64,000 nt of DNA, taken from Patescibacteria group bacterium. Its GTDB lineage: Bacteria > Patescibacteriota > Patescibacteriia > Magasanikbacterales > GWA2-37-8. Position numbers and translations under genes: made by a program. This document shows positions 1 through 64,000 of this stretch, in pieces. Below the pieces are notes generated by a model, which saw nothing but the letters and a program-made list of their open reading frames with translations, did no database searches and had not been told where the DNA came from. Numbering within the stretch: the stretch's first letter is position 1; each line of letters begins with the position of its first letter. The stretch spans positions 81,692 through 145,691 of the forward strand of contig JBAZUP010000001.1 in NCBI GenBank assembly GCA_041661385.1. The letters are read 5' to 3'.

Positions 1-79
1 AAAAAGAAAAAAACGGAAATGAATTCATTTCAGGAAAATCTTTCACGTTCTGGTGACAAGATGAAATCTTCAACTTAAT

Positions 80-493
80 ATGGAATGTAAAATTTTTCAA
101 TTTAAATCTTTTAATGATCGAGGTTATAATCTTACTCCGGTTGAATTAAAAGATTCGGTACCGTTTGAAGTAAAACGTCTGTATTTTATGGATCTTGGAT
201 CAGGCGCTGCGACTAATCAGCATAGTCATAAATTGGAGGAAGAAGTATTTATCCAGGTAAAAGGTTCTTCAACTATCGTAATTGATAAGGGAAATGGTAA
301 AGAAGAGATTAAATTAAGTGGCGCGGGTTCGGCAATATATGTACCGGCTTATGTCTGGCACGGCTTTAAAGCCGGATCATCTGATTGTATAATTCTTGCG
401 CTTTCCTCGACAAATTATAGTTCCGATCGTACCGATTATTTGGAGGATTATGATGAATATCTGAAAATTCGAAAAGCCATATTAAAGGTATGA
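80..493 (+). CDS. dTDP-sugar 3,4-ketoisomerase-like cupin (FdtA/WxcM-like)
   Basis: 137-aa cupin-like protein; C-terminal '...SSDCIILALSSTNYSSDRTDYLEDYDEYLK' resembles FdtA/WxcM C-terminal region; stop overlaps start of the rmlD-like gene. Confidence 0.55.
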   Translation: MECKIFQFKSFNDRGYNLTPVELKDSVPFEVKRLYFMDLGSGAATNQHSHKLEEEVFIQVKGSSTIVIDKGNGKEEIKLSGAGSAIYVPAYVWHGFKAGSSDCIILALSSTNYSSDRTDYLEDYDEYLKIRKAILKV

Positions 494-1338
494 AAAAGGT
501 ACTTGTCCTTGGTTCAGAAGGTTTGCTTGGTTCTGCAATAGTCGCCGGTTTTACTGGCGATTTTTTCGTTACAGCGTGGGATAAATCTGAATTAGATGTG
601 ACAAATAAAAATGAAGTTTTAGGTAAAATTATCGCATTAGCGCCTGATTATATAATAAATGCTACCGCTTATAATGGAGTGGATCAAGCCGAGAAGGATG
701 AACAGTCGGCTTCGCTCGCTAATAAAATAAATTGTGAAGCGGTTGGTTATTTGGCCGAAGCGGCATATAAAGTCGGCGCGCCGATTGTTCATTTCTCAAC
801 TGATTATGTTTTTGCCGGAGATAGCGGAAGCGGTTATGATGAAGCTGCCAAACCTTCGCCGATTAATAAATATGGAAAATCTAAAGCAGATGGAGAGAAA
901 ATATTAATGGAAAAAACTAATAAATATTATTTAGTGCGATTATCAAGAATGTTTGGTCCGCCCGGCAAAAGTGCAGCCGCTAAAAAAAGTTTTGTTGATC
1001 AAATTATCGCGTCTGCAAAAGGTAAAGAGGAAATGAAGTTGGTAGATGAAGAATTTAGTTGCGCGACTTATAGTATTGATTTAGCAAAGTTTGTAAAAAA
1101 ACTCATTTCTACATCTGCTCCATTTGGTATTTATCACGGCGCGAATAGCGGAGTAAGCACCTGGTATACCATGACTAAAGAAATTTTTCGAATAAAAAAT
1201 ATTGATGTAAAATTATTGCCAATAAAAAGCAGTGATTTTCCGCGTGTCGCTAAACGCCCGCATTATTCCGAGCTTATTAATTCCAAATTACCAATACAGC
1301 GGACATGGCAAGAAGCTTTGGAGGAATATTTAAAATGA
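490..1338 (+). CDS. rmlD: dTDP-4-dehydrorhamnose reductase (RmlD family)
   Basis: N-terminal Rossmann motif VLVLGSEGLLGSAIV; overall length and sequence pattern typical of RmlD. Confidence 0.75.
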   Translation: MKKVLVLGSEGLLGSAIVAGFTGDFFVTAWDKSELDVTNKNEVLGKIIALAPDYIINATAYNGVDQAEKDEQSASLANKINCEAVGYLAEAAYKVGAPIVHFSTDYVFAGDSGSGYDEAAKPSPINKYGKSKADGEKILMEKTNKYYLVRLSRMFGPPGKSAAAKKSFVDQIIASAKGKEEMKLVDEEFSCATYSIDLAKFVKKLISTSAPFGIYHGANSGVSTWYTMTKEIFRIKNIDVKLLPIKSSDFPRVAKRPHYSELINSKLPIQRTWQEALEEYLK

Positions 1339-1436
1339 TAATTAGTTAAAAGCTATTTCGTTTTTAAGGGTAACCAATTGAATTAATCATGTGGTTTTCG
1401 TTGGAAATGAACGAGGTATTTACGAGGGGGGTCCAA

Positions 1437-1901
1437 ATGTTTACCGCAATTTGCGTGGTAATAGTAATCGCTTTTGTGATTACTATGGTCAGCAGTCATG
1501 TGGGAAACGAAGTTGTTGAGAGCGGGTCAGATTGGGGTCACGCAATTAGTGTGGGCGGTTTTATCGGCAGCATGGCATTTTTGTTGGTGTTTGGACATCT
1601 CAGCCAGTCTTGGGCAGAGACACCATCGAATTTGGCGGGACTGTCTATGCCGTTTACACCATTGTATGCGCCTTCAACCGAATTTGTGATTTACGCTCCG
1701 GCCGGATGCGTGGTCTATTTCAAGACGGAGTCAGATCATATTCGGCCGGTAAAAAGCAACGGCAAGGAAATTTTTTTTGAAAAAAACGAAAATTCCGCGT
1801 TGCTCTACGGCCAAAAGTGTATTTGGCAGTTCAAAGTCGTTGGCCCAAGGCAAGCGAGTCATGAGTATGACCAAAGGGTCTCTGTGGTTATTCGAATCTA
1901 G
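1437..1901 (+). CDS. hypothetical membrane-anchored protein (GC-richer, SD-bearing)
   Basis: ORF 1389..1901 trimmed to ATG at 1437 preceded by GAGGGGGG SD; N-terminal hydrophobic helix; followed by structured element copy A. Confidence 0.4.
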   Translation: MFTAICVVIVIAFVITMVSSHVGNEVVESGSDWGHAISVGGFIGSMAFLLVFGHLSQSWAETPSNLAGLSMPFTPLYAPSTEFVIYAPAGCVVYFKTESDHIRPVKSNGKEIFFEKNENSALLYGQKCIWQFKVVGPRQASHEYDQRVSVVIRI

Positions 1902-1910
1902 AGATAAGAA

Positions 1911-2036
1911 GTAAAATATACGGGGGGTGGTAAGAAGTTCGCTACCACCAACCGTTTTGTTCATAAGGTTTGTGAATAAAACGGTAGCGAGCTTCATAAT
2001 TAAAAACATCCAGGTTATTTCTGGATGTTTTTAATT
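1911..2036 (+). ncRNA. conserved structured 3' RNA element, copy A (two alternative hairpins plus intrinsic terminator)
   Basis: ~70% identical to 17497..17628 with compensatory changes in all three stems (ggtggta/taccacc vs ggtggc/gccacc; catccag/ctggatg vs cctccg/cggagg). Confidence 0.45.
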
Positions 2037-3793
2037 ATATCTTTTACCATTAGTTGCAGTTCTCGGTTTCCATTCCATTCGTTTACGCTGACTGAAAATG
2101 CTAGGTCAATAATGTCACCAGGTTTGAGTGAAACACTCCAGTTGGCCGGATGTTTTTCGGCATTGCCAAATCCAAAAGCAATTGTTTTTCGAATAATGTG
2201 AGAGTTGTGTTTAACCATGAGGCGTAGGTGTTTGTTGTCTTTGCCGACGGTTTCTACCGATGTAACTGTTAAACCTCTTGCTGCATAAACTGGTTCATCG
2301 TTCGCAGTTCCGAATGGTTCAAATTTTTGAAGAATGTCATAAAGTTTCCAGCTAACATCTTCGAGACTTACCTCGGCATCAATCTTTAACTGCGGGCTAA
2401 GATCAAGGTCTTTGGTACCCTCTTTTGCTTTCTCAAGCATTGCCTCTTTAAAAGCGGGTAGTTTGTCCGGTAAAATTGAAAAACCGCACGCTTGTGGATG
2501 GCCGCCAAATTTTTCAAGGTATTTAGAAAGGGCCTGCAGGTTAGCGATAATATTAAAACCCGGAACACTTCGCCCGGAAGCAACTACCATTTTTTCACTT
2601 ACTCCCATTACTAAGATCGGTTTATAAAATTCATCTTTCAGTTTGCTAGCAACTAAACCAAGAATTCCCGCACTCCAATTTTCACCTTCAATAAAAATTA
2701 TCGGGTTGTTTTCTTGTTCTGTTTTCTTAATTTGTTTGCGGGCTTCTTTGAGAAGTTTTTCGGTAAGTTTTTGACGATCGATATTATTTTGCTGAAGTTG
2801 ATCGGCCAATTCTGAAGCTTTTTCATTCGTCTCAGCCATTAGCAGGGCGTAAGCAAAATTCGCGTGATCCATTCTTCCGGCAGCGTTAATTCTCGGCGCA
2901 ATCTGAAAACCAATTGTCTCGGTATTAAAAGTTCGTTTAGGTTTATCATTTTCATCGAGTAGTCCGGCAATAGCAAGTAATTTTCTTAATCCGGCATTAC
3001 GAGATTTGTTCAATACAGTAAGACCGTATCGTACCAGTGTCCGAGATTCGCCAATAAGCGGAACCATATCAGCAACGGTAGAAATAGAAACCAGATCCAA
3101 AAGCCATTTTTCAAATGCCTCATGTCTTTCGCCGTCTGGTAATAGATCATTGTTTTTGTGGTGTTCAATTAAAAGCGCCTGGATTAATTTAAAAGCAACT
3201 CCACCTCCTGAAAGTGAACGGTCGGGGTAGGTTTCACCGGGAACCAGTGGGTGGATAATTGCGTCCGCGGGCGGAAAGATTGCCGGCATCGCGTGGTGAT
3301 CGGTAATAATTACATTCATCCCCAATTCTTTTGCAAGGGCTACTTCGGCAGTGTTAGAAATACCGCAGTCGCAGGTTATTATTAAATTGGTTTTTTCTTT
3401 GTTAAGAAACTTAATTGTGTTTTTATTAAGACCATAACCGTCAATTTCTCGGTGGGGGATAAAGACGCTGTAATTATTACAGCCAAGTTTTTTGAGTGTG
3501 GTGATAATAATCGCGGAAGCGCAGACGCCATCTGCGTCATAATCACCATGAACGGTGATTTTCTCTCCTTTTTTTATTGCATTGAATATAAGTTCGATCG
3601 CTTTTTTCATGTCCTTAAATAAAAAAGGATCATGAATATCGCCGAGGTAATCGGGGTTAAGAAATTCATCAATTTGTTTTGTGGTGCGCAAGCCTCGATT
3701 CCAAAGTAGGGTGCAGGCGATCGGTAAAAGTTCGGGGTGTTCAGCCAAAAAACTTGACGGAGGTGGCGCCGCTATCAACCATTTTTTTTGCAT
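2015..3793 (-). CDS. recJ: single-stranded-DNA-specific exonuclease RecJ
   Basis: DHH motifs (HGDYDADGVCASAI, CDCGISN, ITDHH) and DHHA1-like C-terminus; ORF tool start is TTG at 3823, ATG at 3793 preferred. Confidence 0.9.
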   Translation of the reverse strand: MQKKWLIAAPPPSSFLAEHPELLPIACTLLWNRGLRTTKQIDEFLNPDYLGDIHDPFLFKDMKKAIELIFNAIKKGEKITVHGDYDADGVCASAIIITTLKKLGCNNYSVFIPHREIDGYGLNKNTIKFLNKEKTNLIITCDCGISNTAEVALAKELGMNVIITDHHAMPAIFPPADAIIHPLVPGETYPDRSLSGGGVAFKLIQALLIEHHKNNDLLPDGERHEAFEKWLLDLVSISTVADMVPLIGESRTLVRYGLTVLNKSRNAGLRKLLAIAGLLDENDKPKRTFNTETIGFQIAPRINAAGRMDHANFAYALLMAETNEKASELADQLQQNNIDRQKLTEKLLKEARKQIKKTEQENNPIIFIEGENWSAGILGLVASKLKDEFYKPILVMGVSEKMVVASGRSVPGFNIIANLQALSKYLEKFGGHPQACGFSILPDKLPAFKEAMLEKAKEGTKDLDLSPQLKIDAEVSLEDVSWKLYDILQKFEPFGTANDEPVYAARGLTVTSVETVGKDNKHLRLMVKHNSHIIRKTIAFGFGNAEKHPANWSVSLKPGDIIDLAFSVSVNEWNGNRELQLMVKDIIKNIQK

Positions 3794-3797
3794 ATTA

Positions 3798-3899
3798 TTA
3801 TTTGCCTTGAAAAGCTGGAGCAATCGTAAAGAAGATCATGGCGATTATACCTATAAACGCCCCAATCGCGACTAATATTTTTTTTGATTTTTTTTTCAT
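3798..3899 (-). CDS. small hydrophobic peptide (33 aa) immediately upstream of recJ
   Basis: ATG..TAA ORF MKKKSKKILVAIGAFIGIIAMIFFTIAPAFQGK; single predicted TM helix; not in ORF track (<60 aa). Confidence 0.25.
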   Translation of the reverse strand: MKKKSKKILVAIGAFIGIIAMIFFTIAPAFQGK

Positions 3900-3915
3900 A
3901 CGTAATTAATCGTGG

Positions 3916-5724
3916 TTATCTTTTTAATACCGCTAAATATGCCTCGGTGGGAATATCTACTTTGCCGTGCTGTAACATTCTAGATTTGCCCTTTTTTTGT
4001 TTTTGAAGCAGTTTCATCTTGCGGGTATAGTCACCACCGCTCATTTTGGCAAGCACGTCTTTGCGTAAAGCGGACAATCTTTCCGAAGCGATTACTTTTC
4101 CGCCGATTGTTGCTTGGATTTTTAGGACGAATTGTTGTTTTGGAAGTGATTCTTTAAGCGATTCGACAATTTTTTTACCAACCGAATAAGCATCTTCTTT
4201 CCAAACGAGCGTCGAGAGTGCTTCAACCGGTTCGTCCGCAACCAAAATATCAAGTTTTACTACTTCAGTCGGTTCGTAGTCAATAAATTCGTAATTCATT
4301 GAAGCGTAACCCGATGTGACTGTTTTTAGCTTATCATAAAAATCTGTGATGAGCGAGGAAAGTGGTATCTCATAGTGTAATAAGGCTCGTTGGTCGTTTC
4401 CAGTCGAAAGATATTCAGTGGTTTTATAGCGGCCTTTGCGTTCGGAAACTAATCCCATTACACCGCCAACATAATCTTTAGGTGTAATTATATCAAGTGT
4501 CATCCAAGGCTCCTCAATTTTTAAGATGCTTGCAGTTGGTGGCAAAGCTTGCGGGCTATAAACCCGCATTTCTTCATTGTTTGTTTTGGTAACTTGGTAA
4601 GATACGCTCGGTACGGTGATGATGATATTTAAATCATGTTCACGCTTTAATCGTTCTTGAAATATATCTAAGTGTAACATGCCCAAAAATCCACAACGGA
4701 AGCCGAAGCCGAGCGCGGTAGAATGTTCCGGTTCGTATATTAAGGAAGAGTCGCTTAGTTTTAATTTATCAATCGCGTCTCGAAGAGCCTGATAAGCATC
4801 ACCCTCTTTTGGAAAGATTCCGGCATAAACCATCGGTTTAACTTCGGTATATCCCGGTAAGGCTTCCTTGGTAGATAATTTTTTTTCGGCATTCAAGGTG
4901 GTAATCGTGTCGCCAACCCGGCAATCACGGACTTCCTTGAGTCCGGTTGCAATATAGCCAATTTCACCATTGGCAATTTTTTCTGCCGGTCGAAACTTGG
5001 GAGTGTAATAACCAATTTCCAAAATTTCCGCGTCGGCACCGGTAGAAATTAAATTTATTTTATCGCCTTTTTTTAATTCGCCATCAACCACTCGCACCGA
5101 AGCCACGACTCCTTTATATTCATTAAAAAGCGAATCAAAGATTAGGGCTCGTGGTGGGTTGTCTTTGTTATTTTTTGGCGGAGGAACACGTTCAATAACT
5201 GTTTTTAATATTTCTTCCACGCCTTGTCCGCTTTTTCCGGAGGCGAGTAGAATTTCTTCTTCGCTGCAACCAATCAAGTGAACAATTTCTGCCATGGTTT
5301 TTTCAATATTTGCAATCGGCATGTCAATTTTATTGATTACCGGAATGATGGTCAGGTTTTGCTCAAGAGCGAGGTATAGGTTGCCGATGGTTTGAGCCTG
5401 AACACCTTGGGTTGCATCTACGAGCAGTATCGCGCCCTCTACGGCGGCGAGAGAACGGGAAACTTCGTAGTTGAAATCCACGTGTCCTGGAGTATCAATG
5501 AGATTCAAAATGTAGTCCTCTCCGTTATTTTTATATTTCATCCGCACGGGAGTAAGTTTTATGGTAATGCCACGTTCACGTTCTAGATCCATCGAATCAA
5601 GAAGTTGGCTTTTCATATCACGCTCTGAAACGGTTTTTGTCAGTTCCAAAAATCGATCAGCCAAGGTAGATTTACCGTGATCAATATGCGCGATTATACA
5701 AAAATTCCGGATGTTGTTATTCAT
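3916..5724 (-). CDS. lepA: elongation factor 4 (LepA)
   Basis: G1 motif IIAHIDHGKST, DTPGH, NKID; start moved to MNNNIRNF to avoid 23-nt overlap with murJ. Confidence 0.95.
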   Translation of the reverse strand: MNNNIRNFCIIAHIDHGKSTLADRFLELTKTVSERDMKSQLLDSMDLERERGITIKLTPVRMKYKNNGEDYILNLIDTPGHVDFNYEVSRSLAAVEGAILLVDATQGVQAQTIGNLYLALEQNLTIIPVINKIDMPIANIEKTMAEIVHLIGCSEEEILLASGKSGQGVEEILKTVIERVPPPKNNKDNPPRALIFDSLFNEYKGVVASVRVVDGELKKGDKINLISTGADAEILEIGYYTPKFRPAEKIANGEIGYIATGLKEVRDCRVGDTITTLNAEKKLSTKEALPGYTEVKPMVYAGIFPKEGDAYQALRDAIDKLKLSDSSLIYEPEHSTALGFGFRCGFLGMLHLDIFQERLKREHDLNIIITVPSVSYQVTKTNNEEMRVYSPQALPPTASILKIEEPWMTLDIITPKDYVGGVMGLVSERKGRYKTTEYLSTGNDQRALLHYEIPLSSLITDFYDKLKTVTSGYASMNYEFIDYEPTEVVKLDILVADEPVEALSTLVWKEDAYSVGKKIVESLKESLPKQQFVLKIQATIGGKVIASERLSALRKDVLAKMSGGDYTRKMKLLQKQKKGKSRMLQHGKVDIPTEAYLAVLKR

Positions 5725-5728
5725 AAAA

Positions 5729-7348
5729 TCAAAGTTTTTCTGCCTGATCAATTCCTTCGCCGATATTCCAAAGTCGAAGCCAACGCTTTTTAAAGCTGTT
5801 TTTTAAATGGATCATTTCATCTACCCGTAAGACCGTACAAATAAAACCATAAGCAAGAATGCCAACGAGCGCCGCGATTAATCCTTGCATTAAAATTCCC
5901 CAGAAATAATGCTGATCGAATATTTGAGCAAGGGGGTATTTTAAATATTGAATAATTATTCCCATCACTAATGCGGCAACAGAAGTTTTTAGAATAAGCG
6001 GAAGTAATTTATCATCAATAATTTCACGGACTTCTTTGCGCAGAAGTATTGCGAGAGCCGACATGTTTATTAATGCAGAAATCGATTTTGCTAGCGCGAG
6101 ACCGGCTACGCCAAGCGGTTTCATAAATAGCAATGCGCCAATAATACAAATTAATTCTGAAATAATACTAATGAGAAATGGCGTCATTGTATTGTTTAAA
6201 GAATAAAATGCACGCGCAAAAAGAGGAATAAGCGATTGGGCAAAAAGACTTAAAGTAAAAAAAGCGAGAGTGTCGGCGGTTTGAATGGTGGCGTTCCAAT
6301 CAAAAGCTCCGGTACCGAGTACGACGCGGGTTATTTGAGCGCGTAGCAATAAGAAGCAAACTGAAAGTGGAATTACTAAAAAAAGGATTTGCCTAACAGT
6401 GGAAGATATGAGAGCACCAAATTCACCTCGATTTTCAGGAGATGTAAGCCGCGACAAAATTGGAAATACCGCGAGCGCAAATGGAATGCCGATAATGCCG
6501 GTTGGCACATCCTGTAAATTGTTCGCGTAGTTAAAAATAGCAACACTGCCAAGCGGTAAAAATGATGCGATTACGGTAATTACAACGGTGTTAATTTGAT
6601 TTACTGCTAAACCAAAAGTACGCGGAAGCATTAGTTTGCCGATTAATCTCGTATCCGGATCTTTTAAATTAAAATGCCAATGCCAGCGGTAGCCATTTTT
6701 GATTACGCCATAAATCTGAACCGATAAATGGAGCAGGGATCCAAAAGCTACACCCCAAGCGAGACCGGCAATACCTAAAAATTTTGTAAAAAAAACTATT
6801 CCAATAATGATACCGAAATTGTAAAAAATAGGAGCGATAGAGTAGAGGAGGAATTGTCTTAGTGATTGAAGTACGCCGCCGATAACCATGGAAATACCAA
6901 GTAGAAAAGGCGAAATAAGCATGATGCGGGTGAAAGTATTTACCAATTTAAGCTGCTCGGGCGGAAAACCAGGAGCAACTATTTTTACTAGAAAAGGAGA
7001 AAAAATAATTCCCAGCCCACCAAGTATTAGCAAGGCTACTCCGACAATTGAAATAATGTTGTTTGTCAGCTTCCAAGCTTTAGATTTATCTTCCGATTCA
7101 TAAAACAATCGGGTAAAGGTTGGAATAAATCCAGCCGTAAGAGCGCCGGCAATAAGTAGGCTGTAAATTAAATCGGGAATTTTAAAAGCTGCATAATAAG
7201 CGTCCATGACTGAACCGGCGCCAAAAAAATGCGCGAAGGTTCGGTCGCGGATAATGCCGATTAAACGGCTGAGTAAGGTCGCGGTAGAAATTAAAATGGC
7301 CGCTCCAGTTACTGATTTTGAATCTGGGCTAAATAATCGTTTAAGCAT
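5729..7348 (-). CDS. murJ: lipid II flippase MurJ (MviN)
   Basis: ~14 TM polytopic protein, N-terminal GAGSVMDAYYAAFKIPD motif typical of MurJ. Confidence 0.85.
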   Translation of the reverse strand: MLKRLFSPDSKSVTGAAILISTATLLSRLIGIIRDRTFAHFFGAGSVMDAYYAAFKIPDLIYSLLIAGALTAGFIPTFTRLFYESEDKSKAWKLTNNIISIVGVALLILGGLGIIFSPFLVKIVAPGFPPEQLKLVNTFTRIMLISPFLLGISMVIGGVLQSLRQFLLYSIAPIFYNFGIIIGIVFFTKFLGIAGLAWGVAFGSLLHLSVQIYGVIKNGYRWHWHFNLKDPDTRLIGKLMLPRTFGLAVNQINTVVITVIASFLPLGSVAIFNYANNLQDVPTGIIGIPFALAVFPILSRLTSPENRGEFGALISSTVRQILFLVIPLSVCFLLLRAQITRVVLGTGAFDWNATIQTADTLAFFTLSLFAQSLIPLFARAFYSLNNTMTPFLISIISELICIIGALLFMKPLGVAGLALAKSISALINMSALAILLRKEVREIIDDKLLPLILKTSVAALVMGIIIQYLKYPLAQIFDQHYFWGILMQGLIAALVGILAYGFICTVLRVDEMIHLKNSFKKRWLRLWNIGEGIDQAEKL

Positions 7349-7349
7349 G

Positions 7350-8042
7350 TTATTTATTTTCGGGCGGATTTTTAAACCAAGGCGGAATATTCACGGTTAA
7401 AGCCGCATAATCGGTGCCCGGGTGATCTTCTAAGTCTGTTTCAGTAAGAAGGGTGCCACTAATACCGTCGCCACTTTCAAAAGAAAATTGTAAAGTGTTG
7501 CCATTTTGTTCAACTTCAGAAATGGTAAAGTTTTCTTTGCTTAGTTCTTTGCGATAATAAGAAATAATAAAACCCGGTTCAGCATCAATTGATTTCCATT
7601 CGATTTGAATTGTGTCGCGGGCGTCGCCAACCGGAGTTGTAAGCAGGCTCCAGAAACTTCGGTTCGCGGCAATAAATCCTCCAGAAGAACTGGTGGAAGT
7701 TTCGCGTCGAAGCTGTAGAAGCATGGGGGAGAGAATTACTTTCGGAAAAAATGCGGCAATTTCGATGCTGCGATTTTTATAGGTTCCGGAAATAAAGGTG
7801 ATTTTTTCAATCGAATCTTTTTCATACACCGGTATTGCGGTCGGAAAATTATCGGGAAGTTTTTTTATAGTGGATGGTCCGGTGCCGACAAAAAAGCGCA
7901 GTGCGAGCAGTGCCCCGACAATTAAAAAAATAACGCACCCACAACCGGTCAGGCACGTCTTTTTGAGTGAGCTTCGTTGTTTGCTGAGTTCACCGATTGG
8001 CGGTTCGATGATCTCGATGTTTTCAATAACCGGTTTGCGCAT
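7350..8042 (-). CDS. hypothetical membrane-anchored protein
   Basis: single N-terminal TM (CLTGCGCVIFLIVGALLAL) then soluble domain; no recognisable motif. Confidence 0.4.
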   Translation of the reverse strand: MRKPVIENIEIIEPPIGELSKQRSSLKKTCLTGCGCVIFLIVGALLALRFFVGTGPSTIKKLPDNFPTAIPVYEKDSIEKITFISGTYKNRSIEIAAFFPKVILSPMLLQLRRETSTSSSGGFIAANRSFWSLLTTPVGDARDTIQIEWKSIDAEPGFIISYYRKELSKENFTISEVEQNGNTLQFSFESGDGISGTLLTETDLEDHPGTDYAALTVNIPPWFKNPPENK

Positions 8043-8169
8043 AAATAGCTATATTGATGTGAGCTATAATAACAGAAAATTACCTCTTTGTACAGGGTAA
8101 TAAATGAGTTATAAATTGCCCTTTTTTAGCCAAATTGGTATAATGAGTGTCTAATTTGATAATTATCAC

Positions 8170-9588
8170 ATGAAACTTACTTTTTTTGGCGCCGCCGGCG
8201 AAGTTACCGGTTCGTGTTCACTTTTAGAAACTGGTGAACATAAAATACTTATTGATTGTGGAATGTTTCAAGGTGGAGAGGGGAATGAACAAAAAAATCA
8301 AAATCCTTTACCATTTAGCCCGGCCGCGCTTACTGCGGTTTTAGTCACTCACGCTCACCTCGATCACGTTGGGCGATTGCCGCTTCTTACCAAGAACGGT
8401 TTTAAGGGTTTTATTTATGCTACTCCGCCAACTCGCGATTTAGCTCGCCTTATAATGGAGGATGCCTATGGAGTTATGGAATATGATCACCGAAAATTTG
8501 GCCGGCCGCTACTTTATGAAATGCGCGACGTTGAAAATGTCATGGCACAGTTTAAAACGGTTGATTATTATAAACCGCTGCAAATTTCACGAGGAAAAAA
8601 TCTTTTGCATCAGGTAAAAAAAATAATTAAAAAAAATAAACCAGCTGAAGATCCAAATTCAGTTACTGTTACATTCCATGATGCCGGGCATGTTTTTGGT
8701 TCGGCTTTTATTGAAATTGAATCCGAGGGAAAACGAGCGGTATTTTCCGGAGATGTTGGAAATGTTAGCGTTCCGATTTTGCGTGATACAGATTTATTGC
8801 CGAAAAATATCGATGTTTTAATTTGTGAATCTACCTATGGTGATCGAACTCATGAATCCTCCGATCGTCGAAAGGAGCTTTTAGAAGAGGCGATTAAAAA
8901 AACTATCAGTCAGGGCGGAGTTCTCATGATCCCATCCTTTGCTCTTGAACGTACCCAAGAATTGCTTTATACCCTAAACGATTTAATCGATCGTCATCAT
9001 GATCTCAAAAGAGTGCCAATATTTTTGGATAGTCCGCTCGCGATTGATGCCTTAAAAGTTTTTGAAAAATATCCGGAATATTATGATGAAGAAGCCGATA
9101 AATTTTATAATGACGGTGATGATTTGTTTAATTTTCCGGGTTTGGTTTTGACTTACACCCGAGATGAATCAATGAAAATTAATCATACTCCTAGCCCAAA
9201 AATAATTATCGCCGGTGCCGGCATGATGAATGGGGGAAGAATTTTACATCATGCCATGCGTTACTTATCGGATCATCGCAATACACTTTTGATTATTGGT
9301 TATCAGGCGCACGGCACTCTTGGCTGGCAATTATTAAACGGCCACACTCATGTTCAGATTCACGGCGAAAGCATTCCAGTTCATTGTGAAGTAAAAATGC
9401 TTAATGCTTTTTCTGCGCATGGCGATCGTAATAAACTAATTAAATGGATTGAAAATAATAGAAACAGTGTAAAAAAAGTTGTTCTAAATCATGGCGATCC
9501 GGATCAAACTAGTGCTTTCGCGAAGTCATTAAACGAATTAAAAATAGATGCAGTTGCGGCGGAGTTTAACAAAACCATGGAAATATAA
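8170..9588 (+). CDS. beta-CASP family MBL-fold ribonuclease (CPSF/Ysh1-like)
   Basis: HxHxDH motif HAHLDHVGRLP, later D and H residues of beta-CASP; 472 aa. Confidence 0.7.
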   Translation: MKLTFFGAAGEVTGSCSLLETGEHKILIDCGMFQGGEGNEQKNQNPLPFSPAALTAVLVTHAHLDHVGRLPLLTKNGFKGFIYATPPTRDLARLIMEDAYGVMEYDHRKFGRPLLYEMRDVENVMAQFKTVDYYKPLQISRGKNLLHQVKKIIKKNKPAEDPNSVTVTFHDAGHVFGSAFIEIESEGKRAVFSGDVGNVSVPILRDTDLLPKNIDVLICESTYGDRTHESSDRRKELLEEAIKKTISQGGVLMIPSFALERTQELLYTLNDLIDRHHDLKRVPIFLDSPLAIDALKVFEKYPEYYDEEADKFYNDGDDLFNFPGLVLTYTRDESMKINHTPSPKIIIAGAGMMNGGRILHHAMRYLSDHRNTLLIIGYQAHGTLGWQLLNGHTHVQIHGESIPVHCEVKMLNAFSAHGDRNKLIKWIENNRNSVKKVVLNHGDPDQTSAFAKSLNELKIDAVAAEFNKTMEI

Positions 9589-9603
9589 TAAAAAGTTAAA
9601 AAC

Positions 9604-9639
9604 AAGCCCTTTGCTTAATAAACAAAGGGCTTTTTTATT
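9604..9639 (+). terminator. intrinsic terminator after beta-CASP gene
   Basis: aagccctttg...caaagggctt hairpin followed by T-run. Confidence 0.6.
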
Positions 9640-9666
9640 TGTATTTTTAGCCTATTTTAAAGTTGT

Positions 9667-9760
9667 TTGACCTGTGGATAAATAGGTAAAAAAGTGTTGA
9701 CCGATGTGGAAGAGTGGAGTAAAATGGAGATAGGTGGTGAAAAGTGGTGAAAATGCTTGT
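9667..9760 (+). promoter_or_regulatory. mraZ promoter (TTGACC-17-TAAAAT) with GTGG direct repeats (MraZ-box-like operator)
   Basis: five GTGG copies including tandem GTGGTGAAAA x2 between -10 and mraZ start. Confidence 0.45.
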
Positions 9761-9780
9761 ATCACTAACAAAACCATCCC

Positions 9781-10212
9781 ATGTTTATCGGGGAATATTC
9801 GCACAATCTGGATGACAAAGGACGCCTCGCAATACCGGCGAAATTTCGCAATCAGGTAAAAAAAGGCGCAGTCGTAACCAGAGGCCTCGATAATTGTTTG
9901 TTCCTTTACACAAAATCTGAATGGGAAAAATTGGCAGAAAAACTTGCCACACTTCCGATCAGTCAATCAAATAGCCGGGCATTTTCTCGCTTGATGCTCG
10001 CCGGTGCCATGGATGTAGAGGTGGATAAACAAGGCCGGATAATTTTACCCGAATATCTACGACGCTTTGCAGGGTTAAAAAAAGAAGTAGTCCTGGCTGG
10101 TTTGTATAGCCGCATTGAAATTTGGGATGCAGGAGAGTGGAATGTTTACAAGAGCCAGACCGAAAAGGAAAGCGGTAATATTGCCGAGCGGATGGCGGAA
10201 TTAGGAATTTAA
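9781..10212 (+). CDS. mraZ: transcriptional regulator MraZ
   Basis: MFIGEYSHNLDDKGRLAIPAKFR N-terminus, duplicated MraZ fold length. Confidence 0.9.
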   Translation: MFIGEYSHNLDDKGRLAIPAKFRNQVKKGAVVTRGLDNCLFLYTKSEWEKLAEKLATLPISQSNSRAFSRLMLAGAMDVEVDKQGRIILPEYLRRFAGLKKEVVLAGLYSRIEIWDAGEWNVYKSQTEKESGNIAERMAELGI

Positions 10213-10213
10213 T

Positions 10214-11122
10214 ATGACTCGCCACATACCAGTCTTAATGAGCGAAGCAATTGATTCGCTTCAGTTAAAGCCAAACTTGAATATTATTGATTGCACGCTT
10301 GGAGACGGCGGACACAGCGAAGCGATTTTGGAAAAAACTAGTCCAAATGGAAAACTTCTCGGAATTGATGCGGATCCGGAATCAATGCTAAGAGCAAAAC
10401 AATTTTTATATCGATTCGGACAAAGAGCGGTTTTTTCAAGAAATAACTTTGAAAATTTAAAACAAATAATTTCCGAAAGTAATTTTAAACCAATTCACGG
10501 AATTTTGCTCGATCTAGGCTGGTCAACACCGCAGTTCGAAGAGCGCGGACGGGGATTCAGCTTTGTAGGCGATGAACCGCTAGATATGCGCTATGGCGGT
10601 ACCAATGAAAAAGGAATTACTGCCGCGGAAATAGTAAATGAATATCAGTTGGCAGATTTAATAAAAATATTTAAGCAATACGGGGAAGAAAAATTATCAG
10701 AACTAATCGCAAAGCAAATAGTCGAGTACAGAAAAAATAATAAAATTGAAACGACCGGACAGTTAACAGAAATAATATTAGCGGTTTATCGAAAGGTTTT
10801 AAAAAGTGAAAAAGAGGTACCTTGGATCGGCGGACTTCATCCCTCGACTAAAATATTTCAAGCGCTTCGCATCGAAACAAATCACGAATTAGAGGCGCTC
10901 CGAAATGTTTTACCGGCGGCAATGGACGCGCTTGAACCGGGTGGAAGATTGGTAGTAATTACCTTCCATTCATTAGAGGACAGGATCGTAAAGCATTTTT
11001 TTCAAAGCAAAGGCGATAAATTAAAAATAATAACAAAAAAACCAATTATTGCGGGCGTTTCTGAAGTAGAGGTAAACACGAAAGCGAGGAGCGCAAAGCT
11101 CAGAGTTGCTGAAAAATTATAA
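10214..11122 (+). CDS. rsmH: 16S rRNA (cytosine1402-N4)-methyltransferase RsmH
   Basis: SAM-binding DCTLGDGGHS motif, position after mraZ. Confidence 0.9.
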   Translation: MTRHIPVLMSEAIDSLQLKPNLNIIDCTLGDGGHSEAILEKTSPNGKLLGIDADPESMLRAKQFLYRFGQRAVFSRNNFENLKQIISESNFKPIHGILLDLGWSTPQFEERGRGFSFVGDEPLDMRYGGTNEKGITAAEIVNEYQLADLIKIFKQYGEEKLSELIAKQIVEYRKNNKIETTGQLTEIILAVYRKVLKSEKEVPWIGGLHPSTKIFQALRIETNHELEALRNVLPAAMDALEPGGRLVVITFHSLEDRIVKHFFQSKGDKLKIITKKPIIAGVSEVEVNTKARSAKLRVAEKL

Positions 11123-11147
11123 AAATAATATTTTTAACAAGGAGTGT

Positions 11148-11501
11148 ATGTCATTATATTCGAGGGTGCAGTATCAGTCCGGACACAGTTCCGCATTACA
11201 AACAAAATTTCCTGCCATCTTGGTGGGGGCGGCAACCCGAACTGTGCTGGTGGTATCGTTAATAATCTTGATAGTAGGGTATATTTTTCAAGTCAGCAGT
11301 CTCACAACCGGTGGTTACGAAATTGCAAAATTGCAAGAACAAACTGCACAGCTTAGCAGTGAAAATGAAAAATTACGCTCCGAGATAGCTTCTTATCAAT
11401 CAATGAGCAGTGTTGAAAAACGTCTGGAAACGCTAGGTATGGTTAAGGCAAACAATGTCCAGTATATTGATTTAAACGATTCGATTGTTGCTAAGCGATA
11501 A
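11148..11501 (+). CDS. ftsL: FtsL/DivIC-like cell division protein
   Basis: position after rsmH; single TM followed by coiled coil (LQEQTAQLSSENEKLRSEIASYQS); AAGGAG SD before ATG at 11148. Confidence 0.45.
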   Translation: MSLYSRVQYQSGHSSALQTKFPAILVGAATRTVLVVSLIILIVGYIFQVSSLTTGGYEIAKLQEQTAQLSSENEKLRSEIASYQSMSSVEKRLETLGMVKANNVQYIDLNDSIVAKR

Positions 11502-11514
11502 TAACTGAAATTTA

Positions 11515-11547
11515 ATCTCGCCAAGAGCACTTGGCGAGATTTTTTTA
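11515..11547 (+). terminator. intrinsic terminator
   Basis: atctcgccaag..cttggcgagat hairpin plus T7. Confidence 0.6.
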
Positions 11548-11599
11548 CGTCTATTTTTTGGATGGCTTCTTTATGGTATAATATAGCCATAAAATCTTT

Positions 11600-11959
11600 A
11601 TGTACGCACTTGCATTTCAACGAGTAATAATGGAAGCAATTCTTGATTTTTTTTATTTTCCAATTTGGTGGTATACCTTTGGGATGGTTCGGGCTGCTAA
11701 ATGGTGCTCTTTTGTCTTAAATGACGGTAATGATTTATTGGCACCCGGTATTTGGATCCGAAATATTTTCGTGCCGATGTTTGGCCAGTACGATTGGCAA
11801 GGTCGCATTATCAGTTTTTTTATGCGATTAATTCAAATTGTTTTTCGCAGCGCCGCATTATTAGGTTGGTTAGTTGTTTGTGTTTTTTTATTTATCGGTT
11901 ACCTTCTTATTCCGCCTGTTATTATATACGGATTTCTGAATAGTATAAATATAATCTGA
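11600..11959 (+). CDS. hypothetical small membrane protein
   Basis: hydrophobic 119-aa ORF upstream of clp-like gene; no motif. Confidence 0.3.
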   Translation: MYALAFQRVIMEAILDFFYFPIWWYTFGMVRAAKWCSFVLNDGNDLLAPGIWIRNIFVPMFGQYDWQGRIISFFMRLIQIVFRSAALLGWLVVCVFLFIGYLLIPPVIIYGFLNSINII

Positions 11960-11961
11960 TT

Positions 11962-14709
11962 ATGGATTTAGAGAAAGAAGAAAAACCAGTAGTATTATTT
12001 TGCCAGTTTTGCCGCGGTTCTGGTAAAGCCAAAAATGGCGCCTGCAAGAACTGCCGCAGTCTTGGAGCTGCCTCATTCAGTCATGGGCATGTTTTGTTTT
12101 GGCGCAGTTCACTTACTCGATATAACCTTATTTTAAATAAAACGAGGAGAGTTTTTAATGCGATTAGATTTGTATTGTTTTTATCGGCAGGATTAGTTTC
12201 TTGGTTATGGTCTTTTTATCACTATTATCTCGACAGTCAGTTTGCCGGATTAAGCATAAATTTTAATAATGCTTCTTCAATTACCAAAATGTTTTTTTGG
12301 GCTGGCTGCTTCTTTTTTCTCTATGCTATGTACCGCATGACGGTACAGCAACGAAAAATCGTTCCAGTCGAGCAATATAATTACGAAAAAGAGTTAAGAA
12401 ACAAACAAACAATTAATTCCTGGGAGGAAATGATAAAATTTCGCCGTCGTGATCGAATAAATATTTCCGGATCATTTACTGAAGAAGCTTTATCAATTAT
12501 TGACCGCGCGTATGAGCTGGCCGATCGGCGTTCAGCGGAATATTTAAAACCGGTTCATTTGTTCGTTGCGCTGCTTGGTTCCGTTCGCATTGGGAATACT
12601 TTTATTCGTCTTGGTATCGGACCAAAATCATTGATTGATGAAATGGGTAAGCTCGGACTGGTTGAAAAAGAAGGAAAGCGGAAACGAACACCGCCGGCGT
12701 TGGGAGAGGATATATATCAGATTTTTTTTGATGCTTACGAAACGGCTTTTTATTTACATCAAAATTATGTCAGCGTGACCGAGCTTTTGGTCGCGACTGT
12801 TGCGCATTCGAAGCAACTCGAAGAAATATTATTTGATCTTGGGATTGATAACCAAAAATTAAAAAATGTAGTTGCATGGGCGCGTATCAAGGAGAAATTA
12901 TCTAGAGAATCTTCAAATTTATTTCGTGCCGGTCGCCATCGCTCCACCAAGGGTATGGATCGCGCCATGACAGCCGTTGCTACGCCGTTTTTAAATCGTC
13001 TTAGCGAAGACGTGACGCTTCGCGCTCAGCTTGGTCGCACGGAAGCCTGTGTTGCAAGAGAAAAAGAAATTCAGGAAATTTTTCAAATAATCGAAGGTGG
13101 CCAAAATAATGTTCTTTTGGTTGGGGATTATGGAGTAGGTCGTCGTACAATCGTTGAGGGTATTGCGGAGAGGATGATTGAAGGCGATGTGCCCGATCGT
13201 TTATTTGATAAGCGGCTTATTCAGCTTCATTTGTCATCGCTTCTTTCTGGTACTTCGCCGTCCGGCGCCATTGAGCGCCTCGTGATGGTTTTTAATGAAA
13301 TTTCTCGCGCCGGCAATGTTATTTTATTTCTTCATAATTTGCACGAATTATTAGGCGTGTCGGCCGGAACAGGGGATGAAAGTTTAGATGTTGCGAGCAC
13401 TCTTTCCGAAGTGCTTTCGCATGGTTCAATTTTAGTTTTGGCTTCAACTACCACCGAAGCCTATGCTCAGCAAATTAATAATTCTAAACTCAGTTCAATA
13501 TTTACCAAGGTTGAGATTAAAGAAACAGATGTTAATCAAGCGATTGAAGTTTTGGAATCTAAAGTCGGATATATCGAATATAAAGAAAATGTCTTTTTTT
13601 CTTATGACGCGATTGCGAAGTCGGTTGAGTATGCTAGAAGATACTTGCGTGACGCACCGTTGCCGGGTAGCGCGGTAGAAATTATTACCGAGGCTGCCGT
13701 TCACACTCATGCCAAAAAAGGAGCCAATGCTTTGGTGACTGGTGAAGAGGTTGGGGCGGTGGTAGTAGAAAAAACTCATATACCGCTTACCGCCATTTCC
13801 GAAGATGAGGGGTCTAAACTGCTTCAATTAGAACAAGAGATGCATCGCAGGGTAGTTGGTCAAGATGAGGCGGTAAAGCTTGTTGCGAGCGCTTTGCGTC
13901 GCGCTAGGGCAGAGATTCGTTCGCAATCTCGACCGATTGCCAATTTCCTATTTTTAGGACCAACCGGGGTCGGTAAAACAGAATTAGCCAAAACAATCGC
14001 CGATGTATATTTTGGTGGTGAAAATCGGATGATTCGGCTTGATATGAGTGAATATCAAGATAAATCCAGTATTTATCGTTTGATTGGACAGGCCGGTTCT
14101 AAAGGAAGCGGTATCCTTACTGAGGCCATTCGTCGCCAACCTTTTGGTCTTTTATTGCTTGATGAAGTTGAAAAAGCCGATCGGGATGTTTTAAACTTAT
14201 TTTTGCAGGTTATGGACGACGGGCGACTTACCGATAGTACCGGTCGAGTTGTAGATTTTACAAATGTTATTATTATTGCGACTTCAAATGCCGGCACCTC
14301 ATATGTTCAAAGCGAAATTTCAGCCGGTACGCCATCATCAAAAATTAAGGATAATTTATTGCACGGTGGGTTAAAAGAATATTTTAGACCGGAATTTTTA
14401 AATCGTTTCGATGGGATCGTTTTATTTGATCCGATCTCCGAGGAGGCGATTAAAAAAATTACTGTTCTTATGCTGCGGCGCATTACGAGTGATCTTGAGA
14501 AAAAAGGAATCCACCTTGAGATTACAAATGAAGCGGTGGAATATTTTTCTAAACTTGGTTTCGATCCGCAGTTTGGAGCCCGTCCACTACGACGAGTATT
14601 GCAAGAAAAAGTAGAAAATGAATTGGCAGAACTTTTGCTTTCCGGTAAACTAAAGCGTCGCGCTACTGTGGTAATTGGCGAAGGAGGGGAATTAACGGTA
14701 AATAATTAG
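11962..14709 (+). CDS. ClpC/ClpA-like double-AAA+ ATPase with N-terminal zinc ribbon and TM segments; D1 Walker motifs degenerate
   Basis: N-term CxxC..CxxC then hydrophobic helices, two Clp_N repeats, D1 GDYGVGRRT (K->R) and ILFLHNLH (DE->HN), intact D2 GPTGVGKT and LLLLDEVEKA, no long M-domain. Confidence 0.8.
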   Translation: MDLEKEEKPVVLFCQFCRGSGKAKNGACKNCRSLGAASFSHGHVLFWRSSLTRYNLILNKTRRVFNAIRFVLFLSAGLVSWLWSFYHYYLDSQFAGLSINFNNASSITKMFFWAGCFFFLYAMYRMTVQQRKIVPVEQYNYEKELRNKQTINSWEEMIKFRRRDRINISGSFTEEALSIIDRAYELADRRSAEYLKPVHLFVALLGSVRIGNTFIRLGIGPKSLIDEMGKLGLVEKEGKRKRTPPALGEDIYQIFFDAYETAFYLHQNYVSVTELLVATVAHSKQLEEILFDLGIDNQKLKNVVAWARIKEKLSRESSNLFRAGRHRSTKGMDRAMTAVATPFLNRLSEDVTLRAQLGRTEACVAREKEIQEIFQIIEGGQNNVLLVGDYGVGRRTIVEGIAERMIEGDVPDRLFDKRLIQLHLSSLLSGTSPSGAIERLVMVFNEISRAGNVILFLHNLHELLGVSAGTGDESLDVASTLSEVLSHGSILVLASTTTEAYAQQINNSKLSSIFTKVEIKETDVNQAIEVLESKVGYIEYKENVFFSYDAIAKSVEYARRYLRDAPLPGSAVEIITEAAVHTHAKKGANALVTGEEVGAVVVEKTHIPLTAISEDEGSKLLQLEQEMHRRVVGQDEAVKLVASALRRARAEIRSQSRPIANFLFLGPTGVGKTELAKTIADVYFGGENRMIRLDMSEYQDKSSIYRLIGQAGSKGSGILTEAIRRQPFGLLLLDEVEKADRDVLNLFLQVMDDGRLTDSTGRVVDFTNVIIIATSNAGTSYVQSEISAGTPSSKIKDNLLHGGLKEYFRPEFLNRFDGIVLFDPISEEAIKKITVLMLRRITSDLEKKGIHLEITNEAVEYFSKLGFDPQFGARPLRRVLQEKVENELAELLLSGKLKRRATVVIGEGGELTVNN

Positions 14710-14711
14710 TT

Positions 14712-15737
14712 ATGTATTTAGCTGTTGTTTTTGGGTTTTTCAGCTCAATTTTTTTCACTTTATTAGTAAGAAGGTTCGCCGAAAAGAATTTGGTATTGGA
14801 TCACCCCGATCAAACTCGAAAATTTCATCATAAAAATATTCCTCTTCTTGGCGGAGTGGCCTTGTTCATATCTTTTTGGCTGCCGGTTGGGTATATTCTT
14901 TTTTTTAATCCGGTTTTTGGTATAGAATTAATAAAAAATAAATTGCTGGCTGCTTTTTTTGGCAGCTTTATCTTAATTTTAATCGGTATCGCAGATGATA
15001 TAAAAGGACTGTCCGCGCGTTTCCGATTAGTTGCTACCGCGGGGGCAATTGCTCTAACCGTTTATTTGGGTATTGGTTTACCGAAAATTACTAATCCGCT
15101 TGGCGGCGTTATATATTTATCTGAATTATTTGGCGGAGTATTGGTTTTTATTTGGCTGCTCGGCATGACTTACACCACCAAAATTACCGACGGGTTAGAC
15201 GGCTTAGCTACCGGCATTGTTGCGATTGGCAGTTTTATGCTGTTTTTGTTGTCGAGTTTGACAAAATATTATCAGCCGAACGTCGCCTGGCTTTGTCTTG
15301 TTTTTTTTGGAGTTTGTCTTGGTTTTTTAATTTTTAATTTTCATCCGGCCAGTATATTCTTAGGTGAAAGCGGTAGTTTGTTTATTGGATTTTTACTTGG
15401 AGTTCTCGCAGTAATTTCCGGCGGAAAAGTGGCGATTGCGTTACTTGCAGTCGCAATTCCAGTTCTTGATTTAGCCCGCGTTATAATTATTCGCTGGCGC
15501 GAGGGTGTTCCGATTTTTAGCGGTGACCGCAGGCATTTGCATTTTCTACTCGTTGATTTAGGAATATCACCCGTTATTGTTACTCTTAGTTATTATCTGG
15601 TAGCGATTTCGTTTGGTTTTTTAGCGCTATATTTGTCTAGTTTTCCAAAAATTATAATATTATTTTTATTGATTTTGGTGATGGTGTTTCTAAATCAGAT
15701 TCTGCCGGAAAAAAATATTTATGATCACAAAAAATAA
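14712..15737 (+). CDS. polyprenyl-phosphate HexNAc-1-phosphate transferase (WecA/TagO-like, MraY-family GT4)
   Basis: DDxxD (GIADDIKG), TDGLDGLATG, PLLGGVALF and DRRHLHF motifs resembling WecA more than MraY. Confidence 0.7.
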   Translation: MYLAVVFGFFSSIFFTLLVRRFAEKNLVLDHPDQTRKFHHKNIPLLGGVALFISFWLPVGYILFFNPVFGIELIKNKLLAAFFGSFILILIGIADDIKGLSARFRLVATAGAIALTVYLGIGLPKITNPLGGVIYLSELFGGVLVFIWLLGMTYTTKITDGLDGLATGIVAIGSFMLFLLSSLTKYYQPNVAWLCLVFFGVCLGFLIFNFHPASIFLGESGSLFIGFLLGVLAVISGGKVAIALLAVAIPVLDLARVIIIRWREGVPIFSGDRRHLHFLLVDLGISPVIVTLSYYLVAISFGFLALYLSSFPKIIILFLLILVMVFLNQILPEKNIYDHKK

Positions 15738-16209
15738 GGTCGCACTGGGTTTTTTAAGTTTTATCGTTTTGCTTTCTTTAGCGATTAGAGCGGTAAATTT
15801 TTTTGCACCGCCAGAACCCGGATATATAAATTTTAGAGGCCATGTTTATCCAGTTTTAGTTCCGCTTACGAATGAACAAAAGTTTACCGGGCTTAGCGGG
15901 CGAAAGGATTTGGGCAAGTATTTTGGCATGTATTTTGCTTTTGAAAAGCAGGGTGTTTATACGATGGTGATGAGAGACATGCTCATACCGCTCGATATGG
16001 TGTGGTTAAGTGATAATAAGATTGTTGAAATTAAGCCTGATTTACAACCTGAACCAGGCAAGCTCGAGGATCAGCTAACCAGGTATTTTAATGCGGCAAA
16101 TTTGGCCGATGCGGTAATAGAGCTTCCGGCGGGTACAGCCAAATTCTGGGGTATGAAACCGGGTGAATCTATGATTTTTTGCCTGGATGAAAAGACCTGT
16201 CGAAGATAG
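15721..16209 (+). CDS. DUF192 domain protein
   Basis: N-terminal TM then YFAFEKQGVYTMVMRDMLIPLDMVWL core resembling COG1430/DUF192. Confidence 0.55.
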   Translation: MITKNKVALGFLSFIVLLSLAIRAVNFFAPPEPGYINFRGHVYPVLVPLTNEQKFTGLSGRKDLGKYFGMYFAFEKQGVYTMVMRDMLIPLDMVWLSDNKIVEIKPDLQPEPGKLEDQLTRYFNAANLADAVIELPAGTAKFWGMKPGESMIFCLDEKTCRR

Positions 16210-16215
16210 GCGGGC

Positions 16216-16244
16216 TTGACTTTTCTGGTATTATTCGCTATACT
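16216..16244 (+). promoter_or_regulatory. sigma70-type promoter TTGACT-17-TATACT upstream of rplU
   Basis: consensus hexamers with 17-nt spacer ~75 nt upstream of rplU start. Confidence 0.5.
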
Positions 16245-16319
16245 GTTCTTACTTTATTAAATTTAGCCCTACCTGTACCGATACAACAGGAATTTGGGGA
16301 AAAGTAGTTAACTAATATT

Positions 16320-16625
16320 ATGCTCGCAGTAATTGCAACTGGTGGCAAGCAGTACGTCGTTAAAAGCGGCGATGTTTTAAAAATTGAAAAAATTCTTGGT
16401 GAAGAAGGTTCAAAAATTTCCTTTGATCGCGTTTTACTTTCAGCCGATGAAAACGGTGAAAATGTAAAAATTGGCAACCCGACCGTTGCGGGATTAAAAG
16501 TGCCAGCCGTGATTTTGAAGCAAGGTAAACACCGAACTGTTAGAGTTGAAAAGTTCAAACGCAAGGTTCGTTACCACAAAGTACATGGTCAACGCCAACG
16601 CTTCACTGAAGTAAAAATCTCATAA
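16320..16625 (+). CDS. rplU: 50S ribosomal protein L21
   Basis: MLAVIATGGKQYVVKSGDVLKIEKI N-terminus characteristic of L21. Confidence 0.9.
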   Translation: MLAVIATGGKQYVVKSGDVLKIEKILGEEGSKISFDRVLLSADENGENVKIGNPTVAGLKVPAVILKQGKHRTVRVEKFKRKVRYHKVHGQRQRFTEVKIS

Positions 16626-16632
16626 ATAAACA

Positions 16633-16658
16633 ACCCGCCTTTAACTGGCGGGTTTTTT
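16633..16658 (+). terminator. intrinsic terminator after rplU
   Basis: cccgcc..ggcggg hairpin plus T6. Confidence 0.6.
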
Positions 16659-16688
16659 AATATTCTTAGCTAAGATTAGCAAAAACAG

Positions 16689-16717
16689 TTGACTGGTTTG
16701 CTGTTTTATGCTACAAT
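16689..16717 (+). promoter_or_regulatory. sigma70-type promoter TTGACT-17-TACAAT with ~108-nt structured leader
   Basis: consensus hexamers; leader hairpin agaacgaag..cctcgttct; strong AAAAGGAGAAG SD before 16826 ATG. Confidence 0.5.
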
Positions 16718-16825
16718 CTTTTGTTCCAATAGAACGAAGCGCAAACCGTTGTACCTCGTTCTATCGAAGCAAAAAGTTTCGATAATAACGCGGAACATAT
16801 CCGCCAACTCCAAAAGGAGAAGTAA

Positions 16826-17488
16826 ATGGCAAATATTATTTTTGCGATTCTGCGAGCCGCAGTTTACTCCTCGCTCATCATAGCTGTCATTTTCTCGGTG
16901 CACTTTTTGGTGACCCGGGCGAGGCGGGCGAGGCGAAACGGTTCTGGCATTTTCAGCAGTTTGCTGTTTGGATTCCTAAGGCTAGTTGGCGTATTTGTCC
17001 TAGTCATCGCGATATTCGGATTGCCCATCATAGCAGTGCTATATGTGTATCCGAAAATTGTTAACGCGAGGATTATGGAAAATAAGGCCCCAAACACGGA
17101 CATGATTGTCGAGGCGTCGGTGAAAGTTCCCGATATTCCTGAACCTGGTAATTCGGAGGTGATAATACCTCCAAAAAAGACAGTAAAAAGGATTGCCAAG
17201 TTTGAGGTAAGAGTGCGCGAAGGCATGACGGTAAAATTCGTTAAGAATGATGGTACCCCAACCGGTTCCATTCTCCGTCACCTTGGTGATAACACCAAAA
17301 CCATGCTCGCTCTTCCGGTTGAGCCAGAATCAGTCGCCATCATCTTCCCGATTCGGGCAGAAACAGATTGTTCATTCGAAACGAAGCAAACTCAAGGCGA
17401 GTATATTGCTTGTCAGCGAGTCGGCTCGTTCAAAGTCGAAAATGAAGTTCTAGGCATTGGCTATGCCACTTTCGACGCAGTAAAGTAA
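16826..17488 (+). CDS. hypothetical membrane-anchored protein (GC-richer, strong SD)
   Basis: two N-terminal hydrophobic helices then soluble domain; followed by structured element copy B. Confidence 0.45.
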   Translation: MANIIFAILRAAVYSSLIIAVIFSVHFLVTRARRARRNGSGIFSSLLFGFLRLVGVFVLVIAIFGLPIIAVLYVYPKIVNARIMENKAPNTDMIVEASVKVPDIPEPGNSEVIIPPKKTVKRIAKFEVRVREGMTVKFVKNDGTPTGSILRHLGDNTKTMLALPVEPESVAIIFPIRAETDCSFETKQTQGEYIACQRVGSFKVENEVLGIGYATFDAVK

Positions 17489-17496
17489 GTCACCGC

Positions 17497-17628
17497 CGTA
17501 GAAATACGGATAGGTGGCAGGGTTGAGCTCGCCGCCACCTACCGTTTTGTCCGCAAGTATTTGCGCATAGAACGGTGGCGAGCTCTATAATTTAAAAACC
17601 TCCGTTAATATTCGGAGGTTTTTATTTT
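17497..17628 (+). ncRNA. conserved structured 3' RNA element, copy B
   Basis: aligns with 1911..2036 including accgttttgt and aacggtRgcgagct cores and terminal hairpin plus U-run. Confidence 0.45.
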
Positions 17629-18242
17629 GAAGTGCGATTGTTGATTGCGCTACCGAGAGTGATTTCATCGGCGTATCTGAGGTCAGCGCCGAGTGGTAGG
17701 CCGCGCGCAAGTCTGGTAATTTTTATTTTAGGCTGCATTTTTTTTATTTCTTTTTCAAGATACATCATCGTGGTTTCACCAGGTAAATCCGGGTTTAGAG
17801 CTAGAATTATTTCTTTAATTGGTATTTTTTTATTGAAACCAGTTTTGCCGTTTATTCGGTCAAATAATTCACTGGCTTTTAATCTGGTCAGGCTTTCTTC
17901 ATCACCAGCATCAAGTAGCTCGCGTAAACAGTGGTAGACGCCCTTAAAAATGCCGGTTTGTTCTACGACTAATAAATCTTGCGATTCAGTCACTACGCAA
18001 ACCGTCGAACGATCACGTTTTAAATCCGAACAAATTGGGCAAGGGCTTTGATCGCTAAAATCCCAGCAGATCTCACAGCTTTTAATTTTATCAATCAAAT
18101 CTTTTAAGGATAGTATGAGTTCTGTTACTTCTTTTTTTCCGGATTTAAGCCAATGAAAAACATACCGTTCGGCTGTTCTCTCTCCAACCGACGGTAACTT
18201 CTTCAGAGCCAAAATTAATTTGTTTATCGAAGAGGAATACAT
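17622..18242 (-). CDS. recR: recombination protein RecR
   Basis: C4 zinc finger CEICWDFSDQSPCPIC, Toprim region. Confidence 0.9.
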   Translation of the reverse strand: MYSSSINKLILALKKLPSVGERTAERYVFHWLKSGKKEVTELILSLKDLIDKIKSCEICWDFSDQSPCPICSDLKRDRSTVCVVTESQDLLVVEQTGIFKGVYHCLRELLDAGDEESLTRLKASELFDRINGKTGFNKKIPIKEIILALNPDLPGETTMMYLEKEIKKMQPKIKITRLARGLPLGADLRYADEITLGSAINNRTSK

Positions 18243-18244
18243 GT

Positions 18245-18556
18245 TTATGATTGTGTGCCGCCCATACCAGGGAAGCCGCCCATTTCCTGCATTTTTCCGG
18301 CGATAATCCGTTGGATTTTTTTAAGCGCTTCAGAATGAGCGTCTTTAATAGCAGTTTCAAGAGTAACTTTTTTTTGCGGAGTCAAAAGTTCCGGGTCAAT
18401 TGTTAGGCCGGAGATTTGCATATTTCCGTCCATAATCAAAACAACTTTATCGCCAAGTCCTCGCACTGTAACGCTTTCACCCGAGAGAGCGCCTTGAAGT
18501 TTTTTTCCCTGTTCACGTAAATCCTTGAACTGTTTTAACTTTGTTAACATTGACAT
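18245..18556 (-). CDS. ybaB: nucleoid-associated protein YbaB/EbfC
   Basis: 103 aa, MSMLTKLKQFKDLREQGKKLQ N-terminus, recR neighbour. Confidence 0.85.
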   Translation of the reverse strand: MSMLTKLKQFKDLREQGKKLQGALSGESVTVRGLGDKVVLIMDGNMQISGLTIDPELLTPQKKVTLETAIKDAHSEALKKIQRIIAGKMQEMGGFPGMGGTQS

Positions 18557-18572
18557 AATGAATTAATTATTA

Positions 18573-20027
18573 TTAAAAATTTGGACTAGAATTATCTTTT
18601 TTTGGTTGAAAATCCGATTTTGGCCGGAGAGTTTGTTCAGTTGCGGCTGGGGTAGATGCGTATTCAGTATCTAGGTTACGGAACGAAGCAAACTGATCGA
18701 CGAAGGTAAGTTTAACGGTACCAGTTGGACCATTGCGGTGTTTAGCGATATGAATTTCCGCCATGTTTTTTTCATCAGGGGCGATATCCTGAATTTGGTA
18801 ATTACGATCGGCAGATTTTCGATAAATAAACATTACCACGTCCGCATCTTGCTCGATAGAACCAGATTCGCGCAAGTGAGAAAGTTTCGGAATAGCTGGT
18901 TTGCTTTGTTCCACGACACGCGATAATTGTGAAAGCGCTACTACCGGGATGTTTAATTCACGCGCTAAACCTTTTAAACCACGAGTAATTTCTGCTACTT
19001 CTTGAACGCGGTTATCAGAATCATTTCCTTTTGATTCCATAAGCTGCAAATAGTCGATTACAATGAGTCCAAGTCCGTGTTCGGCTTGAAGGCGGCGCGC
19101 CTTGGTGCGAATTTGCATGATATTTAAACTAGGGGAGTCATCAATAAAAATTGGCGCTTCAGAAAGCGTGCCGATTGCATGACCAATACGTGGAAAATCA
19201 TCCGCTTCAGGCCGATCTGAAAGATTACCGGTGCGCATGCGCCACAGATCGACATTGGCTTCGGAACAGAGCAAACGATCCACCAACTGTTCTTTACTCA
19301 TTTCAAGAGAAAATAATCCAACCGGAACTTTTTCTTTCACGGCCACATGGCGGACGATATCAAGCATAAATGAAGATTTACCGACCGAAGGACGGGCAGC
19401 AATAATTACCAAGTCAGATTTTTGCAAACCGGCGAGCATGTTGTCGAGTTGTTTAAAGCCGGTCGGGGTACCGCGGAGTTGGCCTTTATTTTTGTGGAGT
19501 TCATCAATGCGCTCAAAAGCATCATTTAAAATTCCGCGAATCGGAGTAAAAGATTGTTTAAAATATATTTCCGAAACACCAAACAATTGTCTTTGGGCTT
19601 GTTCCAAAATTTCTCCCAGATCATCAATTTCTTCCTGATAAGAAAGGCGTACGATTTCACCTGAAGCAGACAAAAGCCGGCGACGGGTGGCCTTGCGGTG
19701 GACAATTCCGGCGTAGTGAGCAATATTTGAGGAAGTCGGCACGGCGTTGGTAAGGGCTGCCAAATAAGCGCGTCCGCCAATATTTTCAAGAGAACTCTTT
19801 TCTTCCAGTCTATTACTAAGTGTCAAAATATCGAGTGGTTCGTTTTTGGCGTATAAATCGAGAATCGCTTCGTAAATTCGGGCGTGGGAATCTTTATAAA
19901 AGTCTTCGGTACGCACTAAATCGGCAATTTTCAACATTGCGTCTTTATCGATTAAAAGCGAACCAAGCAACGACATTTCAGCCTCAAGGCTTTGTGGTGG
20001 AATTTTTTCTATTTCGTCACGAGACAT
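18573..20027 (-). CDS. dnaB: replicative DNA helicase DnaB
   Basis: N-terminal LEAEMSLLGSLLIDKDA, Walker A ARPSVGKSSF, Walker B/RecA fold. Confidence 0.9.
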   Translation of the reverse strand: MSRDEIEKIPPQSLEAEMSLLGSLLIDKDAMLKIADLVRTEDFYKDSHARIYEAILDLYAKNEPLDILTLSNRLEEKSSLENIGGRAYLAALTNAVPTSSNIAHYAGIVHRKATRRRLLSASGEIVRLSYQEEIDDLGEILEQAQRQLFGVSEIYFKQSFTPIRGILNDAFERIDELHKNKGQLRGTPTGFKQLDNMLAGLQKSDLVIIAARPSVGKSSFMLDIVRHVAVKEKVPVGLFSLEMSKEQLVDRLLCSEANVDLWRMRTGNLSDRPEADDFPRIGHAIGTLSEAPIFIDDSPSLNIMQIRTKARRLQAEHGLGLIVIDYLQLMESKGNDSDNRVQEVAEITRGLKGLARELNIPVVALSQLSRVVEQSKPAIPKLSHLRESGSIEQDADVVMFIYRKSADRNYQIQDIAPDEKNMAEIHIAKHRNGPTGTVKLTFVDQFASFRNLDTEYASTPAATEQTLRPKSDFQPKKDNSSPNF

Positions 20028-20177
20028 AAGATTGATCGGAATGATTGGTTTTTTAACGTCGGGTACTATCGTATCGTAATTAGCGAGGAACTACAAGAGA
20101 ATGTGGGGAAGAACTGTGGGTAGAATGTGGTTTTGAACTGTTCCGCTAAATAGAGTATAATACTAAGGTAAAAAAAT

Positions 20178-22295
20178 ATGGTCACCGCAGTTTCGTTAAT
20201 ATTATTTGGGTTATATTTAGCTTTGTTAGGTTGGCTTGTTGAAAAGCCATTGTTAATATTTTTTCATTTTCAAAAATCATGGCGTTCAAAACTCATTGGC
20301 GCTTTTTTAGGTTTTATTCTTATTTCGTTTGGAGCGGGGCTAATCACAATTAATTATTACTTTAGCGATATTATAATTGCGGTAATTTTAGTTGCCACCG
20401 CTCTTGTTTGCGCCTTGTTTTATTACTGGGCAAAGCGCAATGAGTTTTTGCCGCATGAAAAAATCGTCGAAGCACCAAAGTTTGAAAAAATTTCGCTGAA
20501 ACAGCTTGGTTTGGTGGCGGTTTTTATCGCTTTGGTTGTTTATGGATTTTATTTGCTCACGCTTTCTTCTGTTAATTTAAGCGTACAAACTCCTTGGCAG
20601 GTAATTAATCATCAATTCATTTATATTTTTATTTTAGCGGTTTTTGTTCTTGGCTTGCTAATATATTTTCGACTGCCAATTTCGTACGCCTTAATACTTC
20701 TCATAGTTATTACTTTTTTACAACACAGCTATTTGCCTCTAACGAACAATTTGTTTTATGGTGCCGACGGTTGGCGACATATTTCTACTGAGCAGCGCCT
20801 GTTCGAAGGTCTAAAGATCGATGAGCCGGTCATTAGTGATGCTACTTTAACCACCAAACTCACTTCATACATTGGACGATTTGCATATAGTCAGCTTTGG
20901 GGCGCGTCGGTGATGCTATCGAAAATCTTATCGGTCAATTTAATTGATTTGAATCGCTGGTTAATGCCGGTAATGTGGGGAATATTATTTCCAATTTTGC
21001 TTTTTGAAATTGCGCGCAGTTTTGGCCGTGGTAATCGCCGGTCGTTATTATTTGTTTGGCTAAGTTTGTTGCCGTTTGCTTTTCAAGCCGCCGGCTCATT
21101 TACGTTGCCGGTTAATTTTGGTTTTTTGATTTGGCTAGCTTCACTTTTGCTTATATTCCGCCGTTCAGAAAATCCAGATCGTGGACAACTGTCGATTATT
21201 ATTTTATTCGGCATTATTATTACTTTTGGGTATACCTTATTTGCTTTGTTATTCTGGGTAAGTTTTATAATTTTTGAAGTAATTAAATGGCGGTTAGAGT
21301 TTACCTGGACAGAGGTCGCGATGATGATCTTGGGGTTTGCTTTGTTTTTACTAGCAGTTGAGTGGAAATTCGGTTATGCGTTTTATTTGGGAAACTCAGC
21401 TATTTGGGATGGGTTAAAACAAGCAATTGGTTCACTCTCGAGTTATTATCTCGCTTCTGGGCCTCGTCCGCATGATATTTTATCCGGGAATATTATTTTA
21501 AATCAGGCGCCAACCTACGCTTTCGTCTCGAATTTTTTTACTAGTTCTTTGAAATGGTTATTACCGGTTATGATCGTATTTTGGCTGATATTTTTTTATG
21601 GTATTTATGTTGTTATTATCCGGGGTTTTCAATCATTGCCGGATTTACCAGGCAACGACCGGGTCAATATTTACCGTAATCATTACAGTTGGCTTTTGAT
21701 TGCCTGTTTTGGTTTGTTGCTAAGTTATATATTAGGAAGGTATTTTTTTAGCGGAGAACATTTATTAATTCGACGGCTTGATGTTGTGCTAGCATTTTTT
21801 ATGATGCTGGTGGCATTTACCGCTTTTTATAAATTGAATTTAGAAAATAGATATCCTTTGATAGCAACTTTTATAATGGTAGTTGTATCAATTTTTATTG
21901 GGGTGTCATATTCGCTTGGGCCCGATACTAAAAATGTGAGCGGAGAAGAGTATCGAGCTGTTCAGTATGTCGCTTCTGAAGAAGCTAGCGAAGATAAGCA
22001 TTGTGTTATTGCCGAAACCTATCCTTTGCTTGCGCTTGAATCGGTTACGAAGGGAGGAGTGCTTGGCGGTGGTTTTCCAATTTCTCATAATTTCGAACAG
22101 CCGGAACTATCTCGCTTGCAAATGAATTTAAATGATATTAGTGTTATTGATGTGCGGGCGGCGCTCACGCTTACTCAAGCAAAACGCTGTTGGCTTTTTG
22201 CTAAAACCGGCGGTCCAATTTCGTATTTTATAAAATCCGGAAATTCGACTTCTACGCAGTTTGGCTCTATTACTATTTGGAAATATTCTAATTAA
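20178..22295 (+). CDS. large polytopic membrane protein with C-terminal soluble domain (function unknown; possibly GT-C-like)
   Basis: ~14 hydrophobic helices over 500 aa then ~180-aa soluble tail; no diagnostic motif found. Confidence 0.5.
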   Translation: MVTAVSLILFGLYLALLGWLVEKPLLIFFHFQKSWRSKLIGAFLGFILISFGAGLITINYYFSDIIIAVILVATALVCALFYYWAKRNEFLPHEKIVEAPKFEKISLKQLGLVAVFIALVVYGFYLLTLSSVNLSVQTPWQVINHQFIYIFILAVFVLGLLIYFRLPISYALILLIVITFLQHSYLPLTNNLFYGADGWRHISTEQRLFEGLKIDEPVISDATLTTKLTSYIGRFAYSQLWGASVMLSKILSVNLIDLNRWLMPVMWGILFPILLFEIARSFGRGNRRSLLFVWLSLLPFAFQAAGSFTLPVNFGFLIWLASLLLIFRRSENPDRGQLSIIILFGIIITFGYTLFALLFWVSFIIFEVIKWRLEFTWTEVAMMILGFALFLLAVEWKFGYAFYLGNSAIWDGLKQAIGSLSSYYLASGPRPHDILSGNIILNQAPTYAFVSNFFTSSLKWLLPVMIVFWLIFFYGIYVVIIRGFQSLPDLPGNDRVNIYRNHYSWLLIACFGLLLSYILGRYFFSGEHLLIRRLDVVLAFFMMLVAFTAFYKLNLENRYPLIATFIMVVVSIFIGVSYSLGPDTKNVSGEEYRAVQYVASEEASEDKHCVIAETYPLLALESVTKGGVLGGGFPISHNFEQPELSRLQMNLNDISVIDVRAALTLTQAKRCWLFAKTGGPISYFIKSGNSTSTQFGSITIWKYSN

Positions 22296-22300
22296 ATAAT

Positions 22301-22702
22301 ATGGCAGATTGTATTTTTTGCAAAATAGGGGAGGGGCAAGTTCCAAGTTATAAAGTTTATGAAGATGAATCGGTCCTTGCATTCTTGGATATTCATCCGT
22401 GTGCGGATGGGCACACCGTGGTAATTCCTAAAAAACATTTTGGCGAAATTGGTGATGTTAAAGATAATGAATGGCAAGATTTGATGAGAGGTTTAAAAAT
22501 AGCAATACAAAAAGTAGATGAGGTTTTAAAACCGGCGGGAATGAATGTTGGGATAAATAACCGAAAAGGAGCTGGTCAGGCTGTGCCTCATTTGCACTGG
22601 CATATTATTCCGCGTTATGAAGGAGACGGCGGCGGTTCAATGCATTCCATAATAAGAAATCGGCAAATTTTTGAAGTTGAAGAGGTCGCCAAAAGATTCT
22701 AA
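22301..22702 (+). CDS. HIT family hydrolase
   Basis: histidine triad HLHWHIIPR. Confidence 0.85.
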   Translation: MADCIFCKIGEGQVPSYKVYEDESVLAFLDIHPCADGHTVVIPKKHFGEIGDVKDNEWQDLMRGLKIAIQKVDEVLKPAGMNVGINNRKGAGQAVPHLHWHIIPRYEGDGGGSMHSIIRNRQIFEVEEVAKRF

Positions 22703-22713
22703 ATATTGTATAA

Positions 22714-24741
22714 TTGGGTTGTATGGATGGTCACGAAGTGGAAGATAAGCCAGCAAAACTTGTAAAACCAACTGAAGAAGCTCCTCCCGAGATAAATTTT
22801 TTTGGTGCAACAAATTTTCGCAATCAGAACAGAAAATTCGGCATTAAAATTGATGATCGGCGCCGCCACATGTATGTGGTTGGCAAAACCGGCATGGGCA
22901 AGACCACCTTGCTCGAAAATATGGTTTTGAACGATATTTATGCCGGACACGGAATTGGGCTGGTTGACCCACACGGAGATTTTGCAGAAAAAATTATTAA
23001 TTATATTCCTGCGAACCGCATTAACGATGTGGTGTATTTTAATCCGGCTGATATCGATTTCCCGATTGGTTTTAATATTCTTGAAACCGTTCGACCGGAA
23101 CAAAAGCATTTGGTTGCTTCGGGGTTAATGGGGGTGTTTAAAAAAATCTGGCCCGATGTCTGGAGCGCGCGCATGGAATATATTTTGAATAATACGATTT
23201 TGGCGCTACTCGATTTTCCCGGTACCACTTTGCTCGGTATCAATAGAATGCTTGCCGATGAAGAATATCGGGTGCGAGTTGTAAACAATTCCAAAGATCC
23301 GGTTGTAAAAGCGTTTTGGCAAACAGAATTTGATTCGTATAATGACCGGTATAAGCAAGAGGCGGTTGCTCCAATTCAAAATAAAATAGGTCAATTTTTA
23401 TCTGCTTCTGTAATTCGTAATATTGTGGCGCAAGTTAAGTCGCGAATTGATATCCGCGATATTATGGATAATAAAAAAATATTTATCATGAATTTGTCTA
23501 AAGGTAGAATTGGTGAAGACAATTCGCGCTTGCTCGGTGGTATGCTTATAACCCGCTTACAGCTCGCCGCCATGGAAAGAGTCGATATTTTGGAAAAGGA
23601 TCGTAAAGATTTCTTCTTATATGTAGATGAATTTCAAAATTTTGCAACTGAAAGCTTTGCTAATATTTTATCTGAAGCCCGTAAATATCGCCTCGACCTT
23701 ATTATGGCGCATCAATATATGGAGCAGCTTGATGAAAAGGTGCTGGCTGCCGTTATCGGCAACGTGGGTACAACCGTTACCTTTAGAGTTGGCTCAACCG
23801 ATGCTGAAATTTTAGCCAAAGAGTTTGTGCCGACATTTGTTGAAGAAGATTTGGTTAATTTGCCTAAATTTCAAATTTATTTGAAATTAATGATTGACGG
23901 GGTAGCATCTAAACCGTTTTCTGCAATGACGCTTGCACCAATCGCAAAAAAAACCGACAGCCACGAAAAAGTTGTCCGCGTTTCGCGTGAACGCTATGCG
24001 GTGCCAAAGGAAAAAATCGAAGATAAAATTATGCGCTGGAGTGGGATGGGCGCGCATGATGCGCTAGAAACGGATGTGGAAGTGGATGTTGCCGGTGCCA
24101 CGCTTGCATCGTCGCCTCAAGCACCGAAACCGAATTCACCACCCCCATCAAAACCAGCATATCAGGGTAATAAGAAAGGCGGCAAAGGAAATTCTCAAAA
24201 TAAAAACACCGGCAGTTGGGGTGGAAAAAAAGATCAGAAGAATTTCAATGGCAAACCGCATCCGGAAAAAAATCCGTCGAATCAATCGCCGATGAAAGAA
24301 TTGTCCAAAATGAATCCGGCCACTCAACCAGCTGAAAAAGTTTTTCTGGTAGACCCGAATCAAAAGGGGATCACGCTTAGCGAAGCGATGGGAATAGTTA
24401 AGGTTGAAAAAAAAGCTAATCCGGCAACGGCAACTATTGCAGAATTTATTCAAGCTAAAAAATTTACCGAACAGCCAAAACCGGAATTAAAACCCGCAAC
24501 TCAAGTACAGCAAGCGCCGAAACCACCGTTAAAACCGCTGATGGCGAATTTATCGGATAAAAATTTTGTACTACCAAAAGCAGAAACAAAACCCGAATTC
24601 AAATCCCCAATAGTTGAAAAGACATCAGTTATTCCACCGCCAATTACCCAGCCGCCAAACTCGCAGTCTACTTCAAAATCAACCGAAACTCCTCTAAAGC
24701 CAAAAAAAATTGAACCAGGACAAGTCGAAAAAATAAACTAA
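22714..24741 (+). CDS. TraD/VirD4 (TrwB_AAD_bind)-like P-loop ATPase with long Pro/Lys/Gln-rich disordered tail
   Basis: RRRHMYVVGKTGMGKTT Walker A, YVDEFQNF Walker B, ARKYRLDLIMAHQYMEQL; no N-terminal TM; C-terminal 250 aa low complexity. Confidence 0.5.
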   Translation: MGCMDGHEVEDKPAKLVKPTEEAPPEINFFGATNFRNQNRKFGIKIDDRRRHMYVVGKTGMGKTTLLENMVLNDIYAGHGIGLVDPHGDFAEKIINYIPANRINDVVYFNPADIDFPIGFNILETVRPEQKHLVASGLMGVFKKIWPDVWSARMEYILNNTILALLDFPGTTLLGINRMLADEEYRVRVVNNSKDPVVKAFWQTEFDSYNDRYKQEAVAPIQNKIGQFLSASVIRNIVAQVKSRIDIRDIMDNKKIFIMNLSKGRIGEDNSRLLGGMLITRLQLAAMERVDILEKDRKDFFLYVDEFQNFATESFANILSEARKYRLDLIMAHQYMEQLDEKVLAAVIGNVGTTVTFRVGSTDAEILAKEFVPTFVEEDLVNLPKFQIYLKLMIDGVASKPFSAMTLAPIAKKTDSHEKVVRVSRERYAVPKEKIEDKIMRWSGMGAHDALETDVEVDVAGATLASSPQAPKPNSPPPSKPAYQGNKKGGKGNSQNKNTGSWGGKKDQKNFNGKPHPEKNPSNQSPMKELSKMNPATQPAEKVFLVDPNQKGITLSEAMGIVKVEKKANPATATIAEFIQAKKFTEQPKPELKPATQVQQAPKPPLKPLMANLSDKNFVLPKAETKPEFKSPIVEKTSVIPPPITQPPNSQSTSKSTETPLKPKKIEPGQVEKIN

Positions 24742-24922
24742 AAACCGCCCATCTTGACAAAAGGCGGTTTTTATGTTATACTAATGCACGTTGGGTAACA
24801 GTTAAAAATAGTTCCCAAGGTGTCGTATAACCGCCATCCGCCGCAAGGCGAAGCGGCACGACCGGTCGATTAATTAAGTAGTCTCAAAACACATTTTGGG
24901 AACAAACAAGACACATAATTTT

Positions 24923-25252
24923 ATGGCTTTCGGAACAGACAGGCAAATGTACGATGTGAATCTTACCTGCGCAAAATGCGGTACACACATCTCTCAATTG
25001 CCATTCCAACCATCAGGTGACAGACCAGTGTACTGCAGCGAATGCAATCGCGCTTTCCGCCAAACCCGCACGGGTGGCAACGATCGCGGTGGCAGAAGCT
25101 TTGGCGGTGCTAGCAATGGTCCTCGTCAGATGTTCGATGTCAACTTGACATGCGCCAGCTGTGGAACTGCAATTACTCAATTGCCATTCCAACCATCTGG
25201 TGACAAACCAGTTTACTGCCGATCCTGCTTGCAGGCTCGCAGAAACAGCTAA
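24923..25252 (+). CDS. tandem zinc-ribbon protein (2 x CxxC-x18-CxxC) with RGG-rich linker
   Basis: internal duplication MYDVNLTCAKCGT..PVYCSEC / MFDVNLTCASCGT..PVYCRSC; tool start is TTG at 24896, ATG at 24923 preferred. Confidence 0.5.
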   Translation: MAFGTDRQMYDVNLTCAKCGTHISQLPFQPSGDRPVYCSECNRAFRQTRTGGNDRGGRSFGGASNGPRQMFDVNLTCASCGTAITQLPFQPSGDKPVYCRSCLQARRNS

Positions 25253-25275
25253 AAGACTTTAAGAATCTTTTAAAA

Positions 25276-25304
25276 AACTCCTCGTCAAAAGCGAGGAGTT
25301 TTTA
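25276..25304 (+). terminator. intrinsic terminator
   Basis: aactcctcg..cgaggagtt hairpin plus T-run. Confidence 0.6.
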
Positions 25305-25352
25305 GTTCTGTAATCTTGATAATTATTAAAAAACATGATATTTTGAGTAGGC

Positions 25353-26408
25353 ATGAAAACAAAAAAACCTAAACAAAAAGTCTTAGTTTGTATGAGTGGT
25401 GGAGTGGATTCTTCGGTAGCGGCCGCGCTTTTAGTATCTTCAAAAAAATATGATGTCACCGGCGCCTTCATGATAAATTATGACGAGCCGATGCCAAATG
25501 GTTATAGTTGTTATTTGCCCGATTATCGTGATGCCGTTCGCGTTGCGGCGAAACTTAGGATTCCAATATTGAAATTGGATTTTACCAAAGAATACCGGGA
25601 AAAGGTTTTGTCATATATGTTCGAAGAGTATGAAAAAGGACGAACGCCAAACCCGGATGTGATGTGCAACTCATATGTAAAATTTGGTAGCTGGCTAAAA
25701 AAGGCCGAGGAGTTAGGTTTTGATTATATTGCGACCGGTCATTATGCCAATTTTTTTAACGGAAAATTATTAAAAGCCGATGATTTAAATAAGGATCAGA
25801 CATATTTTTTGCACCAGCTTACTCTTGATCAATTGGATAAAACTTTATTTCCGATCGGTAAATATACCAAGCCTGAAGTTCGCGCGCTCGCAAGCAAGCT
25901 TGATTTACCGACCGCGGAAAAAGAAGAAAGTATGGGTATTTGTTTTATTGGCGAAGTGCCGATGAAAGAATTTTTACAGAAACGTATTAAGCCGACACCG
26001 GGAAATATTGTTATGAGCGACGGTAAAGTAATTGGCAGTCATGATGGTTTGCCGTTTTATACCATTGGCGAAAGGCATGTCGGTGTAAAAACCGATAAAA
26101 ATGAAGCCTTGTATGTCGTCGCCAAAAATATTAAAACCAACGAATTAGTCGTTGGATATGAAAATGACAAGCTGTTGTATTCAAAAAAAATCGAACTGGA
26201 ACGGGTAAATTGGATTAATCGGGTAGTGTTGCCTTTGAGGTGTGAAGTGCGTCTCCGGCATCGCCAACCTTTGCAAAAATGTCTGGTAAAAAATATTGAT
26301 TCAAAAATATTTATTGAATTTGAAAAACCCCAGAAAGCGATAACGCCCGGCCAGTTTGCGGTACTTTATAAAAATGATGAGTGCCTTGGTGGGGGAGCGG
26401 TAAAGTAA
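25353..26408 (+). CDS. mnmA: tRNA-specific 2-thiouridylase MnmA
   Basis: PP-loop VLVCMSGGVDSSVAAALL, catalytic Cys region. Confidence 0.9.
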   Translation: MKTKKPKQKVLVCMSGGVDSSVAAALLVSSKKYDVTGAFMINYDEPMPNGYSCYLPDYRDAVRVAAKLRIPILKLDFTKEYREKVLSYMFEEYEKGRTPNPDVMCNSYVKFGSWLKKAEELGFDYIATGHYANFFNGKLLKADDLNKDQTYFLHQLTLDQLDKTLFPIGKYTKPEVRALASKLDLPTAEKEESMGICFIGEVPMKEFLQKRIKPTPGNIVMSDGKVIGSHDGLPFYTIGERHVGVKTDKNEALYVVAKNIKTNELVVGYENDKLLYSKKIELERVNWINRVVLPLRCEVRLRHRQPLQKCLVKNIDSKIFIEFEKPQKAITPGQFAVLYKNDECLGGGAVK

Positions 26409-26487
26409 AATTATAAGGGCTTTGCCCGTATAAACTCATTCGTTCGGAAGTGAAAATGAAATTTCACTTCTCTCACTTATTTCGTTT

Positions 26488-26892
26488 ATGAAAGTTAGTA
26501 GATATTGTATAGAGTATACCAATGGTGAAGTTTTTACTCTTGGTAATACATTTGGGGAAGTAAAAGAATTTTTTGCTGAGCTTTTAAAATTAAATTGGGC
26601 CGGAATGAACGAAGAGTGGCAAGATATATTAATATTTTTACAGATTTGGATGTATTATCGTTTTAAAATTGACGGTGAAATGTGGGAATATTCGCGTGAA
26701 TCTGCTAAAAAGTTTATGGATCGAGTAGAAATTTGGCACGATATCTATCAATATGCAGGGCTCGCTAGGAATACTTCTAATTTTTGCGGAAATTATAAAC
26801 GACCTGAGAAGGTCGTTAAGCAATTGGCTAAATATGGTATTGGCGCGGAAATGGCTCGTGAAGCTTATGATCGTATAGTAATAGGGGTGTAA
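26488..26892 (+). CDS. hypothetical protein, possibly MazG-like all-alpha NTP pyrophosphohydrolase
   Basis: EVKEFFAELLK and NEEWQDIL acidic motifs resemble ExxE...ExxD of MazG/HisE family; first gene of coupled operon (TAA-ATG junction). Confidence 0.3.
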   Translation: MKVSRYCIEYTNGEVFTLGNTFGEVKEFFAELLKLNWAGMNEEWQDILIFLQIWMYYRFKIDGEMWEYSRESAKKFMDRVEIWHDIYQYAGLARNTSNFCGNYKRPEKVVKQLAKYGIGAEMAREAYDRIVIGV

Positions 26893-26893
26893 A

Positions 26894-27814
26894 ATGAAAA
26901 AAGTATATTACATAAAGATATATTACAAACCTAAAAATATTTACGAAAAAAAAATATTATTTTTATTGCAGTCCCTAAGTAATATACGACGTATTAAATT
27001 CTTCCATCATTTTTTAGATCAAAACGGACTTGAGACTGTAAAAAAGATGAAAAAACTTCAGGAAACCCGAGGGTATAAATATTCCGGTAAACCAATTATT
27101 ACTAATAATATTGAAAAAGGTTTAGTTAAAATCAACACGGGACAAAATAGAAGTGTATTGCTTATCGTAATAAAAGCGGATGATAGGATAAAAAAAGAGA
27201 TCGATGACTTGTTAAATAAATTTAAGCATTTCTTTTTAAGCATAAAAATAAGCACAAAGTACGTTGAAGATGTTGAGATAATTACACCATTAAATATGCG
27301 TGGTGGTAATGATTTTCTAAATTTATCATTTTATATATCTAAAATTGCTATCGATTTGCTTAAAATTAAAAAAAATAGTGATTTAAAAAATATGCCGATG
27401 GTATTTCTTGGTGTTTCGGTAATTTTTGATCTGGAAAAAAAGTTTAAAAAAAAATATATATTTAAAAAAATAATTCACCAGTATCGCCTGTACTTAAATA
27501 AATATTTTATGTTTAATGAAAATGAGATGCTGTCTTTGAATAAAGCTAGTGAAAAATATGTTGGTATTTTAACTAAAGTTGACAAGTGTGAGTTTGATTT
27601 TCAGAATGGAGTGGTTTATAAATATTTTATTAACGGTATATATGATTATTTTAACAAGAGTAACCACCTAAAAAGAGTTGAAAATAATAACAAAAAGAGG
27701 CAACTATCGTGGCAATTTTTTCACTGGTTTAATAACTCACTGAATATCCATTTCGCCAAGGAAGTATTGTTGGTATTTGTGCTAATGAAATATTATGAGA
27801 GTAAAAAATCATGA
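26894..27814 (+). CDS. hypothetical Lys/Asn/Ile-rich protein (AT-rich island)
   Basis: strongly AT-biased codon usage unlike flanking genes; no motif. Confidence 0.4.
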   Translation: MKKVYYIKIYYKPKNIYEKKILFLLQSLSNIRRIKFFHHFLDQNGLETVKKMKKLQETRGYKYSGKPIITNNIEKGLVKINTGQNRSVLLIVIKADDRIKKEIDDLLNKFKHFFLSIKISTKYVEDVEIITPLNMRGGNDFLNLSFYISKIAIDLLKIKKNSDLKNMPMVFLGVSVIFDLEKKFKKKYIFKKIIHQYRLYLNKYFMFNENEMLSLNKASEKYVGILTKVDKCEFDFQNGVVYKYFINGIYDYFNKSNHLKRVENNNKKRQLSWQFFHWFNNSLNIHFAKEVLLVFVLMKYYESKKS

Positions 27815-29879
27815 TTATATAAGAACAACATCTGTTGAGTATAATCAGGCAGTAAAATTAGTTTCTACTACTTTTATTAATGAAACATTTAGAATGTTGT
27901 ATAAATTTGGTAAGTTTCCAAAATTAGACATTCGTACCATTGATGAAAGATGTGGGAAGGTAGATATGACTGCTTATATAAAATCATATGGAAAATGCAT
28001 ATCTTCAATTAAAAGTAGATTATATAAGCTCACTTTTTCCCCCGTCATCAGTGTTTGCATAGCATATAATAATAAACCGTTATTAGATGATTTTGAAAAA
28101 ATTAAATATTCAACTAATAAAAAAAGAAATAATAATGTATTTCGGTCACTAAATTTTTTTATAAGTAGAGCAACGTTTGACGCGACCTACGGTGGATTAT
28201 TTGGTTTTTATTCACATTTTAGATTTGTTTCAAGTCATAATGTGTCGTTTAATAAAAAGTTATTACTTTTTTCGGAAAAGAATAGGTTAGATGTTGATTC
28301 AGTTAAAATATCTAAATCGAATGTTTTTTCATTAAATCCAACGATTGTTATTAGTGAAAATTATGTAATGTATTTCAGATACAAAAAAAATGAGGAGGAA
28401 GTTATCAAGGTCCACAGTAAGGAGGTAGTTCGCTTATTTAAAAAATTAGCAAGTGCAAAATCAAATTTAATTAGCTTGGATGATTTAGAAAACGCAATTA
28501 AATTAACCGGGATTAGGAAGAATTTTGATAATAAATATTATTTATCGTTTGTTAGTAAATTAATAGATTTGGGACTTATCAAGCGAGATCCAATAAGTGT
28601 TAAGAATAAATTATTTAAAAATAGAAGTTTTGATATACCTTTTGAGGCTAAAAGTATAAGAGGCATAAAAGATGAAAAACATAGTATTTATGATCTTTAT
28701 AATGTAAATAATGTATATGTTGAAAATAGTCTAAGTAATGAATTCAAGGCCTCAACATCCATATATTTAAATTTATTAAACCAACAACTACAGTCAATTC
28801 ATAATGAAAAAGTCTATTTAGGCAACATCTTACGTCAATACCTAAAAAATATTAATAAGGATAGGTGCGGCTTGTTAGACTTCGTAGTCGTTTTTAAGGA
28901 CGAAATATTAAATCTTAAAAAATCGCGGGCGAATAATTCGTTTTCTTTTTATGAAAAATTTTTAAATGAAATCAATACTAACAAAAAAGCTGAAGAAGTC
29001 CAGTTTAAAAATATTTTTACACAAAAAAGCGAAGTTAAGAGCGATTTAGAATTTTATCTTTCTGTATGCAAAATTAATAATAAAAACCGAATTTTAATTA
29101 ATTGTATATCCCCGTCGGGTGTTTTAAGTTCTCGATTTGATTATATTCTAAAATCTAAGAGAACCATTTTTCACAGATCGATGTATGAACCTATTGAAGT
29201 TATATTCGAGCCACAAAATATTAATCTTTTTCATTCATTTAGAAGAAATAAATATACAAAATATTTTTTAAATATCAATTGTAATTTAAATAATTTACGT
29301 CAAGAAGTAATAAATGCTAATAGTATTTGTCTTACAATAGGTGAAAGCGGTCTGCCTGTGCTATTCAGCCCAGAAACAAACATGTTTTTTGATCCAGTTG
29401 TCCATTCCACATTATCTGCCGAACATAGTATAATTTTAGTTTTTTTAAGAATGATAAGCCGCTGCCAGGAGGAAATTGACGTCCTGCCACGACTATTGCC
29501 AGATCGGGTAAAGGGTTTAAATTATATTCCACGGGTAGTAGTCGAAAATTTGATAATATCTAAAAGGATTTGGAAAATTGAACTTGTGGAAATTAATATC
29601 ATTAATGGTTCGATACCCAAGTATAATGAGTATTTGTATTTAATGAATTATTTCAAGGTGAGAAAAATTCCACGTTTTGTTACTGTGTTTAGTCCGCTCA
29701 ATGAAAAACAAAAGTTTCTTGATTTGTATAATCCGTTTGCTTTTTTGTTGTTCAAAAAATATAAAAATGAAAAGTATATTTTTTTTGAAGAAATGATGCC
29801 GTCGCCAAACAACGTTAGTGATTTTGATGAAAAAAATAAACATTTTAATCAGTATTTTTTTACTCATCAAATTTCATAA
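27795..29879 (+). CDS. large hypothetical protein (694 aa), possibly LanB N-terminal-like
   Basis: size and position upstream of rSAM and LanB-C-like gene; no diagnostic motif verified. Confidence 0.35.
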   Translation: MRVKNHDYIRTTSVEYNQAVKLVSTTFINETFRMLYKFGKFPKLDIRTIDERCGKVDMTAYIKSYGKCISSIKSRLYKLTFSPVISVCIAYNNKPLLDDFEKIKYSTNKKRNNNVFRSLNFFISRATFDATYGGLFGFYSHFRFVSSHNVSFNKKLLLFSEKNRLDVDSVKISKSNVFSLNPTIVISENYVMYFRYKKNEEEVIKVHSKEVVRLFKKLASAKSNLISLDDLENAIKLTGIRKNFDNKYYLSFVSKLIDLGLIKRDPISVKNKLFKNRSFDIPFEAKSIRGIKDEKHSIYDLYNVNNVYVENSLSNEFKASTSIYLNLLNQQLQSIHNEKVYLGNILRQYLKNINKDRCGLLDFVVVFKDEILNLKKSRANNSFSFYEKFLNEINTNKKAEEVQFKNIFTQKSEVKSDLEFYLSVCKINNKNRILINCISPSGVLSSRFDYILKSKRTIFHRSMYEPIEVIFEPQNINLFHSFRRNKYTKYFLNINCNLNNLRQEVINANSICLTIGESGLPVLFSPETNMFFDPVVHSTLSAEHSIILVFLRMISRCQEEIDVLPRLLPDRVKGLNYIPRVVVENLIISKRIWKIELVEINIINGSIPKYNEYLYLMNYFKVRKIPRFVTVFSPLNEKQKFLDLYNPFAFLLFKKYKNEKYIFFEEMMPSPNNVSDFDEKNKHFNQYFFTHQIS

Positions 29880-29882
29880 TTT

Positions 29883-31253
29883 ATGGATGTCTCAAATATA
29901 AACAAATATAGTCTCAGAACATTGTTATCTCAACTATACAGTTGTGATGATTTTTTTATGGTCAGAGATATTTTAAGAATTATAATGATAAATAAAAAAA
30001 ATAATGAAATGATTTTCAAATCAATTAATAAAGTCGGGATAAAAAAAGAAAATAAGGATAAAATTTTAAAATTAAATAATAAATTAAAAAATACACCTGA
30101 CGTACATCTCAAATTTGATGGAGCGGTAATTTTTTATAAGCACATCTCTCCCGGTTGTGAGCATTGTGTTGTAGATATGGGCTGTACCATAAGGCCATCA
30201 ATCCAATGTAATAGAAATTGTTTTTTTTGTTTTGTAGACGATTCACCCATAACAAAAAAGATTAAACCCGATTTGGTTTCGATTAAAAAAATCATTAAGA
30301 ATCGATTTAAAGAAGAAAAATTTCAATCATTTGCGATTAGTGGAGGAGAGCCGTTTTTATATCCGGAAGAAGTTTTTGAGATTTTGCGATTTGTCAATAA
30401 TGAATTTGGAAGCAGTGTTTACACAAGAGTTTATACCAACGGAGATTTAGTTAATGAAAATATCTTGATTAAATTAAAAGAGTTAAAACTTAATGAAATT
30501 AGATTTAGTGTGAAGCCGCTTGAAGAGCCGAAAACGTCTTTATTAAAATGTGCAAAAAGGTATATTCCAACTGTTTTAATTGAAATGCCGGTACTTCCAA
30601 ATTCAGAAAAGTTTATGAAAAAATTAATTTTAAAGTTGGATAAAATCGGAATTGATGGAATAAATTTATTAGAATTATTTTATAATGGTCACAACTCGGA
30701 AATATTTAAAAAAAGGCATTACAAAATTGACATAACTGAAAGTGAGATTAGAAAAATTTATAACTCCAAACCAGTTTTTGAATATCCAATATATGGAAGT
30801 CGGGCGCTTTGTCTTAAATTACTCAAATATTTTTCCGATGCTAAATTGGGAATGTTTATTAATTTTTGTTCACAAAAAACCAAGCAGCTTCAATATGACC
30901 GGCGGCAAAAAAAAGTCGCTAGTGAAAATATGACGCCTTTTTCTATAATTACACCGGTTAGCACACATGAGGTATTAGCAATATATTCGGATTTAGAAAT
31001 GATTGAAAAAAAATTGAAAAACTTAGGAATAAAGGAGTATTTAGTTAGGAAAGATAAAAATATTAGTTTGAGAATTGAGACCAGCGTTACAAATATCGGA
31101 ATTTTTAGAAAAGAAAATATTTCTTTAGTCAAATTATATAGAGATCCTAGCAATACTTACGACATCGGTTTTAAGGTTATTAAAATCAAAAAAAATAAAG
31201 ATATAAATACAAATGTATCTGAACTGATTGACAACTTCAAAAAATATGTCTAA
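29883..31253 (+). CDS. radical SAM protein with extra N-terminal Cys cluster
   Basis: CNRNCFFC (CxxxCxxC) preceded by CEHCVVDMGC; glycine-rich SAM motif FAISGGEPFLYPE; ~90-aa N-terminal extension; no SPASM Cys set. Confidence 0.8.
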   Translation: MDVSNINKYSLRTLLSQLYSCDDFFMVRDILRIIMINKKNNEMIFKSINKVGIKKENKDKILKLNNKLKNTPDVHLKFDGAVIFYKHISPGCEHCVVDMGCTIRPSIQCNRNCFFCFVDDSPITKKIKPDLVSIKKIIKNRFKEEKFQSFAISGGEPFLYPEEVFEILRFVNNEFGSSVYTRVYTNGDLVNENILIKLKELKLNEIRFSVKPLEEPKTSLLKCAKRYIPTVLIEMPVLPNSEKFMKKLILKLDKIGIDGINLLELFYNGHNSEIFKKRHYKIDITESEIRKIYNSKPVFEYPIYGSRALCLKLLKYFSDAKLGMFINFCSQKTKQLQYDRRQKKVASENMTPFSIITPVSTHEVLAIYSDLEMIEKKLKNLGIKEYLVRKDKNISLRIETSVTNIGIFRKENISLVKLYRDPSNTYDIGFKVIKIKKNKDINTNVSELIDNFKKYV

Positions 31254-32058
31254 AAAAATATATCGGAACAAAGGTTGCGTAAAAATATCTAGCTGGATAC
31301 AATTAAGAATTACAAATTGTAAGTTCGGTGATGATTATATTTTAGGGGACCTTTCAAAATATTTGGAAATATTAAGAAACAAAAAACAAATAAAATCTTG
31401 GTTTTTTTTAAATAAAAATGATTCAATCCTGCTAAAAATTGAATCTGCTGATAAGTATTCGAATAAATTTTTGGATGTAATTAAATATTTAAAGCAAAAT
31501 GGTCCTCGGATTAATGTCACCACAGAACCATTTGAACCTGAGATTTTTCAGTTCGGTGGTAAAACTGGGTGGGCTGTAGCTTCAAAATATTTCAACTCTA
31601 TTTCAGTATTGTCTATTAAATCAATTAAATCTAAAATAACGAATATAAACGCCGCCATTGTTTTGGTATTTGATTTGCTGATGAGAAATAATTCTGACTC
31701 GTTTGAGGTTTGGGATATTATGCAGAGGTTGATGATAATAAGGGGAGTTTCTCAAGATTATTCCTCTGCCGGTATTGAGAAAAATACAATATATCAAAAT
31801 ATTAACACATTATTTAATAAGCCCGATAAATTTTATCTCGAAACATTTAAAAATACAAAAATGATTAAGGAAGTTGTAGCAGCCAGTAAATATTGCCTAC
31901 GAGAACTTAAAAAAAATGAACGTTCATTAATCTTTTCGCACAGGAAAATATTACCTTATTATGTAATATTTATTTTTAATATGTTGCTGATTTCTGAGAG
32001 TGAGCAAAAAGATATTATAAAATCAATGTCTGTTTTGTGTAATCCTGGAAAATATTAA
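31228..32058 (+). CDS. LanB C-terminal (SpaB_C / thiopeptide-type bacteriocin biosynthesis)-like domain protein
   Basis: SWFFLNKNDSILLKIE resembles the WFF-x5-D-x2-L-x-L block and FEPEIFQFGG resembles the YxPExxRYGG block recalled for Lant_dehydr_C; alternative start ATG 31246. Confidence 0.4.
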   Translation: MTTSKNMSKKIYRNKGCVKISSWIQLRITNCKFGDDYILGDLSKYLEILRNKKQIKSWFFLNKNDSILLKIESADKYSNKFLDVIKYLKQNGPRINVTTEPFEPEIFQFGGKTGWAVASKYFNSISVLSIKSIKSKITNINAAIVLVFDLLMRNNSDSFEVWDIMQRLMIIRGVSQDYSSAGIEKNTIYQNINTLFNKPDKFYLETFKNTKMIKEVVAASKYCLRELKKNERSLIFSHRKILPYYVIFIFNMLLISESEQKDIIKSMSVLCNPGKY

Positions 32059-32089
32059 AAAGTCGATTTAAAAATTCCAAATTATATTA

Positions 32090-32122
32090 AAAAAATCCGG
32101 GCATAAATACCCGGATTTTTTC
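32090..32122. terminator. bidirectional intrinsic terminator
   Basis: A-run, atccggg..cccggat hairpin, T-run. Confidence 0.6.
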
Positions 32123-32134
32123 TTACTATTGTAA

Positions 32135-32248
32135 TTAGTGACCGGAAGTTGTGTTGGATGTATTTTTCACTTTTTCGTATATAATTTCCATGTCTACTTT
32201 TAGTTCTTTCTCGAGTTCCTGTTCTAAATTTTTTACTTCTTTTTTCAT
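32135..32248 (-). CDS. small ORF (37 aa) with Ser/Thr-rich C-terminus; candidate precursor-like peptide
   Basis: MKKEVKNLEQELEKELKVDMEIIYEKVKNTSNTTSGH; convergent to AT-rich operon; driven by consensus promoter; not in ORF track. Confidence 0.3.
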   Translation of the reverse strand: MKKEVKNLEQELEKELKVDMEIIYEKVKNTSNTTSGH

Positions 32249-32290
32249 AATGAAATCAGTTATATTTTTTATAAAATCGACCTTTGATTA

Positions 32291-32318
32291 ATTATAGTAA
32301 AAAATGGGACTTTGTCAA
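32291..32318 (-). promoter_or_regulatory. consensus sigma70 promoter TTGACA-16-TATAAT (minus strand)
   Basis: revcomp of tgtcaa (32313-32318) and attata (32291-32296). Confidence 0.5.
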
Positions 32319-32452
32319 ATTAATAGTAATAAATCGTAATATTTATCGTTTTGATGATTGTCGTAGGTGCATTTGTATTATCGATCAAACCACAATAGGT
32401 CTTTACCAAATTCAAATAATGTGGCAATATTAGAGAACTTATTATAAGGATT

Positions 32453-34312
32453 ATGCTAACCTCAGTACAATTACGCCAAAAATATCTGGAATTTTTCAAA
32501 ATAAAGGGTCACGCCATTATTGCGTCAGCGTCTCTAATTCCAAATAATGACCCCTCCGTATTGTTTACAACTGCCGGCATGCACCCCTTGGTGCCCTATC
32601 TTTTGGGTCAAAAACACCCCGCCGGAAAAAGATTGGCAAACGCCCAAAAATGTGTCCGTACGGGAGATATTGATGAAACCGGTGACAATCGCCATCTGAC
32701 ATTTTTTGAGATGCTTGGTAATTGGTCTCTAGGTGATTATTTTAAAGAAGAAGCGATTCGCTGGAGCTGGGAATTTCTTACTTCACCCGAGTGGCTTCGT
32801 TTGGATAAAAGAAAAATAGCAGTATCAGTATTTGCCGGCGATAAGGAAATGGGTATTCCACAAGATGATGAAGCTGCTAATATTTGGAAATCAGCTGGTG
32901 TTCCCGAAGAGCGAATTGCGTATTTAGGAAAAGACAATAATTGGTGGCCAGCCGGTGGAAAGATGCCTGGTCCACAAGGCCCTGATACGGAGATGTTTTA
33001 CTGGGCGGGTGAAGCCGAATTGCCGCCACCAGGCAGCAATCCTCGCACCGACGAAGCAAGCTGGCTCGAAATCTGGAATGATGTATTCATGCAGTTTAAT
33101 AAAAGTGCCGACGGCGAGTATGTGCAGCTGGAACAGAAAAATGTGGATACCGGCATGGGCCTCGAGCGTACCCTCAAAGTTTTAAATGGCTATGCGGATG
33201 TTTTTCAAACCGATACTTTTTGGCCGCTCATTGAAAGCATTCAGGGCATGTGCCAGCATTCATACATTGAAGGTGGAAAAACAACGAAGGCGATGCGAAT
33301 AATCGCTGATCATTTGCGTACAGCGACGTTTATTATGGGAGATGATAGCGGAATTACCCCCAGCAATACTGATCAGGGATATATTGTTCGTCGCCTAATT
33401 CGCCGGGCGGTTCGCTACGGACGAATGTTGAATATTAAGGGCGATTTTACCGTTGCGATTGCCAAAAAAATTATAGAGATATTTAAGGATGCTTATCCGG
33501 AATTAAATCGTAATAAAGAATTTATTTTCAATGAGCTCGCCGGTGAAGAGAATAAATTTACCAACACAGTTGAGCAGGGCTTGAAGGAATTTGAAAAATT
33601 ATTGAATAGTTATCGTGTTTCATTTGAAAAAACCGGAAATGTTATAAAAGAAATTTCCGGAAAGCATGCTTTTAAGTTATATGATACTTATGGTTTTCCG
33701 CTAGAAATGACCCAGGAACTCGCGCTTGAAAATGCTCTTCAAGTGGATGTAGCCGGTTTTCAAGATCAATTTATAAAACATCAGGAAACCTCACGGGCCG
33801 GCGCAGAACAAAAATTTGCCGGTGGTCTAGCGGATCACAGTGAAATGGCTACTAAATATCATACCGCCACTCATTTGTTACATGCCGCCCTGCAAAAAGT
33901 TTTGGGTAAACATGCTACTCAACGGGGGAGTAATATTACTGCGGAGCGAATGCGCTTTGATTTTAGTCATCCGCAGAAAATGACAGCTGAAGAAGTAAAA
34001 ACTGTTGAAGACCTGGTCAACGCCGCAATTACCAAAGATTATCAGGTTACGTATAAAGAAATGAGTTTTGCGGAAGCGAAGAAAAAAGGTGCAATCGGTT
34101 TATTTGAAGATAAATATTTGGATAAAGTAAAAGTTTATACTGTAGGCGACCCAGAACAGTCAGCCACCGCCGACCCAAACACTCCGACCTTTAGTCGTGA
34201 GGTTTGTGGCGGGCCGCATGTGGAGCATACTGCCACGCTTGGTAAATTTAAAATAACAAAAGAAGAAGCGGTTAGCTCGGGAGTTCGAAGAATTAAAGCT
34301 GTTTTAGAATAG
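32453..34312 (+). CDS. alaS: alanine--tRNA ligase, short form lacking C-terminal C-Ala/DHHA1 domain
   Basis: class II aaRS catalytic core, tRNA-recognition and editing domain (HTATHLLHAAL...GGPHVEHTATLG) but only 619 aa. Confidence 0.85.
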   Translation: MLTSVQLRQKYLEFFKIKGHAIIASASLIPNNDPSVLFTTAGMHPLVPYLLGQKHPAGKRLANAQKCVRTGDIDETGDNRHLTFFEMLGNWSLGDYFKEEAIRWSWEFLTSPEWLRLDKRKIAVSVFAGDKEMGIPQDDEAANIWKSAGVPEERIAYLGKDNNWWPAGGKMPGPQGPDTEMFYWAGEAELPPPGSNPRTDEASWLEIWNDVFMQFNKSADGEYVQLEQKNVDTGMGLERTLKVLNGYADVFQTDTFWPLIESIQGMCQHSYIEGGKTTKAMRIIADHLRTATFIMGDDSGITPSNTDQGYIVRRLIRRAVRYGRMLNIKGDFTVAIAKKIIEIFKDAYPELNRNKEFIFNELAGEENKFTNTVEQGLKEFEKLLNSYRVSFEKTGNVIKEISGKHAFKLYDTYGFPLEMTQELALENALQVDVAGFQDQFIKHQETSRAGAEQKFAGGLADHSEMATKYHTATHLLHAALQKVLGKHATQRGSNITAERMRFDFSHPQKMTAEEVKTVEDLVNAAITKDYQVTYKEMSFAEAKKKGAIGLFEDKYLDKVKVYTVGDPEQSATADPNTPTFSREVCGGPHVEHTATLGKFKITKEEAVSSGVRRIKAVLE

Positions 34313-34320
34313 TTTGAAAC

Positions 34321-34680
34321 TGTGGGGGAGGGGTGGTAAAACACAGTTGCCCTCCCGTAAAGATTACGAAAGCGGCAAACAGCGACAGAGGCGACGAGCG
34401 ATCTCGTCTGGTTTTCCGGGGCAAAAAGGACCGGTGACATAAAGCATTATGGCGGAGAGAATCTCCACCAGCGTGATCTCCTTGGTTGACATCATGACCT
34501 GCATGATCGTTTCGTCAGGATACTGGCGAAACTGTCCAAACCAGACAAATCCGGCGAGCGCACCAACTTTTTCCTCCTCATTTCTGGAAGATTCGATTTC
34601 TTCGCGTAGCTTTGTTGCTAGATCCGGACACGACATACGACATGCCATGTTTGCCTCCGTTTTTACACCACCCCCACAAT
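34321..34680. other. GC-rich cassette flanked by imperfect inverted repeats TGTGGGGGAGGGGTGGT / ACCACCCCCACA
   Basis: IRs at 34322-34338 and 34664-34680 enclose one minus-strand SD-bearing ORF; GC ~52% vs ~38% flanks. Confidence 0.3.
34364..34648 (-). CDS. hypothetical small Cys-containing protein (GC-rich, GGAGG SD)
   Basis: 94 aa MACRMSCPD...CPGKPDEIARRLCRC; strong SD 6 nt upstream. Confidence 0.4.
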   Translation of the reverse strand: MACRMSCPDLATKLREEIESSRNEEEKVGALAGFVWFGQFRQYPDETIMQVMMSTKEITLVEILSAIMLYVTGPFCPGKPDEIARRLCRCLPLS

Positions 34681-34730
34681 TTCAAAGAACAAATAATAGT
34701 ACTCTTTTTTATAAAATTGTCAATCGTCTC

Positions 34731-35174
34731 ATGACCAACAAAATTATACTCCTGCTCTGGAACTCACGCAAGGAATTTGTCAAATACTTTACTATCGGCA
34801 TTAGCGCATTTATTGCGGATGTTGGATGTTTATTTGTTTTAAAAGAATTTTTTGGATTACCGGCAACTCTTGCGGTAATTATCTATCAGCCGTTTATCGT
34901 TTATGGAGTTTTCTATTTAAACAAACACTGGTCATTTCAAGCTGGGGGTATTACTCATCGCCAGATAATTCGTTTTATTATCTTGACCGCCGCAAATTAT
35001 GGTATTTCTATTGTTTGGATGTATTTTGCTCATGACCGGATGGGGATTCAATATTTAATCGCTCGAACGCTAAATATTGCGTTATCGGTCGCTTGGAATT
35101 TTCTTTTGTATAAATATTGGGTATATCAGGAAAACCTTGAAAATGCCGAAAAAACGCCAGTTCAAGCCAAGTAG
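34731..35174 (+). CDS. GtrA family membrane protein
   Basis: 4-TM ~147 aa with FVKYFTIGISAFIADVGCLFVL pattern; tool ORF 34449 trimmed to ATG 34731 beyond the inserted cassette. Confidence 0.6.
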   Translation: MTNKIILLLWNSRKEFVKYFTIGISAFIADVGCLFVLKEFFGLPATLAVIIYQPFIVYGVFYLNKHWSFQAGGITHRQIIRFIILTAANYGISIVWMYFAHDRMGIQYLIARTLNIALSVAWNFLLYKYWVYQENLENAEKTPVQAK

Positions 35175-35194
35175 ACGAGGTTAACGGTCAACTA

Positions 35195-35223
35195 TTGACT
35201 TATTTATTCAAGTGGGCTATAAT
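35195..35223 (+). promoter_or_regulatory. sigma70-type promoter TTGACT-17-TATAAT upstream of infA
   Basis: consensus hexamers. Confidence 0.5.
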
Positions 35224-35246
35224 AGTGCCCAGTAAAGAAAAAATTA

Positions 35247-35465
35247 ATGCCAAAAGATAAAGACATCATCGAACTAGACGGCGTGGTAGAGGATTTACTT
35301 CCGGCCGCGACTTTCCGAGTAAAATTGGAAAGTGGCCAGGTTATCATCGCCCACCTCGCGGGTAAGATGCGTCTGAATAAAATCAGGCTCACATTGTCCG
35401 ATCGGGTACGAGTCGAAATGACTCCCTACGATCTGACCAAAGGAAGAATTACCTTCCGTTATTAA
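35247..35465 (+). CDS. infA: translation initiation factor IF-1
   Basis: 72 aa S1-like OB fold [43 protein letters not shown]. Confidence 0.9.
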
Positions 35466-35573
35466 CAAAATTCTAATAAATACTAACCGGTGCGGTGGAG
35501 CTCGATGAAAGATTGAGCGCTGATATCGCGGCAGTGGTTGGTATTTTTTCATTACAAATTTAAAAAACAGCGT

Positions 35574-35687
35574 ATGAAAGTACGAGCATCAGTAAAGAAA
35601 ATTTGTTTAAAGTGTAAAATTGTCCGCCGCAATAGAACCTTGCGCGTGATTTGTGAAACCAAAAAACACAAACAAAGACAAGGTTAA
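35574..35687 (+). CDS. rpmJ: 50S ribosomal protein L36
   Basis: [37 protein letters not shown] (C..C..C..H zinc ribbon); not in ORF track. Confidence 0.85.
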
Positions 35688-35708
35688 TTTTAATGTTATT
35701 ATAAGTTT

Positions 35709-36095
35709 ATGCGTATCTCTGGTATAAATATTCCTAAGGAGAAAAAGATCGAGTTCAGTCTGCGATACCTTTATGGTATCGGACCAACTCTCGCAAGAAA
35801 AGTATTGGCCGCCGCTCGAATTGACGGAAATATTCGTACAAAAGATTTAACCAACGAACAAGAAGATTCTCTTCGAGCGATTGTAGAAAAAACCTACAAA
35901 ACAGAAGGTGATTTACGCCGTGAAGTTCAATCCAATATTAAAGCCATGAAAGATATCAAATGTTTCCGCGGTATTCGCCACATGAAGCATTTGCCGGTTC
36001 GTGGTCAACGCACCAAGACCAACTCCCGCACTGTCCGTGGTAATGTCCGCAAGACTGCTGTCAGCGGTAAGAAGCCATCCGGCCTCAAAACATAA
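35709..36095 (+). CDS. rpsM: 30S ribosomal protein S13
   Basis: MRISGINIPKEKKIEFSLRYLYGIGPTLA. Confidence 0.95.
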   Translation: MRISGINIPKEKKIEFSLRYLYGIGPTLARKVLAAARIDGNIRTKDLTNEQEDSLRAIVEKTYKTEGDLRREVQSNIKAMKDIKCFRGIRHMKHLPVRGQRTKTNSRTVRGNVRKTAVSGKKPSGLKT

Positions 36096-36128
36096 ATAGA
36101 TTTTTGAACTACCAATTACTAGAAAATT

Positions 36129-36584
36129 ATGACTGAACAAACTAAACCTATCGCTCCAGCTGTTGCCGCCGCTCCAAAAGGCGAGGCAGTTAAAGGCGAA
36201 AAAGTTGTAAAAGCCAAAAAGCGTAAAGTTGTGAGACAAGTTCCGAGAGCTAATGCTTATATTCAGGCGACTTATAACAATACCATTTTGACGATTACTG
36301 ATCCGAACGGCGCCGCACTAGGCTGGTCTTCTTCGGGCAGTACCGGTTTTAAGGGTCCAAAGAAGGCGACTCCTTATGCTGCTAGCGTAGTAGTAAAAGA
36401 TCTAATGACTAAAGTTGCCGATTACGGAGTTAAGGAAGTTAATGTTTTTATAAAAGGCATCGGCGGTGGACGTGAAAGTGCGATCCGCGCTCTTCACTCC
36501 AACGGTCTTAATGTGCTCCAAATTACTGATCTTACTCCGATCCCACACAATGGCTGCCGTCCGCCAAAGCGCAGACGCGTATAA
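36129..36584 (+). CDS. rpsK: 30S ribosomal protein S11
   Basis: AYIQATYNNTILTITDPNGAALGWSSSG...GCRPPKRRRV. Confidence 0.9.
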   Translation: MTEQTKPIAPAVAAAPKGEAVKGEKVVKAKKRKVVRQVPRANAYIQATYNNTILTITDPNGAALGWSSSGSTGFKGPKKATPYAASVVVKDLMTKVADYGVKEVNVFIKGIGGGRESAIRALHSNGLNVLQITDLTPIPHNGCRPPKRRRV

Positions 36585-36608
36585 TTTTCATGAATATACT
36601 ATACATAT

Positions 36609-45699: not shown

Positions 45700-46805
45700 A
45701 GAAACTTATTATAACATTAGAATATCCACCCCGAATTGGCGGCATTGCCTCCTATGTTTTTAATTTTCTTAGTCACGTAAATTCTGCAGAATATGTTTTG
45801 TATGCGCCAAAAAATACGGGCGCTAAGGAATTTGATTTAAAAAATCCCTGGCAAACCTATCGCTTTGATCCTTATTATCCGCTATGGCCGCATTGGCTAC
45901 GAATGTTTTTTCAAATTAGAAAAATAGTAAAAAAAGAAAAAATTTCCGAATTGCAAATTCATCATGTCTTGCCTTGTGGATATTTGGGTTGGATATTTTT
46001 AAAACTCTACAAAATTCCTTATTCAATTTTTTTGCACGGATCAGATGTAACAATTGGAACTAGGACTTCATGGAAAAAAAGAATGTTTACACTCGTTGTT
46101 CGAAATGCTTCGTCGGTTGTCGCTAATAGTCATTTTTTAGAAAATAAAATTAAACAACGAATTGAAAATCTTTCGAATGTTAAAGTTCTTTATCCGTGTC
46201 CAAATGATAATTTTTTAAAAAAGGTTCCCGAAGAACAGCTTGATGCATTACGGGATAAGTTGGCTTTGCGCGGTAAAAAAGTCGTTATTACGGTCAGTCG
46301 CATGGTAGACGGAAAGGGCTTTCCTCACATCATTCGATTGTTATCTGCGGTTTGCCGCGAAGTTCCAAATGTAGTTTGGTTTTTTATTGGTGATGGTCCC
46401 AAAAAACAGACGATAATGGATTTGGTGCAGAGATATTATTTGCAGAACGTGGTTAGGTTTTTAGGCGCAATACCAAATGAAGAGCTTCCGCAATATTTTC
46501 AAATTGCGGATTTGTTTGTATTGCTTTGCCACCAAGATGAAGAAGCAGAAGAAAGTTGGGGAAGTGTATTTTTGGAGGCGGCGGCGAGCGCGCTTCCTAC
46601 TGTTGCTGGTCGGGTCGGAGGAGTTGATGAAGCGGTGGAACATTTACGAACGGGACTCGTCGTTGATGTATACCAAGAAAAAATGGTTGTGAGTTCAATT
46701 GTGTCAATGTTAAAAAACGAAGCTTTTGCCAAGGAGTTAGGAAGATGGGGAAAAGACCGAGTGGAAAGAGATTTTCGTTGGGAAACTCAAATTTCCAAAT
46801 TATGA
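45696..46805 (+). CDS. glycosyltransferase family 4 (GT-B)
   Basis: C-terminal EAAASALPTVAGRVGGVDEAVEHLRTGLVVD (E-x7-E-like GT4 motif). Confidence 0.75.
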   Translation: MKKLIITLEYPPRIGGIASYVFNFLSHVNSAEYVLYAPKNTGAKEFDLKNPWQTYRFDPYYPLWPHWLRMFFQIRKIVKKEKISELQIHHVLPCGYLGWIFLKLYKIPYSIFLHGSDVTIGTRTSWKKRMFTLVVRNASSVVANSHFLENKIKQRIENLSNVKVLYPCPNDNFLKKVPEEQLDALRDKLALRGKKVVITVSRMVDGKGFPHIIRLLSAVCREVPNVVWFFIGDGPKKQTIMDLVQRYYLQNVVRFLGAIPNEELPQYFQIADLFVLLCHQDEEAEESWGSVFLEAAASALPTVAGRVGGVDEAVEHLRTGLVVDVYQEKMVVSSIVSMLKNEAFAKELGRWGKDRVERDFRWETQISKL

Positions 46806-47539
46806 AAAATAATTTAATTAGCGTTATTATACCGGTTTATAATCATGCTTTTAGATTGAAGGAATCATTAAGATCTCTAGCTAAGCAAACCTATAAAGAT
46901 CTGGAAGTTATAATTGTTGATGATGGCAGTACTGATAACTTTGATGAAGTGTTCCGTGAATTAAAAAACGACTCTGAAATTGCAAAATTAAATATTATTT
47001 TAATAAAACAAAATAATAAAGGCGCGCCTGCGGCTCGAAACAATGGTTTTGAAAAATCAAAAGGGGAGTATGTAATTTTTTGGGATGCCGATACTATCGG
47101 CCAGCCGGAAATGCTCGAAAAAATGATCAAGGCTTTGATTTTAAATGCGGGAGTATATTATGCCTATTCGCATTATAAATACGGTTGGAAAATTATAAAA
47201 TCTAGAAATTTTAACGAGGAAGCATTAAAGCAAATTAATTATATTGATACTACTTCACTTTTGCGTCGAGCGGCTTTTTTTCCGTTTGATGAAAGCTTGA
47301 AGCGATTTCAAGATTGGGATCTTTGGCTTACGTTGCTAGAAAATAATAAAACCGGGATTTTTATCCCGGAAGTTTTATATACGAAACAAATTCTTGGCCG
47401 TAGAGGTATAAGTGGTTGGTTGCCGAAATTTATTTATCGTTTACCAATTAAACTTCGTGCGGTGAAGGAGTATGAAAAGGCACTCGCGATTGTTCAGGCG
47501 AAACATGGTCTGGGTAGGCAAGTAAAAAAGCCAGCATAA
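46802..47539 (+). CDS. glycosyltransferase family 2
   Basis: ISVIIPVYN...IIVDDGSTDN...DADT GT2 motifs; ATGA overlap with upstream stop. Confidence 0.75.
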   Translation: MKNNLISVIIPVYNHAFRLKESLRSLAKQTYKDLEVIIVDDGSTDNFDEVFRELKNDSEIAKLNIILIKQNNKGAPAARNNGFEKSKGEYVIFWDADTIGQPEMLEKMIKALILNAGVYYAYSHYKYGWKIIKSRNFNEEALKQINYIDTTSLLRRAAFFPFDESLKRFQDWDLWLTLLENNKTGIFIPEVLYTKQILGRRGISGWLPKFIYRLPIKLRAVKEYEKALAIVQAKHGLGRQVKKPA

Positions 47540-48845
47540 TAAAACCAAACACATGGAATAATGCCGGGGAAGTAATATTAATAACCAGTAGTGAGATTAA
47601 CATAACAAACGGCCAGATCGGCTGTTTTTTTGTTTTTTTAAGGAGATAAAAAACAACTAGTATCCAGATACAAAAACCAAATAAGCCAAGTTCAGAAAGT
47701 ATTTCGAAATAACCCCAGTCATAATGGGGAGTGGTAATATTTTGTTTTAAGACTGGGCTAAAAACCGTAATAGTTGAGCCGAGGCCGCTTCCTAGCCAGG
47801 GGTGGACTTTAATTTGCTCAATAATTTTAGGAAGTAAAAGTAGCCGTGACAACGAACTTTCTTCGGAATTTGGAATAACAATACTTTGTAAACGTAAGCC
47901 AAAAACTTCTAAACCAAGACTTTTGCCGCCGCTTGAAATAAAAAATATCGATATAAAAATACTAAGAAATATAAGATAAATTGCCAGAACTGGTTTAAAG
48001 GATTTTTTAAAGCCCTCATAAAAAACCATTACCACAGTTCCGCAGATTAAACTTAGAATATATATTCTAGTCAGGTTGATTGCAAGAAGAAAAAGTAATG
48101 GAGTCGTAATAAGAATATATTTACGGAAGCTTGAAATTGTTAAAAAAATAAAATAAAGCATTACTGGCGCAAGTAGAAGCTGTTCGTTTAATACTAATCG
48201 AAAAAAATTGAACTCTACAAAAGTGATTTTGCCACCCGCTATATCGCGGAACCAGTGGTAATATGAATCCTGTAAAACAAAAAAACTCGTCCCAAAACCA
48301 ATAAATGTGAATAAGATAAAAAATGCCCCGCCACAAATTGCGGCCGTCATAATACTTCTGGCAGTTTTTATCCAAGCGGCATTTTGTAGCAAGTTAACGA
48401 GCGGAAAATAATATAATATAAATAAATACGGAGCAGAATCCGAAATAATTCGGCTAAAGTTATTACCAAAAATATATCCACGCCAAGCACCGACTGCGCC
48501 AACTAGTATGAGTAAATAAATTAATAGATTGCGCCCTTGAAATTTTAAAAAAAGCCTAAAATTTTGTAAAAAATATATCGTTAAAGATGCAAACAAAAGA
48601 ACGGACCTTAGAGAAATTGTTTCTATTTTAAAAAATGTGCCAGAACCGCCAACCAGGAGTTCGGTAAGAACAATAGTCCATCCTAGCAAATTCTTTTTAA
48701 AAATAAAAAAAGCGGCGGTGGTTAAAATTACGACTGAAACGATGGTGTTTATAGGGGTACCAGGAATAAAATAATACGAAAATAATCTTACACCAAAATA
48801 AAGCGCAAAAAAAATAGTAAATTCCCGATATTTCTTCATAATCAT
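47448..48845 (-). CDS. O-antigen polymerase/ligase-like polytopic membrane protein (Wzy-like)
   Basis: ~12 TM protein in glycan cluster; 3' end overlaps GT2 3' end by ~90 nt (true stop uncertain). Confidence 0.4.
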   Translation of the reverse strand: MIMKKYREFTIFFALYFGVRLFSYYFIPGTPINTIVSVVILTTAAFFIFKKNLLGWTIVLTELLVGGSGTFFKIETISLRSVLLFASLTIYFLQNFRLFLKFQGRNLLIYLLILVGAVGAWRGYIFGNNFSRIISDSAPYLFILYYFPLVNLLQNAAWIKTARSIMTAAICGGAFFILFTFIGFGTSFFVLQDSYYHWFRDIAGGKITFVEFNFFRLVLNEQLLLAPVMLYFIFLTISSFRKYILITTPLLFLLAINLTRIYILSLICGTVVMVFYEGFKKSFKPVLAIYLIFLSIFISIFFISSGGKSLGLEVFGLRLQSIVIPNSEESSLSRLLLLPKIIEQIKVHPWLGSGLGSTITVFSPVLKQNITTPHYDWGYFEILSELGLFGFCIWILVVFYLLKKTKKQPIWPFVMLISLLVINITSPALFHVFGFIMLAFLLAYPDHVSPEQSRVPFHTPSPHEV

Positions 48846-49756
48846 TTTAGCGTTGCTCCGTTAAAATTTTTATATCCAGCGATAAAATCTTTAGCTTGGA
48901 GTTTATTTTTCCCCTCTAGTTGAAGTTCTAAAATTTGAATAGATTTATTTCCGCAACCTACTATTATGGTGGAATCATTTATTTGGACTTTTCCCGGTTC
49001 AATTGAAATAGTAGCCGGAACAAGTTTGGTGATTTTGAGTCTTTTTTCGTTCCAGGTAGTCCAAACCCCCGGCCAAGGAGTAAGCCCTCGGTATAAATTG
49101 TAAATGGCTGCGGAGGGATTGATCCAGTTAATTTTTCCGTCCTCACGTAAAAATATTTTACAAAAAGTCGCTTTTGAGTGATTTTGTTCGACCGGAGTAA
49201 TTTTGCCATCCTGTAATTCGGAGATAGTGTTTACAAGCAGGTTAGCAGCCACCGGTTGCATTTTCGTTAAAAGCTCATTATAGGTGTCGTCTTTATCGAT
49301 TGTTATAGTTGCTTGCTTTAGAATTGCGCCGTGGTCCATTTTTTCATCCATTTGCATAATAGTTATGCCAGTCTCTTCTTCACCGTTTATAATAGCGCTT
49401 TGAACAGGGGAGGCGCCTCGAAATTTTGGCAAAAGAGAGGTATGAACATTTATCGTTGGCATTTTACTATGCGATAGAACTGTTTTAGGAATAATTAATC
49501 CGTATTCGCAGACGACGATAAGATCGCAAGGGTAATTGTTTAGATTAAAATCTTTCAAGTTTTCGGGTTGGACAACTTTAACTTGATGTTTTTTAGCAAG
49601 GATTTTTACAGCGGATTCGTTAAGCTGTTGACTTCGCCCAATCGGTCGATCGGGCTGAGTTATGACAAGGCCAATTTTATGTCCATAATTAAAAAGAGCG
49701 TCCAACATTGCCGCCCCGAATTCACCGGTACCAAAAAAAATTATATCAGTTTTCAT
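48842..49756 (-). CDS. fmt: methionyl-tRNA formyltransferase
   Basis: N-terminal IIFFGTGEFGAAML and formyltransferase core, def neighbour. Confidence 0.9.
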   Translation of the reverse strand: MKTDIIFFGTGEFGAAMLDALFNYGHKIGLVITQPDRPIGRSQQLNESAVKILAKKHQVKVVQPENLKDFNLNNYPCDLIVVCEYGLIIPKTVLSHSKMPTINVHTSLLPKFRGASPVQSAIINGEEETGITIMQMDEKMDHGAILKQATITIDKDDTYNELLTKMQPVAANLLVNTISELQDGKITPVEQNHSKATFCKIFLREDGKINWINPSAAIYNLYRGLTPWPGVWTTWNEKRLKITKLVPATISIEPGKVQINDSTIIVGCGNKSIQILELQLEGKNKLQAKDFIAGYKNFNGATLK

Positions 49757-49757
49757 A

Positions 49758-50240
49758 CTATTCTACTTGATGCAGCTTAGTTGCGCCTTCGACGTAAAGG
49801 TGGCCGTTTAAATGGTCAACCTCATGTTGGATAATTCTTGCGAAAAAATCTTCCGCAATAAATTCAATTTTTTTACCATATTTATCCAAACCGGAAACAA
49901 GAATTTTTGAGTAGCGTTTTTTTAGACCGTACATTTTCGGTACCGAAAGACAGCCTTCTTCATCCGTTTGTTTGTGAATAGATAATTTCTTCCAGGTCGG
50001 GTTGAACAAAGCCAAATCTTCATGCTCATTAAGATCGTTGTATGTTTTAATGAGTGTAAACAACTGGATCGGTTTACCAACTTGCACGGCGGCAAGCCCA
50101 ACACCGTTTTTTACATACATCGTTTCAATCATGTCCTTAATAAATTTTTGCATGTTTCGCGATGTAATTTCTTCGGGTAAAACCGGCGCACTTGGCAAAT
50201 GAAGCATTTTTTCTGGTTCAAAAACAATATCGTAGACCAT
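49758..50240 (-). CDS. def: peptide deformylase
   Basis: GVGLAAVQVG, EGCLSVP, HEVDHLNG motifs. Confidence 0.9.
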   Translation of the reverse strand: MVYDIVFEPEKMLHLPSAPVLPEEITSRNMQKFIKDMIETMYVKNGVGLAAVQVGKPIQLFTLIKTYNDLNEHEDLALFNPTWKKLSIHKQTDEEGCLSVPKMYGLKKRYSKILVSGLDKYGKKIEFIAEDFFARIIQHEVDHLNGHLYVEGATKLHQVE

Positions 50241-50242
50241 AT

Positions 50243-52114
50243 TTATAGACTAAGAAGATTTATCGGGTTAGGATCGGCTTTCCAATTGTCGGGGGTTATT
50301 TCAAGAATATGTTTAAGTGATTTTTTATAGTTTTTATAAGATAGCTTGATTATTATGGCCTGTGAGTATTTTCCCTTAATAATAGGAGGAAATATGCTAA
50401 CCGGCGAGTTTATTTTAATATCTGGGGAGTTTTTAGTCAATTGTTGGAGGTTTTGGTAGAACTTGCGGCATTCTTTATCCAGATTTCCGGCATTCTCATC
50501 TGATAAGAATAATTTTAGCAAAAATTTAAAAGGCGGATAGCCAAATAATTTTCTTTCGGCAAGTTCTCGATCGTAAAAAAGCTGCGGAGAATTAAGATAT
50601 TCATATACCGGATGATCAGAGTGGCGAGTTTGAATATACAGAGAGGACTGTTCTGGAAGTCTAAATATCGCATCATGAATAGAAAACCACAAATTTTCGC
50701 TGCCAAGATACTCAGGCGTATAAAGCGGGGTATCCGCATCCATCATAGCCATTACCGAAATATTATTCCAGTTTAAATATGACCAAGCAAACTGGGTGCC
50801 AATAATAACGCGATCTTTGTTGTCATTAAAAGTGTCTAGATCAAAAATATCTTTATCAATTTCTAAAATTTCACGCTTTTCATCCGGAAATAATTTCTTA
50901 TATTCAGCGGCGATTCCCGAGGTTCCAGCTCCGTAAAACGCTAAATTTGTTCCTTTGCATTCCGAACAGGTTGGGTTCATGGCAGTTTTAGTGTTGCAAT
51001 GGTGACAGCGTAATTCGCTAAATTTTTCATAGTATATATATGGGCGCGAACATACGTTGCATTTTAGCACTTTGGCACAATCGCGGCAGGAAACGTAAGA
51101 AGCGCTGCCGCGCCTGTTGCAGTATAAAAAAATACTTCCCGTTTTGTTATTATTAATTTCGTCCTGGAGAGGCAAACTAAAGTTGCTAAAGTTTTTAGCT
51201 CGGAATTCCTGTTTCATATTAATTACCGATGGCAAACGTTTTATCCCGGGAAGTTTTTCATCAAAAAAAGAGTAGACATCATTCGTAGCAAAATAGAATT
51301 CTTCCACAGAAGGAGTGTGGGAAATAAGCGACAAGTGGGCGCCCAAATGTTTGGCTAAAATTAGCGCGGCATCTTTGGAATTAAATCTTGGCGCGGCATC
51401 CCAGCTCTTGTGTCCAAAATGAAAAGATTGATCGATAATTATTTCAGTCAAAGAAAAATAAGATAAAAAGATAGTATTTCTAGTACCGATAATTATTTTG
51501 GTTTCACCGTTCCAAATTCCAAGCCATTTTTCAAACATTTCTTTTTCGGAAATTTGGCTAGTATAAATTGTTGTTAGGTCGCGTAATTTTTTCGGAAGAG
51601 ATTCATAAAGTTTATCAGCGTCAGAAATTTCCGGCACGATAATTAGAGTTTGTTTGGTTAAATCAATTTTATCCTCAATGAATTTAAGCTTGGCTTCGAT
51701 ATCTTTATATATAAAAACAGCCGGTTTGCCAAATTTGGTATCTGAGATAGGAAAAACCGGAAGGTCAGCAGGTAGTTTTTCCAGTTTGCGTTTTTTTAAA
51801 GGTAGCAGGCCAGTTTTAATGAGGCTGCCTAGCGAACAATGATAAAGAGCACCGATTTCAATGAAAAAATTAATTATCGGTGCGTTGAAAAATGGTTTAT
51901 TATGAACGATAGAAGTTATTTCTTTGATTTTAGCAAATTGTGAAGTATTATTTTCGATTAGATTAATTACGATTCCAAACTCTTCTTTTTTTCTTAATGG
52001 AATCTTAACCAGTTGACCAATTTTTATAGCTTTAGTGGATTTTTCAGGAACCAGATAATCAAAAAAGGGAAGCGAAATCGCCCCCCGCTTTACTGGTACA
52101 ACCTGCGCAATCAT
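50243..52114 (-). CDS. priA: primosomal protein N' (PriA) with degenerate helicase motifs
   Basis: N-terminal 3'BD-like, C-terminal Cys4-Cys4 zinc region (CRDCAKVLKCNVC...CHHCNT...CSECKG); Walker A replaced by FGKPAVFIY and DExH by DQSFH. Confidence 0.7.
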   Translation of the reverse strand: MIAQVVPVKRGAISLPFFDYLVPEKSTKAIKIGQLVKIPLRKKEEFGIVINLIENNTSQFAKIKEITSIVHNKPFFNAPIINFFIEIGALYHCSLGSLIKTGLLPLKKRKLEKLPADLPVFPISDTKFGKPAVFIYKDIEAKLKFIEDKIDLTKQTLIIVPEISDADKLYESLPKKLRDLTTIYTSQISEKEMFEKWLGIWNGETKIIIGTRNTIFLSYFSLTEIIIDQSFHFGHKSWDAAPRFNSKDAALILAKHLGAHLSLISHTPSVEEFYFATNDVYSFFDEKLPGIKRLPSVINMKQEFRAKNFSNFSLPLQDEINNNKTGSIFLYCNRRGSASYVSCRDCAKVLKCNVCSRPYIYYEKFSELRCHHCNTKTAMNPTCSECKGTNLAFYGAGTSGIAAEYKKLFPDEKREILEIDKDIFDLDTFNDNKDRVIIGTQFAWSYLNWNNISVMAMMDADTPLYTPEYLGSENLWFSIHDAIFRLPEQSSLYIQTRHSDHPVYEYLNSPQLFYDRELAERKLFGYPPFKFLLKLFLSDENAGNLDKECRKFYQNLQQLTKNSPDIKINSPVSIFPPIIKGKYSQAIIIKLSYKNYKKSLKHILEITPDNWKADPNPINLLSL

Positions 52115-52124
52115 AGTTCGTTAT

Positions 52125-52919
52125 TTATAAAACAAAATTAGCAGTAAGATAACCAACTCCGAATGGGCTTTCGTATGAATAAGATTCATAACGATAGTTT
52201 ACATCTCGTAGAACGCCCATCAAAATAAGAAACGATCGGAATCCGCATTCTACCGCATCATTGATAATATCATTTTCTAAAGTTAATAATCCAGCGGTGT
52301 TATGAGAGATAAAAAATTCTTGAATTTTACTGTCAAAGATTGCTCCATTTTTATGAAAACCAGCCGGCGCATCACTGCTAAGACAATGAGATAAATCACC
52401 AGAAGCGATAACCGCGATGCGTTTATTTGATTTCATTATTTGATCTTTCATTAAATAACCAAATTCCAAATGATTTTTACTATCAAGTCCAGATTGGCTG
52501 ACCGGTAAAATTTTTACATTTGGAAGGTGTTTGGTTAAATAATACAGCGGCACTACTGTTCCATGGTCAAGCAGTGGTTCATTTACAATAACAATTTTGT
52601 GATGGTCGTTTTTGTATGATTCGGAGCGAATTGTATAAGGAAGTTGAGTTTCTCCAGTAAAAGATAGATTTGTTGTAAGATCTCCGAACTGGCGTAAATC
52701 GCTCTCAAATTTTTGAGATAGATTTAAGGAAAACGCATCATTAAATTGGTGGCTATGCGGAGAAATTATAACAATTATTTCCGGTCTCGATAGATACAAA
52801 TCTTCTTCAAGTTTTTCAATCGCAATTTTTGTGCGTTGGATTTTTTTTATAGCACCTTTGCCGATTGCCGGAATAAGCAACGGTGGGTGAGGGGAGATAG
52901 CAGCAAATACTAGTGACAT
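52125..52919 (-). CDS. MEMO1-family protein (AmmeMemoRadiSam system protein B-like)
   Basis: AAISPHPPLL, IISPHSH, DHGTVVPLYYL, GDLSHC match Memo-like conserved His blocks. Confidence 0.5.
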   Translation of the reverse strand: MSLVFAAISPHPPLLIPAIGKGAIKKIQRTKIAIEKLEEDLYLSRPEIIVIISPHSHQFNDAFSLNLSQKFESDLRQFGDLTTNLSFTGETQLPYTIRSESYKNDHHKIVIVNEPLLDHGTVVPLYYLTKHLPNVKILPVSQSGLDSKNHLEFGYLMKDQIMKSNKRIAVIASGDLSHCLSSDAPAGFHKNGAIFDSKIQEFFISHNTAGLLTLENDIINDAVECGFRSFLILMGVLRDVNYRYESYSYESPFGVGYLTANFVL

Positions 52920-52923
52920 AAAA

Positions 52924-55173
52924 TTACTTGGAAGTTAAAATTATTTTATTTTTAGAAACCCACTCGGCAATTTTATGTGGCTCTTCAAAGCGTTTTTCAT
53001 AATTGGAATTTCCAAGGGTTATAACTACGTATTGTTTTTTTGTTTTTTTTGCTTCGATTAGCATTACCAGAACCGCTTTTGCTTCATCGGTATAACCGGT
53101 TTTTGTAGCAAGTATTTTATAACTACGTTTTGCAAAAGGAACATTTTTTATAATCTGATTGGTGTTTAAATAGGAATGTGAATAGACGCGGTCTTTTGAG
53201 GAAAGTTCAGTATAGCGATAAGATGGACTTGAGAGCGCATCTTTAATGTCTTTGTTTTGTAATACTTTGGTGAATATTTTTAATAGATCTCGAGCGGTTG
53301 ATTTGTTTCCTTCGCCAAGACCGGTAACGTCAGCAATGGTTGTATAGTCCGCACCCCAGTCTTCAAGGCGTTGATTAATTTTTTTTATTAAACCAACTTC
53401 GTCAGTAGTTGAGTTGCCCGCAACCAGTCGGGCAGCGCTATTATCCGAAGCGACCAGCATCGTGTAAAACATGTCCTTATTTCTGACTTTATCGCCGTCT
53501 TTAAGTTTAAGGGAATTACTTACACTTTCGTACTTGTTTTTACTGTAAATCGTTGAATTTGCCAGCTTAAAGTTATTCTGTAAAGCTTCGTAAGCAGTCA
53601 AAAGCTTTGTAACCGAAGCGATAGGCTGCCTGGTATCGATATTCTTTCCTGATATTATACGCCCACTAGGAAATTCAGCAACCAGATATGCGGCAGAAGC
53701 AGCTTTGCCATATTGATCAGGTATTTGTACTTCGCTGTCGCCTAAGTATTTACTGCTGGCAGATTTAAGATTATTATTGACGAAAATTCGTTCACCGGAA
53801 AAAATTACAGCGGCGGTACGTACATCGACGGTTAAAATATTGGAACGCTTATAGCCCAGCGCGAGAAAAGTATCATCATCAGCGAGGGGTCTTTTTTTAC
53901 CATTTTCAATAACGTAAACAATATTACTATCTTTGGTTTGAAGCAAGGTTCCGTCGGCAAAACCGATTAATGTGCTAGTAATCATTTCAGAATTGAATTC
54001 TTTCATTTTATGCCGCTCCGTAGGAATGTTTTTAAAATTAGTTTGAACAACCGCGGGGTCGGTAAGCGGGAATAAAACATTATCTTTGTAATAATAATAA
54101 ATATTAGGAACTAAATCAGTAATTTTGACTATTATACCTTGAGGGGCTGTGGTAGAAGCGGTGATTGATTGTCCAAGTTTATAACCTATAATATCGGCAG
54201 ACTGAACATCAATTAACTCGTCCGGATTAAAACCAAGTGATCTTACTACTGACTCAGATTCAAATGGCCTAAGAGTATCATAATCAAGTAAATAAGTAGT
54301 AGCGCCATCATTTAATAATGAGTAATTAGGAAAAGCAATTTCTGGTCCGGTGGTGTAATTTTGTAAATCGGATTCATCGACTTTAATTGCCAGCTTTGGG
54401 TCAAGCCGAGTAATGAGAGCGGTTTTACTTTTGAAATGACGCTTGAAGCCGTTATCGATGAGCCAGTATTCTGAAGAACTTGATGACTGTAAAAGTGTTC
54501 CGTTTGGGAACAACTGAGAAAACCAAGTATTCCAAATTCGCCAAAAATTTGAATTTCCGTGTAAATGTGGAGTGTAGGTATAAAGAAAAGCCGTCGCCCA
54601 TGAACCCGGCGTAACATCCATTTCATCAATTCGAATTGGCGTATCCTTTTTTTTAACTATTCCATTGCTATTATTTTCATAATACCAGCGAATGATGCCG
54701 GCGGCGCCATCTACTTGTTTTCCAAAACCCTTAAATTTTTGGACTCGCGGATCATTAATGTAACAACCATCGCAAACTGCATATCCGGTTGCCCAATCTA
54801 ATTGTCTTTGGCTTGGAGTATCATCTGTAATAAGGCTTTGTTCTTTTTGAAGAGTTACTAATAAAAATTTAGGATTAATCTGATAGGCCTGCGAAGCGTC
54901 AAAAATTATATTAGCGGCGCTTTTTTGGGTGCCAAAGGTATCAACAAATAAACCGGTTCGTAAATAACTACCCTTAGAATCCAAAAAATTTTGAATTTCA
55001 GAAGTGTCCATACTTTGGAAGTCTTGCATTTCTGGATCGGAAATAATAAAGGAAGGATTAAAATTTGATTCCGCTCGAGCGGGAATCGCAAAAGCAAAAA
55101 CTCCCACCGATAACAGTAAAATTTTGCTCAGAAAGTCATTCATACAGTGATAATTATAGCATAAATATTTCAA
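52924..55173 (-). CDS. secreted protein with C-terminal D-alanyl-D-alanine carboxypeptidase (peptidase S11, PBP5-like) domain
   Basis: signal peptide; C-terminal SxxK motif ASVTKLLT, SDN-like and KTG motifs; ~450-aa N-terminal region unknown. Confidence 0.7.
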   Translation of the reverse strand: MKYLCYNYHCMNDFLSKILLLSVGVFAFAIPARAESNFNPSFIISDPEMQDFQSMDTSEIQNFLDSKGSYLRTGLFVDTFGTQKSAANIIFDASQAYQINPKFLLVTLQKEQSLITDDTPSQRQLDWATGYAVCDGCYINDPRVQKFKGFGKQVDGAAGIIRWYYENNSNGIVKKKDTPIRIDEMDVTPGSWATAFLYTYTPHLHGNSNFWRIWNTWFSQLFPNGTLLQSSSSSEYWLIDNGFKRHFKSKTALITRLDPKLAIKVDESDLQNYTTGPEIAFPNYSLLNDGATTYLLDYDTLRPFESESVVRSLGFNPDELIDVQSADIIGYKLGQSITASTTAPQGIIVKITDLVPNIYYYYKDNVLFPLTDPAVVQTNFKNIPTERHKMKEFNSEMITSTLIGFADGTLLQTKDSNIVYVIENGKKRPLADDDTFLALGYKRSNILTVDVRTAAVIFSGERIFVNNNLKSASSKYLGDSEVQIPDQYGKAASAAYLVAEFPSGRIISGKNIDTRQPIASVTKLLTAYEALQNNFKLANSTIYSKNKYESVSNSLKLKDGDKVRNKDMFYTMLVASDNSAARLVAGNSTTDEVGLIKKINQRLEDWGADYTTIADVTGLGEGNKSTARDLLKIFTKVLQNKDIKDALSSPSYRYTELSSKDRVYSHSYLNTNQIIKNVPFAKRSYKILATKTGYTDEAKAVLVMLIEAKKTKKQYVVITLGNSNYEKRFEEPHKIAEWVSKNKIILTSK

Positions 55174-55198
55174 TAGTTAAAGTAATGAAGAATGCTAA

Positions 55199-55230
55199 TA
55201 ATTAAGAAGCCCGCCTCAATTGAGGCGGGC
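55199..55230 (-). terminator. intrinsic terminator (minus strand)
   Basis: gcccgcctca..tgaggcgggc followed on minus strand by U-rich tract. Confidence 0.55.
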
Positions 55231-55250
55231 TAAAAAGACGGTCGGAACCG

Positions 55251-55763
55251 TCAGGAAAGAGCGGATGTGCCGAGAAACCAGGCATTGTCTGGCCATTGAA
55301 TTCCATAGTAACTCTTTTTGAGATACAGAAAGTTACCATCTTCGGCGGAGCGAAGGAAGGAAGCAAATGGTGTTCGGTTGAACACAAATTTGGTATCTGG
55401 GCAGACCAGGAGGCCAAGTTTTGTTACGAATCCGGGGGACTCGATTGCCGCATCAGCAAGGTTGCAAAAGTTTGCCGGTGCAATTTCCAGAGAACGCAAC
55501 TTGTCTAGCGCAGCTTCGATTGTCATTCCTCGACCAAAATTTACCGCGATTAACTCGATCAGCTTGGGCTGCTGATATTTGGGAAGAACGTAATTCAAAA
55601 GCGCGCTAGTGCTGAATATTGGGTCATAGACGACCCTTGCGTTATGTAGTCGGACATAGTATGCCGAAACGTTACGCATTGGGCAGAAACGAACAAGCGT
55701 CGATTCGATTGAAATGGTTTCCTTTTCAAAAGAAGGTTGCGCGAAGCCGTTACCGTGACTCAT
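55251..55763 (-). CDS. hypothetical protein (GC-rich, GGAGG SD)
   Basis: tool ORF trimmed to MSHGNGFA with GGAGG 8 nt upstream; ~47% GC. Confidence 0.4.
   Translation of the reverse strand: MSHGNGFAQPSFEKETISIESTLVRFCPMRNVSAYYVRLHNARVVYDPIFSTSALLNYVLPKYQQPKLIELIAVNFGRGMTIEAALDKLRSLEIAPANFCNLADAAIESPGFVTKLGLLVCPDTKFVFNRTPFASFLRSAEDGNFLYLKKSYYGIQWPDNAWFLGTSALS

Positions 55764-64000: not shown

What the first reader, a model, noticed from the sequence alone, without database searches (positions are those of the whole stretch)
1911..2036. Conserved ~125-nt structured RNA element (copy A) with compensatory base changes, 3' of an SD-bearing GC-rich gene
The stretches after ORF 1437..1901 and after ORF 16826..17488 align over ~125 nt at roughly 70% identity. 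Shared cores are AAATAYACGG, ACCGTTTTGTYC and AACGGTRGCGAGCT. Three stems are maintained by compensatory substitutions. Stem 1 is ggtggta/taccacc in copy A versus ggtggc/gccacc in copy B. An alternative stem pairs gttcgctacc with ggtagcgagc in A versus gagctcgcc with ggcgagctc in B, and shares its 5' strand with the 3' strand of stem 1. The terminal terminator hairpin is catccag/ctggatg in A versus cctccg/cggagg in B, followed by a U-run. Covariation in mutually exclusive stems suggests a functional RNA, such as a 3'UTR switch, a small RNA with its own terminator, or the conserved end of a mobile gene cassette.
Basis: seen in the sequence. Interest (0 to 1): 0.65.

Follow-up and report, generated by a model that had tools for sequence, protein, structure and literature searches.

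The report
Conserved structured 3'UTR RNA in CPR bacteria
A roughly 125-base RNA structure sits between the stop codon and the terminator of a few fast-evolving, GC-rich small genes in one clade of Patescibacteria (CPR) bacteria; it matches no described RNA family and is far better conserved than the genes it follows.

Summary
Copy A (1911-2036) and copy B (about 17489-17628) are 78-83% identical over about 125 nt. They are the only two copies in the window and follow ORFs with no detectable similarity. No Rfam family matches.

The window comes from a Magasanikbacteria-like Patescibacteria MAG. Relatives fetched through RecR neighbours carry the element at the orthologous rplU/recR slot. There the RNA core is nearly invariant while the upstream protein falls to 22-43% identity. 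One relative has a third copy type after an unrelated 87-aa ORF.

P1 pairs GGUGGC with GCCACC. ALT pairs GAGCUCGCC(GCC) with (GGU)GGCGAGCUC and stacks on P2 into a long bulged hairpin. G.U pairs outnumber A.C, which indicates RNA read from the + strand. No promoter lies between stop codon and element, so it is a 3'UTR.

My best reading is a new, clade-restricted, cis-acting 3'UTR module that sets mRNA 3'-end fate (stability or processing) through alternative pairing. That function is inferred, not shown. A 3'UTR-derived small RNA is the main rival. Mobile-element and attC readings were tested and are not supported.

The parts
1437..1901 (+). ORF A (154 aa). A hypothetical membrane protein with GC3 0.50, against 0.25-0.40 for its neighbours. 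The element is its 3'UTR.
   Evidence: no Pfam match; equals P0123, annotated as a hypothetical protein of a Patescibacteria MAG; GC3.
1926..1932 (+). Copy A, segment 2: the 5' strand of P1 (GGUGGUA).
   Evidence: sequence; a 7-nt complement of TACCACC, matched or beaten in 47 of 2000 shuffles.
1935..1949 (+). Copy A, segment 3. AAGUUCGCUACC (1935-1946) is the 5' strand of ALT. UACCACC (1943-1949) is the 3' strand of P1. The two overlap by 4 nt.
   Evidence: I2; the MFE uses ALT+P2.
1951..1985 (+). Copy A, central hairpin P2 (ACCGUUUUGUUCAUAA / UUGUGAAUAAAACGGU).
   Evidence: I3; helix 4: 6 pairs with changes on both sides.
1983..1994 (+). Copy A, segment 4: the 3' strand of ALT (GGUAGCGAGCUU). 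Its first 3 nt are shared with P2.
   Evidence: I2; RNAalifold consensus.
1996..2038 (.). Copy A, intrinsic terminator hairpin (core AAAAACAUCCAG / CUGGAUGUUUUU). It is bidirectional and overlaps the stop codon of the convergent recJ gene (2015-3823, - strand).
   Evidence: I1; RecJ domains.
16689..16825 (+). Own promoter of the ORF B unit (TTGACT-N17-TACAAT with an upstream TG, 16689-16717), followed by a structured 5'UTR.
   Evidence: a TTGAC-N17/18-TAnnnT promoter, consensus TATAAT in four, sits at this place in all 7 related units.
16826..17488 (+). ORF B (220 aa). It has two predicted N-terminal helices and a C-terminal Ig-like beta-sandwich. It is hypervariable, with GC3 0.50.
   Evidence: (8 homologues among 1.84 billion representatives).
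17489..17512 (+). Copy B, segment 1 (GUCACC, 17489-17494, directly after the stop codon) and hairpin P0 (CCGUA 17496-17500 / UACGG 17505-17509). Segment 1 can pair with segment 2.
   Evidence: MFE in all five ORF-B orthologues. helix 1: 4 pairs with changes on both sides.
17513..17518 (+). Copy B, segment 2: the 5' strand of P1 (GGUGGC).
17525..17539 (+). Copy B, segment 3. GAGCUCGCC(GCC) (17525-17536) is the 5' strand of ALT. GCCACC (17534-17539) is the 3' strand of P1.
   Evidence: (I6).
17541..17576 (+). Copy B, central hairpin P2.
17574..17585 (+). Copy B, segment 4: the 3' strand of ALT, (GGU)GGCGAGCUC.
   Evidence: (I6).
17594..17623 (.). Copy B, intrinsic terminator (AAAAACCUCCG / CGGAGGUUUUU). 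It is bidirectional and abuts the stop codon of the convergent recR gene (17622-18242, - strand).
   Evidence: helix 5: 6 pairs with changes on both sides.

Best explanation
It is a previously undescribed, clade-restricted structured RNA module that forms the 3'UTR of a few independently transcribed genes in Magasanikbacteria-like Patescibacteria.

**Layout.** The RNA is read from the + strand as the tail of the upstream mRNA: stop codon, an optional hairpin P0, then the core, an A/U-rich spacer of 8-27 nt, and an intrinsic terminator shared with the convergent gene.

**The core.** It has a long central hairpin (P2) and one C-rich segment (segment 3, ..GCCACC) that has two possible partners.
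- It can pair with an upstream GGUGGC (segment 2), forming P1.
- It can pair with a downstream GGUGGCGAGCUC (segment 4), forming ALT. ALT stacks on P2 to give a bulged duplex of about 25 bp, which is the thermodynamically favoured form.

**What I infer (not shown).** The module acts in cis on the fate of the mRNA 3' end. It would either protect the transcript against 3'-to-5' decay or offer a double-strand RNase processing site. The P1/ALT competition would set which state is adopted.
For: **Shown**
- Two paralogous copies lie in the window.
- Orthologous copies occupy the same rplU/recR slot in relatives whose RecR is 73-90% identical (L008, L009, L011/L134, L138-141), and in L143 and L144, which were reached through ORF-B protein homologues. 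A third copy type sits elsewhere in one relative (L134:945-1059).
- DNA similarity between the window and L008 is lost across the ORF body and resumes exactly at the stop codon. The RNA core is almost unchanged in L143 and L144, where the protein is 43% and 35% identical.
- On the model-based alignment, 94.9% of cells are paired, against 80% after shuffling and about 45% when partners are slid. 23 of 46 pairs change on both sides. The ALT helix, which was not part of the covariance model, is 96% paired with 3 pairs changed on both sides.
- RNAalifold on an independent MAFFT alignment returns ALT + P2 + terminator.
- Segment 2 tracks segment 3 between lineages: GGUGGUA/UACCACC, GGUGGC/GCCACC, GGUGGU/GCCACC, GGGCGG/CCGCCC.
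- G.U pairs outnumber A.C pairs 24 to 9. The + strand folds better than the - strand.
- No promoter-like site lies between stop codon and element. A consensus promoter lies upstream of ORF B.
- No reading frame stays open through the element across lineages.

**Inferred**
- The role in stability or processing rests on three things: the position of the element, the long duplex, and analogy with 3' stem-loop stabilisers and with lambda sib. The analogy comes from my own knowledge of those systems, not from a tool.
Against: - There are no expression, 3'-end or half-life data.
- The alternative helices do not overlap the terminator or any ribosome-binding site, so no output is visible in the sequence.
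- L137 carries a weak ORF-B homologue (hmmsearch E = 0.002) with only a plain terminator, so the element is dispensable in that lineage.
- Only 6-7 independent lineages are available, all from one clade. The alignment used for pair counts was fitted to part of the structure.
- I could not survey distribution outside the clade. The genome scan gave only chance hits, and the metagenome scan was flooded by high-GC coding matches.
Confidence: 0.5

Rival explanations
1. It is a 3'UTR-derived, trans-acting small RNA. The roughly 125-nt tail would be cut from the mRNA, or made from a promoter inside the ORF end. It would share the mRNA's terminator and would act on other transcripts through an exposed C-rich bulge (GCCACCU / ACCACCA).
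For: - The 3'UTR is far better conserved than the coding sequence, and conservation starts at the stop codon. That pattern is typical of 3'UTR-derived small RNAs (my own knowledge).
- In the favoured fold, a conserved CCACC stays single-stranded in the bulge.
- The RNA ends in a strong terminator hairpin.
Against: - No promoter-like site lies near the 5' edge.
- The bulge is also the pairing partner of segment 2 within the same RNA, and covariation supports that pairing.
- No target complementarity was identified.
- The spacer before the terminator is not conserved in sequence.
Confidence: 0.2
2. It is a translation-sensing 3'UTR switch built like an attenuator. In the ORF-B orthologues four segments alternate: 1 GUCACC, 2 GGUGGC, 3 GCCACC, 4 GGUGGC. 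Segment 1 starts directly after the stop codon. A terminating ribosome would mask it, favouring 2:3 (P1). An untranslated mRNA would fold 1:2 plus 3:4 (ALT+P2). mRNA fate would then be coupled to translation.
For: - Starting from the stop codon, the MFE fold is 1:2 plus ALT+P2 in all five ORF-B orthologues.
- GUCACCG directly after the stop codon is invariant in those five, while the enclosed P0 hairpin covaries.
- P1 and ALT are both supported by covariation.
Against: - Segment 1 has no counterpart in copy A, L134b or L138. It is therefore not part of the family core.
- Segment 1 never varies, so it carries no covariation evidence.
- The 3:4 helix is not a terminator, and no output is visible.
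Confidence: 0.1
3. It is a DNA-level element: the conserved end of a mobile gene cassette (attC-like), a MITE- or REP-type repeat, or a recombination or protein-binding site that helps the variable ORFs to be exchanged.
For: - ORF-plus-element units are variably present. L134b has no counterpart in the window (9588-9781 holds only a terminator). L013 has neither the ORF nor the element.
- The upstream ORFs are GC3-rich and hypervariable. In L138 the ORFs are unrelated, although the promoter, 5'UTR and 3' element are the same.
Against: - No terminal inverted repeats or target-site duplications flank the units.
- No attC R''/R' core sites occur at consistent positions.
- No integrase or transposase was seen among the neighbouring genes that were annotated.
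- Copy number is low (2 in 64 kb), and the position is stable across species.
- G.U-compatible substitutions indicate selection on RNA, not on a DNA palindrome.
- There are no phage, plasmid or viral matches.
Confidence: 0.07
4. It is nothing beyond an ordinary terminator region, and the similarity is a by-product of a gene duplication.
For: The 3' hairpin is an ordinary intrinsic terminator. ORF A and ORF B may be very distant paralogues: the motif IYAxxGxxVYFK is shared by ORF A and the L011 protein.
Against: - The 90 nt upstream of the terminator are conserved as well as recR is, while the ORFs have diverged beyond DNA alignment.
- Compensatory changes occur in three separate helices.
- Other genes in the same genome end in plain terminators.
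Confidence: 0.03

Closest known systems
3' stem-loop mRNA stabilisers: REP/BIME sequences of enterobacteria and the 'positive retroregulator' 3' of Bacillus thuringiensis cry genes (from my own knowledge)
   Same: A structured RNA between a stop codon and the transcript end, often between convergent genes. It would impede 3'-to-5' exonucleases and acts in cis.
   Different: - REPs are simple palindromes present in hundreds of copies and are mobilised by RAYT transposases.
- This element is low-copy and stable in position.
- It has three helices with a competing pair and is a separate unit upstream of the terminator.
Lambda sib retroregulation: an RNase III site 3' of int (from my own knowledge)
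   Same: A long, imperfect duplex downstream of the coding region, where the fold adopted decides whether the upstream message is degraded. ALT+P2 gives about 25 bp with one bulge.
   Different: In lambda the choice is set by where transcription ends. Here both folds lie upstream of the terminator. RNase III cleavage is untested.
3'UTR-derived small RNAs of enterobacteria, such as CpxQ, DapZ and SroC (from my own knowledge)
   Same: The 3'UTR is more conserved than the coding sequence, and the terminator is shared with the parent mRNA.
   Different: No processing site, internal promoter, seed or chaperone is known here. The conserved bases are mostly in helices.
Leader-peptide transcription attenuators, such as the trp leader, with 1:2 / 2:3 / 3:4 alternative pairing (from my own knowledge)
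   Same: There is a chain of alternately complementary segments, the first of which lies within reach of a ribosome at a stop codon.
   Different: The element lies 3' of a full-length gene, not 5' of the regulated genes. The 3:4 helix is not the terminator. Segment 1 is absent from half of the copy types.
Integron attC sites
   Same: An imperfect inverted repeat of 60-140 nt at the 3' end of unrelated, often orphan ORFs.
   Different: There are no R'' (RYYYAAC) / R' (GTTRRRY) cores, no integrase and no cassette array. The copies are single units at conserved chromosomal positions.

Membership tests
Any Rfam 15 family | The covariance-model score reaches the family's gathering threshold. | tested here: not met
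   There were 0 gathering-level hits in the whole window. With permissive filters, the best hits on either copy score 23-26 bits against thresholds of 40-114 and are unrelated families.
Intrinsic (Rho-independent) terminator | A G+C-rich hairpin followed directly by a U-run. | tested here: met
   This is met by the 3' hairpin only: 1996-2038, and 17594-17623 plus its U-run. The about 90 nt upstream (P1, ALT, P2) are not followed by a U-run and are not part of a terminator.
Riboswitch or transcription attenuator | It lies 5' of the regulated ORF. The alternative helix overlaps a terminator or the ribosome-binding site. The aptamer has conserved unpaired nucleotides. | tested here: not met
   - The element lies 3' of the ORF.
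- P1 and ALT overlap neither the terminator nor a Shine-Dalgarno sequence.
- Loops and junctions vary, while the conserved bases sit in helices.
Integron attC site | R'' RYYYAAC and R' GTTRRRY core sites at the two ends, and association with intI or a cassette array. | tested here: not met
   No consistent core sites occur in 9 copies. No integrase appears among the neighbours.
MITE- or REP-type dispersed repeat | Many copies per genome, terminal inverted repeats and/or target-site duplication, and insertion sites that vary between relatives. | tested here: not met
   - There are 2 copies in 64 kb and none further in about 197 kb of related loci.
- No flanking repeats were found.
- The same slot is occupied in 7 relatives.
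tRNA-like element or tmRNA | ARAGORN detects a cloverleaf or a tmRNA. | tested here: not met
   ARAGORN found 0 genes in the window.
3'UTR-derived small RNA | A discrete stable RNA species generated by processing or from an internal promoter, with trans targets. | not testable with these tools
   This needs RNA-seq or a Northern blot. The only data are negative promoter scans.
hok-type type I toxin mRNA with a fold-back (5'-3') interaction | A conserved long-range pairing between the mRNA 3' end and its 5' UTR or translation-initiation region. | tested here: inconclusive
   RNAduplex energies between the 5'UTR and the 3' element lie within about 1-2 sd of shuffled controls, and no conserved interaction site appears. 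The proteins are 154-259 aa, much larger than hok-type toxins (the size comparison is from my own knowledge).

The most novel reading that the evidence does not exclude
In this CPR clade the element is one half of a conserved 'expression scaffold'. The scaffold is a consensus promoter, a three-hairpin 5'UTR and this 3'UTR switch, and different hypervariable surface-protein coding sequences are carried between them. L138 keeps both UTRs but has unrelated ORFs.

Under this reading, the 3' switch works as an attenuator-like sensor of whether a ribosome has reached the stop codon (segment 1 masked, so P1 forms; unmasked, so ALT+P2 forms). That would couple mRNA survival to productive translation. 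It would be a regulatory logic not described for bacterial 3'UTRs, as far as I know.
Probability: 0.12. Interest if true: 0.8.

Novelty: new variant of a known kind. Interest (0 to 1): 0.55.

Why it matters
- **Few RNA families are known in these organisms.** To my knowledge, bacterial 3'UTR structures with covariation support are rare among described RNA families, and few RNA families have been described from CPR/Patescibacteria, which are uncultivated and have very small genomes. A 3'UTR module under stronger purifying selection than the protein it follows suggests that control at the mRNA 3' end matters for a set of fast-evolving, probably surface-exposed proteins in these episymbiont-like bacteria.
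- **It is experimentally tractable.** The two covariation-supported, competing helices give a defined conformational switch that can be tested in vitro or in a heterologous reporter.
- **It can be used for annotation.** The covariance model could annotate these units in CPR genomes. It would also flag the hypervariable genes next to them.

Tried and rejected
- **Genome-collection scan** with ACCGTTTTGN{14,30}AACGGTNGCGAGC gave 5 hits, all chance matches in coding DNA of unrelated phyla. The source species is evidently not among the representatives.
My uniform-composition estimate of chance hits was wrong, and the scan was wasted. The only look-alike, L111, is a perfect palindrome in ORF-poor DNA and is not credibly related.
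- **Viral, phage and plasmid searches** gave one chance hit and otherwise nothing.
- **Protein searches with ORF B and with a 5-sequence profile** showed the family is tiny: 3 proteins in one search and 8 in the other. The two long hits, P0128 and P0130, match short repeat-like stretches, an RCC1-like repeat in P0128, and I set them aside.
- **Pfam, NCBIfam and PADLOC** gave nothing for the upstream ORFs.
- **5'UTR-3'UTR pairing** is not better than shuffled controls.
- **attC cores, a conserved small ORF inside the element, and TIR/TSD** are all absent.
- **MAFFT misaligns the P1 5' strand** between copy types, and the covariance model puts L011 and L138 in a shifted P1 register. I therefore read P1 covariation directly from the sequences and checked it with a shuffle test.
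- **Literature search** for CPR structured-RNA motifs returned only general motif-discovery papers, and I read none of them.

Full report
**1. The observation**

Copy A lies at 1911-2036 and copy B at about 17489-17628. MAFFT gives 78% mean column identity over about 155 nt and 83% over the 115-nt core. nhmmer and blastn-short find no third copy in the 64 kb. The two long shared cores occur only at these two places.

The upstream ORFs (1437-1901 and 16826-17488) have no BLASTP similarity and no Pfam match. Folded as RNA, both copies are far more stable than shuffles (z = -7.9 and -7.1), and the + strand is more stable than the - strand.

Two corrections are needed.
- The 'AAATAYACGG' block is not a conserved core.

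**2. Where it sits**

Each copy lies between convergent genes. A small hypothetical ORF on the + strand comes first, then the element, then a bidirectional terminator hairpin whose far side abuts the stop codon of recJ (2015-3823, - strand) or recR (17622-18242, - strand). The surrounding genes are ordinary chromosomal genes: rmlD, lepA, rplU, ybaB and dnaB. ORF B is recorded as a hypothetical protein of a 'Patescibacteria group bacterium' MAG on a 779-kb contig. The closest named RecR relatives are Candidatus Magasanikbacteria.

**3. Known families**

Rfam 15 gives no gathering-level hit anywhere in the window. Permissive searches of both copies give only weak, unrelated hits. ARAGORN finds nothing. 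Phage, plasmid and viral collections hold nothing similar.

**4. Relatives**

The two broad DNA-pattern scans failed (see 'tried and rejected'). I therefore fetched contigs through RecR homologues and through homologues of ORF B.

| Locus | How it was reached | What lies between recR and the neighbouring ORF |
|---|---|---|
| L008 | RecR 90% identical | The element, in a gap of 135-150 nt |
| L009/L010 | RecR 76% identical | The element, as above |
| L011/L012/L134-136 | RecR 76% identical | The element, as above |
| L138-L141 | RecR 73% identical | The element, but after unrelated small membrane ORFs of 47 and 90 aa |
| L143 | ORF-B protein 43% identical | The element |
| L144 | ORF-B protein 35% identical | The element |
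| L013-15 | RecR 71% identical | Neither ORF nor element; recR abuts rplU |
| L137 | RecR 75% identical | An ORF but only a plain terminator |
| L142 | RecR 73% identical | An ORF but only a plain terminator |

L134 carries a further copy (945-1059, - strand) after a GC-rich 87-aa ORF that converges on an RNase J-like gene. The window has only a terminator at that place.

blastn between the window and L008 loses similarity across the ORF B body and regains it exactly at the stop codon (17482). It then runs through the element into recR at 76% identity. The RNA is therefore conserved like a housekeeping gene, while the protein it follows is hypervariable.

**5. Structure and covariation**

I built a covariance model from winB, L008 and L009 with helices P0, P1, P2 and the terminator. 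It finds all known copies and nothing else in about 197 kb of window plus related loci.

On its alignment of 10 sequences, with the ALT helix added as a pseudoknot:
- 94.9% of cells are standard pairs, against 80.1% after shuffling and 39-47% when partners are slid.
- 23 of 46 pairs show changes on both sides.
- ALT was not in the model, yet it is 96% paired with three pairs changed on both sides.

RNAalifold on an independent MAFFT alignment predicts ALT (12 bp) + P2 + terminator.

Covariation read directly from the sequences:

| Helix | Variants seen |
|---|---|
| P2 base | ACCG/CGGU, against ACCC/GGGU in L011 |
| ALT | GAGC..GCUC, against GAAG..CUUC in L134b, and AAGU..GCUU in copy A |
| ALT | ..GCC/GGC.., against ..GCU/AGC.. 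in L009 and copy A |
| ALT | ACAGUUCGUCACC/GGUGAUGAUCUGU in L138 |
| P1 | GGUGGC/GCCACC, GGUGGUA/UACCACC (copy A), GGUGGU/GCCACC (L011), GGGCGG/CCGCCC (L134b) |

In every lineage the 10 nt before P2 have a 6-8 nt complement upstream. Taken singly, these matches were equalled in 22 to 328 of 2000 shuffles.

P1 and ALT use the same C-rich segment. The overlap is complete in L011, L134b and L138 and partial in copies A and B. They are therefore competing helices, or at best a strained pseudoknot.

G.U pairs (24) outnumber A.C pairs (9). That points to RNA read from the + strand rather than a DNA palindrome. No reading frame stays open through the element across lineages.

**6. Transcription context**

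- No promoter-like site lies between either stop codon and the element.
- The ORF B unit has its own consensus promoter after the rplU terminator (TTGACT-N17-TACAAT with TG, 16689-16717). A TTGAC-N17/18-TAnnnT promoter lies at this place in all seven related units, and five of them share a three-hairpin 5'UTR.
- Good Shine-Dalgarno sequences precede the ORFs.
- The ORFs followed by the element are GC3-rich: 0.50-0.77, against 0.25-0.40 for their neighbours. That argues for real coding regions with unusual composition.
- The ORF B family has only 8 members among 1.84 billion representatives.
- Its C-terminal domain models as an Ig-like beta-sandwich behind two predicted N-terminal helices. pLDDT is about 85 in that domain, and the PDB matches are weak.

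**7. Folding from the stop codon**

In the five ORF-B orthologues the MFE fold pairs GUCACC (directly after the stop codon) with GGUGGC around hairpin P0. The rest folds as ALT+P2, with a 7-nt bulge GCCACCU. This gives a 1:2 / 2:3 / 3:4 chain like an attenuator. Segment 1 is absent from copy A, L134b and L138, so it is not part of the family core.

**8. Interpretation**

*Shown:* a conserved, structured, + strand RNA in the 3'UTR of several unrelated or barely related ORFs, with two competing helices, restricted so far to one CPR clade and unknown to Rfam.

*Inferred:* it acts in cis on the mRNA 3' end. The position just before the terminator and the long ALT+P2 duplex fit either protection from 3' exonucleases or a double-strand RNase site. 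The P1/ALT competition would choose between states.

*Rivals:*
- A 3'UTR-derived small RNA is not excluded.
- A translation-sensing switch is attractive for the ORF-B orthologues only.
- A DNA-level cassette end is contradicted by the lack of repeats, core sites and recombinases, by the stable position, and by the G.U-compatible substitutions.
- A mere terminator or duplication remnant is contradicted.

**9. Verdict**

It is a new RNA motif rather than a member of a described family. Its kind, a cis-acting structured UTR element, is known. Its architecture and 3' location are unusual. Its function is unresolved.

Interest is moderate to good (0.55). It would be higher if the translation-coupled switch or the 'conserved UTR scaffold around swappable coding sequences' were confirmed.

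Noticed in passing
window 16689-16825; also L008, L009, L011, L138 upstream of the corresponding ORFs: A consensus promoter is followed by a roughly 110-nt 5'UTR with three hairpins. AUCGAAGC can pair either with an upstream GUUUUGAU or with a downstream GUUUCGAU, the same 'one segment, two partners' logic as in the 3' element. The first and third hairpins covary between relatives. Rfam gives no match.
   Followed up: partly
L138:10663-11376 (- strand) compared with window 16626-17628: This relative keeps the promoter, the 5'UTR and the 3' element of the ORF-B unit. In place of the 220-aa Ig-like protein it encodes two unrelated small membrane ORFs (47 and 90 aa). The UTRs are conserved but the coding sequence has been replaced.
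   Followed up: partly
window 1437-1901, 16826-17488, 24896-25252, 39625-40380, 40545-42410 (-), 55251-55880 (-): Six of 59 ORFs have GC3 of 0.48-0.59 in a 39% GC genome whose other ORFs have GC3 of 0.23-0.43. Two of the six are the ORFs followed by the element. In relatives, the equivalent ORFs reach GC3 of 0.58-0.77. The cause is unknown: foreign origin, biased gene conversion or selection.
   Followed up: partly
window 40393-40490: After the GC3-rich ORF 39625-40380 comes a long bulged hairpin (CCAGGCGUC..GACGCCUGG around CACCUUUG..CAAAGGUG), then an A-rich spacer and a terminator, converging on ORF 40545-42410 (-). The layout is the same as the element. It gives only a weak nhmmer hit (E = 0.035) and no covariance-model hit. 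Homology is not established.
   Followed up: partly
window 26894-32058: A low-GC island (GC 0.26-0.28 against 0.39 overall) spans four consecutive + strand ORFs. It may be a horizontally acquired cluster. I did not annotate it.
   Followed up: no
window 1-64000: The 64 kb of chromosome contain no tRNA or tmRNA gene and no Rfam family at gathering score.
   Followed up: no
window 16320-16625 and 16826-17488: rplU (L21) ends in its own terminator and is followed by the orphan ORF B unit rather than by rpmA (L27). In the relative L013, recR directly abuts rplU.
   Followed up: no
window 9652-9780; L134:1440-1620: The region upstream of mraZ carries conserved repeated GTGG/GTGGTGAAAAGTGGTGAA motifs in both genomes. 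These may be MraZ-binding repeats.
   Followed up: no

Follow-up and report, generated by a model that had tools for sequence, protein, structure and literature searches.

Two genes in a Patescibacteria genome are each followed by the same structured element, which lies between the stop codon of the gene and an intrinsic terminator common to a convergent neighbour. Our preferred reading, to which we give about an even chance, is that the element is a previously undescribed, lineage-restricted and cis-encoded RNA of the 3′ untranslated region (UTR) that is recognized by a sequence-specific factor. A trans-acting factor, for example an RNA-binding protein or a ribonuclease, would recognize the element and, once bound, decide what becomes of the 3′ end of the mRNA, by protecting or processing it. 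In the type of element represented by copy B, a terminating ribosome would open a small 5′ helix (P0, GUCACC paired with GGUGGC) and free GGUGGC for a pseudoknot, and folding of the element would thereby be coupled to translation of the upstream open reading frame (ORF). The promoter, the 3′ end, the processing and the bound factor are all deduced from sequence.

Bacteria of the candidate phyla radiation have tiny genomes, and a symbiotic lifestyle has been reported for some; to our knowledge, almost no regulatory RNAs have been described in them. Here a fold of about 90 nt and a structured leader stay nearly unchanged, although the protein encoded between them has fallen to about 30% identity or has given way to another one entirely. 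Such a pattern points to dedicated post-transcriptional control of a fast-evolving, probably surface-exposed protein family, and surface proteins of this kind could matter for a symbiotic lifestyle. The covariance model of this small RNA with two competing helices is a tool for finding further members. If the element is only a stabilizer, it would be a modest new RNA motif of narrow distribution.

A bulged hairpin between a stop codon and a terminator

The whole of element B occupies positions 17489-17628 on the forward strand of the window (the entire 64-kb stretch of DNA that was analysed), from the first base past a TAA stop codon to the end of a T tract. It is flanked on the 5′ side by the TAA stop of the ORF at 16826-17488 and on the 3′ side by the stop codon of the convergent recR. 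Its minimum free energy is −68.8 kcal/mol, against −38.4 ± 3.8 in 200 shuffles (z = −8.0), which confirms the structured element that an earlier sequence-only reading had proposed at this site. The main fold is a bulged hairpin of 25 bp, composed of a 9-bp stem (P1), a 7-nt bulge on the 5′ side and a 16-bp stem (P2), and the core is a near-palindrome of about 64 nt with a single asymmetric bulge. The features of locus B are as follows.

16689-16717, + strand: promoter of gene B; TTGACT, 17 nt, TG, TACAAT (extended −10)
16718-16825, + strand: structured 5′ leader, fold z = −7.06
16826-17488, + strand: ORF B (220 aa), whose product has two hydrophobic helices at the N terminus, then a linker and a β-rich C-terminal domain
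17489-17518, + strand: P0, the 5′ module of the B type, present in the minimum-free-energy fold
17489-17494, + strand: P0 5′ strand GUCACC, which pairs with GGUGGC at 17513-17518
17496-17509, + strand: small hairpin CCGUAGAAAUACGG inside P0
17513-17518, + strand: GGUGGC, proposed 5′ strand of the pseudoknot and also 3′ strand of P0; complementary to GCCACC of the bulge
17525-17533, + strand: P1 5′ strand GAGCUCGCC, with compensatory changes at pairs 1, 8 and 9
17534-17540, + strand: asymmetric 7-nt bulge GCCACCU, proposed 3′ strand of the pseudoknot; unpaired in minimum-free-energy folds
17541-17576, + strand: P2, a 16-bp hairpin with loop GUAU; compensatory changes in 6 of 16 pairs
17577-17585, + strand: P1 3′ strand GGCGAGCUC
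17586-17628, + strand: A/U-rich spacer UAUAAUUUAAAAAC and intrinsic terminator
17622-18242, − strand: convergent recR (Pfam RecR_HhH, RecR_ZnF, Toprim_4 and RecR_C)

In its general plan, the element runs from GGUGGY through the 9-bp P1, the 5′-side bulge RCCACCW and the 16-bp P2 with a variable tip to an A/U-rich spacer, and ends in a bidirectional intrinsic terminator common to the convergent gene (recR at locus B, recJ at locus A). A 6-nt linker separates GGUGGC from P1 in element B. The base of P2, ACCGUUUUG/..AACGGU, is conserved, and its variable tip covaries. The terminator of locus B consists of CCUCCG, an 8-nt loop, CGGAGG and then UUUUUAUUUU, and its T tract overlaps the recR stop codon; with a G+C-rich hairpin directly followed by a U tract, it acts in both directions by sequence. 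A terminator lies 3′ of the element in all six folded sequences. A terminator scan flagged copy A and missed copy B, where the A and T tracts probably pair, lengthening the stem and leaving too few T's in the checked tail.

Searching the whole window with Rfam 15 (4,227 covariance models) gave no match at gathering thresholds. With E values up to 10, the region 17400-17700 drew sub-threshold matches to unrelated small RNA and leader models, the best at 25.6 bits against a threshold of 55, and nearly all of them cover the terminator hairpin.

A second copy beside recJ

The other copy of the element, A, follows an ORF that converges with recJ, and its locus has the following features.

1437-1901, + strand: ORF A, 154 aa, with an ATG preceded by GAGGGGGG and a hydrophobic N terminus
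1926-2036, + strand: copy A of the element, convergent with recJ, fold z = −9.5
1926-1931, + strand: GGUGGU
1935-1943 with 1986-1994, + strand: P1, strands AAGUUCGCU/AGCGAGCUU
1944-1950, + strand: bulge ACCACCA
1951-1966 with 1970-1985, + strand: P2
1995-2007, + strand: spacer
2008-2026, + strand: terminator hairpin, then a T tract

The recJ stop codon (2015-2017) sits in the loop of the copy A terminator. Copy A has the plan of copy B minus the GUCACC module (P0), and the 5′ leader of locus B is likewise missing at locus A. BLASTN of the whole loci against each other returned one significant segment, 1936-2036 versus 17526-17627 (76% identity, E = 1e-13), and no mutual match between their coding and upstream regions, so that similarity is limited to about 100 nt past the stop codons. 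A covariance model built from copies A and B (R1) and run on the whole 64-kb window with filters off matched only these two, at 111 and 90 bits, with the next scores at background. Both searches uphold the earlier description of a repeated element with a second copy in the window. The partial third copy that had been suspected near 35490, after infA, fell away, as R1 gave 35533-35568 only 10.6 bits (E = 2.4), a background score; the site is a long terminator-like hairpin.

Copies A and B arose by one duplication of the element inside this genome. Their terminator stems are wholly different, and the flanking A and T tracts are retained. Stems that have no sequence in common between tracts that have been kept indicate that the copies are old and that their conserved parts are constrained.

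The rplU–recR site in related genomes

Relatives were found through RecR homologues and then through the contigs that encode them; the closest are Magasanikbacteria-like Patescibacteria. Their rplU–recR sites are listed here with the identity of RecR to that of the window.

L026, L027 and L029, RecR 99-100%: element identical to copy B
L028, RecR 90%: element present, 93.9 bits
L041, RecR 78%: element present, 68 bits, cut by the contig end
L030/L031, RecR 76%: element present, 61.6 bits
L032/L033, RecR 76%: element present, 49 bits
L034/L035, RecR 73%: element present, 45 and 42 bits
L038, RecR 75%: element absent; other ORFs, terminator alone
L039 and L040, RecR 73%: element absent; other ORFs, terminator alone
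L036/L037, RecR 71%: element absent; rplU and recR face each other, 46 nt apart

The element thus occupies the rplU–recR site in five related lineages whose RecR proteins are 73-90% identical to that of the window. In all loci it lies 13-33 nt past an ORF stop codon and directly before the terminator, at a spacing of 10-35 nt from the latter, with an insertion of about 30 nt in L030. It is missing from this site in L038, L039 and L040, even though L038 encodes a probable homologue of the upstream protein, indicating that the element is dispensable. Judged from these sequence neighbourhoods, it has been passed down at this site together with its gene, within a small Magasanikbacteria-like clade and with patchy presence. 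The sequence-only reading had instead seen acquired cassettes in the two loci, a view that does not survive the comparison: cassette B, with its promoter, leader, ORF and 3′ element, lies at the orthologous rplU–recR site in relatives with RecR identities of 73-90%, which argues for inheritance in place, and the raised G+C content of the ORF recurs in every lineage and therefore gives no evidence of recent import.

A palindromic repeat acting at the DNA level, of the REP/REPIN or miniature inverted-repeat kind, could have lodged between convergent genes, with its folding incidental. Such a repeat would account for the near-palindromic core (about 64 nt) and its lone asymmetric bulge, for the two or three copies in 64 kb, all at convergent junctions, and for the patchy presence at the rplU–recR site, with an 'empty' site in L036. 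We nevertheless consider it very unlikely, because the orientation relative to the upstream ORF is identical in all seven loci, the element holds a single orthologous position across lineages with RecR identities of 73-90% with no sign of movement, and the G–U asymmetry and compensatory changes described below point to one RNA strand. The flanks carry no visible target-site duplication, and inspection of ORFs and loci turned up no transposase.

Pattern scans of genome, metagenome and viral collections likewise gave no real match. An exact-pattern scan of species-representative genomes returned 10 matches, all in high-G+C Actinomycetota or similar and attributable to chance; the metagenome collection returned 13, again by chance only, and none of three viral pattern scans produced a real match. 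None of the matches in genomes and metagenomes, nor any viral match to the element pattern, held up against the covariance model, and the leader-pattern viral matches, more than 120, are about the chance number by a rough estimate of collection size. The metagenome scan missed L030 although L030 fits the pattern, which places the L030 sample outside the collection scanned.

Comparisons with known systems, here and below (REP, icaR, sib, attC and CpxQ), rest on general knowledge. The REP and BIME sequences and other stabilizing 3′-UTR hairpins of Enterobacteria resemble the element in being imperfect 3′-UTR palindromes, often between convergent genes, that are co-transcribed and form hairpins upstream of terminators or in place of them. 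REPs are about 35 nt long, number in the hundreds, lie in either orientation and are mobilized by RAYT transposases. Unlike REPs, the element has few copies (two or three in 64 kb, all sense, with no flanking duplication), a fixed orientation, orthologous positions across species (five lineages) and a long bulged stem with sequence-constrained parts. Integron attC sites share other traits with it: they are imperfect palindromes of 60-140 nt at the 3′ end of variable ORFs, in which the basal stems are conserved, the tip varies and some bases are unpaired or extrahelical. The element differs from attC in its sense-strand, RNA-type G–U pairs under selection and in cassettes that have their own promoter. 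An attC site was rejected because the RYYYAAC/GTTRRRY core sites are absent from the P1 strands; the core letters GTT and AAC are confined to P2, where their order is reversed. The loci also hold single cassettes at two separate places rather than an array, and no integrase was seen.

Promoter, leader and protein of the cassette

The promoter and leader are conserved in all five rplU–recR cassettes that bear the 3′ element, and the −35 and −10 boxes together with an upstream GCAAAAA are kept in L028, L030, L032 and L034. The start of gene B answers to its earlier description, with a consensus TTGACT-17-TACAAT promoter, in which TG precedes the −10 box, a structured leader (z of about −7.1) and a strong Shine–Dalgarno sequence (AAAAGGAGAAG, which precedes the ATG at 16826). 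The leader opens with a long 5′-terminal hairpin, whose base GUUUUGAU/AUCGAAGC is invariant, and continues with a UCGAAGC..GUUUCGA hairpin, a third hairpin and the Shine–Dalgarno sequence AAGGAG. RNAalifold of five orthologues yielded 20 pairs, 11 of them with compensatory changes, and the leader has no Rfam match. Kissing between a leader loop and the 3′ element was rejected, the two being complementary only in copy B and not in L028 or L030.

For the ORF B protein, AlphaFold (with a six-sequence alignment) predicts two long N-terminal helices and a confident β-rich C-terminal domain. This domain has no significant match in the PDB, and ORF B has none in Pfam. The family is small, with only eight matches among 1.84 billion representative proteins, and the homologues at the same site in L028 and L030 are about 30% identical. 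ORF A, which is 170 aa long when read from its first ATG (1389), has no detectable homologues, and when the products of ORF A and ORF B served as queries in a word-indexed protein search, each matched only itself. At the same site, L032 has an ORF of 257 aa and L034 has ORFs of 58 and 90 aa, with no detectable homology to the ORF B family. By Pfam, the neighbouring genes are rplU and recR at locus B and rmlD and recJ at locus A.

The sequence-only reading had described both upstream proteins as membrane-anchored at the N terminus and their ORFs as richer in G+C than the genome. Hydrophobic N termini were found in both, the ORFs have a G+C content of 46-47% compared with 38.8% for the window, and the two traits recur in the ORFs of L028, L030, L032 and L034. 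The remote homology that it had proposed to look for between proteins A and B went no further than a hint (hhalign E = 0.28). An IYAxxGxxVYFK-type motif is common to protein A and the L032 protein (E = 0.005 as a single comparison), and a shared F-x-V...G..V.F pattern was seen as well. A type I toxin–antitoxin mRNA of the hok kind was rejected, most of the ORFs being 154-257 aa long with a folded C-terminal domain; only those of L034 (58 and 90 aa) are short, set against a toxin criterion of under about 60 aa. Promoter scans of copies A and B also found no antisense promoter between terminator and element.

Covariation, strand and sequence constraint

Covariation was assessed in an alignment of seven sequences from one clade, fitted to the model (A5), in which 94.9% of cells are paired; control structures with partners slid by 1-3 columns had 35-45% paired. 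Nine of the 25 pairs show changes on both sides (P1 pairs 1, 8 and 9; P2 pairs 4, 7, 10, 11, 12 and 13), and none of 500 shuffles reached the observed covariation score. L041 contributes additional compensatory pairs. G–U pairs are found repeatedly in P2 (positions 7, 9 and 14) and in P1 (positions 4 and 7), and the + strand is more stable than the − strand in all six 3′ UTRs, by 2.5-13 kcal/mol. Together, the G–U pairs and the greater stability of the + strand indicate that the functional strand is the sense strand of the upstream ORF and not the recR/recJ strand.

The element core is 88% identical to that of the window in L028 and 84% in L030. The corresponding values are 75% and 72% for recR DNA (46% and 45% at third codon positions), 67% and 74% for rplU, and, for the upstream ORF in the two relatives, 50-53% in DNA and 26-33% in protein. 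The RCCACCW bulge is kept in copies A and B, L028, L030 and L041. Across these sequence comparisons, P1, lower P2, GGUGG and the bulge are kept beyond the need of base pairing, whereas the tip of P2 and the stems of the terminator change freely, with compensation. This retention of sequence in P1, lower P2 and GGUGG/CCACC, next to a tip and stems that are free to change, suggests a recognition site for a sequence-specific factor.

A generic 3′ stabilizer or tandem terminator would be a hairpin that blocks 3′-to-5′ exonucleases or backs up termination ahead of a convergent gene, with no specific partner. The position of the element, its strong hairpin, the strong promoter and the 5′-terminal hairpin do suggest a unit of high and stable expression, and the same shape occurs in a different sequence at 40385-40461. 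Such a hairpin would be expected to drift, however, and would not give the pattern of kept and drifting parts found here, with P1, lower P2, the bulge and GGUGG 84-88% identical and synonymous sites near saturation; we hold this explanation to be unlikely. A generic stabilizer and a mobile palindrome are the readings least in keeping with the sequence constraint, the asymmetry between strands and the fixed orientation.

Coding explanations for the conservation were rejected. A micro-ORF in the element (which would start past GGUGG, at TTG in copy B and L028 and at ATG in L030, and read MSSPPPTVL...) fails because copy A has no start codon, because the lengths (15, 24 and 18 aa) and the C termini differ, and because the Pro-to-Leu change in L030 is exactly the one compensated in the P1 partner strand. 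As to stop-codon read-through or recoding, all three stop codons are used, the distance to the fold is 13-33 nt, and L028 has an in-frame stop four codons later.

A probable pseudoknot and a competing 5′ helix

By sequence complementarity, GGUGGY and RCCACC of the bulge probably form an H-type pseudoknot stacked on P1. The GGUGGY–RCCACC pairing comprises 6 bp in copies A and B, L028 and L030, and 86.5% of its cells are paired over seven sequences; L032 and L034 differ in that part of their CCACC partner also belongs to the top of P1. Its sole covarying pair, 6-22, is U–A in four sequences and C–G in three, with C–G at pair 6 in the B type and U–A in copy A, L032 and L034.

The alternative helix, P0, is present in the minimum-free-energy folds of copy B, L028 and L030, where the stop codon abuts GUCACC in all three, and its small hairpin shows a U–A to A–U swap among them. 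As both use GGUGGC, P0 and the pseudoknot are mutually exclusive. P0 is missing from copy A, L032 and L034, so translational gating is not general. We think it quite improbable that the B type is a translation-gated 3′-UTR switch whose P0 and pseudoknot states differ in nuclease access or termination efficiency. If it were, the cell could sense whether the message is translated, and antisense read-through into the RecFOR genes recR and recJ could be tuned. The element would then represent a new class of riboregulator specific to bacteria of the candidate phyla radiation and, with the 5′ leader, would frame a hypervariable surface-protein gene.

Two known 3′ regions offer points of comparison. 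The icaR 3′ UTR of Staphylococcus aureus resembles the element in having a C-rich 3′-UTR motif and a G-rich partner in the same transcript. Base pairing of the icaR motif to a purine-rich stretch of its own mRNA influences how the message is translated or degraded. The partner there is the Shine–Dalgarno region of the 5′ UTR, whereas the perfect partner in the element is GGUGG, about 15 nt upstream and inside the 3′ UTR; unlike in icaR, the real Shine–Dalgarno sequences of the element's transcripts (GGAG) would mismatch the bulge. The sib region of phage lambda is, like the element, a structured site downstream of a coding region and beside a terminator. How it folds determines whether nucleases attack the message upstream, and it needs antiterminated read-through and RNase III. 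There is no sequence similarity between sib and the element, nor any detailed structural one.

Action in trans and sensing at the terminator

Rather than marking its own message, the region from about GGUGG to the terminator might be released by processing as a 3′ UTR-derived small RNA that acts on other mRNAs, pairing through the C-rich bulge CCACCUACC, which is complementary to GGUGG, similar to Shine–Dalgarno-like targets. We judge this rather unlikely. A 3′ UTR that is better conserved than the coding sequence is typical of 3′ UTR-derived small RNAs such as CpxQ and SdhX, and the element shares with these both this bias over its upstream coding sequence and an end in the gene's own terminator. 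Its layout of hairpin, A/U-rich spacer and terminator and its C-rich, unpaired and conserved bulge also speak for such a role. Unlike in CpxQ and SdhX, however, most of the conserved bases are engaged inside the element, the best partner of the bulge lies within the same RNA, and neither a target nor a chaperone is known. A separate internal promoter was rejected, there being no conserved boxes; −10-like hexamers occur only in copy A and L028, with poor −35 spacing.

Its place immediately 5′ of an intrinsic terminator, together with a pseudoknot-capable fold, could also make the element a riboswitch-like sensor of that terminator, governing antisense read-through into the convergent recombination genes. 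The convergent partners of the two copies, recR and recJ, both belong to the RecFOR pathway, and Listeria and Clostridium are known to have antisense RNAs under riboswitch control. Very few of the unpaired bases are conserved, though, which leaves little for a ligand pocket, and no pairing between element and terminator is conserved, the terminator stems differing per lineage with no matching change in the element. The spacing to the terminator varies (10-35 nt), the candidate at 40385 lies opposite an unrelated gene, and relatives that lack the element keep a plain terminator after recR. We regard a sensor of this kind as highly improbable.

A possible third member at 40385

A further site in the window has the same layout.

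40385-40490, + strand: candidate C, a divergent member or a same-shape analogue
40395-40403 with 40441-40449: 9-bp P1, strands CCAGGCGUC and GACGCCUGG
40404-40407: 4-nt bulge CAUC on the 5′ side
40408-40440: P2, with an ACC..GGU base
40462-40490: bidirectional terminator, after an A-rich spacer

A richer covariance model, R2, gave 40385-40461 a score of 26 bits, with a rough E value of about 4e-5, and the fold has a z score of −6.9. Candidate C lies directly after a metzincin-like ORF, with a convergent ORF of 621 aa opposite, and the complement of its CAUC bulge, GAUG, occurs at a place that overlaps the stop codon. On the strength of the model match, 40385-40461 is a possible third, divergent member. 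The reverse strands of the true copies score in the same range, and the site may therefore be only a same-shape analogue. A real third member would loosen the tie of the element to membrane-protein genes and tighten its tie to convergent junctions. Two observations speak against a strict tie to the upstream protein family: L038 has a probable homologue of the protein without the element, and candidate C follows the unrelated metzincin-like gene.

A hypervariable islet between rplU and recR

The rplU–recR interval is a hypervariable islet, both in the window (16626-17621) and at the related-lineage loci retrieved through RecR homologues (L028, L030, L032, L034, L036 and L038-L040). The small ORFs found between the two genes in related lineages are non-homologous or approximately 30% identical, and in one of these lineages (L036/L037) the gap separating the conserved rplU and recR shrinks to just 46 nt and has no ORF. 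In the window, rplU (region 16320-16660) has its own terminator at 16632-16654, and the gene that follows it is not rpmA (L27). The two genes are usually paired, and this pairing is broken in this lineage.

Within the islet, cassette B comprises a promoter, a 5′ leader, an ORF and the 3′ element, a folded 3′-UTR RNA that precedes the terminator. Its leader is a conserved structured RNA in its own right.

16718-16825, + strand: structured 5′ leader of cassette B, with orthologous regions in L028, L030, L032 and L034

Across the window and these four loci, covariation is seen at 11 of the 20 pairs of the long hairpin that forms the leader's 5′ terminus, the base of which is invariant (GUUUUGAU/AUCGAAGC). 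A second hairpin, UCGAAGC..GUUUCGA, lies 3′ of the first and can compete with it for the AUCGAAGC strand. The leader has no match in Rfam. Leader and 3′ element were found together at every rplU–recR locus that carries the 3′ element; copy A, the other copy of the element in the window, is without the leader.

Terminators overlapping convergent stop codons

The recJ stop codon (2015-2017, − strand) falls within the hairpin loop of the cassette A terminator (2008-2036, T tract included), so that the last five recJ codons are encoded by the 3′ arm of the terminator and its T tract. At cassette B, the T tract of the terminator contains the recR stop codon (17622-17624).

A candidate relative of the 3′ element and an unrelated hairpin

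40385-40490, + strand: structure shaped like the 3′ element, 3′ of a metzincin-like ORF (HEVGHMFG) and facing a 621-aa Cys-rich ORF
35476-35550, + strand: long hairpin and T tract in the gap separating infA from the small gene that follows

The first structure has a 9-bp stem with a 4-nt bulge and a long hairpin; an A-rich spacer and then a bidirectional terminator follow. It scores 26 bits with R2, the richer covariance model of the element, and represents either a third member that has diverged or an analogue. The Cys-rich ORF (− strand), which has no Pfam match, takes up most of a G+C-rich stretch (40000-42400, 50-54%).

The sequence-only reading had noted a weak partial resemblance to the 3′ element after infA. 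This corresponds to the second structure, a hairpin of about −32 kcal/mol followed by the T tract, which the covariance model finds unrelated to the element. We read the small gene after infA as L36/rpmJ.

Base composition and repeats elsewhere in the window

A block of ~5.5 kb (26500-32000) has a G+C content of 26-29%, compared with 39% across the window; it is possibly an island that is foreign or distinct in some other way. ORF 24896-25252 contains both units of a 93-nt direct repeat (24944-25036 and 25127-25219; 77% identity, 183 nt apart), apparently a Cys-containing module that was duplicated within the ORF. A 39-nt inverted repeat (24753-24791 and 56199-56237; 82% complementary) contains TTGACA...TATACT-like boxes. 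Its two copies, separated by 31 kb, could be related promoters that point in opposite directions.

Follow-up and report, generated by a model that had tools for sequence, protein, structure and literature searches.

What is made by the AT-rich group of genes that lies beside alaS in the genome of this Patescibacteria group bacterium? A preliminary description of the 64,000 nt stretch analysed here (the window), made from the sequence alone, read these genes as a RiPP-like system that pairs a split LanB with a radical SAM enzyme. Profile matches and a conserved precursor now support this main reading, and it is very probable that the locus is a RiPP biosynthetic cluster of an undescribed type, so far confined to CPR/Patescibacteria; we found this gene set described nowhere in the literature searched.

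A conserved module of four enzymes and a peptide

The five co-directional ORFs previously described in the window are all present, with junctions that overlap or abut. The first of them (g1, position 26488, 134 aa), which had been considered MazG-like, has no match in Pfam, NCBIfam, PADLOC or PHROGs and is missing from every related locus, and was rejected both as a MazG-like operon gene and as a member of the system. The conserved unit therefore consists of four enzymes (g2 to g5) and a convergent gene for a 37-aa peptide, and not of a five-gene operon (Table 1). This peptide-modification module occupies positions 26894–32318, about 5.4 kb. For g5, two independent gene calls and the alignment of orthologues make the ATG start used in Table 1 likelier than the TTG at 31228, which would give 276 aa. 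Rfam models had no match within the window.

Table 1. Features of the conserved module, with positions counted from the first letter of the window.
Feature	Position	Strand	Description
g2, 306 aa	26894..27814	+	First conserved gene of the module; probably a divergent Lant_dehydr_C-superfamily protein
g3, 694 aa	27795..29879	+	Stand-alone "split LanB" glutamylation-domain (aminoacyl-tRNA-dependent) homologue
g4, 456 aa	29883..31253	+	Radical SAM enzyme, uncharacterised subfamily
g5, 270 aa	31246..32058	+	Stand-alone Lant_dehydr_C / thiopeptide-type (TIGR03891-like) elimination-domain homologue
Bidirectional hairpin terminator	32089..32122	.	Separates g5 from the convergent precursor gene; 12-15 bp stem, T-runs on both strands
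Precursor peptide gene, 37 aa	32135..32248	-	Ser/Thr-rich core, acidic helical leader
Precursor promoter TTGACA-16-TATAAT	32291..32318	-	Consensus match (12/12)

The GC content is 27% over positions 26894–32248, compared to 40% in the remaining window, and GC3 values are 23–27%, compared to 37% in mnmA and alaS, which bears out the AT-richness reported relative to these two genes. However, the horizontal acquisition deduced from it is too simple, because the GC content of the cluster is low in every host (always 7–12 points under its flanks), even though the orthologues are just 30–56% identical. Related loci were reached through g4, whereas word-index searches with g2 and g3 retrieved a single non-self homologue each, a low yield that is probably due to low-complexity sequence. 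The cluster is limited to a handful of CPR contigs, always adjoining alaS, and six distinct loci share the order g2-g3-g4-g5 with translational coupling. In four lineages alaS is itself translationally coupled to the module; its GC content is host-like, so it looks like a neighbour and not like cargo. Relatives of g4 or g5 were absent from 2.9 M viral contigs, and an association with phages, which had been raised as one of the observations that would speak against the RiPP reading, was consequently rejected.

The peptide (MKKEVKNLEQELEKELKVDMEIIYEKVKNTSNTTSGH) has an acidic, helical leader (…EKELKVDMEIIYEKV…) that contains a conserved EKEL-x-[LV]-DME-[IV]-I block, followed by a Ser/Thr-rich core (NTSNTTSGH in the window, without Cys) with an invariant S-G-H end. 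The position and orientation of the gene are shared by L005, L008, L096/L012 and L013, and precursor pairs show 7–11 synonymous codon differences over the 28 codons at the 3' end (those of the last 27 residues and the stop). Judging from these comparisons, the 37-aa ORF is a true conserved precursor, because four other lineages have it at the same position, it accumulates synonymous changes and it keeps the S-G-H end. The perfect promoter ascribed to it is indeed a match at all 12 positions, and a TTGACA box also precedes the precursor genes of L005 and L013. Hydroxyl residues of the core are conserved at positions -7, -5 and -3, although an invariant Ser is found only at -3: Ser and Thr interchange at -7 and -5, and L013 has just S-Q-S.

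In relatives, the precursor gene is co-transcribed with a gene for a PapB-like peptide maturase (256 bits to rSAM_PapB, under the equivalog cut-off of 340), which independently marks the peptide as a RiPP substrate. This SPASM enzyme is encoded convergently to the module in L005, L008, L096/L012 and L097, immediately downstream of the precursor gene in contigs that include the latter, and the precursors seen in these loci have a single core Cys. Conversely, no SPASM radical SAM gene was found in the 64 kb of the window, which is the only locus with a Cys-less precursor, or within 7–9 kb in L013. The idea of a joint loss of the core Cys and the PapB-like enzyme holds only partly, since L013 keeps the Cys without a SPASM gene.

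The LanB-type proteins and the radical SAM enzyme

The 694-aa protein had been put forward, without a verified motif, as the glutamylation-domain partner, and its orthologues and family profile bear this out. Compared by hhalign with ten bona fide LanBs, the g3 family profile aligned with a probability of 98.8% (E 7e-17) over 555 columns, g3 residues 56–653 corresponding to LanB 16–661. The window copy alone scores 18.5 bits to PF04738, below the cut-off of 28, but all five orthologues analysed match this model, two of them above the cut-off (best E 5e-13), and the sole PDB sequence match of g3 is TbtB (6ec7). These alignments show g3 to be homologous, over its full length, to the LanB glutamylation domain (PF04738 / IPR006827). 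Glutamylation in NisB depends on R87, T89, D121, D299 and R464, a list that agrees with the invariant columns of our LanB alignment. The equivalents of LanB R81, T87, D297 and R462 are kept in the g3 family (NisB T89, D299 and R464 correspond to g3 T131, D300 and R447; the region around D121 could not be aligned), whereas the position of LanB R85 (NisB R87) is occupied by Asp or Asn. The C-terminal motif of g3, FFEEMMPSP, resembles FEEALPDP of the dehydratase TbtB, and no E-x-R was seen there.

Likewise, g5 matches PF14028 (Lant_dehydr_C) over its full length (37 bits, cut-off 24.4, profile positions 1–237 of 255); seven of seven orthologues also match this model. The g5 protein narrowly misses the cut-off of TIGR03891 (44.7 versus 48.45); hhalign gave E 2.5e-7 against LanB and E 1e-8 against the C-domains only. 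Two stretches of g5 that had been pointed out as resembling the LanB elimination domain do correspond to conserved blocks of this domain, SWFFLNKNDSILLKIE aligning to FFiRYxDPxxHiRLRi and FEPEIFQFGG to YxrEiERYGG. By sequence, then, g5 is a clear member of Lant_dehydr_C, but with an altered lyase site. In NisB, R786, R826 and H961 act as lyase residues (PMC4979651). We compared these positions in the g5 family, in 12 full-length LanBs and in a stand-alone Streptomyces homologue. The three residues are kept in all 12 LanBs, whereas g5 aligns Lys64 with NisB R786 (LanB R782) and Gln102 with R826 (LanB R822), and has no counterpart of H961 (LanB H951), a pattern that is true across the family; of the three residues that are essential to NisB, two, an Arg and the His, are thus missing from g5 as aligned. 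The Streptomyces homologue is likewise devoid of the R826 equivalent.

The 306-aa product of g2, whose affiliation had been overlooked, probably belongs to the Lant_dehydr_C superfamily too, as a very divergent second protein with the elimination fold. Initial profile comparisons of g2 with g5, g3 or a single LanB were not significant, and PDB sequence searches with the g5 and g2 profiles gave no match; a signal emerged only against a broader superfamily profile. The assignment draws on weak statistics (P 5e-4) and on structural matches to pyridine synthases, the longest with TsrL and PbtD, of an AF2 model that, with a pLDDT of 48 from a two-sequence alignment, is usable as a hint only. A C-terminal His/Asn/Glu motif of g2, typical of LanB elimination domains, is in register with NisB H961, so that g2 appears to keep the catalytic-His motif that is missing from g5.

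The product of g4 is confidently a radical SAM enzyme (52.7 bits to PF04055, cut-off 29.5), matched in its generic core only and belonging to an uncharacterised subfamily. Both Cys sets previously pointed out could be confirmed as present and conserved. CNRNCFFC constitutes the radical SAM CX3CX2C motif (C109/C113/C116), invariant in 56 homologues; in CEHCVVDMGC, C92 and C95 are also invariant in these 56 sequences, and within the close clade C101 is nearly so. A further invariant Cys is C329. The AF2 model contains the radical SAM half-barrel, flanked by an N-terminal helical domain of about 85 aa and a C-terminal alpha/beta domain of about 115 aa, both unmatched. Residues 1–90, which had been suggested as a possible peptide-recognition element, had no match to the PqqD/RRE models of Pfam, and in the model they would form three helices followed by a beta-hairpin, an order unlike that of the canonical winged-helix RRE. 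Neither sequence nor model shows a SPASM or twitch domain, and g4 was accordingly rejected as a rSAM-SPASM maturase.

Relation to known systems and alternative explanations

The cluster appears to fall outside all defined classes of peptide natural products. Split LanBs have a precedent in pyritides and thiopeptides (PMC9247985), and, as in TbtB/TbtC/TbtD and MroB/MroC/MroD, the module has a separate glutamylation-domain polypeptide, a stand-alone TIGR03891/Lant_dehydr_C partner, a probable further protein of this fold (compare eliminase and pyridine synthase), and a short precursor with an acidic leader and a conserved C-terminal tail. It differs from them in the altered lyase site of g5, in an obligatory radical SAM enzyme of a new subfamily and in its hosts, which are CPR instead of Actinobacteria or Firmicutes. 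The thiopeptide class was rejected, as no YcaO/cyclodehydratase or azole-forming gene was found in any locus examined. A pyritide-type pyridine was also rejected as the general product: with one invariant Ser, and only S-Q-S in L013, a two-Dha [4+2] pyridine could not be formed consistently. What the cluster shares with class I lanthipeptides (NisB/NisC; pinensin in split form) is a LanB-type machinery for tRNA-dependent dehydration, an acidic leader and a core rich in Ser/Thr, but it has no LanC, LanT, LanP or immunity genes. No LanC was present among the Pfam entries of genes called within ±10 kb in the window contig and ±8 kb in L005 and L008, and lanthionine is impossible in the window peptide because it contains no Cys; a class I lanthipeptide cluster was therefore rejected. 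The resemblance to ranthipeptide/PapB-type rSAM-SPASM systems is restricted to those relatives with a PapB-like enzyme and single-Cys precursors, excluding the window and L013, and we found no report of a PapB-like enzyme paired with LanB machinery.

More serious competition comes from PEARLs (LanB_C: TglB, AmmB2, BhaB_C), with which the module shares a stand-alone glutamylation-domain-like protein, a conserved peptide C-terminus and tailoring enzymes. The peptide would in this case be a scaffold: g3 would append an amino acid to its C-terminus, and the radical SAM and the other enzymes would remodel it into a small molecule or cofactor, with no dehydration of Ser/Thr. The invariance of S-G-H while upstream core residues vary fits such a pathway, as do the Asp/Asn at LanB R85 in g3, the altered g5 and the lack of exporter and immunity genes. 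The coupling of alaS to the module in four lineages suggests Ala as the added residue, and thereby a possible shared link to a non-Glu aminoacyl-tRNA; PEARLs that add Ala exist (PMC11962472). Nonetheless, PEARL clusters typically have no elimination-domain proteins and their defining features include an ATP-grasp-type E-x-R (PMC11962472), whereas the module has one certain elimination-domain protein and a probable second one, and the C-terminal motif of g3 is TbtB-like. Furthermore, the core hydroxyls are conserved, alaS has a host-like GC content and no protease for release was found, all of which makes a PEARL-type pathway unlikely.

We considered it more improbable still that the window copy is a decaying remnant that, having lost both the PapB-like maturase and the Cys of the core, perhaps no longer yields a functional product. 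It is the sole locus with a Cys-less precursor and lacks a SPASM enzyme, but L013 also lacks this gene yet keeps the rest. Moreover, none of the four enzyme ORFs is truncated or disrupted, the family-invariant residues are kept, the precursor retains its perfect promoter and its invariant SGH end, and four independent samples yielded assemblies with the same sequence. Least credible of all is a viperin-like or other nucleotide-modifying role in anti-phage defence, proposed earlier as an alternative, and we rejected it because the similarity is limited to the generic core. Thus, g4 scores 39.4 bits to the viperin (pVip) NCBIfam model, far from its cut-off of 180, and matches only the SAM-binding third (positions 11–114 of 281), the generic half-barrel alone superposes (TM-score normalised to query 0.36), and g4 has extra domains compared to the viperin architecture of about 280 aa. 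Additionally, g1 is neither MazG-like nor conserved, the genes that do recur beside g4 encode LanB-type peptide enzymes and a peptide, the other proteins have no PADLOC match and viral contigs contain no relatives.

A possible pathway and its implications

In the RiPP pathway that we favour, the 37-aa peptide would be transcribed from its own strong promoter and, we infer, would dock by its acidic leader on g3, which would esterify Ser/Thr of the core (…NTSNTTSGH) from an aminoacyl-tRNA, by analogy Glu-tRNA(Glu). An elimination-fold partner would then take off the acyl group, leaving dehydroalanine or dehydrobutyrine; since g5 lacks two of the three NisB residues and g2 keeps the catalytic-His motif, g2 may be the lyase, or both may act jointly, and g5 might have a non-lyase role. 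Subsequently, g4 would add a further radical-mediated change, for which the S-G-H end is the obvious candidate site. Relatives would add the PapB-like SPASM enzyme acting on the core Cys, the version in the window being a minimal variant with neither. Against the RiPP reading stand the absence of the lyase Arg and His from g5, the weak statistics and low-pLDDT model behind the assignment of g2, the Asp/Asn at R85 in g3, the lack of LanC, YcaO, leader peptidase, exporter and immunity genes, and the constant linkage to alaS.

A more specific version, which we advance only tentatively, is a new CPR-specific RiPP class with a rewired LanB chemistry, two diverged elimination-fold proteins (a His-keeping g2 and a repurposed g5) and a radical step by g4. 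The radical SAM enzyme would use a dehydroamino acid or the C-terminal Ser-Gly-His in a radical reaction so far unseen in RiPPs, for instance a cross-link to Dha through a C-C or C-N bond, and Ala-tRNA may replace Glu-tRNA, which would explain the linkage to alaS in every lineage. No leader peptidase, exporter or immunity gene was found in any locus examined (window contig, L005 and L008); their absence, together with that of LanC and YcaO, is unusual for a secreted bacteriocin, and the product might therefore be an intracellular factor.

A g5 without the canonical lyase residues and a probable, barely recognisable paralogue, g2, with the His constitute a natural experiment on the repurposing of the elimination fold, with a parallel in the thiopeptide pyridine synthases. 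Likewise, g4 represents a radical SAM subfamily without a characterised member and with a defined 37-aa candidate substrate. A precursor that is short and easily synthesised, together with four enzymes, makes the question of the product directly testable by heterologous expression, and the constant linkage to alaS raises the testable possibility that a dehydratase-type LanB draws on a different tRNA from Glu-tRNA. Secondary metabolism is considered scant in the tiny genomes of CPR/Patescibacteria, and a conserved module of this size is thus a notable investment, which may bear on the interaction of these episymbionts with their hosts.

Layout, relatives and history of the locus

The preliminary description had assigned positions to five co-directional ORFs, g1–g5, and all of them were found there (see table). 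They face a convergent 37-aa ORF, the precursor peptide gene, which has a promoter matching the consensus at 12/12 positions (TTGACA-16-TATAAT) and is separated from g5 by a bidirectional hairpin terminator. The GC content is 27% at positions 26894–32248 vs 40% in the remaining window, and GC3 is 23–27% in the cluster vs 37% in the flanking genes mnmA and alaS. The source is a MAG of the Patescibacteria (CPR), GCA_041666005.1, and assemblies of four independent samples gave the identical locus. Gene g1, of intermediate composition (35% GC) and separated from g2 by a 1-nt gap, has no match in Pfam, NCBIfam, PADLOC or PHROGs, and its homologues are absent from every related locus; it occurs only in the window's own genome and is therefore not part of the module, of which it had been considered a member. 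Likewise, its proposed identity as a MazG-like protein was discarded, as none of the tests run supported it.

Coordinates of features in the window and in related loci (L-numbers) retrieved by homology from sequence databases
Locus	Feature	Coordinates	Strand	Description
Window	g1	26488-26892	+	134 aa
Window	g2	26894-27814	+	306 aa
Window	g3	27795-29879	+	694 aa
Window	g4	29883-31253	+	456 aa
Window	g5	31228 or 31246 to 32058	+	276 or 270 aa
Window	precursor gene	32135-32248	-	37 aa, convergent to g5; C-terminal part …EKELKVDMEIIYEKVKNTSNTTSGH
L005	precursor gene			C-terminal part …EKELELDMEVIYEKVNNTSCTLSGH
L008 and L096	precursor gene			C-terminal part …EKELELDMEVIFNKTNSKSCSLSGH
L013	precursor gene			C-terminal part …EKELKLDMKVITRKTKNLTCSQSGH
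Window	motif AAAGGTCGAT	~32262-32275	-	between precursor promoter and start codon
Window	alaS	32453-34312		just downstream of module
L005	alaS	3152-5005		upstream of g2
L008	alaS	2893-4818		upstream of g2
L013	alaS	5113-7035		upstream of g2
L096	alaS	5189-7114		upstream of g2
L097	g3 orthologue	1336-2103, 2285-3463		two ORFs
L005	aldo-keto reductase and 299-aa radical SAM	9355-11099		between g4 and g5
L008	299-aa radical SAM homologue	1968-2870		just upstream of alaS
L096	299-aa radical SAM homologue	4264-5166		just upstream of alaS
L010/L011	distant g4 homologue	8001-9308
L007	ten consecutive radical SAM genes	561-14709		with methyltransferase and U32 peptidase
Window	TraG/VirD4-type coupling-protein homologue	22714-24741	+	two genes upstream of mnmA
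Window	zinc-ribbon protein	24896-25252	+	118 aa
Window	GC-rich stretch	40545-42410	-	coincides with 621-aa ORF

Relatives were retrieved through the radical SAM gene g4, which is better conserved than the others, and the neighbouring genes were then extracted. Six distinct loci share the order g2-g3-g4-g5, namely the window (to which L001–L004 are identical), L005, L008, L096, L013 and L097; of these, L013 is a Saccharibacteria chromosome, complete at 626 kb. L093 and L095 lie on the contigs of L005 and L008, respectively, L006 and L009 represent these two loci in a further sample each, and L012 closely resembles L096. Only fragments of the cluster occur in L092, L094 and L098. Orthologues are 30–56% identical to the window proteins; in L097 the g3 orthologue is split, either by a frameshift (a pseudogene) or by an assembly error. 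The cluster family is very rare. When 1.84 billion cluster representatives were searched exhaustively with g2 (HMMER), 7 proteins matched, and one of these is apparently spurious, a long repeat protein of 1668 aa matched in 18 short stretches. Within 5.8 billion clusters, about a dozen sequences make up the close clade of g4, and a set of 2.9 million viral contigs contained no relatives of g4 or g5. The genes around the clusters of the window, L005 and L008 include none for an exporter, a leader peptidase or immunity. An aldo-keto reductase gene and a gene for a 299-aa radical SAM protein with a weak MoaA-like core, inserted in the L005 cluster, are absent from the window; homologues of the latter occur in L008 and L096.

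The cluster always adjoins the housekeeping gene alaS (619–641 aa). In L005, L008 and L013 and, according to the ORF coordinates, also in L096, the stop codon of alaS is adjacent to the start of g2 or overlaps it; alaS is translationally coupled to g2 in these four lineages. By AlaRS, none of the other hosts is closer to the window host than the rest (52–53%), and the AlaRS of L005 is closest to that of L008, whereas the window cluster is clearly closest to that of L005; this apparent incongruence between the cluster and AlaRS trees hints at lateral movement, yet with alaS still as the neighbour. Compared with its flanks, the cluster is poorer in GC by 7–12 points in every host (by only 5 in L097, where the flank spans just 689 bp), while alaS has a host-like GC content. 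Since the low GC holds despite the divergence of the orthologues, AT-richness is a persistent trait and not simply the mark of a recent acquisition.

Elsewhere in the window, the TraG/VirD4-type homologue (TrwB_AAD_bind, DUF87) ends in a Pro/Lys/Gln-rich low-complexity tail of roughly 230 aa, and the 118-aa protein contains two tandem CxxC…CxxC zinc-ribbon modules (Pfam zf_Tbcl_2, precomputed annotation). The only GC-rich stretch has 50–54% GC vs ~40%, and Rfam detected no RNA gene anywhere in the window.

LanB-like proteins

Alone, g3 gave only a sub-threshold match to Lant_dehydr_N (PF04738; 18.5 bits), but its five orthologues all matched this profile (best E 5e-13) over only its last ~185 positions, and its sole sequence match in the PDB was TbtB, a thiopeptide split dehydratase. 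A reference profile was built with ten full-length LanBs, all of them encoded on plasmids in canonical lanA-B-(T)-C clusters; allowing for small offsets in numbering, its invariant columns match the residues reported as catalytic in NisB. The g3 family aligned to it over 555 columns (g3 56–653 to LanB 16–661; probability 98.8%, E 7e-17), with conservation of the equivalents of LanB R81, T87, D297 and R462, and with Asp/Asn at the position of R85 (NisB R87). Judging from these alignments, g3 is a LanB glutamylation-domain protein.

The product of g5 matched Pfam Lant_dehydr_C over its full length (37 bits; gathering cut-off 24.4) and scored 44.7 against TIGR03891, just below the cut-off of 48.45; comparison to the LanB elimination domain gave E 2.5e-7, or 1e-8 using C-domains alone. 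In all 12 aligned full-length LanBs, 'HIRLR' retains its R-x-R, 'ERYGG' its Arg and 'IHxHxNR' its His; at the corresponding places the g5 family has L-x-K64 and an invariant Gln102, and the His is missing. The NisB mutants R786A, R826A and H961A support glutamylation but not elimination (PMC4979651). The absence of the 'ERYGG' Arg may be typical of the stand-alone TIGR03891 branch, because a stand-alone Streptomyces homologue also lacks it ('EPEQHLFGG' vs 'EPEIFQFGG' in g5); this branch includes proven lyases, such as MroC (PMC9247985). By homology, then, g5 is a member of the elimination-fold family, and only a candidate lyase.

For g2 there was no match in Pfam, NCBIfam, PADLOC or PHROGs and no detectable relatives beyond its own small family. 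Its only LanB matches fell repeatedly at the C-terminal catalytic motif (H277-H951, N281-N955, E290-E965). Against a superfamily profile, made of LanB C-domains together with the stand-alone protein and members of the g5 family, g2 scored 34.7 (P 5e-4) over 140 colinear columns, vs a maximum of 21.9 in 40 block-shuffled controls and 12.4 with the reversed profile; in the extended alignment the motifs all follow one another as they do in LanB, and g2 has an insertion of ~40 aa. Thus g2 is probably a second, very divergent protein of the Lant_dehydr_C superfamily, the one retaining the catalytic His, which reinterprets the gene.

The radical SAM protein and the precursor peptide

The g4 product is a radical SAM protein (52.7 bits). 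Distant homologues (24–35% identity), found in Eggerthellaceae, Desulfosporosinus, Mucispirillum, Bacillaceae and others, share C92/C95/C329 (L010/L011 and many of L017–L091 and L101–L171). The CPR enzymes therefore form a specialised clade of a wider, uncharacterised radical SAM family, perhaps of molybdoenzyme maturases; in the one neighbourhood inspected (L010/L011), the homologue lies in a molybdopterin-oxidoreductase operon, between the gene for a TorD-like chaperone and those for the membrane subunits. One of the ten radical SAM genes of L007, a Gracilibacteria locus on the same contig as L016, is a g4 homologue (38% identity), and no LanB-like partners were detected in that contig. The viperin-like reading of g4, an alternative in the preliminary description, was rejected.

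The 37-aa ORF has homologues in L005, L008, L096/L012 and L013, which again face the enzyme genes; all have an acidic leader followed by a C-terminal core [S/T]-[C/N]-[S/T]-x-S-G-H. The S-G-H codons vary (TCC GGT CAC, TCT GGC CAC, TCA GGA CAC, TCT GGA CAT) and there are 7–11 synonymous codon differences per pair in the last 28 codons (27 residues plus stop). Conserved residues in differing codons are a signature of selection on the protein; by this measure the ORF is a real, conserved gene, which validates it as the precursor. The motif AAAGGTCGAT, shared with L005 (upstream of 13269), could be a 5'-UTR element or an operator.

A gene for a radical SAM-SPASM enzyme lies 3' of the peptide gene, in the same direction, in L005, L008 and L096/L012; a homologue occupies the equivalent place in L097, whose contig stops before any peptide gene. 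The family to which the L005 enzyme is closest is that of the ranthipeptide maturases of the PapB type, which form Cys thioethers (256 bits vs a cut-off of 340). The window contains no radical SAM-SPASM enzyme and Asn replaces the core Cys of its peptide, and it therefore represents a minimal version of the system; L013 keeps the core Cys without a SPASM enzyme nearby.

Proposed pathway and alternatives

The analysis shows that the proteins have the homologies described, that the gene order is conserved and that the peptide is real, while the steps that follow are inferred. The peptide would be made from its own strong promoter and its leader would dock on g3, which would esterify core Ser/Thr through aminoacyl-tRNA, by precedent Glu-tRNA. 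The acyl group would be eliminated by g2 and/or g5 to yield Dha or Dhb, and g4 would catalyze a further radical reaction, with the invariant S-G-H tail as the best candidate site or recognition element. In relatives, a PapB-like enzyme would add a Cys thioether, sometimes along with an aldo-keto reductase and another radical SAM protein.

Among known systems, those with a split LanB that make thiopeptides and pyritides come closest; in contrast to them, there is no YcaO here and the new radical SAM protein is obligatory. Additionally, the Ser pattern does not fit a two-Dha pyridine, as position -3 is the only one that is always Ser. The cluster is not a lanthipeptide system, because LanC is missing from the loci and Cys from the window peptide. 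The main rival is that g3 acts as a peptide-aminoacyl-tRNA ligase (PEARL) on the C-terminus of the peptide, which would agree with the invariance of this end, the altered R85 position and the linkage to alaS; however, the presence of elimination-fold partners and the TbtB-like C-terminal motif argue against such a role, which we consider improbable.

We found no published description of this gene set, and g2, g3 and g4 are not covered by any curated NCBIfam model. The interpretation as a RiPP-like cluster with a split LanB and a radical SAM enzyme is supported, with corrections on g1, g2, viperin and MazG. The cluster is most likely a LanB-dependent RiPP pathway, rare and restricted to CPR bacteria, and it is experimentally tractable.

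What the first reader, a model, noticed from the sequence alone, without database searches (positions are those of the whole stretch)
32135..32318. 37-aa Ser/Thr-rich small ORF driven by a perfect TTGACA-16-TATAAT promoter, convergent on the rSAM operon
The best promoter in the window sits in the 394-nt gap before alaS. It drives a minus-strand ATG..TAA ORF, MKKEVKNLEQELEKELKVDMEIIYEKVKNTSNTTSGH, that ends at the bidirectional terminator shared with the AT-rich operon. The product has an acidic/helical N-terminal half and a C-terminal TSNTTSG stretch. That is the organisation expected for a leader-core precursor peptide whose Ser/Thr could be dehydrated, although no Cys is present. It could instead be a small regulatory protein or a sRNA.
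Basis: seen in the sequence. Interest (0 to 1): 0.55.

Follow-up and report, generated by a model that had tools for sequence, protein, structure and literature searches.

The report
Unannotated RiPP precursor peptide gene
The 37-codon ORF is a real, conserved gene: it encodes the substrate (precursor) peptide of a rare, uncharacterised peptide-modification gene cluster found only in tiny-genome Patescibacteria, and this copy is a natural variant that has lost one modification step.

Summary
ORF 32135-32248(-), a 12/12 TTGACA-16-TATAAT promoter and a bidirectional terminator are all present. The promoter is one of two perfect ones in the window.

The host is a Patescibacteria MAG. The ORF lies at the edge of a 27%-GC island that encodes p306, a LanB-N-like protein, a radical-SAM enzyme and a Lant_dehydr_C protein.

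Every sufficiently long related locus carries a homologous small ORF. All share a conserved leader (LEKELxVDMxVIYxK) and a C-terminus [S/T]-x-S-G-H. Substitutions are mostly synonymous (pN/pS 0.02-0.3). Differences by codon position are 414/278/715. I conclude it is a translated precursor peptide, not an sRNA.

In most relatives the peptide gene is followed by a read-through hairpin and a PapB-like rSAM/SPASM thioether maturase, and the core contains a Cys. The window lacks that enzyme, has Asn in place of Cys, and its hairpin has become a full terminator. The same reduced layout recurs in three other loci.

The chemistry is not shown. Split-LanB dehydration of Thr33/Ser35 plus an rSAM step is most likely. 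alaS adjoins the cluster in every locus, which leaves open a PEARL-like, Ala-tRNA-dependent extension of the invariant C-terminus. The peptide family matches no Pfam or NCBIfam model.

The parts
32291..32318 (-). Sigma-70-type promoter TTGACA-16-TATAAT for the peptide gene
   Evidence: It is a 12/12 match. The TTGACA -35 box is conserved upstream of the homologous peptide genes in 10 of 12 aligned loci.
32277..32285 (-). Conserved AAAGGTCGA motif at the predicted transcription start, 6-8 nt after the -10 box. It marks the start of a roughly 36-nt 5' UTR.
   Evidence: The motif is aligned in the window, L001, L004, L011, L012 and L022, with a variant in L020. Its reading frame relative to the ATG differs between loci, so it is not coding (translations). 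Its function is unknown.
32135..32248 (-). 37-aa precursor peptide gene, stop codon included
   Evidence: Searches give the ORF. Homologues are shown. pN/pS is 0.02-0.5. Differences by codon position are 414/278/715.
32171..32215 (-). Conserved leader box, residues L12-K26 (LEKELKVDMEIIYEK)
   Evidence: This is the best-conserved block in the 13-sequence alignment. The reading as the enzyme-recognition part of the leader is inferred.
32138..32152 (-). C-terminal core motif T33-T34-S35-G36-H37, matching the family motif [S/T]-x-S-G-H
   Evidence: S-G-H is invariant and position -5 is always Ser or Thr in all 13 peptides. Codon use is synonymous and mixed: TCC/TCT/TCA, all four Gly codons, and AGT as well as TCN/ACN at -5. 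N32 occupies the position where most homologues have Cys.
32089..32122 (.). Bidirectional intrinsic terminator. It is homologous to the hairpin that follows the peptide gene in all relatives.
   Evidence: Found. In the consensus hairpin, 10 of 16 pairs show compensatory changes across 10 loci. A T-run follows the hairpin in the PapB-less loci (window, L021, L024). No T-run follows it where a PapB-like gene comes next.
26894..27814 (+). p306, a conserved cluster protein with no sequence-family match and probably a SpaB_C/Lant_dehydr_C-like fold
   Evidence: It is present in all loci at 29-48% identity. It matches no Pfam, NCBIfam or PDB sequence. The AF2 model has pLDDT 61 and pTM 0.59. The top Foldseek PDB hits are TsrL, PbtD, TbtD, MadB and NisB, with E 2e-3 to 0.2 and TM 0.36-0.50.
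27795..29879 (+). LanB-N-like protein (Lant_dehydr_N, highly divergent)
   Evidence: PF04738 scores E 6e-4 in the window copy, which is below the cut-off. All 5 orthologues match, best E 5e-13.
29883..31253 (+). Radical-SAM enzyme rSAM1 (CxxxCxxC core, extra CxxC, no SPASM domain)
   Evidence: PF04055 matches. The AF2 model has pLDDT 92.7. The core resembles viperin, PflA and NifB-type rSAM folds, and the N- and C-terminal domains are unmatched. C92, C95, C109, C113, C116 and C329 are invariant.
31228..32058 (+). Stand-alone Lant_dehydr_C / thiopeptide-type bacteriocin biosynthesis protein (putative elimination subunit)
   Evidence: PF14028 scores E 5.7e-9 and TIGR03891 scores E 1.6e-11.
26488..26892 (+). 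134-aa ORF, 1 nt upstream of p306 and unique to this locus. Whether it belongs to the cluster is uncertain.
   Evidence: It matches no family and has no homologue in the related loci. It is not a remnant of alaS.
32453..34312 (+). Short-type alaS (619 aa), divergent from the peptide promoter. alaS adjoins the cluster in every locus.
   Evidence: NF002436 scores 842 bits. alaS lies directly upstream of p306 in L001, L004, L007, L011, L012 and L024.

Best explanation
The ORF is the structural (precursor) gene of a ribosomally synthesised, post-translationally modified peptide. The modifying enzymes are the adjacent AT-rich operon: p306, a LanB-N-like protein, rSAM1 and a Lant_dehydr_C protein.

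Shown here:
- The gene is conserved, is under protein-level selection, and always accompanies this enzyme set.
- It is a self-contained transcription unit of about 200 nt, with a consensus promoter, a 36-nt A-rich 5' UTR, a 114-nt ORF and an intrinsic terminator.

Inferred:
- Residues 1-27 act as a leader. The conserved box LEKELxVDMxVIYxK would be bound by the enzymes.
- The C-terminal core (KNTSNTTSGH) is the part that is modified.
- The split LanB-like pair most likely activates and eliminates the conserved hydroxyl residues Thr33 and Ser35, giving Dhb and Dha.
- rSAM1 then adds a second, still unknown modification at or near the invariant Ser-Gly-His end.

In most relatives a PapB-like rSAM/SPASM enzyme is co-transcribed behind a read-through hairpin. 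It presumably makes a thioether from the core Cys. This window is a natural reduced variant: that enzyme is absent, Cys is replaced by Asn, and the hairpin has become a full terminator. The strong separate promoter gives the usual excess of precursor over enzymes.

I put about 0.85 on the claim that it is the substrate peptide of this cluster, and about 0.5 on the specific dehydration route.
For: Homologous small ORFs sit beside the cluster in L001/2, L004-6, L007/9, L011, L012/13, L014/27, L020-L024.

The 13-sequence alignment shows a conserved leader box and an invariant SGH. pN/pS is 0.02-0.3 among the closer pairs; L001 against L011, for example, has 10 synonymous changes and 1 non-synonymous. 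Differences at codon positions 1/2/3 are 414/278/715, and the conserved Ser, Gly and Ser/Thr residues use mixed synonymous codons.

The gene that follows the peptide in relatives scores best against the PapB ranthipeptide maturase family NF047865, at 251-256 bits. The hairpin after the ORF has 10 of 16 covarying pairs. The -35 box is conserved.

All four cluster enzymes are full length and 31-56% identical to their orthologues. The reduced, PapB-less layout recurs in L020, L021 and L024, the last on a complete Saccharibacteria chromosome.

The lack of a Shine-Dalgarno sequence is uninformative, because only 12 of 43 window genes have one. No other conserved small ORF exists in the island.
Against: - No modification has been observed, and the chemistry is inferred from weak family assignments. 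The window's LanB-N Pfam hit is below threshold, the p306 model is of low confidence, and the rSAM1 fold match is generic.
- No LanC, YcaO, protease or exporter is encoded in the island, so leader removal and export are unexplained.
- The window peptile lacks the Cys present in 11 of 13 family members, so it could be a relaxed copy.
- The exact sequence is absent from the 15-billion-protein collection. That look-up also missed a homologue that had been called as a gene, so this point is weak.
- The link between Cys and PapB is only suggestive. All 7 PapB-positive lineages have Cys, against 2 of 4 PapB-less lineages. By my own hypergeometric count that gives p of about 0.11.
Confidence: 0.7

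Rival explanations
1. The peptide is a pearlin-type scaffold. The LanB-N-like protein would be a peptide aminoacyl-tRNA ligase (PEARL) that extends the invariant ...Ser-Gly-His carboxylate with alanine. The Ala-tRNA(Ala) would come from the adjacent AlaRS. rSAM1 and the other proteins would then tailor the appended residue.
For: - alaS adjoins the cluster in all seven lineages where the flank is visible. It overlaps or abuts p306 in six of them.
- In the window the adjacency is kept in a different arrangement, even though the cluster looks horizontally acquired. The window alaS is 47% identical to the others, which are 61-89% identical to each other, while cluster proteins are 31-56% identical. 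GC is 27% in the cluster against 43% in alaS.
- The extreme C-terminus is invariant.
- The LanB-N-like protein has no fused elimination domain.
- An Ala-tRNA(Ala)-using PEARL, BhaBC-Ala, is documented (PMC12550832).
Against: - A stand-alone Lant_dehydr_C protein is conserved in every locus, and p306 may be a second one. PEARL systems are defined by lacking elimination activity.
- The conserved Ser/Thr at -5 and Ser at -3 fit dehydration.
- alaS is probably the single housekeeping copy, and its adjacency among the Saccharibacteria-like loci may be vertical.
- No release protease is present.
Confidence: 0.12
2. The window copy is a decaying relic. After loss of the PapB-like maturase the precursor lost its essential Cys and no longer yields a functional product.
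For: The window peptide is one of only two Cys-less family members among the 13. No PapB-like gene is found anywhere in 64 kb. pN/pS against relatives is somewhat higher, at 0.21-0.48.
Against: - The ORF is intact, the promoter is a perfect consensus, and the hairpin has been remodelled into a proper terminator.
- All four enzymes are full length.
- The invariant [S/T]-x-SGH motif and the leader box are retained.
- PapB-less clusters recur independently in L020, whose LanB-C is closest to the L011/L012 group, and in L021 and L024.
Confidence: 0.08
3. The ORF is a small regulatory protein or a non-coding or dual-function sRNA that is not a substrate of the neighbouring enzymes. It might, for example, regulate alaS or the operon.
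For: It has its own strong promoter and terminator. It is divergent from alaS. A conserved non-coding motif lies at the 5' end.
Against: - Selection acts at the protein level and substitutions show triplet periodicity.
- There is no Rfam match.
- The transcript has no stable structure apart from the terminator, and the whole-transcript z-score is only -2.0.
- In relatives the gene is co-transcribed with a peptide maturase.
- The transcript does not overlap the convergent operon.
Confidence: 0.04

Closest known systems
Thiopeptide/pyritide split-LanB systems (TbtB/TbtC/TbtD, LazB/LazF type)
   Same: Both have a separate Lant_dehydr_N protein and a roughly 270-aa Lant_dehydr_C/TIGR03891 protein. 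Both have a further roughly 300-aa protein; here its model best matches the pyridine synthases TsrL, PbtD and TbtD. Both use a small leader-core precursor, and neither has a dedicated protease.
   Different: There is no YcaO or azole machinery. The two-Ser pattern that pyridine formation needs is not conserved: P0071 has a single Ser, and position -5 is often Thr. A non-SPASM rSAM enzyme is a core component here. The precursor family is unrelated. The p306 fold assignment is weak.
Class I lanthipeptides (NisA with NisB/NisC)
   Same: Both have a LanB-type enzyme next to a small acidic-leader peptide with Ser/Thr in the C-terminal part. The leader motif (L/V)-D-M resembles the FNLD box; I recall this from memory and did not test it.
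   Different: There is no LanC. The dehydratase is split and very divergent. The window peptide has no Cys, so no lanthionine can form.
Ranthipeptides (PapA/PapB, freyrasin type)
   Same: In relatives, a PapB-like rSAM/SPASM gene directly follows the peptide gene and the core carries a Cys. PapB can link Cys to a C-terminal carboxylate residue (PMC12373016). That would suit the C-x4-His-COOH arrangement.
   Different: The scores are below the equivalog cut-off (251-256 bits against 340). There is one Cys only and no Asp or Glu after it. This window has neither the enzyme nor the Cys, so it is not a ranthipeptide.
Pearlin scaffold peptides with PEARLs (BhaA/BhaBC-Ala, TglA/TglB)
   Same: Both involve a LanB-N homologue without a fused elimination domain and a peptide with an invariant C-terminus. 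An aminoacyl-tRNA synthetase gene (alaS) is linked to the cluster. There is precedent for use of Ala-tRNA(Ala).
   Different: A stand-alone elimination-domain homologue is conserved in the cluster. There is no release protease. tRNA dependence is untested.

Membership tests
RiPP precursor peptide (generic) | Small ORF encoded beside peptide-modifying enzymes, with that linkage conserved across genomes | tested here: met
   A homologous ORF is present in every related locus with enough flanking sequence.
RiPP precursor peptide (generic) | Evolves as a protein-coding sequence | tested here: met
   pN/pS is 0.02-0.5. Differences by codon position are 414/278/715, and invariant residues use synonymous codons.
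RiPP precursor peptide (generic) | Two-part layout: a conserved recognition leader and a C-terminal core | tested here: met
   The leader box LEKELxVDMxVIYxK and the C-terminal [S/T]-x-SGH are conserved, with variable residues between them. The cleavage site is unknown.
RiPP precursor peptide (generic) | The peptide is modified by the neighbouring enzymes | not testable with these tools
   This needs co-expression and mass spectrometry.
Class I lanthipeptide | LanB dehydratase (Lant_dehydr_N plus Lant_dehydr_C) | tested here: inconclusive
   The enzyme is split into two proteins. PF14028 passes its cut-off (37 against 24.4 bits). PF04738 is below its cut-off in the window (18.5 against 28 bits) but matches all 5 orthologues, best E 5e-13.
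Class I lanthipeptide | LanC cyclase and Cys in the core for (methyl)lanthionine | tested here: not met
   No cluster protein matches a LanC family. The window peptide has no Cys.
Thiopeptide / pyritide | [4+2] pyridine synthase of SpaB_C fold | tested here: inconclusive
   The best structural matches of the p306 model are TsrL, PbtD and TbtD. They are weak (E 2e-3 to 0.2, TM about 0.45-0.5) and the model has pLDDT 61. There is no profile similarity to the cluster's own Lant_dehydr_C protein.
Thiopeptide / pyritide | Two conserved Ser residues in the core that become the pyridine; azole-forming YcaO for thiopeptides | tested here: not met
   Only Ser(-3) is invariant. P0071 has a single Ser. 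No YcaO is present.
Ranthipeptide (PapB type) | PapB-like rSAM/SPASM maturase encoded with the precursor | tested here: not met
   It is present in relatives. tblastn finds none in the 64-kb window.
Ranthipeptide (PapB type) | Cys donor with a downstream carboxylate acceptor | tested here: not met
   The window peptide has no Cys. Relatives have one Cys, and the only downstream carboxylate is the C-terminus.
Pearlin scaffold / PEARL | LanB-N homologue, with no elimination domain in the pathway | tested here: not met
   The LanB-N-like protein lacks a fused C-domain, but a stand-alone Lant_dehydr_C protein is conserved in every locus.
Pearlin scaffold / PEARL | aa-tRNA-dependent extension of the peptide C-terminus | not testable with these tools
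   Only indirect hints exist: the invariant SGH C-terminus and the alaS adjacency.
Known sRNA / cis-regulatory RNA (Rfam) | Match to a covariance model | tested here: not met
   Nothing reaches a gathering score in the whole window. The only sub-threshold hit is Leu_leader at E 0.47, which overlaps the terminator.

The most novel reading that the evidence does not exclude
The cluster may be a new RiPP or pearlin-like pathway specific to Patescibacteria. In this reading the divergent LanB-N-like enzyme uses Ala-tRNA(Ala) rather than Glu-tRNA(Glu), either to extend the invariant Ser-Gly-His C-terminus or to activate it. That would explain why alaS stays welded to the cluster even after horizontal transfer into a distant host. 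The 37-aa peptide would then be a reusable scaffold rather than a classical leader-core precursor.
Probability: 0.12. Interest if true: 0.8.

Novelty: new variant of a known kind. Interest (0 to 1): 0.58.

Why it matters
Patescibacteria (CPR) have genomes of about 0.6-0.8 Mb and very few recognised natural-product pathways. This is a complete, compact RiPP locus whose substrate gene was not found in the public protein collection by exact look-up. The precursor family matches no Pfam or NCBIfam model. I found only about a dozen distinct sequences among billions of proteins.

The enzyme combination was not found in the literature I could search: split LanB-like proteins, a non-SPASM rSAM, an extra protein probably of SpaB_C fold, and an optional PapB-like maturase. 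Natural variants with and without the PapB-like enzyme and the Cys amount to a ready-made dissection of the pathway.

The persistent alaS linkage raises a testable question about which aminoacyl-tRNA the LanB-like enzyme uses. More generally, the case shows that a consensus promoter, a small ORF and a terminator next to orphan maturases can be enough to spot an unannotated precursor gene.

Tried and rejected
- **Rfam.** The region was searched at E up to 1 and the whole window at gathering score. Nothing relevant turned up.
- **Pfam and NCBIfam on five family peptides at E up to 10.** Only noise.
- **p306.** There were no Pfam, NCBIfam or PDB sequence hits. hhalign found no relation to the cluster's Lant_dehydr_C. 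The homologue search returned only 3 sequences, so the AF2 model is shallow.
- **LanB-N profile and single sequence against PDB.** No hits, so PEARL and dehydratase could not be told apart by sequence. The Lant_dehydr_C profile against PDB also gave no hits.
- **rSAM1 structure.** The model is confident, but the matches are to generic rSAM cores.
- **134-aa ORF as a donor alaS remnant.** Rejected.
- **Signs of island insertion.** No flanking direct repeats or tRNA were found.
- **Viral contigs.** No relative of the cluster.
- **Strict Cys-PapB co-loss.** Rejected as a rule, because L024 and L021 keep a Cys without an adjacent PapB-like gene.
- **Pyridine ([4+2]) chemistry.** Considered because of the p306 fold hits and rejected as the general route, because a two-Ser pattern is not conserved.
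- **42-aa ORF in L011.** It looks like a transposase HTH fragment and not a second precursor.
- **Literature.** Searches found no description of this cluster type.

Full report
**Observation.** The minus-strand ORF at 32135-32248 translates to MKKEVKNLEQELEKELKVDMEIIYEKVKNTSNTTSGH. TTGACA (32318-32313), a 16-nt spacer and TATAAT (32296-32291) form the only 12/12 promoter match in 24-40 kb. A 15-pair hairpin with T-runs on both strands lies at 32089-32122. It ends both this ORF and the convergent plus-strand operon. Across the whole window there are two perfect promoters, the other at 56208-56236(-), against 0.08 expected. So "the best promoter" should read "one of the two best". A 37-codon ORF in AT-rich DNA means little alone. 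The decisive evidence is comparative.

**Setting.** The contig is a 778-kb Patescibacteria MAG (P0001). The ORF sits at the right edge of a 27%-GC island (about 26.4-32.3 kb) between mnmA and alaS, whose flanks are 40-45% GC. The island encodes, in order:
- a 134-aa ORF with no relatives;
- p306, with no family match;
- a 694-aa protein with a sub-threshold Lant_dehydr_N match;
- a 456-aa radical-SAM enzyme (rSAM1);
- a 276-aa Lant_dehydr_C/TIGR03891 protein.

No LanC, YcaO, protease or exporter is present.

**Comparative test.** Homologues of rSAM1 (44-58% identity) were traced to their contigs. One scan each of genome and metagenome contigs added more loci. The typical layout is alaS, p306, LanB-N, rSAM1 and Lant_dehydr_C on one strand. 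A small ORF follows on the opposite strand, and behind it lies a roughly 378-aa radical-SAM gene.

These small ORFs are homologues of the window ORF. Examples are MKKEAKAQEQNLEKELELDMEVIYEKVNNTSCTLSGH from L001 and ...KKQDLEKELELDMEVIFNKTNSKSCSLSGH from L007. L014 gives MNDETILENKKEEIDFDEIDFDEIDFDIETIYKKVSFTSCTLSGH. A profile search of 5.8 billion proteins found 8 clusters. A full HMMER scan of 1.8 billion representatives found 6, three of them new. The family is real but very rare.

Thirteen distinct peptides align with a conserved leader box (LEKELxVDMxVIYxK). The C-terminus Ser-Gly-His is invariant, and position -5 is always Ser or Thr.

**Coding signal.** Over the last 27 codons, pN/pS is 0.02-0.13 within the L001/L004/L011 group and 0.21-0.32 between the window and those loci. 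Pairwise differences at codon positions 1/2/3 are 414/278/715. The invariant Ser uses TCC, TCT and TCA. Gly uses all four codons. The Ser/Thr at -5 uses ACN, TCN and AGT. This is protein-level selection.

The sRNA alternative has no support. Rfam gives no match. The predicted transcript folds only into its terminator. The missing Shine-Dalgarno sequence is not informative, because only 12 of 43 genes in the window have one.

**Regulatory anatomy.** The -35 TTGACA is conserved in 10 of 12 aligned loci. It is followed after the -10 box by a conserved AAAGGTCGA-like motif at the predicted start site. The reading frame of that motif varies between loci, so it is not coding.

The hairpin after the stop codon is homologous in all loci, and 10 of its 16 pairs show compensatory changes. 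Where a maturase gene follows, the hairpin lacks a T-run and the next ATG is 20-30 nt away, as expected of a read-through attenuator. In the window, L021 and L024 a T-run follows the hairpin and no gene comes next. I read this as the usual RiPP design of abundant precursor and limited enzyme. That reading is an inference.

**The missing enzyme and the missing Cys.** The gene behind the peptide in relatives scores best against the PapB ranthipeptide maturase family NF047865. The scores are 251-256 bits, below the equivalog cut-off of 340. tblastn finds no such gene in the 64-kb window.

Eleven of the 13 peptides have one Cys at -6 or -7. The window (NTSNTTSGH) and L020 (NSVFNTLSGH) have Asn at -6 and no Cys. 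In L020 the Lant_dehydr_C gene converges directly on the peptide, as it does in the window. L020's cluster is closer to the L011/L012 group than to the window. The two losses therefore appear to be independent.

The link is not strict. L021 (KTCNTTSGH) and L024 (NLTCSQSGH, on a complete Saccharibacteria chromosome) also lack an adjacent PapB-like gene but keep a Cys. Every PapB-positive lineage has Cys, and PapB-less lineages may lose it. This fits PapB acting on that Cys, but by my own count the statistics are only suggestive (p about 0.1).

PapB links Cys to carbons next to carboxylates, including a peptide's C-terminal residue (PMC12373016). The only carboxylate after the Cys in this family is the C-terminus. 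A Cys-to-C-terminal-residue macrocycle in the relatives is therefore plausible. It is untested and does not apply to the window peptide.

The recurrence of the four-enzyme, PapB-less layout argues that the window locus is a functional reduced variant and not a wreck. All enzymes are full length.

**Enzymes.**
- All five LanB-N orthologues match PF04738, best E 5e-13.
- The 276-aa protein passes the PF14028 cut-off.
- p306 has no sequence relatives outside the cluster. Its AF2 model is weak, with pLDDT 61 and pTM 0.59. Even so, 12 of its 16 best PDB matches share one fold. They are the [4+2] cyclases TsrL, PbtD and TbtD and the elimination domains of MadB and NisB, with E 2e-3 to 0.3 and TM up to 0.50.
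- rSAM1 models confidently, with pLDDT 92.7. It shows only a generic viperin/PflA-like core, with novel N- and C-terminal domains and no SPASM domain.

The trio of a LanB-N protein and two SpaB_C-like proteins mirrors TbtB/C/D of thiopeptides and pyritides. Pyridine formation needs two conserved Ser residues, and the family lacks that pattern. I therefore favour simple dehydration of the conserved hydroxyls (Thr33, Ser35), followed by an rSAM1 step of unknown nature near the invariant SGH end. p306 could be a leader-binding or auxiliary subunit.

**alaS.** alaS precedes p306, overlapping or abutting it, in L001, L004, L007, L011, L012 and L024. In the window alaS lies on the other side, divergent from the peptide promoter.

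The window AlaRS is only 47-48% identical to the others, which are 61-89% identical to each other. For cluster proteins, the window is as close to the L001 group as L007 is, or closer: rSAM1 is 54-56% identical against 51-53%. Together with the GC contrast this points to horizontal acquisition of the cluster, yet it again lies next to alaS. The 134-aa ORF is not an alaS remnant, and no repeats or tRNA mark the island ends.

An Ala-tRNA(Ala)-dependent PEARL exists (PMC12550832). A PEARL-like extension of the invariant C-terminus therefore cannot be excluded. The conserved stand-alone elimination-domain protein argues against it.

**Comparison and novelty.** The locus works like a RiPP precursor-plus-maturase system. 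It is not a member of:
- class I lanthipeptides, because there is no LanC and no Cys;
- thiopeptides, because there is no YcaO and no two-Ser pattern;
- ranthipeptides, because this locus has no PapB-like enzyme and no Cys;
- pearlins, because an elimination-domain protein is present.

The precursor family matches no Pfam or NCBIfam model. I found no description of this architecture. I rate it a new variant of a known kind.

**Limits.** No chemistry has been demonstrated. The leader-core boundary, leader removal, export and biological role are all unknown. The p306 and LanB-N assignments are weak. Only 64 kb of the genome was visible.

Noticed in passing
window 32453-34312; L001 5152-7005; L004 1794-3671; L007 2893-4818; L011 504-2378; L012 419-2293; L024 3842-5764: A short-type alaS (617-641 aa) adjoins the cluster in every locus where the flank is visible. 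It overlaps or abuts p306 in six lineages and lies on the opposite side in the window. The window AlaRS is only 47-48% identical to the others, which are 61-89% identical to each other. The cluster proteins do not show that extra distance. The adjacency therefore seems to have been kept or re-created after horizontal transfer.
   Followed up: partly
window 26410-32320: The whole cluster is a 27%-GC island between mnmA and alaS, whose flanks are 40-45% GC. In all related hosts the cluster is likewise 24-30% GC and lower than its flanks. No flanking direct repeats, tRNA or integrase were seen in the window.
   Followed up: partly
window 32277-32285(-); L007, L023, L021 and L024 5' UTRs: A conserved AAAGGTCGA motif lies at the predicted transcription start of the peptide mRNA. 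In the L007/L023/L021/L024 subgroup a 5'-UTR hairpin (GTGCC...GGCAC) follows instead. Gene callers translate that hairpin as a spurious N-terminal extension (KGSVPPL...). In L024 a stop codon interrupts that frame.
   Followed up: partly
window 55959-56236(-): A second perfect promoter (TTGACA-17-TATAAT, 56208-56236) precedes a GC-rich 59-aa ORF at 56138-55959 (MPNGTKKKIAPVANTQPRNAATESANRYPGIPEYAQGVFHPDDDRSRRILHRLLGHSNE). The ORF has an AAGGA upstream and a terminator-like hairpin downstream.
   Followed up: no
window 26488-26892(+): A 134-aa ORF lies 1 nt upstream of p306, in the position alaS holds in other loci. It has no family match and no homologue in any related locus. Its GC content (35%) is intermediate.
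   Followed up: partly
window, genome-wide (e.g. starts at 55143(-), 61342(+)): Only 12 of 43 long ORFs have a detectable Shine-Dalgarno duplex. Several have a TATAAT-like box immediately before the ATG, which suggests leaderless or SD-independent initiation is common in this organism.
   Followed up: no
window 22714-24741(+): A 675-aa TrwB/TraG-like type IV coupling protein lies about 2 kb upstream of the island.
   Followed up: no
L024 11277-16913: On the Saccharibacteria chromosome the peptide gene is followed by a xylose-isomerase-like TIM-barrel gene. After that come a large serine recombinase, a terminase large subunit and a ParB-methylase. This looks like a prophage or mobile element abutting the cluster.
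   Followed up: no
L001 11355-13099; L014 262-399: The cluster has accessory variations. L001 carries an aldo-keto reductase and an extra 299-aa rSAM between rSAM1 and Lant_dehydr_C. The L014 peptide has a leader with three tandem EIDFD repeats, and its gene is divergent from p306 rather than convergent on the operon.
   Followed up: no
L010 (Gracilibacteria, 1-17347); L018/L019: More distant rSAM1 homologues (38-39% identity) lie in very large multi-rSAM clusters with 8-10 radical-SAM genes, a PqqD-like protein and a glycosyltransferase. These clusters have no LanB-like genes and no homologue of this peptide.
   Followed up: no
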